DNA of 63,015 nucleotides, filler included, from Rhabdomonas costata (taxonomy: Eukaryota), in assembly GCA_019059605.1 (NCBI GenBank). It is 43 parts of 43 records of this genome, joined end to end, with 100 filler letters (N's around TTAATTAATTAA, not from the genome) between each part and the next. Parts side by side here need not be neighbours in the genome. Positions count along the whole stretch, not along the records: positions 39,647 to 41,013 come from JAHMHO010018043.1; 42 more parts are not named here. One strand, 5' to 3'. The notes beneath the pieces were generated by a model that saw only the letters and a program-made list of their open reading frames with translations, ran no database searches and was not told the DNA's origin. Each line of letters opens with the position of its first letter. Position 1 is the stretch's first letter. Below, in pieces: positions 1-63,015 of this stretch. A program made the position numbers and the translations under genes.

Positions 1-359
1 GTTGTGGGGGTGAGCCGGAACACTTGCGTTTCTAGCCGTGCTAGGGGCCATTTAAGGGCCATTTTGGAGTGTTTATGGGCCCCTGCCTTTACAGGGCTTG
101 GAAGGGCCCTTTGGGTTTTGGGTTTGGGTTTGGGGCTACATCGAGCTTGGGTTTTGATGAGAGAAAGAACTTTAGGCGTCCGCCCACCTGCACGCCGGTG
201 TGTCAGCAACGATTTATTTGCATAGGATTGCAAGTCTCTGCTGAGCGGAAAGTTTGCCTTGTGCTTTCGTTTATTTGGGCATCTTTGGCCAGGAGAGTGG
301 ATGGTAATGCGATTTCATTAGGATGGCTATTGAGATTTTCTCGTCCTTTTCATGTGCAG

Positions 360-1367
360 GTTCTTCGGGATACCACGGAATTGGATCTGAGGCAAAGCGA
401 GTGCGTCGAGGCGGTGATTTCGAATGGAGGCTCTATGCTCTCGCTGATCAATGATATTCTGGTGTGCGCGGCGACACCTAGCTCTGCTTTAAGGATTTCT
501 TGCTTTGCCTATTTGGTCATTAACACGGCCATTCACAAGGTCGATAATTAGGAGTGTGGTTATAACGACGACGACCATGGCGCTCAATGTCCCACCCGTG
601 ACTTCAGCAGGCCCGAGAACATGTGACTTGAGGCACAGCAGGACACGGGGAGCCAGCATGACCCACCCAATGCTTGTGGACGGCGTTTTTCTTCGGGGGT
701 TGTCGTTGTGGAGTTCAGCCTTGCGACTGTTCTTTTTGCAGGACTTCAGCAAGCTGGAGGCGGATGGGCTGGCGCTGGAGCTCACCGCCTTCAGCCCTCG
801 GGAAGTGGTGGAGCAGGCTGCGGCTGTGGTGCAGGTCAAGGCCGAGGAGAAGGGCCTGCAGCTCGTGGTTCGTGTGCAGCCTGGGGTGCCGCGGGAGTGC
901 GTGGGGGACTCCAGCCGGCTGAAGCGGGTACTGCTGAACCTGTTGAGCAATGGTATGAGCGATGAGATAGGTTGGGGGGGCTTTGCCTTGGGATGGTAAA
1001 ATCACTTTATATGATATGCTGCATTGGGCTTCTTCGTTGTATCAATGAAGGCGTCGGCTTGCAAGATGAGGCTGATATCCTGTGTTTCTGAGCAAGTGTA
1101 CCCGGCGGTAGAACGCAGGAATCTCGTAGGGACTTCATCGTACCTCGCTTGCGTCGTGGATTTGGACGTCGTGTCTCGTGTTTTGCGTCTTTGTCATCGT
1201 TTTATTCACCACGACAACCATTTTCTTGAATTGCTTCCACATTGCTTGATTCACCATATTTTGAAAAAAAAAACAATCCCGCCACAGGGGTCAAGTTCAC
1301 CGACCAGGGCAGCGTCTGCATCACTTGCGGAGTGGATGAGAACCCCCAGTCCTTCACCGTGGCGGGA
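360..1367 (+). CDS. Sensor/hybrid histidine kinase, partial (end of HisKA plus HATPase N-box); exons 360-461, 742-952, 1288->1367
   Basis: The spliced product VLRDTTELDLRQSECVEAVISNGGSMLSLINDIL|DFSKLEA...VGDSSRLKRVLLNLLSN|GVKFTDQGSVCI matches the LINDILDFSKLEA and GD..RL.Q.L.NL.SNA.KFT..G motifs. Both introns are GT-AG with consistent phase. Confidence 0.92.
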
Positions 1368-1467
1368 NNNNNNNNNNNNNNNNNNNNNNNNNNNNNNNNN
1401 NNNNNNNNNNNTTAATTAATTAANNNNNNNNNNNNNNNNNNNNNNNNNNNNNNNNNNNNNNNNNNNN
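1368..1467. other. Artificial contig spacer (first of 42 identical spacers)
   Basis: N44 + TTAATTAATTAA + N44 recurs about every 1468 nt and separates 43 contigs of about 1364-1381 nt. Confidence 0.99.
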
Positions 1468-2699
1468 ATCAACACAAGTGTCCCTAGTCAAAGAAGAGTA
1501 CATCGCTCAGATGTTTTGCCGCGGCCTCCTGCAGTACTGGTCTGCTGGTCTTCCCAGGGAAGCTCCCTTCGTCTGTTTGGAGCGCGTAAGCAGGGTGCTG
1601 GGAGGAACTTGCTCCGCAAAAGCCCCAGTCGGATCAGGTGGTCTCCGGCGGGAGTAGGTCGTCACATTTGAAATGCGAGGTTCAGCTTTATCCACGGCTT
1701 TTTTTTTGCTAGGTTGCCGTGTACGCGAGTGGTTAAGTGTGTGAACAGCGTGGGGTCAATGGCAGCGTCCGTGCCGTTTTTCAGTTTCGAGATCAAGAGA
1801 TCAAGAGGTCCGCTGGTCGTTTGTGACCCTGTGCTCACTTTGTCTGTTGCCAGTGCCAAAAAAATCTCTTGCGTTACCTTCGGTGAACTCTCTCTGAGGC
1901 AGTCCTTTGTGGAGTCAGGTGGCGTTCTGCTTATTCGCTAAAAGAAAATCGTCGGATATTTTCCGTACATCTTGGTCTGGGGATTGTGTTTGTTTGTGTA
2001 GAAACAAGTGTAAATACGTTTTTTCGTGTTTAAGGCTTGCGGAGTGCGCTGTCCCGCTATACTATTGGCACCCCGTTTGTGCGGGCGTGCCTATTCCGAT
2101 TTCCGTAAGTGAAATGGTGTTTCGCCGAAAATTTATTGATGATCAATGGTATTATAGCTGTGGTATTATGGTTAGTTATGGTTATATGGGCTACATTCAA
2201 ATGAAACTATCAATGGAATCATGTTGACACTTTATGATGTCCTGCACCTCTGCAGTGCCGAAACAAAGCTCCCAGAGTGGCTAACAGGCAGTGGCTGCAG
2301 GAAAGGTTTGTGAAAGTTGTTTGTTTTTGCCCAGCAGGACATTGCTAAGGTGAGCAGCGTTCTTTCCCAGTGAGTGCTTCGGATAGCTCTTCCTATACTT
2401 TGTTCACAAAGAACAGGCAGATATCCCTCTTGTATGGCCGGTGAAGGGGAAACGGACTGTTCAGCAAGGGCGACACCCCCTGCAGGCCGTCACTGTCCGT
2501 CTAGTTTTCTTTAGGGGAGTGGGGGGAGCGGTGTCACTCAAATTTCATAAATTTATTTTAACTTTCATGAAATTTTTGAGTGTAGGAATGGGGGCATTCC
2601 GGCATATTTTCACCGATTCGATAATGGTTGGTTTTGGCTCTGCAATGGAAATGGACAGTTTTATTTGAAGGTGAGGCCAGTCCGCGACACCGCCGGATG

Positions 2700-2835
2700 G
2701 GGGTGGAGGGCATAACAGGGATTCGGAAGCCCAGTCGACCAAGGGGGTGTGGCTCTCCGTCGTAAGGATGTCGTAAGGAGTCCAGAGTTTGCACTTAGTT
2801 GAGTTGACCTTCACCTCCAGCTCCGCAAAACCCAC
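2700..2835 (-). pseudogene. Possible degenerate non-LTR retrotransposon RT fragment (C-terminal RT region)
   Basis: GFAELEVKVNSTKCKLWTP resembles the G L.vN..KC.lW motif of non-LTR RTs. The match is short. Confidence 0.3.
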
Positions 2836-3061
2836 NNNNNNNNNNNNNNNNNNNNNNNNNNNNNNNNNNNNNNNNNNNNTTAATTAATTAANNNNNNNNN
2901 NNNNNNNNNNNNNNNNNNNNNNNNNNNNNNNNNNNGGTGTGTGGTAGGTGCTTTGAATTACTTCCTTGCTGTGTTTTTGCGCTGTGGCCAAGTGCTCAAT
3001 GGAAGTTTCTTTTTCCGCTATGGCGCGGATGTGATTGTGGGTGGGTGGGTGTGTATTTCAG

Positions 3062-3753
3062 TGCCAACGTGTGCCACAATGACCTGCCCGGCCAAGACGT
3101 TGCTGCGCGCGAATCCCGCCTCCATCTTATGCAGCGCTCTGGAGTGCACTGCAGATGAGTGCTGCGTGCATGGTAAGTGCAGCTGCTAGTCTGAGGGAGG
3201 TGAAATGGATTTTTAAATTGACTTGACTTTCCCAATTCGTGTCATATCCACATGCACGACAATGCTTGGCCGGCCCAAGCTCTGAAAACTCCGAGTACGG
3301 CTGCCAGTGGTGATGGTGATTTTTCCCATTGGATATACACCCCAGGCTATATTTCTGCCCCAGCCGGCCGCACTCCGACCGCCGAAATTCCAGCAACAAG
3401 GTGCTTTGCAACACCACAAGCTACCAGTTGCCTCTGGCAAAAGTTATTCCATTCGTCAACCTCAGCTGGGCAAAGAGCTGTGCATTGTTGGCCCTTCTCA
3501 GCGACGGCGTTGTCAGGAGCTCCTCCTAAACCGGCTGCATGGCTTCTGTTTGTCTCTGAATGAACCAAACACGCTCTCGCTGCCCTTCCCTTACTTTTTC
3601 GTTGCTTGCGTTTTTGAGGGTTGAGGGGGGGGGCGTCAGCTCCGACCTGCGCCACAATGACGTCCTGCCCGAAGAAGCATGTGCCTCGCCCTGATCCTTC
3701 CTCTATCTTCTGCCGCGGCTTTGCTTGCACCACTGAGGAGTGCTGCGTCCCAT
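3062..3753 (+). CDS. Cys-rich repeat protein, probably extracellular; one repeat per exon (3062-3172, 3640-3753)
   Basis: PTCATMTCPAKTLLRANPASILCSALECTADECCVH and PTCATMTSCPKKHVPRPDPSSIFCRGFACTTEECCVP are homologous 6-Cys units. Each is bounded by AG and GT in phase 1. Confidence 0.8.
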
Positions 3754-4536
3754 GTATGCGGCGAGGGGTACGTGCAACGGGGTTTGGATATGTGTGTTGT
3801 GCCCTCTTCGAAATTAAAGAACCCATACTGAAGTCCAAGACTTGGAACCACGGGAAACCCCGATAATCTCACGCAACAGAAGTGTGTTTTCACACAAACC
3901 CCACCTCTTCCCGATTTTCTTGTGCCTCACAGACTCTTTCGCTGCTTTTCCTGCTCTTTTTCTCTCACACTCTCTCTCTGGTTCGCTCGATCTTTCGAGC
4001 AACTTCCCCGAGTAAAGGGTTTGGTGTACTCGTCACAAACACAAGTGCAGATCAAGTGTTGCATCATGGGACTGACCGAGAACCGTGCCCATGCTCTTCG
4101 TCGCTAGTGTATACAAACTCACCCTCGTCTGTCGTCACTTAGTCCCTCAAGCCTATCAAGAATATCAAGTGCATTTATGCACCCCCCCCCTGAACAAGAC
4201 ATGCTGAAAAGAGTCCCACGGGACCCGTGCATCACCTCCTAACCCTCTGCACTCCAACGAAGGGGCCCATAAAAGCACTAGTTCACAGCCAAAAAAAAGA
4301 GTGAACCCACACCCCCNNNNNNNNNNNNNNNNNNNNNNNNNNNNNNNNNNNNNNNNNNNNTTAATTAATTAANNNNNNNNNNNNNNNNNNNNNNNNNNNN
4401 NNNNNNNNNNNNNNNNGGTTGTGTTGGGAATGAAGAACGAGGGATTATTGTCAGGGGTTTTAAGTTTGTGTTCATTAAGTCTCTCTCTCTCTCTCGAGTG
4501 TGAGTGTATGTGTGTGATTGGGGTGGGGGGCGTCAG

Positions 4537-5738
4537 GGTGCTTTTCGACTGCCACGGGGAGGTTCTACTATGCCCACGGCGACCGCGTCCATGTCCTGGA
4601 CATGGCCACCCTCTCCGTGGACCTGCTGCTCAGCGAGCTTCCTGATGTCACCTCCCTGGCCACTCTCATAGAGGTCCAATCTCATCCTATCCTACCTCTC
4701 CCCATCCCATCTCTTCCCACGGATGATTTCACTTTTTGTGCTAGGGTTTGTGACAAGAAGAGAACACTTTCGCTCTAAGACCAGATTGGGGTGAGATTGA
4801 TCCTCCGGGATGTAATCATCATGCGTGATAGTTCAACGGGCAAAGCACGTTCAAAACAAACCTTTGAAAATGCGTTGGTGTTGTTGCATCCAAGGGTAAA
4901 AATGAGGCATTTGAGCTGGGTTGTTCTCGAGTTTCCTTGTGAAGCTACGGCTGATGAAACACTTAACAATCCATGATTCTTGAACGTTTTTTGGATGAGT
5001 GAAATAAACGTGTCCATGGCAATATGGGATATTAGGGGTTACGATGCAGGGTTTGGTTGCATCACCGACTGACCACAATGTGGCTACCAAACAGTGACTG
5101 GAACGCACCTGTTGTTCCAGCTTTGGGTTGGTAGCGGACAGCGAACGGACAACGAACCCCTCTCACGCAGCCCACGACTGGGGAGGAGATGCTGATCCTT
5201 TTCAGCGGAAGGCAAATGCTGAAACTCTCGGCCACAACAACCCCGTCTCTGACTCAGCTGTGCACCCTGCCCAGCCGCTGCTCCGCCAGCGTGGGCGTGG
5301 TGTGCTGAGCCCTCCATACCCCGACCCTTCCCCAATCTCACCTCGTCGGGGGGCCGATGCCGGTCTCATGTCAACCAGCGCGTTATCATCACCCGTGCGC
5401 GATTTACTGACATGGGGGCTGTGGTTATTCTTGGAACCGAATAACAATCACTTTTTTATTTAGTAAGAAATTGGCCAGAGACCGCTGGTTTGGCTGCAGA
5501 GTCGTTTCGCATTTTTGTTGGAATTCAGCTGTGAAGGCTGGCTCGCATTCCATATACATCTATTTTACTGACACGGGGCACACCACGAGCGCGCCACCCA
5601 CTCCTCACGTCACGGGCACTCGGGGTATCTGCAGGCACACAAGGTGTACTTCGCCACGGGGGCAGGGCTGTGGGTGCTGACGGCGGTGGACTGGCAGATC
5701 CGCTTGCTGGGAAGAGACACCCACGGCCACTACACGCA
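4537..5738 (+). CDS. Hypothetical multi-exon protein, possibly beta-propeller (exons about 4537-4673, 5171-5299, 5635-5738)
   Basis: GC3-rich segments bounded by AG/GT encode GRFYYAHGDRVHVLDMATLSV, PTTGEEMLILFSGRQMLKLS and HKVYFATGAGLWVLTAVDWQIRLL, which have a beta-strand pattern. Confidence 0.45.
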
Positions 5739-6530
5739 GTGGGAAGGCGACATCACTCTGTTATTCGTCCTTTCCCAAAACAACNNNNNNNNNNNNNNNN
5801 NNNNNNNNNNNNNNNNNNNNNNNNNNNNTTAATTAATTAANNNNNNNNNNNNNNNNNNNNNNNNNNNNNNNNNNNNNNNNNNNNTGGGTCAGAGAGTGTT
5901 TTCTTGCGGACATCATTCCAGATGCGTTCCAGTGAGCTCCGCTCACATTCATTTATGGAAGTGGGGCCCCAATGGGTTAAAAGTAAACGTTTCGCACTGC
6001 AAACCTTTTTCTTTGGCTTTCGGGGAGTACTGGAAATGTCGTGGCTGGGCTTTGGAGGACGACAGGGACATATTCATTTTAGACACAGAGGCCATTCAGC
6101 GGCGCGGTGCAAGCGGGCAGATAGGTTGCGCGGAAAGCGGGCGCCGCAGGTGGGAACGCGACCTTGAGGGATGTAATGACATGCTTTCATCGGAGTAGTA
6201 GTTCTCTGGTAAAGTTCCCTCCCCCCAGGGTCATAAGCCCCCACACGAAAAAAAGGTTGGCACGTTCCATAAGGTGGGTAATACTTCATTTGGAGATGCA
6301 ACCGAAGGGTCACCTTTTTGGTGATGTTACCTCAAACGCACAAGGGTTTAAGTGAACTGCGTCACCGACTCCAAGATGAATTTAGGGGCGAGGGGTTTAG
6401 GGGTGTGGTTTATCATACTGAATTGATGCTTTCCCCAAAGACCTGAAGATAAGAAAAAATGTCGTCGAGGGTCGGGTGGGGTGGTAAAATTCTGTGGAAC
6501 CCTACTGATCTCCGCAGTCCCTGTGCGAAC

Positions 6531-6860
6531 CTTCTCCCCGGTCCCCCCAACCCTCGATTTCTGCGCCGGTGCATTCTCGGCCTGGAAGATCTGCTTGCCC
6601 CGGCTCACCCTCTCCCGCAGCGCCGCGAGGTGGGCGTGGGCCACCACCGCGGCGACGGGCAGCAGGTGGGCTGCAGCGGGCGACCCCACAAGAGTGGCGA
6701 ACAGGTCGGTGCAGGTGCACAGGATAAGGCTGAGCAGGCGGGCCCGCTCCCAGTCCCCCGCGGAGATGAACTGCGTCATCGCCACTCGCAGACCCTCCAG
6801 CACTGTGGAGCGCTGCGCCAGCTCCACCCGAAGGACGTTGGCATCTACCATGGAGCTGAC
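6531..6860 (-). CDS. Hypothetical protein exon (helical)
   Basis: GC-rich open frame VSSMVDANVLRVELAQRSTVLEGLRVAM...RGKQIFQAENAP with a CAG acceptor and a GT donor. No family recognised. Confidence 0.5.
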
Positions 6861-8820
6861 CTGGAGCCCCGCACCCCTCAAGTAGGTTTCTGGCCCAACA
6901 CCTCGTGAGGCAGTGTGACTGAAAGATCTCCCATGGTTACCTCAACCCTTCATCTGGTGCTTATTAGGAAAAGCAGCCCCCCCTCCCACAAACGGAATCT
7001 GACATCGTGTGCACATAATGCACTGGCATTGTCCTGCGCCCTTCCCCAAATCAGTGTACGTTGCTATATTAGTGCGTTATACCACTATTCGGGGGGGGGG
7101 CTCTCCCTCCCGCAACTCCCTCTTACACGTGTTCCATGTGCCGCTCATGCCACACACACACGACCAGTAAAACAAAAAACTTCCCCCCCTCCCGTGGCGG
7201 CGGCTGACCTCCACACAAAATTCTGTGCCCCTCTCCCCAAAAAACCAAACACNNNNNNNNNNNNNNNNNNNNNNNNNNNNNNNNNNNNNNNNNNNNTTAA
7301 TTAATTAANNNNNNNNNNNNNNNNNNNNNNNNNNNNNNNNNNNNNNNNNNNNGGTTGGGTTGGGTTGGGGTTGGGGGTGGGGGTATTTGCATGCGTGCGT
7401 GTGTTGGAGGCCTCTTGGGGCCCAGATTGAATTTTTTCTTCCCCCTTTTCTAGGCTGCTTTGGTTTTTTTTACTCTAGTAGTTTCTGGTCATTTTGCCGA
7501 TCCTCGATTGTCACACGCACCCTTCTCTTCGGATCTACACCATTCACGTCCTCGCACATCTACGTCCTCGTCCCCGAGTACCCCGGTCACCCCCGGGTGT
7601 CGTGGGATGGGTTCCTGCCGCCGCCATTACTCTGCCACATTGCTGTTAGCAACCGTGCAGGTGAACACACTGTTCCCTCACACGTATATACTGTGCAGTT
7701 GGAGGAGCGAAAACCTCCATGCACTTCCACACCGCACATTGCTTTGTTAGCTTTCTTTGCGTGCTCGGTGCTTGCTCTTGAGGGAGTGCTGCCTTAGAAT
7801 GCTTAGGGATTGACATCCGGCACTCTGCAATCCACGACCACGACGCTGGGGTTGCCTCGCCCCTTGCTTAAATTTGTTTCCCCGTCCTGACAACATACGC
7901 CTTGCCATATTTGATCGCCCCTGCCTACTCGCGCCTCTTTTGCAGCGCGCTCGCGCTGACTCAAAGGTGGTCATCTCTGAGGTGTGTCCAACTGTGTCCT
8001 GTGTACCCTGTATCCCCGAGACGAAGGCAGAGTGTCGGTTTCTGTGAGAATTCTTCTGTGAGAGCAACGCTGGCGGCCGTGTTGCCTTTTCTGTGGAGCG
8101 GGCGGGGGAGCGGGAGATACGGTGTAGGGGAGAAGGTTCTGTTGCGTGTGCTGACGGGGATGAGGCTGCGGTGGTGTTTCCCGTTAGGCCTTTACTGGAT
8201 TGCTTCGACGATGAGAGTGCAATCGCTTTCATCGGCTGATCTTTTTTTTGTCAATCGTGCCGTTGAACCCCGCGCCAACCGTCACGCTGTGGAGGCATTT
8301 TCCTGGGCCTTTCATTGACTTGTGTTGTTTCATTGGATGAAGTTTGCTTGCAAGCTGCATTGGGCTCAGGTATCACCTTCGCACGTACCTGAGCACGTGA
8401 AGCTCGTAATGAACCGCCAACGCAGCTGCCCCGTTGGTGGTCACATTTGGGGAACAACTGAGGGGATTTCGCCATATTGAAGAGAACAGATGTGAGAAGG
8501 TACATGAATTCTACAATTCAACGAACGTCCTTTGCCAAGATGTCGACATGTGGTCACTGTCAACAGAACACATTGTTGCTATCTCCCTCCCTCTGTTTTG
8601 GCTCTCTTTTTGCTTTTTGAGCTGAGGGGATGGCGTGGACAGGCATCTGGTGCACACACACCCATTGTCCCCGAAGGGGTGGGCCGGCCTCCCCGCGGCG
8701 ATGACGATCACCCCACCCACNNNNNNNNNNNNNNNNNNNNNNNNNNNNNNNNNNNNNNNNNNNNTTAATTAATTAANNNNNNNNNNNNNNNNNNNNNNNN
8801 NNNNNNNNNNNNNNNNNNNN

Positions 8821-9980
8821 GGGGGTGTTGGCAGAGGAGAGCCCCCTCTGGCTCTCGAACTTCTGGATCATGCTGCTGAGGTAGGCCGACATGTTGTGCA
8901 CGGGGCCGAGGTTCATGTCGCTCAGCCAGCACAGGATGCTGTCCTGCTGCTCCAGGGGTTTCTTGCACAGATAGTTCAGCACGGCGTAGTCCAGGCTTTG
9001 GTATGTGATCCCCCACCGGGACTTCAGCGCGTTCCACCCCGAGGTGTTCACAGGGTGCACGTACCCACATCTGAAGCCACCCCGCCCCTTCACACACCAA
9101 AGAGCGGCACCACACATATCTGCATCATATGTGTACATGTATTGTACAACATCCATGAACAATGGGTCAGTTTTGGGTCAGTGACCCAACGGGAAGAATA
9201 ATGGTGCCGCCAAAGACAGCCCTCAACACTGCTGGCAGGGCCTTGAAAATCACAATAAGAACCTCAACAAGAAAACAATGCAGAGTGTGGAGCCATCACA
9301 TCGCCTTCCTTAGGCTCAGCGTATTTTCATCGTCGCGTAGTATGAGAAGAGATTATCGAAAGCAAGATGCACCGTAGTTTGGCACCTGACAGGGAACGGA
9401 ACGCCGGAATGAGGACGGAACACAAACCCAAACTCCGCAAATGAAAGAAGAAAGAAGCTGAGGGGGTGAGGGAGGTTTGCACACTTCTCGGGCTCGTCGC
9501 ACAGCCCGGCCAGGAAGTGCAGGCAGACTTGGTTGGTGCTCTCGTGCTCCTTGATGAGGCAGTTGAGGTACGCGGAGAGGTTGTTCACGTTGGAAAGGTC
9601 GATGGCCTGCCACCGCGGGACCACAAAAAGGAGGCCCAAGGACATTCAGGCAAAGCCTTCGGAAAATAGCTGATCATTTGTCTGCGCACTGAGGCAACCC
9701 TGGTCTCCTGCACACACACATACGTTACGCACCCTATCAAAGACGCGTACCGCGAACGACAGCAGGACTTGCTCCTGCTGCAGCGGAGTGCGAGCGCCGA
9801 GGTAGTTCAGCACGGCCAGATCCAGGTCCTCGCGGCCTATGCCCCAGATCTGCCTCAGGGCTGCCCAACCCGCCTGGTGGGGCTCGCCGCCTGCAGCCGC
9901 GGTGGCCTTCAGAATCTTCAGCACCTTCTCCGTGAAGCTGTCCGTCCAGGACGGCCCATGGTGGTGCTTATTCCCCACCG
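8821..9980 (-). CDS. Putative RNA-binding protein: hnRNP-Q acidic-domain-like repeat, CCCH zinc finger, second repeat; exons 9980-9751, 9606-9485, 9070-><8821
   Basis: Spliced product: ...GWAALRQIWGIGREDLDLAVLNYLGARTPLQQEQVLLSFA|AIDLSNVNNLSAYLNCLIKEHESTNQVCLHFLAGLCDEPEK|CGYVHPVNTSGWNALKSRWGITYQSLDYAVLNYLCKKPLEQQDSILCWLSDMNLGPVHNMSAYLSSMIQKFE. The C-x7-C-x5-C-x3-H finger is completed only by splicing. Confidence 0.75.
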
Positions 9981-12428
9981 CTGCAGCAGTCAAGCACAAC
10001 TCAACACAACACAACACAACACGTACAGAGGGAGCCCCTGCCAGTGTGCGCGTGTGTGTCGCACCCCATGTGCGATTGTGCCAATAGTGGTGGCACCCAC
10101 CTTGCCCGGTTGATCTGCAAGAAGTTCATTCATGCACAATGACATTACCCAAACCCACATAGAGACTTTTGTGCAGCTCAACCCCAACNNNNNNNNNNNN
10201 NNNNNNNNNNNNNNNNNNNNNNNNNNNNNNNNTTAATTAATTAANNNNNNNNNNNNNNNNNNNNNNNNNNNNNNNNNNNNNNNNNNNNGGGTGGGGTTTT
10301 TTTGTACCAATCTCTGTTTTTTATGGGAGTGGGATGTCAGAAAGCTCGTCTTGTGGCATTGTGAATTGAAGTTGAGCATTCGTCAGGTGCTGCTCTTCCC
10401 GTGAACGAATTTGCGTTGTTTTTCTCTCGTGGGGTATGTTCCTTCAATCTTGTCTTTTCCCTTGCAGATGTCGATCCTGGGTTTGATGTTCACACGTGGT
10501 ATGTCTCAGTGTCGATTCGGACCTTCCCTTCTCCGTTTCCTACAGCTCTTCGTGAGTGAATTTGAGGGAAGGCGGTGTTTTCTGTGTATGCATGTAACTG
10601 CAGCTGCACCAAGCTGCATCTCGCTTCACTTAATGATTGCCAAGAGTCAGTTAATCTTCCTCTGAGTTATCTCTCACCGGTTCCATTTGGGTTGATTGGG
10701 AAAGTGTTTCGCTCTGGTGCGAGGATTCGGTCTTCGAATTATTTGGGGAAATAATAGTCTCGTGTCATGCGTGGGAGTGACTCAGTGAGAGTGTCTCGTT
10801 TTTCACGTGGCCGATGCTGCAATTCCTTGAGAACCGCTTCTTGAACTGTGTCACAGAAATTTAGTTTATTCCTTCCTGTGCATCTTCTCAGGTCTGAAGA
10901 GATTTTTAAGGCATGGGAGGAAGGCAACAAGCGCCGGCAGCAAAAGCAGCAGCGTCCGCAGAGCCAGCCAGGAACAGGTACTTTCTGTCTCTTCCTCTTG
11001 CTTGTGGGGGAATGCTACAAAACCCTACTACTGACATTCATAACGCACCGTTCCTACTCCATGATGTCTAGGATGCTGAAGCAGCTGGGCGTTTTGGTTA
11101 GCTAGGATAACCACCACAGAATTATCTTGACGTAGATCCTTGGTGTGAGAATCACTGACAGAATCTTCGCGTGGTTGAATCCCCCTTCTCACCCAACATG
11201 GTGAATAAGCATGATCTGAATGGTGGCTGGGCTGGTATTCGTAAGTCAGCCCTCCCTGCGGCTGTCGCGAAGGAGAGGCAGTGATCCGCATCGAAAATAC
11301 CGCAAGTAGTATTTGCTCTCTCTCTCTCTCTCTTGCCAGGAAGCACCGGCAAACCCAGTGCACGGCGACATGCTCAAGCGGGCGGGTCAGAGGTTTGCCT
11401 AGCATGTGATTGCTACTGTGATTTCCAGTTTCCCCAGACTCCCCAGACTCCTTCAGTGAGGCAGTTTTACATGAAGTCTGAGACAGGTGCCTCACGCGAC
11501 GCCAGCGCTGAATAAGAACCACCTGCTCTTAAACCGGTCCGCAGCTTTGTTGTCAATTAACATTAGCAAATTTGTTTCACCCATTGTGCTTAAGCCGATG
11601 TTTTCTTTGGTTTAATGCACAATGGGTGAAACAAATTTGCTAATGTTAATTGACAANNNNNNNNNNNNNNNNNNNNNNNNNNNNNNNNNNNNNNNNNNNN
11701 TTAATTAATTAANNNNNNNNNNNNNNNNNNNNNNNNNNNNNNNNNNNNNNNNNNNNTGTGTGTGTTCTCCGCTGGGCTTTGTTGGGGCCTCTGCTGGGCT
11801 GCACTGACCTGCGGTCGTGAACCCTCGTCCTCCGCCGCCTTTTCTTCGGGAACAGCTCAGCAGGCACTGGCCTCGGCTGCCACGCAGCTGGAGATGACAA
11901 CAGCGGAGGTCAAGCTGCTGCTGTGGGTGTTTATGCAGACTTTGAGCTCCCCCTCCCCCTCCTTGGGCACGGACGTGGTCTTGCCCCTGGTGGGGATCAG
12001 ACTGTGCGGAGGAGCTGCGAGCGTTCGGATGGCAGTTAGCCTCTCCTGCCATGGACCCCGGCCTCATTCGGTACGTGTTGGCTGCACCGCTAAACCAGGG
12101 TTTTGTGGCGTGTACGTTTCACTGCAAGGATTGGGAGGGGAAAGACCCAAAGGTGTTTAAACGATTTTCAAACGAAATTCGCACTCCCTATCAAAAATTG
12201 CTTGTTCTGGCAACAATCAAAACACAGGTATAAGCACGTGTAAAATCTTACGCCTCAAAAAGTTTATGCGTGAGGATGTGTCTTTGTGAGGATGCCCCCC
12301 CCCCAGCCACTTCTGCACAGAGTCCGTTTTAGCTTGCACACACTTTTCGGCTTCTTTGCCTTTTACCCTCGCCCACACTTATGAACATTGCTGCTGTTTT
12401 TAGAGTGAACCACCCCTTTTCTTGCAGG

Positions 12429-12637
12429 AGATCTGTTTCAGCAGTGCCAGCTGTGGCCTGGACTCGTGGGCTGGAGTGAGCTGCCCTAGCGTCGCCAACG
12501 CCTCTTCCCAGGCGGTGATGGATCCGCCAAGGCAGCAGAGCTGGGTCCTTGTGGGGTCCAACCTGAGCTACACGATGGCCCTGCCGAGCTCTAACCTCAC
12601 CTGCACATTCGCTGCACCTCAGGCGGCGTTCTCCAGG
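12429..12637 (+). CDS. Hypothetical protein exon (Cys/Ser-rich, possibly surface protein)
   Basis: TTGCAG acceptor followed by the open frame EICFSSASCGLDSWAGVSCPSVANAS...LTCTFAAPQAAFS and a GT donor. Confidence 0.35.
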
Positions 12638-14023
12638 TTTGGGCATGTTGGTTCTCACGCTCCCTATTCAAACAGAAAGTGATAAGTGTAGTATATACAA
12701 TGTTTTGCAGCACCCCAATGCGTCAGTGTTCAAAATTCGTCCGGGCCCACAAGGCCCAGGGTTCAAGAGGTGGAATGAGCGACCTTTCAGGAACCCCAAT
12801 GCCCGAATGCCCCTCTATTGCTTCACAGGACTCCTTCTACCTCTCTGGACAGCAGTCCCACATCTTGCACATGCCCACACGCATGCACCGTGCAGACTCC
12901 CCAAACCTAATAACACCACAGAATCGGTGACACAATCGGTGACACACATGACAGAGTGCAGGGGTTATGCATAATTGGGTGTTAACACCTCCGAACTCTC
13001 GCTCCCCAAGACCCCACGCACCGCCTTCGAACCCCCTGCGAAAATGTCAGGGAGAACATTCCCCTCCAACGCCCTGCAAGACTTAAACTCGGCTCGGTGT
13101 TAGACGTCTTACGTAACCCAACCCNNNNNNNNNNNNNNNNNNNNNNNNNNNNNNNNNNNNNNNNNNNNTTAATTAATTAANNNNNNNNNNNNNNNNNNNN
13201 NNNNNNNNNNNNNNNNNNNNNNNNGGGGGTTGTGGTTGAAGTCCAGCGTCACGTTCTTCGCTGGCTGGCTATTGTCTTTCTTCCGTGCGTGCTTTCTCTT
13301 CGTCTTACGCTTTCCATCGAGAACTGTTGCTGAGCGTGGTGCTCGTAAGCCAGCATGATTTTGGTTGATTCGATGATTCGATGACTTCGGAAGTAGGTTT
13401 CATTTTTGAATATGAAGTTCATTGTGCGAATTCAGCGGCGATCACGCGGTTTGCATTAGTTCACCACGTTCTTACTGAAAGACCGTGCCTCCAAACCTAT
13501 CCAAAGACGCCTCTTGGTGTCTTGTTTCTCTCTCAGTTGCATGAGGTTTCGTTTTTTTCACAGTCCGCTGAAGCGGCGATTTTACCTGCGCAGCCACGCA
13601 AGGCTGCTCCCCTGCCTGAGGTTTGCAGTTTGCAATTTTTGTGTGAAAAAAATGAAAGAGAGAGAAAGAGAGAGGTAAAGAGGTTTTTTTTCAGGTTCAC
13701 CTCGATGGATCGAAATTGGAGTTGCAGCCCGTTGTGTGTGCCGCCTGACGTTGTCAGTGCAGCGAGTCCAGTTCTTGGTGGGAGTAACTGACAGACAAAT
13801 GTGGCTAAATTTCGAGAGCTGTGGTACAACAAGAGAAATGTGAGAACAGAATTCAAACGGAATCTCACTGAGGAGCCCTTCTAACCAAAGGAAGAGCTTG
13901 GGTGCAAATACGACAGTGGGGATTGGTTGTGGTGGGGGAGGATTTCATAAAACCACGCACATCAAGCGTGTGTTCTGGCATGCAAGCATTGATAGGAAGG
14001 GAGGGAGAAACCCCACAGCGCCC

Positions 14024-14305
14024 TTCTGGGGAGGACTCGAGATCCACTTCCCTTCTGGGCTCCAACCTTTCGATGGGGCATGGGCCCATCGGGCCTCACA
14101 CCCTTGTCGGTCCGTGGTACCTTGTCCCGCTGTCTTGTGATGTGATCACTTACCCCATGTGACTCTATCCACAGTGGGGCCTTGGGAACCCCGATTGGCG
14201 CGTTTAGAGATCTCTTTGTGGGTACCCAACCTTCCGCGCTCGTACGCTTCCCCTAGGGTCCTATTGCCGTTGTGGATTTCAGTCCTCCATCCCACTCCGG
14301 GCTTA
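14024..14305. repeat. Dispersed non-coding repeat family A, copy 1
   Basis: Aligns by eye, with indels, to the reverse complement of 21277-21558. Shared blocks include TTCTGGGGAGGACTCGAG, CTCACACCCTTGTC, GGGAACCCCGATTGGCGCGTTT and TCCCACTCCGGGCTTA. Confidence 0.9.
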
Positions 14306-15269
14306 GACCCGCTTTCCTATCCCTGCTGCCATCTGGACATCGCTTCTCTCCACTCTTCGCTTGCCCGGGCATCCCTTCGTGCCTTGTGGGCACTCCTTCG
14401 CTTCTTCGTTCCCTCTCTGGTCTCCCAGTTTTCGCTGCCATTCTCCCCTTCTCTCGTGCTGAACGGACTGCTCCTGTCCCACCGCAGGCTTTCCGTTCCT
14501 AGCTGCCACTCGCCACTTCGTCGTGGTAGTTGCTCTTGGTTGGGGGAAAAGGCCTCCACTGACTCAGTGTGGAGGGCCCCTGAAAAAAACCCNNNNNNNN
14601 NNNNNNNNNNNNNNNNNNNNNNNNNNNNNNNNNNNNTTAATTAATTAANNNNNNNNNNNNNNNNNNNNNNNNNNNNNNNNNNNNNNNNNNNNTGTGGTGG
14701 GTGTGGTTGGGGTTTGGGGGGCATAAATGCACTTCTGGCCATCTCTCCAGTGCATCGGGGAACATAAACACAAATACAAAAACACAATCACACAAAGATT
14801 ACCCATCCACAGTAATCACAAGATAAGTTCAGATTGTATCATCACGCCTAGGCAGAGAGAAAAGGGCTTACCACACTGCAACCGAAATTGACCCGGTACC
14901 GAATGTACGGTACGGACTACAGTGCGGCGGAAAACACAGCCACTCACAAGCGGCAAACCGCAAATGCGACAACAGCTGACAAAAATAGGGAGGGAGGGTA
15001 ATTCACGTATATGAAAGGTGTTGAGTGGATGAGGCACCAAAATAAAAATGTAAACATAGCAGACTGACAGCAGACTGACCGTCCCCCCAGGCCCAATACA
15101 ACCAATACAACAGTTCGACAAGAATTTTCAAAACCGAACTTGCTGGACTGGTGGGGCACGGGCGCTACGCTAATCCCTCCGCAAAAATCACGTATACCGT
15201 GGAAATAGTTTTTGACAAACGAAGAAATGTATGCAATCAGACGGACCGGGGCTCACACCTGCCACACAC

Positions 15270-16059
<790 letters not shown>

Positions 16060-16821
16060 ANNNNNNNNNNNNNNNNNNNNNNNNNNNNNNNNNNNNNNNN
16101 NNNNTTAATTAATTAANNNNNNNNNNNNNNNNNNNNNNNNNNNNNNNNNNNNNNNNNNNNGTTGTTGGGTACAACTTGCCCAACGCCGTGGGGTCCCTGG
16201 TGCTTTCTCCGGATCTTCTGGCGAGCATATGGGGCGGTGTGTTGCCAGTGCTTGCCGAGTTGATGTAGCCTGTCCTAACTCCAGGCAAAAGACGACACCC
16301 GAAGGCGCCGGAAGTCGCTGAGCAGCATTTTGTCAGTTCTTGATGAGCCATCGTTTCATGGGGCCGCTGTGGGCTTGGTGGCTCTCTTTATACTGTCGTG
16401 CAGGGAGTGTGACGATGTGGAATGATCCTGCCCTTGCCGCGTTAAACCCTGGCCTGAGCCTGCCCAGAGTGCCGATCCGGGTCCTGATTCGTGCGGTACG
16501 CTTTTTCTCAGCTTTCTGCTTGGTAGCACCTCTCGCACGAAACCCTGAGGGTGGACTCCCCCCGCTCCGCCTTCTTTTGGGTTTTTCGCTGCTCGTGGAT
16601 GATGGAGCACATTTGGCATCTGAGATGCCCCCAAAACACGGAGGTTATCACCTTTCGGGCACCTCTCAAGACACTTTTGCGTCTGACAGATACGCAAGCA
16701 ATAATCCGCAAAGCTTTTGACATATTCTCATACTCCACGCTATCCCGAAAGCAATTTTGTAAAGTTGTTCTGGTTTGTGACTGTTCTATCACCCACAGAG
16801 CCCTTCCTTTTCCCTTCTAAG

Positions 16822-17528
16822 GGCGACTCCGGGGCCACCTCGATCCTCACCACAGCGCTGAACAAGCTGAGCCCGCGGTGGGCTGCGCGGTTTGACCCCG
16901 CAGGGCTTCGCAGGGTCTCGCACCAACCTGACTCAGTGCAAGGACGACCCCACGATGGCCTCCACGGTGCGGCCACCTGCGCGGCTCTCACACCGTTCTT
17001 GCAACCGTTCGGCGCATACACACTGCTACACTGCTGGAGGTATTGAGCCGATCAACGCCGCCACAGTGCGCAGACGGGTGTTGGGGCTTCGCCCAGGACG
17101 GCGCTTTGTTTGCCCATCCCTACTCTCTTGCAGATCCTCGGCACGCAGTACAGCATGGGGTATCTCTCGTTGAACGTCGCGGTGACCCGGGCTGTGACCT
17201 TTGCCCAGCTGCAGAACCAGCACGGCGTCAGCACCTCCCCAGCCGCCGCGGCTATCCAGACGGACCTGGAGAACATCGACTTTGACAGCCACTTCACGGT
17301 CCCCCCTTTGCCTTCGCCTTGCCTCATCTGCTCCCCTGTACAGCGCCTGTACTGCACCGTGTATGGGGGTCCACGGGCCCAAAGTCAAGCCCGGGTGAGC
17401 TGCTCTTGTTTATAGTTGTGGTTGTTTTTTTCTGTAGGCCGACGTGATTGGGCTGCCTGGGCTGACCACTTACCCCATCCTGGGGCTGTCCTACGCTGTC
17501 ATCGACACGCAGACCCTCGCCCCAAACC
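16822..17528 (+). CDS. PstS-like (PBP2 phosphate-binding) domain protein, partial; exons about 16822-16966, 17134-17298, 17438->17528
   Basis: GDSGATSILTTALNKLSPRW ... ILGTQYSMGYLSL...AQLQNQHG...P ... TYPILGLSY matches the PstS motifs DSGTT..FT..LS..SP.W, SIGY, A.L.N..G...P and YPI...SY. There is an apparent +1 frameshift near 16903. Confidence 0.75.
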
Positions 17529-20500
17529 NNNNNNNNNNNNNNNNNNNNNNNNNNNNNNNNNNNNNNNNNNNNTTAATTAATTAANNNNNNNNNNNNNNNN
17601 NNNNNNNNNNNNNNNNNNNNNNNNNNNNGGGGTGGTTTGCTTGCGCGCCTTCGACTTATTCTTCGCCCCGTTTTCGCAAAACTCTCAGTTGAGTTGGCAA
17701 AGTTGCTACCCGCCACGGTAGCTTCTCCTTCGGAAGAGGCATGCATTTGCACTGCACCGCTCTTGTAATTTCTCTTCTTCGTGATCCCGTTCTTCTCCGA
17801 TGTCACTGCTATCAAGCAGCCACCGTCTCTGTGTCCAAGTTGCCTTTGTGTCCCTCCGATAGCAGGCACGCACGTTCAAGTCTGAGGGGAGGAACGGCTA
17901 ATGAACAAACAACCGTCCAAGTAAAACGCTATCAGTCGCACTTCACTCGCAATCAAAAAGGTGGATGGACGAGATTCCTCAGGATCAACGAGAAGAACGT
18001 GCTTAAAGCAAGAATTCAATGATACCGTTTCGAAAGTTGGAGTGCCCAGATTTGGGTTCCAGGCCTTGGTTTAGGTTATCTTTACGATGAGCGGCATTTA
18101 GCTTGGCGCCAATTGTCATCCTGATGAACAAATCTGGCAGTGTAATGTCCTGCTCTTGTGATTTGCGTGTACTGGAACGGGAATCGCTTTCAATGAGGGC
18201 AAGCAGGTGATGGGGTTGCCCTTTGTTCCCTAAAGATTGAGGAGGCTGGCTCCGAAGCTGACAGTGAGGTGACCGTGATCTGCTCGGCCCCAGGGGGGCC
18301 TCCCTCCCCTCCTCCGCAGTCCTGGCACCGGAAGCCTGGGTCGGCGGTGGTGGGCACGCCCGTGCATGGACGAATCTCCCCTATTTCCATGGGCACTGAG
18401 GTGGCGGTGTCGCTGCAAGACTCGGAGGTCTCTTGAGGAAAGGAACCCATTGCATTTGGGCAATATCCATTTGTTGGTGTTAACGTTCTTTTCTTCTCTT
18501 TATCTTTTCTGTTGTTAATTTCTGTACAATTCTACCAAATCGTTGTTCAGAGGAGGAGGCCAGTCTTCCGCGAAACCGGCAGGGAGGAGGAGGTGGTTGG
18601 TACTTATGCAATGGGCGCTATTCAACGTTTCACAGCGTTAAATATGCTGAATTTGGTGAAGAACTGGATGGGGAAGAGAAGAAGCGTGGAGAAATGCGTA
18701 AGACAAGGGAAGGAAATATCCGCGAAAGGAAATGGTAGGTAAGAAGGAGACCGCGCACAGGAAGGGAATAATGGGTAGGGTAGGGAGGAGGAAAAGGAGA
18801 GCAAAGCAGGGCAGAGGAAAGGAGGAATGCGTGCACACAAACCAACCGCAGTGATTCGTAAGCGGTGTTTTTGGAGCGGGGGACCGAAAATGAAAGCTTG
18901 CCTAAAATGACCCAAATGTTGGGTTCAAAGCTCTTGCCGGACTGACCAGTCTGGAGTCTGGACCACCACCACCGCCACCACGAAACCAATGGGGGCNNNN
19001 NNNNNNNNNNNNNNNNNNNNNNNNNNNNNNNNNNNNNNNNTTAATTAATTAANNNNNNNNNNNNNNNNNNNNNNNNNNNNNNNNNNNNNNNNNNNNCCGT
19101 GTGCTGGTTAAAGTGGATCTACGTTCCCTCATGATGGATCCCAGTTGTGTGTGCGATCTTTTTTTTCGCCTTTGGCAACCATCCCCCCCATCCGAGTCCG
19201 AATTTGTGCGCGATTAACATTTCCTGCTAGCTGGTGGTTAAACAAATGCATGTAAATTGAGGAAAGGGGTGGGGAAAGGGGAGGCTGTAACTTAAGCGCC
19301 AACCCATTCTGACTTTTCAGAAAATTTTAAAAATTCAGATCGAAAGAATGGTTTGACACCAAGCGGTGAAATGCCCCCCTCGCTCGATATCCTGAAGTTT
19401 ATTGGCGCTGCTCCACTGAACGGCTCCAACTCAGGACAGATTATTAATGATTCACATCAACGGGGGCGGGCCAGAGTCCATTCAGCCTGCCCACTCGACA
19501 GAGAAGCCCACTGCCAGATTCGAACACCTCCAAGTTCTACTGATCCTTTCCGTTCAGGCCCGGCACCTTGTTGCCGCCACCTTTGCTTAGCGCTGCCCAT
19601 CCTGAAGCAAAGAAAGGCAAGCACCAATGGAAAACTCACAGAGCACACATGACAGCCCAGGTGTTGCTCAAACATGTGCAATCAATCATCCCCTATGAGC
19701 GGGCGTGGCTAGAGGGGATGAGGGGGACACCAGAGGCAGCCAGGAAGTTTACCGGGCTCGTTGCCTCAGGGTAGAGCAATCGTGTATGGCAGCAGAGCGT
19801 ACCAATTACACAGCTCTGCAACAGAGAGAACGCCTGCTATCAACCGCAGGAAAGAAATTCTTTTCACGCTGTATCGAAGGGAAGCAAGGAAATGTTGGAT
19901 CACCACGGATCGAGGAGGGGAGGGGGTGGGGTTGGAGGGAAAGAAGACTTTCCCACTGAACCAGCATGTTCTCGGCACTACTGATGGCCAAGGCGACGCC
20001 ACTAGCACAACAGAGCCGGTGAAGAAACCCGCACAGCGGCATGGGTGAGAGTGGGCAAACCGAAAAAAACTGGTTGAATATGCTCTTGCACAAAGGATGA
20101 GGTATGAGCAACGGTTCGGGTTCGGCTGACCACAAACCTGTCGCGGTTGCGCGGGTAGGGAGGCGGAGCGAGCAGACACAATGGAGAATTTTCAATTCCC
20201 CATTATAAAGATTTTTCGGGGGGGGGGCATTGCCTAACATATCGTGCACGAGTGTGTCTGAGAGAAGCTGAGAAATGAGCAAGCACAACTATTTGCAAGT
20301 GAACAAAAAATCCAGCATGCATGAGAGTCACGCCCACTCATCCCAAACCCTGGAACCTTGACCTCAACAAATCCTCCCCTCCAAACACGCCCATACAAAT
20401 CAGCTGAAGACATAACTCCCCATAAATTCCTCGTCTTGCCAAGGCCCAAAAGTCACCAAAAACCNNNNNNNNNNNNNNNNNNNNNNNNNNNNNNNNNNNN

Positions 20501-21276
20501 NNNNNNNNTTAATTAATTAANNNNNNNNNNNNNNNNNNNNNNNNNNNNNNNNNNNNNNNNNNNNATGAAGGAGATTCCCCCCCTCCTGTTATTCAGTATT
20601 TTGGTGGTAGCAGAGCAGAAATGAGAATTCGCCCAACATCGATTCACAAAAAACGACAGCGAACCATGACGATCGGGGACCATTTCCACTCTGTCTCGGG
20701 GACTATTTCCACGCTGTCTGCCGCTACAATGTATGGGTCACTGTTGGTTTGTGCTGCTTTGCCGACGCATTCCGAACTGCAACTGCATCATGCCTTCCCT
20801 CATCGCTTGTTCCTCTATTTTGTCCTTCTATCTTGGGCTTGGGCAATGAGTGCGTCAGCATCGTATCGAACGCGGCACGCACTCAAGTGCTGAGCTCAAG
20901 GTTGATGGTCAAGCTCTTGCATTCGAACATGCTCCCTTGCTTCGCTCGTGGACAAAGTCGCACCTCTACCCCTCCCTGCGATTTCACAGCGGCACCGCGT
21001 TGAGATCCTTCGCGAGCTGGAAGAGATCAAGCGACAGCTGCAGGCCCGCAACGAGACTCCAGCCTTCCTGTGTGCACCTCTCCACGCGATCATCTCTATC
21101 ATTTCTTCTCTTAAATCAAGAAGGAGATGCATCTTTTTCTGAAATCCTACATCCTCCAGCCTGCCGATTTATGGGCTTTGGGGGGCAGGGTTGTTAACCG
21201 AAGTGGGAAGTTAGGGTTCCCTCTTGGATGACAGTGAAGGCGTTTGTGTATATGTGAGTGTGGGTGTGAAAAAATT

Positions 21277-21584
21277 TAAGCCCGGAGTGGGATTGAGGAT
21301 CCAAACCCACAAGGGCAGTCGGTCCCAAGGGGCAGTGTACGAGCCCGGAAGGTTGGATACCCACAAACGCGCCAATCGGGGTTCCCAGGGGGCCCCCGCA
21401 TACACTGTGGATCGAGGGTCGCATGGGGTATGCCAACCCTACTTGACAAGAGAGAGGGGCAAGGCACCGACAGACAAGGGTGTGAGACCTGATGAATCCC
21501 CGTACCCCGTCGAAAGGTGAGAGCCCGGGGGGGGGGGGACCTCGAGTCCTCCCCAGAAAAATTCGCCCTTGCCAAGTGCACAAA
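21277..21584. repeat. Dispersed non-coding repeat family A, copy 2 (opposite orientation)
   Basis: Reverse-complement match to 14024-14305. Its terminal AAAAATTCGCCCTTGCCAAGTGCACAAA also matches 54891-54918. Confidence 0.9.
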
Positions 21585-22479
21585 TGTGTTACGTTACAAA
21601 GGCTGCTCTCGATGCAATGTTAAATAATCACCGAGTAACTCGTCTCCAGCCCATGTCTAAACCTGCCTGCCCACTGACACGAGCAGTTCCTGTCAGCGCT
21701 ATGTGGTTATGCGAAGAAAGGAGACGAGGAGATGAAAAAGGACTTTGAAAATGACAGCATCTGCTGATATGATGATGTGACGGACCCCTCGAACTAGAAC
21801 GCCCAGTAGCTGTTCCAGCCTCTGGATCCATGCTCGTTCACGAGCACGGAAATTCATAGGAACGTCCTATGGTACTGGCCACTATTTTCTGCATGTTTGA
21901 TCACGGACCACTGACCCGTGATCAAACAAACANNNNNNNNNNNNNNNNNNNNNNNNNNNNNNNNNNNNNNNNNNNNTTAATTAATTAANNNNNNNNNNNN
22001 NNNNNNNNNNNNNNNNNNNNNNNNNNNNNNNNTGTTGGTTGTCCGTATATTTCACCAGGGAAAAAATGCACAAGCAAAACTGAGTAGGAAAACCACTGGT
22101 GGTTTCAGATTGGGGAAATAGAAAGGAGAAAGGATGCTGGATGCTTTGAGGAGTGTTGAGTATTCGAAGAGGGGGGGGGGGACGGAGACAGATCCGACCG
22201 CATTGTGCTCCTCCTGAGATTCGCGCTTGTTCAAAGCTGAATAAGGTGAATGTAATTGTGGTGAAAAGGGAGAAGTGAAGGTGGACCTTCACCTGCGACG
22301 ATGGAAGATTTTCCTCCCCGTGTGTAAAATCTTTCTCAGGGGTTGGTTCTTGTCGACGTCGAAGGTGGAACCATTATCATTGTAAGAGAAGCTGGCCAAA
22401 GCTTTTTGTACACGGTCAAACTCGTCTGCAATCAGCTCCAAATCAGCAACATCCTCCTCCTCCTCCTCCTGGCATTGTG

Positions 22480-22788
22480 AGTAACTTTCTGCCATTGTTG
22501 CCTTGACTGGCCACAGCAAGGAAACCTGGTTTCCAACAAACCGAGATAGGCAACCCCAGATTAGATTCTGGTCCATCGCCCGTGCTCGAGGGCACATACG
22601 TTCCCTTACTGAGTCTCTTCCTCAGGTTGCAATCGGAAGAGCATTCCAACGAGAGGTGTGGGAGCGCAGTGACCGAAAGCGGTGTGGCGAGAGAACTGTG
22701 GAGCCTCTGCGCATACAGCGTCCAACATGGCCTGACAGTCCAGCATGATGTACACGTTCTGGAAGTCGACCAAGAGAACCGCTGTGTT
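22480..22788 (-). pseudogene. Degenerate non-LTR retrotransposon reverse transcriptase (CRE/SLACS-like or another early-branching clade)
   Basis: A minus frame absent from the ORF track reads NTAVLLVDFQNVYIMLDCQAMLDAVCAEAPQFSRHTAFGHCAPTPLVGMLFRLQPEEETQ*GNVC. This matches the RT motifs lD..NAfN.vdR.amL.av....P and G.QQGD, with one Q mutated to a stop. Confidence 0.65.
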
Positions 22789-24119
22789 TACCAGTGTTCA
22801 CTATCAACACTTTCTGTGCCTCGTCGTCATCTTTTTTCCGTCGCTGTCGTCTTTGGATTCTGGAAGAAAATTCCAATTTCATTATTGATTCTCGAAAATT
22901 ACACAAACGTCGGCTTCACATTTTCGCCCAGTGTTTTTTGGATTATCATGAGAAGGTTTCATGGAAAGTGAGGAGGTCGGGCGAAAGGGCGAAAACGAAA
23001 CTTTTTTGAGAAGTTGTTGTGTGTGGACAGCCTGACGCTATTCACTGTTGCTGTTTGTTGTGCTAAAGAAGTTCCCCTTTGTTTTCTCGTCGTTGCGCGC
23101 GCTTGCGTGCGTGGAAACTTGAAGACAGGTAAGGTTCGCGGTGGCAGCACTGCTTCGGTTAAGCGCTGTGTCGGTCTCCACTCAGCACACCATAGGCTTA
23201 ACCAGTGTAGTCACGTGAATGCTGTAAATCTCCCGTACTACTGGGAGTGGAGTACTAAAAATTCTGGAAAGGTTAGATGGATGGGCGAAACACACGGGGT
23301 CGAATCGATTTACGTGCCAATTCGGACTTTGTGGATTTCCTGTGATTTAATTTTCCAAATATTTTCATCACATTTCGGGGACGTTAGAAAAACCCAAACC
23401 NNNNNNNNNNNNNNNNNNNNNNNNNNNNNNNNNNNNNNNNNNNNTTAATTAATTAANNNNNNNNNNNNNNNNNNNNNNNNNNNNNNNNNNNNNNNNNNNN
23501 GGGGTGGTGGTCCATCTCCGGTGGACAGAGACATTGTAGGACTGACAGCCTTTCTGTGCCTGTGACTTTCAAGAAGAGGGAAGCTGGGTTCTCCTCCGAA
23601 GAGCGAAGAGGGAGTGTATACGCTGGGACACCGCCTGGTTTTAGGTGCTGCACGTGGGTTGTCCTACTCATTAACATTAAAGAAAAGGATGGTTCGAAGG
23701 AAGAGGAAGGAAAGTTCGAGCTAATCAATGCCGCATCACCCCACCCGCGTCACAACACATCGCACAGGTTCTTTATTTGGAGTTACTTTAATGCGGCTTC
23801 GTCTCTGAATAAGACAGGGTAAAGAGTCAGAATATTTCGGCAGCCGGGTTCACGAAGTTTGGGCATACAGGTCAAATGATGTCACTGCCGCAGGGGTGGA
23901 GGGTCCGGGAGTGTGGAGGTAAAATTACCAAGAAAGGATACGTTCTACTATCCTTTCGACAACGAAGAAAGAGTTCGCATGACAAAACACTTAGTGGCGA
24001 GCGCAGCGATAACGCAACTCCTTTTACGGTGGGAGCTGCCAACTTTGGGAAGCACGAAACAGGACGGAGGACGAATTTCCAACTTTCTAAACGAAATCGA
24101 TCTTTTTTGCAATAAACTT

Positions 24120-24868
24120 TTGTGAGGGGGGTCAAGCGAGCGATCACACACGCAATCATTTTCATCCATGGGAGCCCCTTCGCGCCCCGCGCCATCCGGA
24201 CTCGCGTTTCCAAAAGCTGCAGCAACATGTCCCAGAGAGTGAGCGCTGCCTCCGCCATTCCTTCAGGGCTGTTCAGCTCAAAAACTACCATCTGGAGCCA
24301 GGCCAGAGGCTCATCCCTGTCGTCCTACACAAAAAAACTAGCGGTCCACATAAAACACAAAATAACAAGCAATCGAGCAATTGAGCAAGTTAACAAGCAA
24401 TCGAGAATTTTCTCTCACCGCCGTTTTTGTCGCTGCCAGAATGGCGCAGAACTGACATTGACACCAATACTGACATTGCCCTTTCCCACACCTGAATCAC
24501 AAATGCCTGCCGCCCTAGGAAGAACTACCATGAGAGGTTAGGGGCCATAACCTCCGCCGCAGCGAAAAAGTTGACGAATCCATCGCAACCCTGCCTAAGC
24601 ATCCGCGTTCCTGAACTTGTACTGCAGTTGAGACTTGGGTTGAAGCCCGCGCCGCAAAAGCCTATAATAAAAGAGCAAGAAACTCCAAGGGCAAGCCTAA
24701 AAACCAACCAAAACGCAAATCTGTCCATCGCACCAGGCCCTCCATGAAGGATTCCATTTGTGCGTCCAGGTACTCCGTCACCTTGTGCCCGAGGGACACC
24801 TCCGTTCTCATTGCCTTGACAGTGGGGTACGCCCACTCAGGTAATTTCATGATTCGCAACCCCACAAC
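24120..24868 (-). CDS. Hypothetical multi-exon protein
   Basis: Two coding-like segments: GLRIMKLPEWAYPTVKAMRTEVSLGHKVTEYLDAQMESFMEGL and EPLAWLQMVVFELNSPEGMAEAALTLWDMLLQLLETRVRM. No family recognised and boundaries are approximate. Confidence 0.4.
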
Positions 24869-26437
24869 NNNNNNNNNNNNNNNNNNNNNNNNNNNNNNNN
24901 NNNNNNNNNNNNTTAATTAATTAANNNNNNNNNNNNNNNNNNNNNNNNNNNNNNNNNNNNNNNNNNNNCGTTGTTGTGGTAAAGTAGTTGTTGGCTTCAT
25001 GCATCTAATTGGATGCAGTAACATTCATTCGTGTACCAGCAGTGGAATGGATATACATCAACATTGGTGTTCTTGCATCTAGTGATTCCTGCATCGCAAT
25101 TTTAGCCTTAAATGGACGTTGTTTTTTCAGTTTTTCTGTGCTCACACTCTTTCATCTAAGTCACATCGGTGATTATTGAATCAAATGGTATTATTATCAA
25201 AAATGTATCCCACAATAGATCTCAGAATACAATTAAACATTAGCAGTAGGTATTGACATCTGTGGGGGTGGTAGAAATGGGCACCAATCGGCATGGCATT
25301 AGTGGTTAAGTGCATAGAGTCAATAGTGTATAGAGGTTCTGTCAATCAATATCACTCATCCAATATCAAACACCTGGGCCATAAGTTACACATGTGGTTA
25401 TAATATCAGCGGATGCTGTGGTGGTTATGGAATCTGTGTTGCATCATCACCTCGGCTGACATCTTGCATCAACACACGGTGTCACTACACATCGCTCTTG
25501 TTACAATGGGGTGCCTCTTCCTTCGTTTCGACAGGTATTCCAAATATATGTTGAGGAATACACGCGGATGCATACAACAAACAGTAACCATTCCACCCAA
25601 AGTCACAGTCACCATTTCAGCCACATTTACCAACAGCAACAACTCAACGACCAACCACACAACTCCAACACCACATCCCACACAATATGGCACTGAAATT
25701 AAAACTAAAATCATAGCAATAAAATCCATTTATGCACCACAACCTGACGACATGATCCAATGCACCAACACCATCCAAATTCAACTCCATAGACAATACA
25801 CTACATAAGTACACTATAACAGAATGTAATGAGCATGTATGAGTGGAATACAATGCATTAAATTGAATTGTTTGAAAACATATCACACAGCCCACACCTT
25901 ATCGTCATCACACCTACATCAGAGGAAAGAATGTGATGCCAAACATAAAAAAATATCACACCTCGTCACCACAACCAGCGTATCTACCATCAGCAGTAGA
26001 AGCCACCATGATTGAGACAAGGAATGGCAGCAACACAAACCTGTCACACATCATCACTGCTAATGATGACAGCATTGACACTCACACAACGGCCGTTGGT
26101 CCACTCATCCAGAGCTCAAACAAGCAACATATCAGCACTGGGATTGAGCACACATCATGAACCACCATCGCCCACAATGCACACCTGTCCTCCAACGCCT
26201 ACTACCCACACTACCACACTATGACCTTGCCTGCTACACATCTCCAAAGACAAACAAAATACCCTAAAACAACAGGATACGCTTCACAATACCACACATA
26301 GTGACACCACAACACAACCAAGCAGTACACCAACAANNNNNNNNNNNNNNNNNNNNNNNNNNNNNNNNNNNNNNNNNNNNTTAATTAATTAANNNNNNNN
26401 NNNNNNNNNNNNNNNNNNNNNNNNNNNNNNNNNNNNC

Positions 26438-26774
26438 GGAAGATGAGGAATTGCGGAAGCAACTGAAGAGTCTCCAGGAGCTTGGTTTTATAGAGCCAGA
26501 AACCTCGCCTTATGGCGCAGGTGTGCTGTTCGTTCCAAAGGCCAACGGTAAGTTGCGGCTGTGTGTTGATTACAGACCGCTTAATGCAATTACGGTTACA
26601 GATGCGTACCCTTTACCCCGAATTGACGAGATGATTGATCACGCGGGAAAGGCGAAGTGGTTCTCGAAGCTGGATTTGCATGCGGGATTTCATCAGATCC
26701 GCATTCATCCAGAGCATGTGGAGAGGATTCATTCAAGACAAAGTACGGTTCGTTCCAATTCAGAGTCATGCCCT
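26438..26774 (+). mobile_element. Ty3/gypsy LTR-retrotransposon reverse transcriptase fragment, frameshifted and truncated
   Basis: ELRKQLKSLQELGFIEPETSPYGAGVLFVPKANGKLRLCVDYRPLNAITVTDAYPLPRIDEMID...FSKLDLHAGFHQIRI, then after a frameshift near 26729 FKTKYGSFQFRVMP. Homology ends before the YxDD motif. Confidence 0.95.
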
Positions 26775-28299
26775 ATTTTTCTTTGGTCCTTCCAACCTTT
26801 ATTCCATATCATATCTCTCATTGTCTCGCTTGTGGGCCTTGCGCTTCTCTCTTTATCTCCCTCTCCCTTTCTTTCTGTCTTGCTTTTCCCGCTCTCAGTA
26901 GCGGGAACTCTTGCTGCTCCCGAAGCCCTTACGCCCATAACAACCAATCCACTGCATGCGTAGTAAGAACCCCTCATGGCTACAGAAAGCATCACACGCA
27001 GGGGTATGTCAACATCACTAGTCTTTCATCTTCTTAATGCTTGGTTGTGTTGGCCTGCCCACTTTCCCGTTTGGAGGGGGATGCTCATCTGTTTCTCGTG
27101 TTTTTTGTCGTTTCCTTACTTGCTCTCTTGCTTACTACATCAATTTAAACACAACCACGTTTCGGCTACAACAAAATTCCGCAGAAAGGCCATTCAAGGA
27201 CAAAACTGGGCAAAAAGGGGACCGCTGACAGCGTGAACATTTCAGCTGCCGGAAAACTGTTCCTGTGCAGAAGAACATGAATGAAGGAAACACTGTCGAC
27301 GTCCAATGAATGCCCATGGAATGCCCATGCGGTCGGGTCGCGTGCTTTCGGACTCCTTCCACGTGGCCTCCCGCGACGGGGCCTTCTCCGTCTCTCTACT
27401 GGCCGTCCTTCTATCACCTGGCCTTGCTTCCCTTCGCGCCCAGCAGATTGGCTTATCGCCGGACCTTTTGCATGACCAGGAACGGGTTTACGCGGGGCTC
27501 AGCTCTGATCTTTGCAACATGGGCGTTTTCCCACTGGGCTAAGGATGCAGAACACCAGGGTGGCCGTGACCGTAACGATGCGATCAGCCCACAACGGGGT
27601 TTGACCCCATGAGCTTTTTAGTAACATCAGGGTGCCTCGTTCAGAACGCCCGGGTTAGAAGGAGAATTTGGAATGGACTCCTTAGGGCTGTGCTTCGCGT
27701 ATTGGCAAATGAACATACGAATGAAAAAAAACAGTCCAGTTCTGCTGAATGGAGTCACCTGAAATGTAAGGACTTTTATGAAGAAACTTTTACGAAACAC
27801 CAACNNNNNNNNNNNNNNNNNNNNNNNNNNNNNNNNNNNNNNNNNNNNTTAATTAATTAANNNNNNNNNNNNNNNNNNNNNNNNNNNNNNNNNNNNNNNN
27901 NNNNGGTTTGGTGGTTGTTGTGAGGAGGAACGAACCACCTTATGGTGGGGAGTGACGACGAGTGGAAGATGTTGATGTCGTTAGTCAGTCGCTACGCTCC
28001 TTCCTTCCTCCTAAATGCGTGGTTCAGTCGCTCCCCGCATGCGGTACGCTCCTTCACAGATACAGAAGAGATAGAAGAAGAAGATGCTGGTCGTCGTCGC
28101 TACGCTCCTCCTCCTGTACATGTCGGCATTCACTGCGTTCATGCCTCCTATCCCCACTCGCTACCCGCTCATGGGGCCCCTTGGTTCTTTGCTGGTCGTG
28201 ACTCGCTATGCTCGTCACTCCATAGATGCTGAACTCAGAAGAAGGGGTATTCCTGTCGCATCTCCCTACGGTCGATGCTCCTATCCCATGATGAACTGA

Positions 28300-28870
28300 T
28301 GGAAAATGAATGATCCAATGATGGATATAGCATAGATATAATATCCAAAAACATGAGCTCATTGATATAACCTAGCTGTTTTGCTGGAAAAGCGCTCATA
28401 TAAATATTTGCGTCACTTGTGTAATTTGCAGATCCAAGCAATACTGAATTTTAATCTGTCATAACTAAACTTGTATCATTATATTGAATCTGACCAATAG
28501 AAATATAATTTGAGAAATTTTTAAATGTTGGACCACCCGCATATATTGTACATTTATACAAACAATATGTTAATGTTAGTTATACTCAGGCGAAACCATC
28601 ATGTAATTTGGATTGAATAATTTGCTCTAATCGTTCCTCCAAGAGTTGCAGATGGAAACCTTGGATTAGATGTTATTTGTGTAGAAATAATAGCTGTTGC
28701 TGTTGTTGTAATTTGTCATCATAAAACTTGATGAGGAGTTATCAACATATGAACGAATTGTAACATAACCGTTTTGAGCAATTCCAGAACCTCCCATACC
28801 ATTACCAAATGGTCCATAAATATGTGGATTTGTTTGTATTTAAATAGAATGTGAAGCATACGGGTATTTT
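28300..28870 (-). pseudogene. AT-rich decayed coding relic, possibly a viral structural or glycine-rich protein
   Basis: GC is about 25-35% by eye, well below neighbouring contigs. Interrupted minus frames read HIYGPFGNGMGGSGIAQNGYVTIRSY, TATAIISTQITSNPRFPSATLGGTIRANYSIQIT and TIYAGGPTFKNFSNYISIGQIQYNDT. Confidence 0.4.
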
Positions 28871-28889
28871 GATGTTTGGAGCTAGGCAT

Positions 28890-29058
28890 TTTCGGGGTTT
28901 TGGGGTCGGGGTTCGAGGTCTTGGGTTTGGATTTCGGGGTTAGGGGTTCAGTATTGGGGTTAGGTCTTAGTGTTCCCGAGTCGAGGATTTCAGGGGTTCG
29001 GAGTTTGGGGTTGGGGTTTGGGTTTCTGCCTTCGGGTTCGGCCTTCGTCTTCGGGTTC
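28890..29058 (+). repeat. Degenerate G-rich TT(A/C/T)GGG(G)-like repeat tract
   Basis: Run of TTCGGGG, TTTGGGG, TTAGGGG and TTCGGG units. Confidence 0.6.
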
Positions 29059-31170
29059 CTTGAAGTCCTTCGGGATTTCACAGATACACAAAACAATGGG
29101 AGTAGGTTAAGCAAAACAACGCCGGACTGCACAGGCTGTAAGGAAAATGACACCCAATCATTCGATGATGACAAACGTAGCGACTGAATGGCAACGATGA
29201 CTCGATAAGGATGCGGTCCGAAGCTTGATCACGACCATAGCGGCACGTCACTGTACACGTGATGACATACCGANNNNNNNNNNNNNNNNNNNNNNNNNNN
29301 NNNNNNNNNNNNNNNNNTTAATTAATTAANNNNNNNNNNNNNNNNNNNNNNNNNNNNNNNNNNNNNNNNNNNNGTGGGGGCTACGCCATGCGGACAGATA
29401 TAGACAGAAAAGAGACAAAGCCCTCATAGCAAGCAAGGTCCCAGCCATTAAGGTCAGAAGCGCATACTCTGCCCAGTCGGTGGCCGGATCCCTCGAGTGC
29501 TGCACAAAGACGTCGACAACACGCACAGCCTCCAGTCCTCGGATACACGGAGGGTGCAGGCCTCGCTGAGAGTGGGGAAAGGGAAGTGAAAGGAGGTGGG
29601 CACAATCGCTCGATTACTGAGGACAGAGAAGACCTGAGCAGCAAAACCCGCCACGGGCCCGCGACCAAAATTAAGCACTGCAAAATGAAGACGTCTGACA
29701 CACCTCGGGAAAGATTCTCAGCGTGAGGGAAGACTGGGAGCTCCGGTGGGAGAAAGACACTCGCCGCCTCGGCGTGGAGGACAGGGATCCGTGTGCTGAT
29801 GAGAGGTCCTCAGCCACGGAAACAGCCACGGGGTTGCGGGAGGGACAGGCTAGGGTCAGCCTGGCTCGCTCGGGAAGCACAACCGATGCTACGTGCGCGC
29901 ACAGGCGCATGGTGCGTGAGTCCGTGCGTGCGGGTCAAAGAGGAAGGTCACGAATGGGGGCTATCGAGGGGGGCCGCGGCCAAACGTGTACAATGGTTTT
30001 CCTAAACCCTTACAGAGCAATCCCATTGAAGGGTACTTTGGCAATATTTTGGGACCCCAAAAACGCTATGAGTCAAAAGTCTTTGCATCTCAAACCTACA
30101 ACATTGTCCTTTCGGGGGCACCCCCCGCAAACTTTTGGCGAAGTCTGTAAGTATATCGATGATGGCATCCTCACCTCCACCTTACGCACCAACACGTTTA
30201 ATACTAATGCTTTTTCGGGGGAAGGCCCATCAGCATCATTCCATGATGGAGAGAGCCTCACCTTTGCGCAGCACGGGCACCCTTGAGACCTCCTCAGCGT
30301 CAGTCTGGGTGCCGATGGAGCATGTCGGCGAGCCAGAATCCACGGGCACGGCCGGGGACGAGGGGTCTTCTGAGTGCGGTTGGCAATACTCGTGTGAATC
30401 AGCAGCCACACCTCACTGACCAAGTTTTCACACAAAGCAAGCAGTGGCTGAAGGAGCCGTAATAAATCACCTGGAAAATCCATTCCCTGCAGTGCAAGGG
30501 GCGCAGATAGTTTCATCGGAAACACAAGGGTGCGTTGGTTGAGGGTGGGTTGTGAGTGGGAGAGTGGTATTCAGCTTAATACACGCCGATCCGACGCCAA
30601 ACCCGAACGACGCCCTCGCCAAGGGCCGGATTCCTCAAAGAAAATCCCTTTGGTGGAGTAGTTGTGGAGAGCAGCACATGCACCTTCTGAGTCTCAGAGA
30701 GACAGGGCACTCCCTCCTCGAAAACCCCTTCCCCCCACCACNNNNNNNNNNNNNNNNNNNNNNNNNNNNNNNNNNNNNNNNNNNNTTAATTAATTAANNN
30801 NNNNNNNNNNNNNNNNNNNNNNNNNNNNNNNNNNNNNNNNNGGCACATTTCCATGCGAAGAAGATAAGCCTCTTTCCCCTGTTCGCGCATGCACTGCATC
30901 AGTTCTGAGGATTTGACGCAATTTTCTCTCAGAATTTCTTTGAGTGATGAGCCCGCTGAAGAAGGGAAATGCTATGTACTTCTTCTCGCCACGACAGGAA
31001 CGTCCAGCAGATTCTCTACACTGATGTCAGGTGCAGTCATGCATCCTGACTGGGGGGGGGGGGGCAGCGAATGGGCTGCCAAAAACAAAATCGAGGGCGG
31101 AAGGGCATCCTGGCTTCACATAATTTAACTTCAAAGGACACAAAAAAATGGTGGGGTAATGGCCGACCGG

Positions 31171-31377
31171 CACTGCCAGTGGGCTGGGCAAGATGGTGAC
31201 TCGCGGAATCATCGCTAGGCGGATGTACCCCGCGGCGAAGATGTAGACCCCGGACAAGATCACAGGGATGCACAGTGAGCTGAGGCCAGAGAAGACGTCC
31301 CACATACAGTTCCACCGGGAGTCGAGGTAGCCGTATACACGGACACTCCGGGCCACAACCCAGGCCAGAGACACGCC
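31171..31377 (-). CDS. Hypothetical membrane protein exon
   Basis: TTGCAG acceptor followed by the hydrophobic frame VSLAWVVARSVRVYGYLDSRWNCMWDVFSGLSSLCIPVILSGVYIFAAGYIRLAMIPR. Confidence 0.45.
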
Positions 31378-33240
31378 TGCAAGAAAAACCGAAAGAGAGA
31401 GATCAAAGAGAGACATAAAAAAAATGTTCCAATCTCCACCAAGACACGCGGCGCAAATAACTTTCGAACAAAAATCAGTTGTTGCCCACGTACGGAATAA
31501 CAACCGAAGGACAACATCAATGCCGCTAAACGCCGTGTGTGTGGGGGGTCTGAATGTGTGTGCAAATTTGGTTGAAAGGCTCTTGTATATATTACCACAA
31601 ACCCTCAAGCAGAGTGTAGCTCCCAATTTATACCCGGCGAAGCAAAACCAGCATTATTCCCCACAATACTCTGGGAATGTACAATGAATTCAATATAGTC
31701 CCTCTATGTAACAATGTCCCACTTCTACAGCAGCCGCCAGAATTTTGTCCAGCAAAAGTGTGATTTTATTTTTTCTCGGAAAATGTTTCGCGTTTAGTAC
31801 CTGGGTGTGACTGAGTTAGGTTTGTTTTTTCAAGCGTTGGGATTTTTTTGCTGTGGTTTGGGAAAGACTACAACAAAAACACAACCACAAAAATGTGAAG
31901 TTATTCGGAAACCCTTGATGAGGCTTCCTTTCGCCCGATTGATGATATCGACCCTTGCATGCTATTCACAGCATTCTTGGTTGAGGGTGTGGAGCCCCCT
32001 CGTGGGCCATGGTATCCCTTCTGGCAAGGGAAAGGCACGACGAGAGGATCACCTCTCGGCTGAGCTCCGACCGGGCACCGCCCACTTGGCGGCAGCTTTC
32101 CCCGGAAATCAGCATGACCCGTGTTTCCTGACTTTCGTTCCTTCCCCTCAGCAATAGAGCAGAACCGATTGCACCTGCCGGAACAGTCATAAACCTTGCG
32201 TACATGTTTNNNNNNNNNNNNNNNNNNNNNNNNNNNNNNNNNNNNNNNNNNNNTTAATTAATTAANNNNNNNNNNNNNNNNNNNNNNNNNNNNNNNNNNN
32301 NNNNNNNNNGTGTTGGGTGTGTGTGGTGTTTGGGGGGCGAGGTTGCAGCAGCTCTGGGGCCTTTTCTTACGTGCAATAGGTTGTTCCAAAGTTTGAGGGA
32401 CCGGTCTCGGTCAATGTCTAAAAGTGGGCATTTTATATCATCTATTTCAGCGTTTCTGTGTCTATGTGGCTTCTTTTTGTCTGCGCCCAGCCGCTGCGCC
32501 GCAGGGACGTGGCGGCCAACCAGGAAACCAAAGATTTACACAAAGGGAGACAGTGCGCAATCACACTGCGAGGACGTCGTTGGAAAAACAACATCACTGA
32601 CAGCAATGATCAGGGGTTTGTTCATCTGAGCGGGCAAGAGTGCGGGGAGAAGTGCTGGAAGGGGAGGGAGAGGGAGAGAAAGACCAGCGCGAGGCACTCA
32701 GAAACTCTGGAGGCTGGATCTTCCTTCACAAACATACACACGTAGACGCTCACGATATCCGCAGGTGCAAACCTCGCCCTGTATGGATACATAGGCGAAG
32801 CCGTCAGAGGCAAACACGTCCGACTGCAGCTGCGTGATCAAGGTCTCAAACCCGAACAGCTTAGGGGGCAGCGAGAAGGCACCGAAGCCCACACTCTCGT
32901 CCTGGTGTGACACCTGGCACCGCTTCAGCGCCTACCCCAAACACGTATACAACTCCAGAATGAGGGAGGGAAAGCCGAAACATTTCTCAAACTTCTCGTA
33001 CTCAATTCAATTTCTTACCATTTCGTTTTCAAAATTGTAATGAAAAAATCCCCATATAATGAATGACTTTTACCACGAAACGCAAACCTCTGCAATCTGG
33101 GAGCGTGACTGTCGGGGGTGTACTCCGGTGTGGTTGCTGTAGATAGGATATGAGCCCCATGTCCGATGGTGAGACTTTCCACCCACTCCCTTCGCTACTT
33201 ATTCAGTGCCCCCCATCGGGGGAGGCTATGTCACTGTTAC

Positions 33241-33504
33241 CTGCAGGAGCCCGTAGGCGGACTTGTACCGCTTCGCCGGGGTAGGCGCGACGCACTTCAG
33301 AATGACCTCAGCCAAAGCCGCGGGCATGCCGCGGTCGCCCAGCTCCATCCCCAGCTGCTCTGGGGTGGTGGGGGTGGCCGCGGTGGTGCCCAGGGCGGCC
33401 AAAAGCATCATCGCCCCCACGGCGTAGATGTCCACGCTGAAGTCCGCGAAGGCCAGCTCCGGGGGCGCGGTCAGGGCCTCCGGGGGAAAGAATGCGAGGT
33501 CCTC
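33241..33504 (-). CDS. Ser/Thr protein kinase (or pseudokinase) C-lobe exon
   Basis: EDLAFFPPEALT...SVDIYAVGAMMLLAALG...LAEVILKCVAPTPAKRYKSAYGLLQ corresponds to kinase subdomains VIII-XI. The exon is AG/GT bounded, phase 0. Confidence 0.8.
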
Positions 33505-35924
33505 CTAAAAAAGGCAAGCAAAGGTGAGTGCGCGCAATAAAGGTGGTCGAGGTCGAAGAAGACTGAAGAAGAGAAAACTGCCTTTTCCGGTGGGCGGTTT
33601 TTCAGCCTCCGATTGCAGGCTTGCCTTCTCAGCAAGAAAGTGACAGGTTCATACGTCACTCCCTTCCCACCACCCCACNNNNNNNNNNNNNNNNNNNNNN
33701 NNNNNNNNNNNNNNNNNNNNNNTTAATTAATTAANNNNNNNNNNNNNNNNNNNNNNNNNNNNNNNNNNNNNNNNNNNNGGGGGTGGGGTGGAGTGTGCAG
33801 GGTTCGAAGGTCAAAATAAAGTGGAGATGGTGGAAATCACAATGGGCGGGGAGGGGATTGCGAAAAATTGCCACGCTGCAAAAATCAAAAATGAGAGAAG
33901 AACGCAAAGAGTGCCAAGAAAAAGGCCTCCCTAAAAATGCACATCAGAAGGTAGGAATAAACAGGGCAACTGGCAAGAAGGTGCACGTCACAGCGGAAAC
34001 CACTCCTACACAAGCATTGGAACCAAGCGGTCCGGTCTATTGGGGGTAAAACGGTATAACGCCGTTATAATGTAAAACACCTTATGCGGTCATGGGGCGG
34101 TATATGAAAAAACAACTTTTGGTCAGAATTGGTGGTGGGAACTCATTCCTAGCTGGGGTTTAGCCAACAAAAGGGATTCGATTAGTTTAGGGGCGACGTG
34201 GTGATGCACCTCAAACCGAAGCATGTACACGAGTGTCTAGGCGGGCCGGGGCCCCGGGATTTAGGTTCGTCCCTTGTCGTATAACACCGTTATACCGTAT
34301 AACGCCGTCATACCGTACCCCCCCCCCCGATAGAACGGACCTAAACCAAGCCTGCTGCGAACAGTTGAGCTGCAGCACGGCAATGTAAAAGCAGACATAC
34401 ACGCAGGCTTCGAACTCCAGAAAGGCGCGAATCGTAAATGTGGCGTCCATGTGACTGGGGGTTATTTTTCAATATTTACAACACCTTCCAGCACAAGCAC
34501 CAAACCTCTTGGTGGTCACAACTAGCCACAACTTTTTGGCATATTAATAGTAATTGCTGCATTTGCGTCGGCAGACTGATGGACACCCTCACATTGTGGG
34601 CAACGCTCGGCATTCCAAGATTCCACATTTGTTCCACATTTGACGAGAGAAGCACAAAACCCCAAAGAATTTCACTCGCAGCAGCTGTACAGTCAGAGGC
34701 TGAAAAAGCAGACGAAACATAGCACAAGCCCGTCACATTCCAACAGGTGAGGTTGCTGAAGATGGAGCGGAAAGATAGCGAGGAGGAGAAAAAGTGGGAG
34801 GGAAGCGAAACTACACCGGAGTGGGACTGTCCAGCATAGGTCCTCTCCAGTGATTCCAACGGGGTTGGAGCGCAGGATAGAGTTATTAACAAAAAACAAG
34901 AATGGGGGGTAGTGAAACGCAAAGCAAACAAACTCGGGGCCACTACCGAAAAGGCAGAAGCCACAACGCAAAAATACAGCAAGGAAATTCCACAAAAAGG
35001 ATAAAAAAAAAGGAACAAAGATTTTGGGCGAGAACGGAATTCACTAAATGCGACGTCGTTTTCCCATCGGCCTTCCAAATCAACGTAAATGTTCCGAGGG
35101 AAAAGATGGCTGCTACAGAAGAAGGGGGAAAGACACGCCACCCCCNNNNNNNNNNNNNNNNNNNNNNNNNNNNNNNNNNNNNNNNNNNNTTAATTAATTA
35201 ANNNNNNNNNNNNNNNNNNNNNNNNNNNNNNNNNNNNNNNNNNNNTGTTGTGTTGATGAAGACCTGATGCAGCCATGGAGTGCTCGATGAAGGCAGAACA
35301 CTCGTCGCGGAAACGGCATCGTTGTTGTGGGTTGCGTGGAACGCGAAGCTTTCTTCTATGGCGGATATCAAAAGGTGGGTGAGGCTGCGAATCGCCTGCC
35401 AGGTGGAAGATGAAACCCGAAACTTGTTTTGCTAGGAGCAGCAGTTATCGTGTTTGCTGATACAGAGGGAAATGTGCCAACCCACATGACGCTTTTGCTT
35501 GAAGAGGTCTGTAACGATGACCAGGGCTGCAGGAGGCCATGCCCGTTTTCCTCTATTTGTTCTTCCTCACATTACTATGCTCGCTTTTGTTTTTCAGATT
35601 TTTCTCGTCCCCTCGTGCATTGTTTTTTTTGTGATTTGTTCTGCCTCTGTTTTGTGTGCATTCCAACTGCATTTTGCAACACAAGATGTCGCGAGACACC
35701 GCCTCCACGAACAACCCCATCATTCAGTGTGTCCTCTCGTCCCCCCCTCCCCGACTCGCTCGTAAGCGAAATACACAATGGGCAATCAGGGTACCACCTC
35801 TGCAGAGAAATTTCTGAGCACTGTCGAAAAGTTCCCCTCAAGCCTTTTTTGGACGATTCTTTATGCCACATCTCTCTTTCTGTTGTGGTTTTCTGCTGAA
35901 GAAGAATAGCGTTTTTGTTAGCGA

Positions 35925-36255
35925 GGTCGGATGATGAAAGTGAGCGCAAAGATCTTGGGCAAGTGCATCGTGCTGGAGGAGTGTTGCATTGGCGATCAGC
36001 AGCGGGTGAGGGATCTGATTAATTTTATCCCGACTTTTTTTTTAATTTTTAATTTTGCCACATATGAGCCACAATCATTTTTGTTTGATTGTCCTCTGCA
36101 CCACGCCGCCCCGCCGCCCCGCATCCGCACAGGGGGTACATCGACTCCGATGCGCGGGTGGACCGCCAGCGGAGGTACAATCGTATGGCGCAGTTCCGGC
36201 GCGAGGTGGAGCTCGAGGAGGCCCGCCTGCGCTCGGAGGAGGAGGCCGCAAAAAA
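35925..36255 (+). CDS. Hypothetical coiled-coil protein, two exons
   Basis: MMKVSAKILGKCIVLEECCIGDQQR|GYIDSDARVDRQRRYNRMAQFRREVELEEARLRSEEEAAK, with a GTGAG donor and a CACAG acceptor. Confidence 0.45.
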
Positions 36256-37123
36256 GTGCCTTCCCCCAACACAAATACACACAGAGATGATTATTCGGTG
36301 CCGGGCGAGGTCGGATCTGTGGTCTGATTGATTTCATGCACACTGTTGGGAACCTGGAGGCACACATACAAACATGCACACACACACACACGGAAAACCC
36401 CCGCGCAAAATCGGACCTGAGCTTTTCCAAGCTTTTTTTTTTGGGTGGGGTGGGGTGGAGCTGAAGCTCCGATTCGGGACTTCGGCTTTCGGGGGGTTTT
36501 GGGATTCTCCTGAATTAAAGCCGAATATGAATCCGGCGTGTAAGCGCTTTGAGCACTGCAAAAATTAGCAAAAAAAAAAACAACGGCAACACACCAACAT
36601 CCCACCAACCCCNNNNNNNNNNNNNNNNNNNNNNNNNNNNNNNNNNNNNNNNNNNNTTAATTAATTAANNNNNNNNNNNNNNNNNNNNNNNNNNNNNNNN
36701 NNNNNNNNNNNNGGTGGGTGTTTTCTATTCCATCTCACCCTCCTCTGACCCCTGTCTGGACCTCACGTTGTGAAGCCTGCCACCTCGACCAAACTGCGGG
36801 GAACAGTCCCGTCGAGGTGGCAGGCTTCACAACGTGAGGTCCAGACAGGGGTCAGAGGAGGGTGAGATGGAATAGAAAACTCCCATAAAAAGGCAGCTAC
36901 AGTGAGGGTAACATCAATGTTCTTTGCAAGGGAGTTGCAAGGGAGTGACGTGGGAAGCAAAAGGAAAAAGCAGAATGCAGCTACCGTGGAAAGCAAACGG
37001 ATCAGAAAGGGATCAACGCAACATCTAGAAAAAAATGCTTGCGTTCAAGGGCGCAGGAAGAGGGGATACGAAGAAACCGATACAGGGGAGAGGGACCGGG
37101 GGCTCGTATAATAACGTTACAAC

Positions 37124-38038
37124 CTGTGCAGCTCCAGAGTCCCCCCCGGGACCGACCACAAGCAGGTCCAGGTCGTTCAGCACCTGGGGCTGCGGAATAG
37201 GGATCCGCTTCGCGGGGTCCGTCCACACCAGGCTCACTGCCAGCCCATGAACCCCGTCCGGCCTCACGGGCAGGCAGAAGGTCGCGGCCAACGGGGCCTC
37301 CTCTGCCTCCGCTCCATCCCCCTCACTACCGCCCCTGGGGCCAGGGCCCAGGCTCTGGTTGTCGACCACGAGGAGCTGGAACGGAAGGGGAGAGGCAGAT
37401 GGGCCGCCCGAAGAGCTGGCCAGGGGGAGGACCTGGCCAAGGCTCAGCCGCCCATGGCCGTGCAAAAAGGTCCGTGCTGGTGAGGACGGCAGATCAACCC
37501 ACTCTGTCACAACGAGACCCAAAATCGTTCCCCTTGCGAATCATCAACCAACCGAAATTAGCTGTTCAAGAGCACAAACCACAAAGCATGCAAAAGTAGC
37601 AAATACGCAACCACGAAAAGCATCTCAGGAAAAAGCCATTGATTGCGGAGGCACAAGTCTGAGCTATAACATTGCCAAACAAGGTAGAAGAACAAAACAA
37701 AGAGGGCGAGCGAATGACAAATAAGAAAGAAAAGCAATTAAATCACAACAGGGAGAGGAGAGAAAACGGGGTAAAAGAAAAAACAGCGGGACTGGGGGAT
37801 TTGTGGGGGGCAGGGCGGACGGGAGGACAGTCTCTTCTTTCTGCACCACCACTGACGCTTGCCGTGCTGCATTCGTATCGCGGGGGCCGCGGGAACAACA
37901 AAGCACTTTGTGGTGAAAGAAACACACCATCAGCCCCATCGATGCTCACCAAGCCGGTCAAAGGCTCCGCCGAGTTTATCGCAAGGGCCTTGAGTAAAGC
38001 TGCCGATGGAACCAAGGGCGGCCCCGAAAGAGGGAACC
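37124..38038 (-). CDS. Subtilisin-like S8 serine protease of the KP-43/TagA-TagC type, C-terminal part (exons about 38038-37850, 37503-37124)
   Basis: PSAALLKALAINSA, HGHGRLSL (compare QGFGR..L) and LAVSLVWTDP...VLNDLDLLV are hallmark motifs of this subfamily. Confidence 0.85.
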
Positions 38039-40031
38039 CTGAAAAACAGCAGAAAGCAGAAGGAAAGGGCCGATAACACNNNNNNNNNNNNNNNNNNNNN
38101 NNNNNNNNNNNNNNNNNNNNNNNTTAATTAATTAANNNNNNNNNNNNNNNNNNNNNNNNNNNNNNNNNNNNNNNNNNNNCAGCGTTACAATCTATGCGTA
38201 ACACCGGAGGAGGGGGACTGATGATAGCTACTATGAACCAGTGCATTTTGGACATGAAAGTGCGACGAGCAGTCTGCATAAGTACTTCAGCTTTGGTATT
38301 TGCCTGTTTTGCTGCGAGCGTGTTGTGGATGCAACAGTGTTCTCCGCAAACCTTTTGCCATGTTGCTGCTTATGGAGCCCACGGCCAGCAGGTCGGCAGT
38401 GATGCTTAGGGAATCGCCAAAGAAGTAATGGTTCTGACCCCGCTGAGAGTCCTCGATGCGCTGAAGCTGAGCCCAGTCCGGGCTTAGCGCTGCGCGCAGA
38501 GGAGGGAGAATCGGGAAAGACGATCTAGTGGCTCATTACACCTTTCGCAATGTAGGTTATACCGCAAAATTAGGGCCAAGGCAAAGCGAATGGAAATGTG
38601 TATGCAAAAGCCCATCAGTATTTGGAGCGTTCCCAGGAATTCAAATGAAAACTCGAAAAGATTAACTCTGAGTTTTAGGACGAAAATTACCCTCCATTTA
38701 TGATATGCGTACCTCGGGAAAAACTTTGCAGCCTAATTGGGAGCGAAAGAGGAAGCGCTTTGAACTGATGAAGCGAATAGTTTGCAGACAGGCGGGGCAA
38801 GGGAATCCAATGGCATAGGATTGATGAATGGAATGGTGAGGTGAGAAAGTGAAAAAAGAATGTGAAACCTGTAACCCCGCAGGCCAAAAAGTACAAGTAC
38901 ACCGCAGTGATGATCGATGCCCAGGTTTCCATTGACGCACGTACGATGGTGAAACAAACGGCAACAAGAAAAGGAATGCAATGCGGGAACACGCCTGAAA
39001 CATTCAAAATGTGAAAGCGTGATGAAACAGCTGCGGTGTCCTTTCACAATCTCATCAATGGAAGTCTGAGTGCATATGAATACAATGGCCCAAATTCGGC
39101 TTTCGATAATCCCGACACAAAGTGGTCCTTCCAAAACTGCAGTTCAGGATACTGAAGGGCAACGTGACAAACTGTGTGCATACCAGCAGCGGTTAAGAGA
39201 AGCACAGCATCTCAGCTCTTGACATTCAGTGCTCTGGAGCGTTTGGGGTCGGGTCGGGACGTTTCTGCGATTGGGGGTCCTGTGGTGTCCCTCACGCAGT
39301 ACCATGTTATTGATTTGTGCTGCCAGAAATGGAGACGCCACGAACGGAGGCGGTATGCAAGAGAATCGGGACAGAGATTGGCTGGTTTCCGGGCAGCGGC
39401 TGGCGCAATCCCATCATAATTTTGTACACATGTTCTGCACAGTGCACGGTCGTGCGGACTGGAAACGCAAACGGTCCAAGGAGGCAGCTCACCGCCGCTT
39501 CCCACTCGAGGTCCGCTTGCCACCCCCAGAGGGCCTACACCACCACNNNNNNNNNNNNNNNNNNNNNNNNNNNNNNNNNNNNNNNNNNNNTTAATTAATT
39601 AANNNNNNNNNNNNNNNNNNNNNNNNNNNNNNNNNNNNNNNNNNNNTTGTGTGTTTGGGTGGCTGGGGGACCCTTATCGTCCCTTATCGTCGAGGGGTGG
39701 AATTCTTGGCTCTGCTTGAGTGTGTGGTTGAGTGTGTGGTCGTTTATGAATACATGAATTCCCCCTTTGTCGTTCCTTGGGGGTCTAAGTAGCACCCCAT
39801 CGATCCTTCTCTACCAACCTCCGGACCAGCACCAGTCGTCAGGGGTCATCCCCAGAAAGGTGACTTTCCATATGAGTCGGAGCCCGAGCGGGACTGGCGC
39901 CGAAGGAACCGGCTCGAGTGTCAGCCAATGTTTGAACGATCCTGTGCAGGTCCTGGCCCAGTCGCCCAACTTTGTCTCAATTGGAGGTTTGCAAGGGTGT
40001 ATGTGTTGCATGTGCTTGTGTGCGCCTCAAG

Positions 40032-40625
40032 GCCTGCCCCTCGGGGTGCATCGGCGGCGGGGGACAGCCCCGGAGCAACGACCCCATGGTGCTGCAGAAG
40101 CGTATGGAGGCAATTTACAACCTGGACGGCAAGATGCCCCTGCGGTGAGTCGACTCCGCTCCCTATCACCACCCACCCTCTGCCTACTTCCTGCTCCCGC
40201 ACGCGGGCGCCCTCTCCGCGAGATGGGCGGTGTCTCTTCAACGGTACCGACTTCGCCAGACGCAGTTTGCGGCAACGGAAGTCGCCGATCGTCGGCAGTA
40301 TCATCTCTCGATCTCATCCGTCGCATCAAGAATCAACCATCTGCGAAGTAGAAAGCTTCTCTTTTTCCTATTGCACCTCATTTTCCGCACGTGCGCGCGC
40401 CTACACACGTCCGCACTTTCTTTACTTGCGCACAGCAAGAGCCACGAGAACCCTGCAATTACGAAGATTTATGCGGAGTTCTTCGAGAAGCCCGGCAGCC
40501 ACAAGTCCCACGAGCTTCTGCACACCCACTACACCGACCGCTCCCGCCGCGGCACCCCGGGTACGCCGGGCTCGCCAGGGCAGCTGGCACGGCGTTCTTC
40601 TAGCAGCCTGCTGAAGAAGGAGAAG
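40032..40625 (+). CDS. hydA: [FeFe]-hydrogenase, C-terminal part (H-cluster P3/L3 motif and small-subunit domain); exons 40032-40144, 40436-40625
   Basis: Spliced product ACPSGCIGGGGQPRSNDPMVLQKRMEAIYNLDGKMPLR|KSHENPAITKIYAEFFEKPGSHKSHELLHTHYTDRS. The intron is GTGAGT...CACAG in phase 2. The CxxGGGQP and KSHENP..HELLHTHY motifs fit true hydrogenases better than Nar1. Confidence 0.88.
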
Positions 40626-43227
40626 GTGCCTTATTCTCTCTTTATCTCTCTCTATGGGTTTGATTGTTTGGGCTCCACAGTTGCTCTTGGGCTGCGGTGA
40701 TTGCTACTGGATTGGGCGAAACCAACTCCTGTGTGTTCTCTTCCCCCCACTCTCGTGTTGTGACGTGCTACAGAAATGGCATGATAAAAGACAGAATATT
40801 CTGCGATGGGATTTCTCACCTCTCGAAAAAGCCCCCGAAACTTAAAACGGAGAAAAGAGAGGTTGGGAGATGAGCGTACAGTTCTTTTCTCTTCTCGGGG
40901 TTCTACCAGATGAGCCTATCTAGCCTCTGCATCCGACCTCCGGATCCTCACCAAACGTCGGGGGCCTCATCGGAAATGGGGGGGGGGATAGAACCTCTCA
41001 CTTTGGCTCAAAANNNNNNNNNNNNNNNNNNNNNNNNNNNNNNNNNNNNNNNNNNNNTTAATTAATTAANNNNNNNNNNNNNNNNNNNNNNNNNNNNNNN
41101 NNNNNNNNNNNNNGGGTGGTAGGGCGTGATTTTCAAGCGGCGAAGGCTCATTTTCGGATCGAATAATTCTCTTGGGTGATTCTAAGACAGTATGGCGACC
41201 GCACACTCGGCAGTGCAAATGAAACCCACCCTGCGCTTTTTGAAGCATTTCCGAAATCATTGCATCCTCAGTTTCATTTTCGATGTGTCGTTTTGTTGCA
41301 GCATTTCTTTTAAAACAAAATTACCCTCTCTTTTTCTGGAAGGGAGAAGCAATTCGGCCACCTGAGGTCGGGCTTGAGAACAGCTGAGCAGGTGGGCGCC
41401 CAGTGCCAGAACATGGCGTGTGGGGATCTGAGGAGGCCTCCGCGGTGGGCCGCAGCCCCCCTGGACCACCGCCTAGCCTAGGCACCTCCCGCGCAGCAGG
41501 AGCCACGAGGGGAGGACCCGGTCCAGCAAAGCCAGGGCTTGGGCGAGCCGCCGCGGGGGAAGGCACCTCCGAAGGCCCCGCACGAGAGGCAGGGAAACCG
41601 TTGTTGGGCGGGGCGCGAACGGAGAGTGCCGGAGAGGGGGCCGCAGGGAAAGGTGGCCGGATGGGAGCTCTTTGAGCTATTCTCGGCCTGTTGGGTTGGA
41701 TGACTGGGACCGTGCATGATTCGTCATATACAGTTCATAGAATACACTACAAAACAAACAACAAAAAATAAAGCACCGAACTGAGAAAGAAGAAACACTG
41801 CACTGTGGGCAGTATTAACTCTGGCCACCAGATCAACGCGTTGGAATGTGAGTCGGTGAGTGTAACTCAGTTTCGTAGTCTCTTGTGTGGAAATTCCGGC
41901 GGATTTGATCGGAGCTTTTAGGGTACTGCAAAAGAAAAACGACAAGGTCGTCTTATCCCCTCTCCACTCTTTTTCATAATACTCCCCCCCCCCCCCCCCC
42001 ACACACACAGTCCTTGAAACCTGTTGTGCAGAATGACAGATCCAACAACAAACGTCGTTGATAGGATTGAACTTCCCTCAAACAGACAAAAGCAGGTCGA
42101 TGAGCATTCCTTTCCTCTCATCCTACCTCCGTGCACGCGTGCCAACTCTGGGCCTGCCCTGCATTAATCCTTCAAGAAGAAGACTTCAAAAAGAAGAAAC
42201 CAGATTGAGCAAGCAGCTGAAACCTGGATTCTGGAGGTGCAAACGCTGCTGACGCCGGGACGTCAATGTTTCTCGCGAAGGTTTCGACAAATGAGGGCAG
42301 TGGACCACCCACCGCTGGAAATGCAAACCTGAGGCCCCACCCAGGAAGACCGCACAGAACCAAGGGCGTCACCTTGACTCATTGAGAAGAAAAAAGCAAG
42401 TCCCAGTCTATCGCCACAGCCCCGCAACACCCTTCTCCTCTGCCAGCAAAATACCCCACAAAACCAAACACACCCACCACNNNNNNNNNNNNNNNNNNNN
42501 NNNNNNNNNNNNNNNNNNNNNNNNTTAATTAATTAANNNNNNNNNNNNNNNNNNNNNNNNNNNNNNNNNNNNNNNNNNNNCGAAAAGCGAAAGAGGGTGA
42601 AAAGCGAGTGCTGCTCATTGTAAAAGACACTTGATTGACGTTTTTCGCATTCATTTGGGCTGAAGAAGAACTCAAACTTTGCAATGAGGTATAATGCGTG
42701 TGAAATGTTCACACCCCATGGTATTGAAATCACCACTTCCAGATATTATTCCATTGGTACGTAATATAAGGCCTAGGTAGAGGTGGAGTGGGAATATTGC
42801 TGGTGGCTTTTCTTGTTCACTGTGTGGTTTTTCTGCCGTCTTCGGCATGTAATGGAGCCTTGAAAAAGGTAACATCCTCGTGTTTGTTGCCGAAAGTCGA
42901 CCATTTTTGGCGTGTGGGCTTAGTGTTTTTCTTTGCCTTTCCACTGCCTCGTTTTTAAGCACATGTCTGGAGGCCAAAGTTTTGCAGGCACTGCGCATCA
43001 CAACCGCTTCATCTTCAATTTTCCCACTTCCCTGCTTCCCAGCTTCCGGACCAAACAGGATCCACTGTTGCAGCGCAATTACCACAGGAGCCAAAATACC
43101 CCTGACCCCTCATTTGCGAAGCGTTGCTCGTGGCTTCTAATCCGCAGGACCGTTGCCGTTGCCGTTGGTGCGTTTGGAATCTCTGCCGGGGGTTTTCCTT
43201 GAACCTTTCTTGTCTTGGCGTGCGCAG

Positions 43228-43746
43228 CATTTGTGGCTGTGGAAGAGGACGCCGAGGAGGTGGTGGTGGTGAAGGACGCGCCCCCGTTGCAGCGGAAGGC
43301 GGCGGAGCCCATCCGTGTGGTTGACCCCCACACCGGCCAATTGGTGCCCGCTGATCAGGTTGCCCTTCCATTGCCTCCTTTCTCTTTCTCTTTCCCATTG
43401 GATGCGCGCGTCTTTTGATGGGACTCTCCGTCTCCGGTGTGCTTGCTTTTCGGTCTTTGAATGGCAGAAACCACACACGCGAACAAACCGGCGTGGGGTT
43501 CTTTTTGCAGATCAGTGAGCACATGCGGATCAAGACGTTGGACCCGAAGTGGAAGGAGCAGCAGAAGCGCGAGCGAGAGAAGCAGTCCACCACAAACATC
43601 GCCCCCGACAGCGACATGGGCGGGGTGCTGTCCGCGTTTGCCTCGCGGCGTACGGATATCTTCGGAGATGTCGAGGGGGAGCTGGGCCAGAGCATGGACA
43701 CCCTGAAGAAGAAGCACGACAGCAAGCACGTCTGGGACGGCACAAA
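43228..43746 (+). CDS. SF3A1: Splicing factor 3A subunit 1 (SF3A1/Prp21), partial; exons 43228-43358, 43511-43746
   Basis: VVDPHTGQLVPADQ|ISEHMRIKTLDPKWKEQ...LSAFASRRTDIFG...VWDG matches the conserved EHMRI.LLDP.W.EQ and RRTDIFG blocks of SF3A1. Confidence 0.9.
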
Positions 43747-44239
43747 GTGTGCCTGCTCCCCCCCCCGCTCCTGCAGTTTCTGCAGTTTCACATTCATTCC
43801 TTGTGCTGTGCCTCTCTGCAGACACCGCGCTTTTTACAATTGTTCAGGAAGCTGTTCCGGTCGTTGCAATTGTTTTTTTAAAACATGAAGTTGACGGCAG
43901 CAATGCGGCGTATCAGTGTCAGGCACCCCAACAACCCAAACACACCCNNNNNNNNNNNNNNNNNNNNNNNNNNNNNNNNNNNNNNNNNNNNTTAATTAAT
44001 TAANNNNNNNNNNNNNNNNNNNNNNNNNNNNNNNNNNNNNNNNNNNNGGGGGTGGGGTGGTTAAAAACTACGTGTTGTCCGTAAGAGAAGTCCCAGTGTG
44101 AAGGAAGGGTGGGTGAGTGGAGATGGATTTCTCATGCAATCCATGCAATAGGAATGTCAGGGTTTCCCCCGCTTCACCAGTGCGCTGGGAACACGGCTAA
44201 AAAACAGCATGGCATAGTCCAATAGGTTCGGCAATACCC

Positions 44240-45414
44240 CGTCCAGCTGGGTGACATTGATCTGCACCGGCACAATAGAAGTGCCCTCCATAAGGCTCGA
44301 GGCGGCAGTGCTCAGCACCGAGGGCTTGGTGTCCTGGAAGGCCACGTCGAAGGTGATCTGCCCGGTCACCGGGGCGTACTCCAGGTCCGCCTCGAACTCG
44401 GGGCTCTGCGTCACGGTGTAGGTAAAACTGGAGTAGCCCAGACCCCACCCCGTGCCTGCGCTCTCGAAGACCAGAGCGCAGCCCCGGTTGCGGAGCGGAG
44501 TGCCGGACTCGTTGATGGGCACCTGGGGCAGGGAGGTCGCCAACTCCCCAGGCTGATACAGCGTACCTGCGTGGACGAGGTGGGGTTCCTGCGACCGGTC
44601 CCGCTATTTTCAGAGAGCTCAGCGCGGTCGAAACGAGTGAAGAATAAAATTGGCCTCCTGGAAGTGCATATTTCGAAATCATGCATCTTTCGAAAACAGT
44701 GACTGCTAGATACCCCAGCGGGTATTCGACCAGATCTGCCGATCTGCCTCGAGACATCATCAAAGGAGATGCTTGCTGATTCGGAAATCTCGATGCTACT
44801 CTCCATCCACAACCGCGAAAGACACTTTGTTTTTCAAGGCCAATCAGGTGGAGCGAGAGATTACTGGAGGTGTGGGGTTACCTTCTAAGGGCAGATTGGC
44901 CATGGTGCACTGCAGCGCGTCGTGGTTTCCCGTGGAGACGGGAAGTACAAACCCAAAGGGCATTCCACTCATCGCCGTTAAAGTCACGTTTGCGGCAACG
45001 GGGGGGTCCCTCCCCCACACAACAAACCGCCCCTGCAGGAAACCGGAAGTAGAGACGTGGACGCCCCGAAACAGTTGTCGCAAGGAAAAGCCATCATGCA
45101 TCGATCACGGTGTCAGTTAAGCCGCGAACAAAAAATCAGCTTCACAACTAGGCTTGCAAGATATAGCGAATTTACAATCGTTCGGAAGTGAAACCACCGC
45201 ATCATCATCTTACAAACACCGTGAAGGCGCTGCCGCAGCCGACGCACGACGCAGAAAAACAAGGCTACAGCGCAGGCAGCCAACCTCAACGGCCGTCCCG
45301 TTGATGTCCAACCCGCGATACACGATCTCCCCGGTGGTGAACGCGGAATCGTTGCAGTAGAACACAAGCGTCGAGTCCAACGCAACCGTGTCCATGACAG
45401 CCAAAGCCAACCCC
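44240..45414 (-). CDS. Ig-like/cadherin-like repeat surface protein, partial (three exons)
   Basis: NVTLTAMSGMPFGFVLPV...CTMANLPLE|GTLYQPG...LVFESAGTGWGLGYSSFTYTVT...GQITFDV shows the LP..GTLY and Y.SFTY.V pattern of bacterial-type Ig-like (Big_9/tandem-95) repeats. Confidence 0.55.
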
Positions 45415-45514
45415 NNNNNNNNNNNNNNNNNNNNNNNNNNNNNNNNNNNNNNNNNNNNTTAATTAATTAANNNNNNNNNNNNNNNNNNNNNNNNNNNNNN
45501 NNNNNNNNNNNNNN

Positions 45515-46479
45515 TGTTGTGTGTGAGATGCTCGTGGGGAAGTACTGCGTAACGTTCGGCGACGAGATCTCCACTGGGCTGGACAGGTGCGTTGTGGTGG
45601 GGTTCAGCAAAGCAGAAGTATGAAATCCGGTATACACTCAGTTGTTTACCCGCGGCCTGCAAAAATCGACGCCTCCGACGGATGAAAAACTTAGTCATCT
45701 CCTGCCGAAAGCTTGAGATCAGTTATTCGCCAGAAAGGGGCAGGAGAGGAGCTCATACCGAAGTGGGAAGGCCTCAATGGCCACCAAACACAAGCACTCT
45801 GAAACAGGGTTGCTGCTCCAGCTCCAGCTTTCCCTTCCCGAAAGCAATTTATGCCAAAGTCCAGGAACAACGGGGTGCTAGCAGTTCCAACGGGCTGTAT
45901 TTTGCTGACAGCTGCTCCTTTAGCCTCGCGTGAGCCACCGACCGGCAAGGTGATGCCTGGCAATCCCACCGACTGAGCGATGAACTCCATTCCGGGCTGC
46001 CCGAGGTGTCCAAAAGAAAATATGGAAATCGCGGCAGGAGTGAGTGCTTGTGGCACGACACCACTTCGGCGTATTTCGCCCTCTTCTGGTTTCTTTGCTT
46101 GCCACTGCCCCCAAAGCACCCAAGAGGCTCGGGTCCAGCTTGAGGCGAGAGGATGTGTCACCAGCTTTGGTGGGCCTCCAGGCCAGCGAGCCATGAGGAG
46201 GCGCAGGTGCTGTTTCCAAGAACCACGTTTTGTCCACGGAAATGCCCGCAGACCATGAACCGCGGAGCTCCACAAATCGTATTGTACACCTTCCTTGAAC
46301 AGGAGGCGCCCGAACGATCCTGTGCATATGTCCCGCACTTTTCCAGTGCCTCTACCTTCGAGATGTGCTCTGCGCTGCGCGCCGAGTGCCACATCGTGGG
46401 CCACGGGCTGGTGGTGACTCTTCTGCAGCCCCCGCCGGAGGTAGTGAAGCTCTTCGACTATGTCATGCTGTTCCACCAG
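45515..46479 (+). CDS. ABCG/PDR-type ABC transporter nucleotide-binding domain, partial; exons <45515-45586, 46347-46479
   Basis: EMLVGKYCVTFGDEISTGLDS|ASTFEMCSALRAECHIVGHGLVVTLLQPPPEVVKLFDYVMLFHQ contains the PDR NBD1 Walker B/D-loop (EMLVG...DEISTGLDS) and the LLQP.PE...LFD motif. The intron is GT-AG in phase 2. Confidence 0.9.
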
Positions 46480-49400
46480 GTGTCTCTATGCCCTCCATTG
46501 TCCTTTGGGGCCCAATGGAAGGTGAGGGGATTTTAGCAGAAAAGTGCCTCAAAAATCATATTGAATTAATTTGAAACGGTAGGTAAAATTTGCTCTGTTT
46601 TTGTGCAAGGGGGTTGGGTGCAGATTGCCAGTACTCCCTGGATGAGTGTTTTTGCTTACTATCTGAAAATTGCTGCTGGCTGATGACTTGCAAATGGCTG
46701 GGATATGGCCGAAGGAGCAGGACAGAATGAGTTTACGGACGAAGGCCAGTCCGTGCCGCGGCGGGAGCGGACCGTGATCTTTTCACGACATTTTAAAGTA
46801 TATTCCCAAATAATAAAATAACATGGTCGCCATTATAAGGTGAACCGTCACCAATACCCCCCCCCCATGCACCCACCAACCNNNNNNNNNNNNNNNNNNN
46901 NNNNNNNNNNNNNNNNNNNNNNNNNTTAATTAATTAANNNNNNNNNNNNNNNNNNNNNNNNNNNNNNNNNNNNNNNNNNNNGGATGCATGAAGTACTCCA
47001 CGGTGTCCAGCCGCGATGTCAGCGCCGCTTGGTTCCGGCAAGGACGAAACATCCACTGCCTGCGACCCCCGTCGTCCCACCCTCCCTCCGACAAATTCCT
47101 CTCCTAGCGACCTGGGGTGGCTCAACCACAGTCAAGAGCGGAATTCAGCTCTGGTCTTGCAGCAGAACTCGCTCATACGATGAAGCCCGTTTGTTTTTCA
47201 AGAGGGCCGTGCGCGATGGTGAGCCACCCTACTGCAAGTGCGAGCACTCAACAGACGGCGCTGGCAAAAGTGAAAAACGGCGAAAGGCGAAAGAGAGAGA
47301 GAGAGAGAGAGCAAAAACCTCAGCAGCTGCGCCCCGATGGTGGATCGCGTCCGATTCAGGAGGCCGTAGAGAGAGTGGCCCTCCTTGGAGTGGCCAATGC
47401 CTGGTGAAAGTCAATCACTCAAAACCACGCGACTGAACACATCAGTCAGATAACTAACGCCAAACTTCAAATAAAATAAAAATAAAGATTGAACGAGGTA
47501 AAAGAAAAAACGGAAGCTGTTTTATAAGTCAGCGAACGAAACGGGGAGGTACGGAACACTTCGAAAGCCCAGCTTGAAAAGCCGCAAAACTCAAGGGCAA
47601 ACACACACACCTTGGTCAGCTGCAGGATGCCTCTGAATTTTGAAAATCTGAATTAAAAAAAAAGCGAGGGATGCGGTTCCCCTGCCCAATTCTTCAAGGG
47701 CGATGGGACCCACCGCAAGAACAGCAGACCTGCAACGCATTCAGCGTGCTCACGTCGACATTCATGACACCGCACCTGTGAAGTGAAGAAAAAAACACAG
47801 AGCCTGAGAAAGGTGAGATTTTGAAAAGAGAGAAAACAGGGCAGCACAAAATATGGAGCGGGGAGGGCAGAAATTAAATTGGGAAGTTGCTTCAAAGAGC
47901 TGAAAAGTTGAAAAGCATACAGCACAAGAAGGAGACGAGGAGCGGACCAGGATAAGAGTGTGAAAATGTGACGAAGTGCGAAGATGGTTGCACGCAAATC
48001 AACGTTGGGAGGGAGGGCTCGAGGGGGGTGGGGAGCTCCACCCAACATACATTGCGCACTGAACGATCCCCCGTATCTGAGCAAAACTAGCAGATGGCGT
48101 TTTCAGGAGGTGGCTCAGCAGGGCTCCTGCAGCGCGAACCTTTGGAGGGGGGAGGCTTTGGGGGATAGCAAAAAAAAGGGGAAAGAGACAAAGATCATGA
48201 GCGAGAAAGAGCAACCGGAACCTTAACGAAGACGTCCAAGCGCACGGCTGTCAAGCAAATGCGATGGTGAAGAAAAAGCTTATGGGCCCAGATAAGTTCA
48301 GTCCCTGCCAGCTGCTGGACTAGTCCGTTGATATTCACTTGATCTTAANNNNNNNNNNNNNNNNNNNNNNNNNNNNNNNNNNNNNNNNNNNNTTAATTAA
48401 TTAANNNNNNNNNNNNNNNNNNNNNNNNNNNNNNNNNNNNNNNNNNNNGTTTGGTGTGTGGGGTAATTGGCGATGCCTGTATATGCGTGTGTGACAGTTT
48501 TTTTTGGTGATTTGGAAAACGCCTCGTTTGGACACTGTGATACGCTTCCCCGAGTTAGATCCGAAAGGGGTTGAGGAATCCGTTGGAACATTTCATATCA
48601 GCCGCGCACAAAACTGGTGTCATTGTTGACTTATCCCGCACTTGTTTAAAAACGTCGCTATGCAAAACTAACGACGGGTTTAAATGAGACATGTGCAATT
48701 CTGCATGTTCTTCAAAATGGCAGGATCAACGATTGTGATAAAGTGTTATGAACTTCGAACTTCTCTGATGCCTTGTCCTGAATTGGAAGTGGAGGAGTGG
48801 CACGCGAAAAGTGCTCTGATTTTAAGTTGGTTGATGGAGTTTTCCCTCCTTCTCGTCTACTAATCTAACGGTTGGTGAGGCCCCCACCCCGCAGGACACG
48901 GGCGTAAGTGCATCTTTGATCCTCCTCCCGCTGGAAAGTGGATAAGTTGCATTTTGGATGCCCCCAATAATGATTGGGTCAAAGTACTTTCCCTCCCCTC
49001 CCAAGAAGTTGATTGGAGACGACTTCAGGACCCTAGCAATATGCTTCTCGCAGGGAATTAAAGGATGATCTGCGGGTCCTAAGGGAGTGCTTATGGGTCT
49101 CGTACTCAGAGGGCGATGCACCCTCTGGTGTTGCGCCACGAAGAGGCGCAGCGAAGCGGATTCCCAGGTTATTGCAGAATTGGTTCCCGCATGCACATAT
49201 GCACATGCAGCTGCGTATATTAAGGAAAGCTAAAGTAAGGTTCAAGCCAGGTAATCTGTATCAACGAGGAGATCCGAAAAGAGCCTTCGCCAGCATTTGT
49301 CCCCGAACTCTACGTTATGTTACAAGTCAGATTCACCTTCTGATGCATCGAAACATGGATAGGCGGAGCATTGTGCTGTCGTATGACTTTTGGAGCCTAA

Positions 49401-49488
49401 AAGTGTGTTCCGATCGGGTGGTGACTTTTATGAGTTGTGCATGCTTTCAGATTTCAGTGTAGTCTTTTTGTGCGATTTTCCTTCTGCA

Positions 49489-49815
49489 ATGGATGCCACT
49501 GCCCTCCACCATCCTGTGGTTTGGTCTGCGGCCTATGCTGTTGGCATTGATATGATAGATCGTCAGCACCGGCAGCTTTTCCAAGTCATTGAGAGCCTCC
49601 GGCGCGCCATTGTCAACAGTGAGGGGCAGGAAACGCTGCGGAACTGCCTGGGCAGCGTGCTCGACACGTGCTTTTTCCACTTTCAGAATGAGGAGAAGCT
49701 AATGCGGGTTGTGGCGTTTCCGGCGTTCCAGCAGCACGCGGCGCAGCACACAGCTTTTCAGAATCAGATGGCCGAGCACACGGAGCAGCTTGAGGCAGGA
49801 ACTCTCACCCCCACC
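49489..49815 (+). CDS. Hemerythrin (bacteriohemerythrin-like) domain protein, 3' partial
   Basis: WSAAYAVGIDMIDRQHRQLF...HFQNEEKLMRVVAFPAFQQHAAQH contains the W...y.vG...ID.QH, HF..EE..M and H...H iron-ligand motifs. Confidence 0.9.
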
Positions 49816-50041
49816 NNNNNNNNNNNNNNNNNNNNNNNNNNNNNNNNNNNNNNNNNNNNTTAATTAATTAANNNNNNNNNNNNNNNNNNNNNNNNNNNNN
49901 NNNNNNNNNNNNNNNTTGTCAGGGGACATTGCTTATAACACTGAGTCACGCGCTTTTGTTACTGGGTATGAAATGCCTAACCACCCTTCCGCACACCTTG
50001 CTGTCTGGGCCCACCAGAATAATTTTTGTCGCGGGGTCGAC

Positions 50042-51230
50042 CTTCCCCTTCAGCTGGACCCGAGCCACCATCAGGGTAGCCCCAGGGGCGGTGTGCCGGA
50101 AGAGCTCCGGGAGTGCCCCAGTGGGCTCCCCCAGGTCCACAGTGAATACCGCGGTGGATCCCGCGCCGGCGGCCCGCCCTGTGGCCCCCAGAAGGCGGTT
50201 GTACGTCGCGATGTGGTGGAGCAGAAGGGTGAGGTGGGGGAGCAGGCCCGCAGCCAGGTTGACGGCAGGGAGAGGGGGCAGGGACTGCAGCAGCAGATGG
50301 GCTTCCATCGAGGAAGAGGAGCTGGAGTTGGAGCTAGAGCTTGTCGGATACGGAGAACCCGCGGAGAGGATTTTCACAAAGGACAGCATCAGCGGAAACA
50401 GCACCCCGGTGATCTGAAACCCAGTGGGAGCAGTGGGGTATAACAACATCTCATAGAATTGCCCCACCATCGACCTCACAAAAATTCGTGCTGGAGGGGG
50501 GCTCTCTGGCTCTCTGGGCTGCTGTTGGAAAGAGATGCGATTCCGCAGCTGTGCCCATTGTCAAAACTCAACTTGGGTGAGGGTGGGTAAGGGACCCCGC
50601 ACTCACTCAAAGTCACCAAAACAAGAGGAAGGGTATGCGCGAAGGAAAGATATAAGTTTATACGGCAGCCCGCTGCGGATCTCCTGGAAGCCTCTAGCAT
50701 CAGCCTCTAGCAAGCAGGATACAAAGAAACGTGTGCGACTGCGGACGTCAACTTTCTCATTCGGTTCATTAATCGCCCGTCCCTCTTCCAAGCACATAAG
50801 ATCTCCCCTTCAACCTCGCTGACTCAGCAGACCAGTTCAAAAAACCCTCTGGGGGGGAGGGTGCACTTTAGTTAGATCCCTGTGGACCTTTCTCAGCACC
50901 CGGGACAGGACCTGTCACACCCCGATTTTATATGAAAACAGATGCACACACGCAGCAGACAAAGAGAAGGACTTAACAGAGACATACGATGGATGCCGAG
51001 CACAGGCTGTCCACCTGGGCCACTGAGCCAGGGTGCCGCGACAGCAGCTCACAGCTGCGGCTCAAGATCTCAATGCTATGGCCCATAACGGCGGAGAAGA
51101 GCTCCCGCAGGGCTTGCAGCTGGGAGGCCACCATGGGGTCCTGGGAGCGTCCGAGGAGCATCGCGGGAAGCACTCTGGAGGCGCCCAGCGTCCCACTGCC
51201 CAACGGCCTGCGAGGACAGCCAACCACATT
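50042..51230 (-). CDS. Hypothetical multi-exon protein
   Basis: GC3-rich frames ASRVLPAMLLGRSQDPMVASQLQALRELFSAVMGHSIEILSRSCELL and ITGVLFPLMLSFVKIL...TLMVARVQLKGK with AG/GT borders. No family recognised. Confidence 0.5.
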
Positions 51231-51817
51231 CGTTCAAAATGAGGGGGAGAGGGACACCAAATCGACACAGATACAACAACCCNNNNNNNNNNNNNNNNNN
51301 NNNNNNNNNNNNNNNNNNNNNNNNNNTTAATTAATTAANNNNNNNNNNNNNNNNNNNNNNNNNNNNNNNNNNNNNNNNNNNNCGCTCTCTTCGCGATGTA
51401 TGCGAACAAGCGTGTTTCCTCATTTCGTCTTTGCTTCATTATGGATTTCTTTCAGCACCCGTCAATCCTTCGAGTACCCTTCAGTCCTGTGCCATGTGGA
51501 TTTGCTGACAGGTTCCCTAGAAGCATCTTGAAGGGTCCGATGCGGTTCTTTCAGTGCCAATTTCATACGCGTTTGCAAGGGCCTGGTTGGACCTTTGCAG
51601 GTGTGTATACTGAGGCCGGTGCTACTCAGCAAACTTGAGGGTAAAGAAGTACTTTAATGCTTGCACCAAAGTGGGCCGCAATGCTTCGGATAGTAGGGGC
51701 CTTTCCGGGTGATTTTGGGTTATTTTATAATCCTTTGGTATGAAACTTGTCGGTGGGTGCCTGTTGGCGGGGGCCAAGCAGCTGTGGCGCCTTGTGTTTA
51801 GTGCGAGCGTTCTTCAG

Positions 51818-52749
51818 CCCCAGCCAGTTGCCCTTGTTGCCGGACAGCCCGTGGAAGCGCTGGAAGCCCGATCGCCCCGGGGTTGCCGCGGACAAAAAGG
51901 AGCTTCTCAAGGTGTTTTGTGCAGCTCTCAAATCAGTTGTGACCTTGACACTACCCCTGATTAACCCTTTCCCCTCCCCCAAGTCCGACGTGTGCCGGTA
52001 CATTTATCATGGTTTCTGTGAGGTGTTGCTTGCTGATTGTGATGCGTTCTTTAGAATGACTCCAAGCTGCCCAACGGAGACGCTGCGGAGGAGGAACTCG
52101 ACGACGACGACGACGCGGATGGGGACCTGGGATACTCCGAGCACAACCGTCACGACGGCCGAGCAGCAGATGCGATGGTGTGTCTGTGTGTATGTGTATG
52201 GGGGTCTTGTTCAAGACACAATTTAAGAAGATTCGGCCCGGAGCCGGCGACCCCCGACCAGAAGCTGAATGAGTCCGGTTCGCGAGCCGGGTGTGAAATC
52301 CGTGCGGGGCCACACACGCCGCCAGTTGCCAGGGGTCAGAAACCGCTGGACCATGAGATAAAAACATCCCCCTGTTCAACTCCGAAAGGATGCCAATCCA
52401 TCCACACAAACACCAGTGTGTCTTGTTTAAGTGTGAATATGCTTGTGCGCCTGAGATGGGTAAGATGAGACTCACACGCTGGAGGTCCAAAAAAAAGGAC
52501 AATAGGGCGGCATCCATAAAGGATGGGTCTGGATTTTCACATCCACGAATGCGAATGCGATAAACGAAGCCTGAAAGTCAACAAACTGGAAATGCCAGGT
52601 TCTTGGCCAAAGATGGGTATTGCCTGGCGCTGTACTGGGCGAATCATTTCCGAATCCCCACCTCGCCCTTTCACCACCCCGTGTACCTCATCTCCACAGG
52701 CTCGGTGCCCCAGCTACAAGCTTCTGGCCGCTGTGGCGTCTCTGCAGAC
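51818..52749 (+). CDS. Hypothetical multi-exon protein with an acidic tract
   Basis: PSQLPLLPDSPWKRWKPDRPGVAADKKELLK|NDSKLPNGDAAEEELDDDDDADG...ADAM|ARCPSYKLLAAVASLQ, with GT-AG borders. Confidence 0.45.
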
Positions 52750-53636
52750 NNNNNNNNNNNNNNNNNNNNNNNNNNNNNNNNNNNNNNNNNNNNTTAATTA
52801 ATTAANNNNNNNNNNNNNNNNNNNNNNNNNNNNNNNNNNNNNNNNNNNNGGTGGTTGTGGAAGCGGGGAAGGTGCGGTCTGCCTCAACTGCAGGGCATGA
52901 ATGTAGCACTGCTGGATGAGGTGCAGGTGATGCTCATCCAAAGCGGTGGTGGTGGGGTGGACAGACATCGCCATCTGAGGGAGAACGTGTCAGTTCCGTG
53001 TCATGGCTTCGTGGGTGTGTGGGATTTTGACTAAAGTTCGACGGGCACGTGGGGCGGTGTCACTCGGGTTCCGGGGACTGCAGCGTTGCGCTCGAGGGTC
53101 TCCACCTTCACGGAGAGCTGCGGCCCGAGCGCTTCGATCGCCGCCAGTATTTCCTGGGGTGAGGCTGTAGGGGGATCCCCAACAATGCGTTGGGCTTTGG
53201 GGGCGGTTCCACAGGGCCGTTGGGTGAGCTCATCGTGCGGAACGGGTAGGGTTTTAGTAATAGGTCAGGTCTCCAGAGACACGCACAGAATAGGAGTGTT
53301 AGGAGGGGTGAGTGAAAGGCTAGGGTAGGGGGGCAGAGAAGAGCAGAGTAAGAGAAGAAGAATTGATAGGCCAAAAAGATGGGGAAAGGAAATATAGAAA
53401 GACTGGTGGTTTAGAAAACACGGTGATGCAGGAGAAACTGCAGATGTTGCTGACCTCAAAGACAGGTTCTCACATTTTTTTCCCCTCATTAATCACCCCC
53501 CTTCGTTTCGCTTTGAGTGCACCCTCAGCGCTTGGGGGGGGGGGGAGGAAGGGTTATAAAAAAAGGGTTATAAAGAACAGTTTATTTTGAGACAAGAGGT
53601 CACGGCAGCAGCGCACAGGTTGTTCATGGTCCTGGC

Positions 53637-53698
53637 CATAGGCAATGCAATAACTTACACTGGCAACGAAGGAAAAGCGTTCGGTGGAGAATGCGTGG
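53637..53698 (+). repeat. Dispersed repeat family B, copy 1
   Basis: CATAGGCAATGCAATAACTTACAC and CGGTGGAGAATGCGTGG are identical to 58573-58613 apart from a 21-nt insertion at 53661-53681. Confidence 0.85.
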
Positions 53699-54845
53699 AG
53701 GAAAAATGATCATGGAGGGAAACAAGAAAGAAAAACACGGAGAACACGTTTACTGTGCAATGTTCACCGCGCAAAAGAAAACATTAAGGCGCAAGAACAA
53801 CCGAAAGTAGCTGGAAGAGACTCTATGCACATGCCTACGCCTCGCTTGCGCTCGACTAACCCTCCACCCTTACACGTCCGCCCTGATTCCTCGCCGACCT
53901 CGACAACATCCAGCTCAGTGTCCCAGCCAACGCCGACTTCCACCTCTGCCGCTCGCCTTCAGCCAACGTTCACTCCGACATTAGTCTTTACACACACAAA
54001 GTTCAGCTTGCGCCCTTGATCCGCCCTTTTCACGGTCTGATCGGGCAGCGATGCCGGAAGCCAATGCACGGGCGTGCCGGCAGGATCTTCCACAACCCGA
54101 CTTTCTTGGGCTGTGCTCCTCTCCCGCTCCTCCGGCCACCGACCAACTCCCTGCAAGCAGGATGGAGGTTGACTCGGCCAGTTCAGCGGGAATGACATGC
54201 ATTCCCCCAGGCTCGNNNNNNNNNNNNNNNNNNNNNNNNNNNNNNNNNNNNNNNNNNNNTTAATTAATTAANNNNNNNNNNNNNNNNNNNNNNNNNNNNN
54301 NNNNNNNNNNNNNNNGTTGGGGGTTGTGCACAGCAGTCAGCAGAGGAAAGGAAGAGAAAGGAGATGGACAGAAACACACACACACACACACTGCAGATTT
54401 TGATGGTTTGAGAGGAGGTGCAAAGATAGGCAGGGAGATGGCTTCTTGTCCGGCGTATCATGCGGCCTCGGGCGTGCATGCTTTGGGTGCCATGCTGTGT
54501 GCACTTGCCATGCTTTGTTCTGGTGTTGTATCCTCTTTTTTTTTTGCGTTACTTTGCTCCTTTTTCCAGTCAGTGCTGGGCTGCAGGATGTCCAGGTAAT
54601 GCTGGTGGACGCCGCGGCGGGCGCGGTGCTGGGCCAGGGCAGGTTGGTGGCGGACGAGCCCTTGCAAGGTGCTCTGTCTGAGGGTCGCCCCGCGGACCGC
54701 TCCGTGCTGGTCCGCCTGGGCCACAGCGGGGAGGTGGGATGGGTTAGCCTCCACCTCGAGGGCGAGCTCTCTAGGTTTGTGCTTGAATTTGATGTGGGTG
54801 CATCCCAGTTGGCCAACCTTGCGTAACAACAGAGTGCGACAAGTG

Positions 54846-54918
54846 CGGAGTGGACCGGTCAGGGGTGAGGCCCAATGGGCCTCGCCGGAAAAAAATTCGC
54901 CCTTGGCAGGTGCACAAA
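54846..54918 (+). repeat. Short, internally deleted copy of repeat family A
   Basis: GTGAGGCCCAATGGGCCT matches the reverse complement of 14082-14099 at 16/18. AAAAATTCGCCCTTGGCAGGTGCACAAA matches 21557-21584. Confidence 0.65.
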
Positions 54919-56137
54919 GTGTGTTTGTGAGTATGTGTGTCTGTGCCTGTGCCTTTCAGACTTCAACAGATGGAATGTTTAGGCTGGTCTATTGCTTCAC
55001 AGGATTTGATTTCGGTCCAAAAAAAAAGGTTTCGCCCATTTTCACTCCGACTCTCACAACCGTAGACGTAGACAAGGCAGGCTTTAGCTCGGCGATAAAT
55101 CGTACTGTGAGCAGGTGCATGATTCCGATGTTGTTTCTTGGTACCACTTTTTGTTTTTTGCCCGGCGCAGTGAGAACGCCTCCGTGCAGCCCCCTCTTCT
55201 CAGGTAAACACCGTATTCTGTTCTTCCTTCCTTGCTAGGTTGGTACATGGAACTTCTCCCGCGAGCAGACAGGGAGTGTCCCATTTTATGTGTGAACCTG
55301 CAGGCTCTATTGAAAGGAAATGCGAAAAACTGACAAATTTGTCCGCTGTTCGGGCAGGGCAGGGCAGGGCAGGGTATCCGCAGCGGTGGAACGGAACGGA
55401 AGTGACCGTCGCTGTGTTGCCCACTTGCACCCACACTCGACACTCGGATGGTCGTCAGCCCCTTGTGCAATGTCGGCCTCGACATTGCTCTCATGTTGCT
55501 CTTCTTCTGCTGCTCTCATTTTCATACTCGCGCTGTTGCAGCCAGCGGCTCGGCAGCACACATCGACGGCAGCAGTTATATCTGTAATCATCATCAAGCG
55601 CCCACACCCCCACACACACAACACAATTTTTCTTCCGTTTCTGCAGCGTGGTGGAGCCGCCCCAGCTGACTGCCCACACCACNNNNNNNNNNNNNNNNNN
55701 NNNNNNNNNNNNNNNNNNNNNNNNNNTTAATTAATTAANNNNNNNNNNNNNNNNNNNNNNNNNNNNNNNNNNNNNNNNNNNNAGCCTTCGAGTCGGCGGT
55801 CCGGACCACCTCCATCGGTTGGCTTCCTATCATGAACCTGGGGGTAGGACAAAACACCCCCCCCCCCGAGGCTTCGGCTACTTTCGCGCAAAAGTACAGC
55901 TCCACGTAAAATTGGTAACGGACACACACATACACAGACATGCCTATACACTAAATCCTACACTGCACTGCGTTTCGTTATGGGAAAAAGGAAAGAAAGG
56001 GGGAGGGGGAAATTGTCACGGTAGAATCGTGTGCGTCCCAAAATGAGGGGGAAGAAAGCAACTGGTGAAAAGCACGCACGCACTTCCCGACACAGTTTAC
56101 GCTCTCCTGATGCCCCTCCCACCCCTCCTCCTCGCAG

Positions 56138-56440
56138 GTGCTTTCGGGGGAATTCGACAGAACTGCTAAGATTTGGGACTTGCGCTCGGGGCAGTGCGAG
56201 ATGACTCTCTCTGGTCACACTCATGGTGTCAATGAGGCGGTGTTCGCCTTGCCCGACCCGCGACGTGTCGTCACCGCCAGCTCGGACCACACGCTGCGGG
56301 TTTGGGACCTGCGAGCTGGGGCGGCGGTTGCCGAGCTAAGGGGACACAAGGACGAGGTGAAGTGCTGCGCGGCAAGGGGTCAGGCCGCGGTGAGCGGCAG
56401 CGTGAATCAGACGCTGGCGACGTGGCTGCTGCCCCCATGA
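56138..56440 (+). CDS. WD40-repeat protein, terminal exon
   Basis: CGCAG acceptor, then VLSGEFDRTAKIWDL...LSGHTHGV...VVTASSDHTLRVWDL...LRGHKDEV, ending in TGA. Confidence 0.92.
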   Translation: MLSGEFDRTAKIWDLRSGQCEMTLSGHTHGVNEAVFALPDPRRVVTASSDHTLRVWDLRAGAAVAELRGHKDEVKCCAARGQAAVSGSVNQTLATWLLPP

Positions 56441-57498
56441 GGAACTGAGCTGAGATATTTTCATGCTGGGCACAGGGGTGCATAGCAGATGTGCATAACA
56501 ACCCCATTGTACGTATTCTTGTGTTTTTGTTTTGTTTCTGCTTCTGTGCAGATGAATTCCTGTTGTTGTTGTTTGCTAGGGTCCTACAAGCAATGCTCAC
56601 GCAGTGCCCGACCTTTTCATGCAGTTTTTGGGGGCTGCCCTTGGGCGTGCAGAGAGGGACGCAGGCGTGATAAGTTTTAACACTGCTCCCTCCGGCCTAA
56701 GATGTAGTATTGTCAAAATTACCGTTAAGAAGGCGTGGAGGAGCGGTTCGAGGTTTCCAGCAGCATCCATCTTTATTTTCTGTCGGCCTTCGAACGTGCA
56801 TCTACGGTCACCATTGAAATGTGGGGGAGGGGCGTTTCCTTCGGCTGCAACCTTCACCATTCACCCTTTACGCTATTCGCTGGGGATTTGCCAAAATCCC
56901 CCCCCCTCGCCCCTCAAGACCGCAGTCCGAGATAGAAATGGGCCAAAGGACCTCGCTCGGGCACTGCAATTTGAGCTGGACTAACCGATTGGAGTCCCTA
57001 TTTGGTGGGATGGTGGTAATTCTGAGTTCATTGTGGGTAGCAGCTTGTTGATTTGTCTCATTGGGTCATTGACCTTCTCAGCATTTCCAAGGGCCTGGTA
57101 AGCCCTTCGAGCTGAAGGGTAGTGCTGAGAAGGTCAATGACCCAACACANNNNNNNNNNNNNNNNNNNNNNNNNNNNNNNNNNNNNNNNNNNNTTAATTA
57201 ATTAANNNNNNNNNNNNNNNNNNNNNNNNNNNNNNNNNNNNNNNNNNNNGGGGGGGAGGGCGACAAAAATGGCAAAGCTGGGCCTAAAACATGACACTTG
57301 TGGGTGGAACTGGTCGCAGTTGTGAAGAAAACAAACAGGGGGATGTGGAGATCGGGAGAGGTTAATGACCGACAGTTGGAATAGAACCGAATATGGGATC
57401 TTCGAATCATGGTACAGGTAGAGATGGGAACGAAAGCCACATACCTGCGTTTAGCTTCTGAATGAGCCCTTATTTCTGTTGATCCGTCTGCAACGCAG

Positions 57499-57793
57499 GC
57501 AAGCTTTGGATGCGCTTGGGCTCAAGAGGTACTGCTGCCGAAGAATGATTCTCACTCATGTCGATCTCATTGAGAAACTTTTGGCTTACAACAGTATGTG
57601 TACCCCTTTTTTGTGGACTTCGAAGCACTTCCTCGTGGTTCAAATTTTCGTTTCACCTGCTTTGCTCGTCTTGTCAGCTCCGGAGAGAAACGCTGGGGGG
57701 GCTGTTCTTACCGGCGCTGTGCCCCGAGGTGCATCCTCCCTTCCGGGGTCAGCCTCTGCACCTCCATCCCTGACTCCCAGGGCAGCCACATAG
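57499..57793 (+). CDS. RPB10: RNA polymerase I/II/III shared subunit RPB10 (RPABC5), 5' partial; exons 57499-57593, 57678-57793
   Basis: [30 protein letters not shown] is the RPB10 signature. An 84-nt GTATGT...TCAG intron follows. Confidence 0.95.
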
Positions 57794-58572
57794 CAAACCT
57801 CCTGTGCCACGACATTGTTCTCAGTGTTCGCACAGCCCTGTACAGCATTGCATTGCACTGACTGTCTTGGGTCCTTCTGCTCGCGAAGTTTCAGGTGGAA
57901 ACCTGTTCAATAAAGTCCAATTTTGGTCGGCAGCTTTGGTCAGCAGTCCAATTGTTTCGTTGGAAGGTGTTGTTGTTGAGCACTCTTGCTCAGGTACTGC
58001 GGGTGAACGCGGTGCCGGGCACATGGACCTCACTCCCTTCCTATATTTCTCTCGGTTTCGTCGAAGCAAGGGTTGCTGCGACCAAACTTGTAGAATATTC
58101 GCCATTTCATGGAAGAAGTTATTTTTATGAGAAAGTTAATTGTTTGAAGTGGTCATCCCTGGACAAAAGAAAAGATTCTTTGACAGAGTTGAAGGTTTTT
58201 GCGTCATCTTCACTTTCTCCAAGCTTCTTCTTTGTTTGAGAATAACTCCTGGGGTTAGGGGCACGCGGGGCTGTGGTGTTTTTGTGACCAGTCATTCACC
58301 GTCGTTCGCATGTCTTGCAACGTTATTCCTGTAACTGCGCGGCCGCTGCCTGGCCTCTTCGCCTCCTGCCTGTCCACTGCTCCGGAGGACGTCGCTACTG
58401 TTGCAGGTTGCCGCAGCTGGCCACCCTCCCAACTTTCAGCATTTTGCCGTTTCAAGCAACATGCCGAAACCCAATGCCAGTTTTGGTATAAAAACGTAAT
58501 AAAAGGAAAGACTGTATAACGTAATAAAAGGAAAAGAAGTGCCAAGCGGGTTCCCCCCCCCCTTTTTTTTTT

Positions 58573-58613
58573 CATAGGCAATGCAATAACTTACACCGGT
58601 GGAGAATGCGTGG
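58573..58613 (+). repeat. Dispersed repeat family B, copy 2 (cut by the contig end)
   Basis: Matches 53637-53698 and is preceded by a poly-C/poly-T tract. Confidence 0.85.
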
Positions 58614-60566
58614 NNNNNNNNNNNNNNNNNNNNNNNNNNNNNNNNNNNNNNNNNNNNTTAATTAATTAANNNNNNNNNNNNNNNNNNNNNNNNNNNNNNN
58701 NNNNNNNNNNNNNCGGGCTGGTTTCCTTCCATAAGGCCAGAAGTTTTAATTTTTAATTTTTATAAATGGTGGTAGGCTCCACAGCGTTGTGCAGCACCAT
58801 GTCAAAATGCATCGGCTGCAAAGAATGAGCCACTTGAGGCGTCACAAAAAGCGTGTACGCCTGCTTCCCAACTGGAGCACGTGTGGCTGCGTGGTAAAAA
58901 AAGACTCTAATGCACCAGCAATGGCCTCTTTCAAGCTGACTGGCTTGTAATATTTTACCACTTCGCGAATGTGATAGCGGTCAAGTGCTTTTGTCATTTT
59001 CACAATCATTGCAGGGTTAACTGTGAGACCTCATCGGGCAGCTTTCTATGTTTCATTCCCGCGTAGCATTTCAGTTCTCAGTGCAGAAACCGCTAGATGT
59101 TCCCCGTGTATTTGTTGAACTGCTGGTTTTTTTGTCAACTTGAGGAGGTGATACGCTTGCGAAGTCTACTGAGTTTATAAATTGCGCTCGGAGAACTACG
59201 GCTGGTTAGATGTGTTACCGTTATGCCAATTATGGAAAAGTTTACCACCACTCCTGAAAAAATATACGGAAAACTAACCAAGTGGAGACAAGTAATAGTC
59301 TCGAAAGCTGTCCCTGTAAAAATAATTCTGTGACAACAATGAAGTGCATGCTCTGTAAACCATATCGCTTTTACGCCCACCACTGGCGCGTGTGGTTTAT
59401 TACAGCATAACTGTTCACATGATTTAATTCTTGGCGGAAGAAGCCGATCCGGCACACTTGGCTGGGCAAAACTAGTGTCTTACTCCGCTTTCACGGCTGG
59501 GAGACAGACGCCATATATTGGAATGGGGGAAATGGTCTTACAACAGGTTTGAGAAAAAACCAATACCCAAATCATTAAGAAATAAAGTAAGGTACAACGT
59601 AAACTCAGAACTGCGCCATACCACATGGCTGTTTTTAAATCATATCTTTACCTTCCTTCTCAACAAACAGCTGGTTAGAGAATTAATAATTCGCTTCAAA
59701 AGATCAATGCACTCACGGAATCACTCTCTTCGAAGCCTATTTCCAACTGCCTTTTAGGTTACCAGTCAAGGAAACAGTCCGGGTTCATCACATAACATGT
59801 CACCAGACAGCGGCATTCCTATATGCTGAAAAGACTTCGAATAGAAAACCGTCACCTGCCATTTTCTGAGTTTCCTGGTGTAACGTACCCGTACCTTATT
59901 TAATTTAATAGATTTATCACTTACACATAACAGCCCATATTTAGAACAAAAATTCCAGATTACTCCTCCGAAAACATTATGGGTATCGTCACTACCGTGT
60001 GTACTGCACTGGATCCGGCAGAAAAAAGGCGCAAAATACAACCTTCCAACATTCGTGGTGTCGCAATGTGGTAGTGGCGTNNNNNNNNNNNNNNNNNNNN
60101 NNNNNNNNNNNNNNNNNNNNNNNNTTAATTAATTAANNNNNNNNNNNNNNNNNNNNNNNNNNNNNNNNNNNNNNNNNNNNTACGCATCTGGTCCCGTTCC
60201 AGTCTCAGATGGCGAGTGGGAGGACGCACACACACACACTTTGAGCACTTGGCCGGGACGACTTTTTTCTGGGGAAGACACACACACACACACACACACA
60301 CACCGCCCGATACCTCTTTCGAGTGACGACCGGACGATTGTTGATTGCTTTTCAAGAATACCAGTTCCCCAGAACCGGAACCTTCGGCAGTCCCCTGTCA
60401 ACCTTTGATGACTCACCGTCCGCCAACACCACGTGAGCAGTAATCTGTGCTTATCCGATCGTGGCCAATGCCCCCATGTGTGGCGTGCAACCATGCTTGC
60501 AAACCGGAAGACAACCATGGGTCTCGGATGGATGAACCAGAGTTCAAAGCACTTCGTGCAGTATAC

Positions 60567-61236
60567 CGGAATGATCTCTGCGTTGGCGTCAAAGCTGAGC
60601 TCGTAGTCGTTGGGGAGGTTGCTGAACCTCTTGTTCGCTGCCTTGACGTTCCCCTTGGAGAAGTAGTACACCTGCAAAGAAGATAGTGTGGTCGTCCCGA
60701 AAGGAAGTCCAGTGACACCATTGGCATTGTAAGACTTGGGAAGTGGGACAGTGTGCTTACAACATCCACGCGGCAGAACTCTGACAGTGAGACAAGTATG
60801 CATCGCAGAGGTTACATTTGAATGGAACAACTTAACTTTACGTCCTGGCCAAAACTTCAGCAATTTAGAAACAACCCAAGCGCAAAAATCATCCAAAACG
60901 CCGCTCTGATTGCACCTCTGACGCTTATCTCAAAGTCCAATCGATTGTCCAGTGTTCAGCAGCACGAAGTACAATTCACCGAAACAAGCCAATTGTCGGG
61001 GGAACGAGTTCCATTCGAGACGAAGAGAAAAGCCATGTCCCAACTTCCTCCCTTTTTTCACCTTGTCATTCTCGATGAGGTCGTAGAACTTGTCCACGGC
61101 GTCGTTGAACAGCGTGGCGCGGATGGCGTCCTTCTTTTCGTCAACCAAAGTGAACGAGAAAAGCTGCCCCTGTCCCGAGGGCTTCGACCACGACTTCTTC
61201 GTACTCTTGTCCAGAACCCGAGCCTTGATCCACCAC
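60567..61236 (-). CDS. RPA1: Replication protein A large subunit, DBD-A OB fold; exons 61236-61062, 60671-60567
   Basis: WWIKARVLDKSTKKSWSKPSGQGQLFSFTLVDEKKDAIRATLFNDAVDKFYDLIENDK|VYYFSKGNVKAANKRFSNLPNDYELSFD. Confidence 0.95.
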
Positions 61237-63015
61237 CTGTGCATACGAGAGGCAATCTGTTTTTCTGCCCCCGCAGCGACAAAAGAACAACAGAAAAAGA
61301 AAACAGAAACAACTTGGCTTGTTTTGCTTCCATCCCTTCTGCTGTCGCTGTGACTATGGGACTCCCCCCCCTCGTCAATCCAACCGAAAAACAATCCAAA
61401 CGCACTCTGCAAAAAACCAGTCGCACCACATGATTGCAAGTGAATGAAAGAGAGAAGCCCTCCCTCCCTCCCTCTCTCCTTCAATGGCGCCCCTCTTTGC
61501 TCCCTCTTGTCTTCAGTCGTTACTGTGTGTACGGACATCCAGCCCACANNNNNNNNNNNNNNNNNNNNNNNNNNNNNNNNNNNNNNNNNNNNTTAATTAA
61601 TTAANNNNNNNNNNNNNNNNNNNNNNNNNNNNNNNNNNNNNNNNNNNNAGCAGAGAAAATTTCTTTTGGTTAGATAAGACTTAGGAATCTCAAGAGTTGG
61701 TGAAGAAGATGTGCATTTTGACAAGATGTTCTAGGCACAGTGCAGGACTTCGATTCGCTGTGAGGAGCAGATAACGTGCAATCGATGTGACATGGGATTT
61801 AGAGTTGGGAGGGGGGGGGGCGGAGAAGGTAACACCGTCACCGACAACCGACGACAAGAGACGACACGTAGTTCGCCGTCGCCCACATCTTTCCCTCGCT
61901 CGAGGACTCAGGCTGCCTCATTTGTCATTAGCAGTTCCCGTCAGCGATTTCGGCAAGTCCCCTATTCCGGATACTCGCTACAGTTATCAGGCTTGCCATC
62001 AGGAAGAACAATTTGCCCCAATGAGCACCCACGAGGCACCACCAGGAAACCTTGTTATCCCACGATGCAAACAACAGGCTGAAAAGCCAACAGTGGGGAA
62101 ACGCATGTTTTAACGGAACTGTCTTGGAGGCTCGAAAGCCAAAGAGATCCTAGCTGGAGAGTACATACGCCAAGGCAGCGGGTACTCCGTGTAGAACCGC
62201 TTCGCGCCGAAGTACGTGAAATGCTTCGGCTTCAAAGGCTGCGCACAAACACCAAACGGGATCGAACAAAACGCCTGTCCTCCTGACGAGAGTGCACTCC
62301 GCAACCGCAACCGAATTGTTCCCCCGGCGCACGTCTCCTGTGTGAATTCAGTCCAAGAGACTTCGACGTGAGGCCGAGCTTGGGTTTACTGAAGCCCACC
62401 ACAGAAACCGAATGCCCTCAAACTGGCCAGTACGGTCATCGGATCGGATGAAGACCCGAGCTCCCAAAGCGCATAGTAGAATAGATATTCAACATCCTGG
62501 TTGTGGTTGTCGCTCATGGCAAAATGTGTTTCCCAAAATAGTCTTGACCCAGCCTCTTAAAAAGCTCCTCCGCAGAGTGGAGCACAAAGGAGATCCACAG
62601 GGGTATTCCCAATAGCCTACCCCAAGTACAGGGTGTCCCATTAAAAATAAGAATTATACTTTTTGAATACAACCTACTGTAAATTAGGGGGTGCTGCCTG
62701 TATTTTCTTCGTTTTCATTCATGTGGTAGCCTCTTCTGCGGACCCAAACCCACACTGCTGAAAGTTTAAAAAGAAGATCTGACAGGAAGATAAAAATGCG
62801 ACCGGCAGCAGAGCACTGCTGTCTGCAAAGGCTGTCTGACTTCCGGCGCCGCAAGCACTTGCACAGCGGAAGCGTGATTTAGATTTTTCGCAATAGCCCT
62901 TTGGCATATTTCGACTGCACAAAACGGCCAAAAACTGTGCAAAAATTTTTTTCCGCCACTTCGATGTAATCTTCCTATTCCCCCAAACAATTCAACACGG
63001 AGGAGGCCAAAACCC

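Follow-up and report, generated by a model that had tools for sequence, protein, structure and literature searches.

Positions 40032 to 40625 of the window very likely hold two interior exons of a HydA-type (group A) [FeFe]-hydrogenase gene in the nuclear DNA of an intron-rich eukaryote, and their sequence favors a reductase fusion as the most likely form of the encoded protein. The window, by which we mean the whole stretch of DNA that was analysed, is 63,015 bases long and consists of a chain of 43 separate contigs of 1364-1381 bp each, joined by N/TTAATTAATTAA spacers. The true context of the hydrogenase gene fragment is one contig of 1367 bp at 39647-41013. As a gene record the finding is solid though incomplete, and its wider interest depends on the host and on the remaining pathway.

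The contig is read on the plus strand throughout. It opens with a partial intron (39647..40031) that runs off the contig start, contains a pyrimidine- and GT-rich tract and ends with the acceptor AG at 40030-31. Exon 1 (40032..40144) starts with ACPSGCIGGGGQP and ends with KMPL and two bases of a split Arg codon; read directly from the DNA, its full peptide is ACPSGCIGGGGQPRSNDPMVLQKRMEAIYNLDGKMPL, followed by the bases CG. It is separated from exon 2 by a spliceosomal-type phase 2 intron of 291 nt (40145..40435, GTGAGT...CAG), which has the donor GTGAGT at 40145-50, an in-frame TGA at 40146-48, a GC3 (GC content at third codon positions) of 0.49-0.62 depending on the phase and a pyrimidine-rich 3' end, ...ctttacttgcgcacAG / ...ctttctttacttgcgcacAG, at 40435. 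Exon 2 (40436..40625), (R)KSHENPAITKIYAEFFEKPGSHKSHELLHTHY, encodes the remainder of the small-subunit-like domain and then a linker of 31 residues that is rich in Pro, Gly, Ser and Arg, with KKEK at its end (40625) and GTGCCT as the next bases.

Splicing of the two exons gives 101 residues with a frame that is intact across all 101 codons. The split codon CG/C becomes the Arg of the '(I/L)RKSHENP' motif that was present in all homologues displayed. The 291-nt interruption thus combines GT-AG ends, a pyrimidine-rich 3' end and restoration of a conserved colinear frame upon excision, as expected of a spliceosomal (U2-type) intron. Exon 1 has a GC3 value of 0.89 and exon 2 one of 0.81 (0.84 for its core and 0.77 for the linker), against an in-frame value of 0.56 in the stretch before 40032 and 0.46 past 40625. 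With an intact frame and a codon bias like that of the other exons of this genome, the fragment looks like part of a gene under selection. The sequence-only reading had described two exons separated by a GT-AG phase 2 intron, with the second exon ending at 40625. Its coordinates were right, as excision of the intron produced adjacent gap-free alignments to Pfam, NCBIfam and PDB references, and the end of exon 2 coincides with the fall in GC3 and is followed by GT.

Searches with tblastn using four full-length homologues found no HydA-like coding sequence in any frame upstream of about 40020. Because the similarity to HydA halts at the AG at 40031 and none is found upstream, the gene has at least two introns. 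The boundary at 40625/40626 is probably the start of another one, a partial intron (40626..41013) that begins with GTGCCT, coincides with the fall in GC3 to 0.46 and runs off the contig end. The gene thus has at least two, and probably three, introns in 1.4 kb. When the same four homologues were compared with the whole window, tblastn returned these two exons only, the next matches having an E value of at least 0.047, and no exon for the HydA catalytic domain (PF02906; L1 and L2 motifs) was detected in the contig or in the rest of the window.

Both exons match hydrogenase references in a colinear manner. The H-cluster L3/P3 motif, including its two cysteines, lies in exon 1, as does the start of the small-subunit-like domain; the cysteines are followed by GGGQ, which we take to be the L3/P3 pattern. 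The segment ACPSGCIGGGGQP at 40032-40070 aligns with MACPAGCVGGGGQP of PDB HydA1, the residues preceding the A belonging to an upstream exon off the contig. The Pfam Fe_hyd_SSU profile (PF02256) matched exon 2 over profile positions 22-56 with an E value of 2e-18 and 66.6 bits (cut-off 24), and the exon 1 frame over positions 3-21 with a sub-cut-off E value of 0.059. The NCBIfam model FeFe_hydrog_A6 (NF040763) was matched over positions 497-534 by exon 1 (E 1e-09) and over positions 537-571 by exon 2. In Chlamydomonas-type HydA1 (3lx4), the best solved-structure match of exon 1, residues 372-413 correspond to exon 1 (E 3.5e-12) and residues 414-446 to exon 2 (E 4.7e-07). The exon pieces therefore adjoin on three independent references. 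For exon 2 the best PDB match was the electron-bifurcating HydA1 of 8a6t (E 2.1e-08); 8a6t likewise ranks first among PDB entries when compared with the hydrogenase part of database protein P0122. The profile search that the sequence-only reading had asked for placed exon 2 well past the cut-off, with exon 1 contributing positions 3-21, and the agreement of PF02256, NF040763 and 3lx4 bears out its recognition of a HydA L3 motif joined to a small-subunit-like domain.

Protein database searches led to the same assignment. With a 42-residue exon 2 query, 1590 of 1622 candidate proteins were matched at E <= 0.001. The best 120 of these were 67-86% identical to the query and possessed hydrogenase domains, and the names, where given, were '[FeFe] hydrogenase, group A/A6' or similar. 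A 74-residue core, obtained by joining the exons by their coordinates with a script, was 69-76% identical to genuine HydA proteins without any gaps. Gap-free core identities were 75.7% for P0122, 73.6% for P0031, 72.6% for P0132 and 69.9% for P0123, while bacterial group A6-type proteins reached 68.9-70.3%, so that the margin over them is small. Judged from this predicted peptide, the fragment is a true HydA-type (group A) [FeFe]-hydrogenase.

Exon 1, the more variable of the two exons, was searched for its nearest relatives. A word-indexed search gave five matches at E <= 0.001 among six candidates, and the top three were fusion proteins: P0122 (1169 aa, 82% identity), P0123 (1201 aa, 75%) and P0031 (949 aa, 74%). 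An exhaustive search of 1.84 billion representatives yielded 193 proteins at E <= 0.001, with P0122 as the best single-stretch match. According to Pfam, P0122, P0123, P0031 and P0132 contain the catalytic domain and the small-subunit-like domain, followed by Flavodoxin_1 and FAD_binding_1; NAD_binding_1 is additionally listed for P0031 and P0132. At the N-terminus of P0122, P0123 and P0132 there is a 2Fe-2S NuoG-like domain, and these three proteins also contain Fe-S domains. A flavodoxin domain came after the hydrogenase in 12 of 14 further matches that were scanned with Pfam. One of these matches, P0214, is joined to RasGEF domains, a sign that its gene model is eukaryotic. The 273-aa fragment P0131 has unmatched extra stretches in the linker and past the flavodoxin start and looks like a genomic read-through of a fused-hydrogenase gene. 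A metagenome scan with P0122 recovered its own 4108-nt contig (L001, uninterrupted frame 285-3791) and one fragment of 1006 nt; among the genomic relatives of the window gene, that scan turned up none that was longer.

For phylogenetic placement, 185 proteins that spanned 70 or more of the 74 core residues were available. The best-scoring 75 distinct sequences and all fusion-like ones were kept and the others were dropped for size, which gave a maximum-likelihood tree of 79 rows plus the spliced core (80 rows, 75 columns). The spliced core grouped with P0132, P0031, P0122, P0123 and P0131, i.e. with four confirmed fusions and an apparent fifth. This six-row group was supported by an ultrafast bootstrap value of 98 and an SH-aLRT value of 76, with 90/85 for the inner node; its row was in no starred branch, and the bootstrap had not fully settled. 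All tree neighbors were HydA or HydA-CysJ proteins. An AU test did not reject placement of the spliced core with a bacterial-type trio (P0074/P0128/P0037, p 0.296). The affinity to fused hydrogenases is the best-supported placement and is moderately supported, 74 residues being too few for significance. By predicted sequence the nearest relatives are CysJ-fused long hydrogenases rather than simple HydA proteins.

The C-terminal end of exon 2 bears on the question whether the window gene encodes a fusion as well. An LHTHY-type motif was found in 122 of 129 collected proteins. The protein ended within 17 residues of this motif in 109 of the 122, continued for 21-47 residues in ten and extended for about 600 residues in three. 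In the window gene, coding-type GC3 (0.77) is maintained for 31 residues past the LHTHY-type motif, after which come a GT and a GC3 of 0.46. P0122 likewise has 31 residues between its small-subunit domain, which ends at residue 567, and its flavodoxin domain, which begins at residue 599. The tail with coding-type GC3, the GT that follows it and the equal linker length in P0122 make a fused reductase likely, and the protein probably continues through the 31-residue linker into a reductase module encoded on exons past the contig end. Downstream of 40626, tblastn detected neither a flavodoxin stretch nor anything else on the contig that matched P0031 or P0122. The frame of exon 2 itself is open as far as a stop at 40698-40700, and if translation continued to this stop the gene would encode a stand-alone eukaryotic HydA with a 55-residue C-terminal extension and no fusion. 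We regard this as unlikely: the drop in GC3 from 0.77 to 0.46 occurs exactly at the GT at 40626 and is followed by a pyrimidine-rich stretch, the closest relatives by identity as well as by tree are fusions, and the linker has the length seen in P0122. The stand-alone form does draw some strength from the frame being open to 40698, from the ten of 122 homologues that have tails of 21-47 residues and no fusion, from the stand-alone Chlamydomonas-type enzyme being the best structural match of exon 1, and from the AU test, which leaves the placement undecided.

The hydrogenase gene shares its exon composition and its intron style with other genes in the window. The Pfam scan of the window covered all 144 ORFs of at least 110 aa and 300 of the 406 ORFs of 60-109 aa, those lying before 47201. 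It detected PRP43/DHX15 exons on the minus strand at 15799-15945 and 15266-15388 through Pfam HA2_N, and PRP21-like and RNA polymerase subunit N genes on other contigs. Reverse transcriptase and hemerythrin were also among the Pfam matches in the window. The PRP43/DHX15 contig matched DHX15/Prp43 in the PDB with an E value of 1e-21, compared with 1.6e-11 for DHX16. An exon for the DBD-A domain of RPA70 (RPA1) at 61059-61238 on the minus strand was recognized as well, and a protein search with it gave one match, P0129 (391 aa, 62%). A motif scan for helicases and polymerases in all six translated frames gave no match, the PRP43 gene having surfaced via HA2_N, and Rfam found no RNA gene in the whole window, be it rRNA, SL RNA or snRNA. 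The GC3 of the housekeeping exons (PRP43 0.92 for exon A and 0.71 for the other, RPA1 0.85, PRP21 0.89), in DNA of about 50-56% GC, gives them the signature of the hydrogenase exons. GT donors border the PRP43 exons too, and before one of them lies a pyrimidine-rich acceptor with a terminal AG, an arrangement also seen at the hydrogenase exons.

These features indicate that the hydrogenase contig likely comes from the same genome as the PRP43, RPA1 and PRP21 housekeeping genes. The comparison of tetranucleotide profiles, proposed beforehand as a check on a common origin, was favorable in one respect: the contig is inside the main group (r 0.66-0.86), apart from three outlying contigs with r below 0.46. 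In another respect it was not, as the correlation of the contig with the pooled rest (r 0.676) lies at the low end and is the sixth lowest of 43. That low rank, together with a search that found no repeat common to the hydrogenase contig and any other contig in the window, leaves some room for an origin of the contig from another eukaryote (prey, for instance, or a cell sorted along with the host) rather than from the main organism of the window. Single contigs of 1.37 kb cannot be binned reliably, and the three compositional outliers show that the assembly is not perfectly clean. We nevertheless consider a foreign eukaryotic origin improbable, since exon GC3 values of 0.81-0.89, next to non-coding DNA of roughly 50-58% GC, follow the pattern of PRP43 exon A, RPA1 and PRP21, GT-AG introns with pyrimidine-rich 3' ends are found alike on the housekeeping contigs, and the contig falls within the main tetranucleotide group.

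A Nar1/NARF-type protein, hydrogenase-like and serving in cytosolic Fe-S assembly without being catalytic, had been set aside in the sequence-only reading, and the present results agree. As the exons are colinear with HydA and the core is 69-76% identical to group A hydrogenases, with up to 86% for exon 2, the Nar1/NARF reading is very unlikely indeed. Each of the two exons matches the NCBIfam model of group A6, the tree neighbors are all HydA or HydA-CysJ proteins, and no chain named Nar1 occurred among the PDB matches listed for the exons or in the best 60 of 205 matches of a further search; Nar1/NARF is set apart indirectly by these comparisons. The L3 end alone is visible on the contig, and Nar1 retains the C-terminal cysteine domain typical of iron-only hydrogenases, according to PMC6006210; in PMC10407231, a NAR-like protein is the only one of this kind found in Euglena gracilis. 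Hardly conceivable, finally, is a bacterial hydA gene or a dead copy interrupted by an intron-like insertion, for although many bacterial enzymes share 75-86% identity with exon 2, removal of the GTGAGT...CAG interruption restores the conserved Arg codon and exact colinearity, similarity ends abruptly at the AG at 40031 without upstream HydA in any frame, the eukaryotic-type gene structure is common to spliceosome and replication genes in the window, and no frame disruption occurs over 101 codons. The original claim that the gene is not a bacterial contaminant holds on account of its introns, the lack of HydA-like coding upstream, and an exon GC3 and intron style that match those of the contigs with housekeeping genes. 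The intron-bearing nuclear copy is firm evidence of a protist gene.

The function of the encoded protein can be sketched from known hydrogenases. The peptide encoded by exons 1 and 2 would contribute the last H-cluster-binding motif plus the C-terminal small-subunit-like helices that pack on the catalytic domain. In CpI and HydA1, the motif cysteines ligate the [4Fe-4S] subcluster and link it to the [2Fe] subcluster; in the clostridial enzyme one of the motif cysteines presumably bridges the two subclusters. Together with the part encoded by upstream exons off the contig, the predicted enzyme would reduce protons to H2. If it is fused as proposed, electrons would flow from NAD(P)H to FAD/FMN, via accessory Fe-S clusters to the H-cluster, and from there to H2. 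Hydrogenase activity needs HydE, HydF and HydG, none of which was found among the scanned ORFs of the window; their absence from 59 kb carries no weight. Catalytic activity and cellular role are thus predicted properties, and the step from the gene to an 'H2-producing anaerobic metabolism', which the sequence-only reading had taken for the case of a euglenozoan host, is one that we can only infer.

Gene fragments that each hold several conventional introns speak against a genome almost devoid of introns, like that of trypanosomatids; PMC12621601 describes kinetoplastids as 'extremely intron-poor'. Many other eukaryotes, diplonemids and euglenids among them, would fit such introns. A euglenozoan with many conventional introns, such as a diplonemid, a euglenid relative or a symbiontid and not a trypanosomatid, is a possible but doubtful host. 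Our search of the full-text literature, with subscription journals outside its scope, found no report of HydA in Euglenozoa, and the main text of two large comparative papers on the metabolism of diplonemids, kinetoplastids and euglenids did not contain 'FeFe' or 'HydA'. For Euglena gracilis, PMC10407231 gives a NAR-like transcript only, and PMC6856725 states that some euglenozoans from anoxic habitats carry hydrogenosome-like organelles.

[FeFe]-hydrogenases mark the disposal of electrons as H2 by eukaryotes under low oxygen, and their patchy distribution is at the core of debates over the spread of anaerobic metabolism among protists. If the host is a euglenozoan, the gene would be the first in its phylum for a HydA-type hydrogenase, one that would belong to the NAD(P)H-linked NuoG-HydA-CysJ enzymes. 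It would then represent a hydrogen-evolving redox valve in a group whose studied members are reported to have a NAR-like protein only or no hydrogenase. The likely CysJ fusion would place the gene in a class that is little understood and whose formation of H2 from NAD(P)H is a hypothesis (PMC10703272).

Comparison with known systems places the window gene among several types of [FeFe]-hydrogenases and their homologues. With Nar1/NARF/CIAO3 it has in common the same ancestral fold and the retained C-terminal cysteines (PMC6006210), but its small-subunit-like region is conserved at the level of HydA proteins. Like bacterial group A6 or electron-bifurcating HydA, it matches the A6 model, and its core is 68.9% identical to Thermotogota-type proteins without gaps; the bacterial genes, in contrast, are intronless and end 2-13 residues past the LHTHY-type motif. 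In Chlamydomonas reinhardtii HydA1, the loop from GGGGQP to RKSHENP has 24 residues, as in the window gene, and aligns without gaps. However, the algal enzyme is an H-domain alone and ends soon after the HTHY-type motif, whereas the window gene goes on for at least 31 further coding-like residues.

The long fused NuoG-HydA-CysJ type is described in PMC4989108 and PMC10703272 for anaerobic or microaerophilic protists, namely Trichomonas vaginalis, Pygsuia biforma, Stygiella incarcerata, Pelomyxa schiedti, Trimastix marina and Paratrimastix pyriformis. A cytosolic location is predicted for it in some of them and none is known in the rest (PMC4989108, PMC10703272), and its H2 is hypothesised to come from NAD(P)H (PMC10703272). 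Unlike in these proteins, the reductase and NuoG-like parts of the window gene would be off the contig, the fusion being a predicted one. Another difference concerns P0131, which lacks an intron between L and RKSHENP where the window gene has one. The likeness to the fused type, as seen with database proteins of this architecture, lies in P0122, P0031, P0132 and P0123 being nearest in identity (70-76% over 74 residues) and neighbors in the tree, and in the 'CPSGC' variant of the cysteine motif. The linker that would connect the small-subunit domain to the flavodoxin domain has the same length as in the fused protein P0122.

The window consists of 43 contigs of 1364-1381 bp each, separated by N...TTAATTAATTAA...N spacers. 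Because it is a chain of separate contigs, genes that appear adjacent in it are unlinked. The coding density of the window is very low; a Pfam match was obtained for 6 of its 144 ORFs of at least 110 aa and for 1 of the 300 ORFs of 60-109 aa that were scanned.

Several exons of housekeeping genes were recognized. Two exons of a PRP43/DHX15 helicase lie on the minus strand at 15799-15945 and 15266-15388, separated by an intron starting with GT (PDB DHX15/Prp43, E 1e-21; Pfam HA2_N), and were used as a reference for host-genome composition. An exon encoding RPA70 DBD-A was found at 61059-61238 (minus strand; PDB 1jmc, E 4e-14), and another stretch resembling an exon follows downstream, also on the minus strand, within 60183-60929. 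A word search returned a single database relative of the RPA70 exon, the 391-aa protein P0129, which is 62% identical and in which a Pfam scan found no Rep-A_N domain at the N-terminus. On the plus strand, a PRP21/SF3a-like exon occurs at 43508-43744 and an exon for RNA polymerase subunit N (RPB10) at 57491-57580. Since the match of the latter begins at profile position 29, this exon follows an intron.

Three contigs (24969-26336, 27905-29273, and 58714-60080) were compositional outliers, with a GC content of 0.42-0.44 and a tetranucleotide correlation with the rest below 0.46. Their long ORFs gave no Pfam match, and the contigs may be of organellar or foreign origin or rich in repeats. Apart from one dispersed repeat of ca. 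298 nt with 75% identity, present on opposite strands of two contigs at 14024-14305 and 21277-21558, no repeat of any size is shared between contigs of the window. A reverse-transcriptase (RVT_1) fragment is located at 26532-26714 on the plus strand.

An open frame at 49387-49815 (plus strand), which reaches the contig end and has a GC3 of 0.73, encodes a hemerythrin HHE domain (residues 53-137; Pfam E 2e-08). This O2- or iron-binding protein, which may be of host or bacterial origin, might fit with a low-oxygen lifestyle.

Database relatives of the [FeFe]-hydrogenase fragment were also inspected. In the 4122-aa protein P0130, seven separate stretches matched the 37-residue query from exon 1 of the hydrogenase (E 2e-57). 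P0130 appears to consist of several hydrogenase copies, either arrayed in tandem or merged into one gene model. The fused hydrogenase P0123, one of the nearest relatives, carries an Arg/Ser/Thr-rich N-terminal extension (residues 1-40) before the 2Fe-2S domain, which resembles an organellar targeting peptide. This resemblance contrasts with the fused hydrogenases described in two published studies, where the location is predicted to be cytosolic or, in some species, is given as unknown (PMC4989108, PMC10703272).
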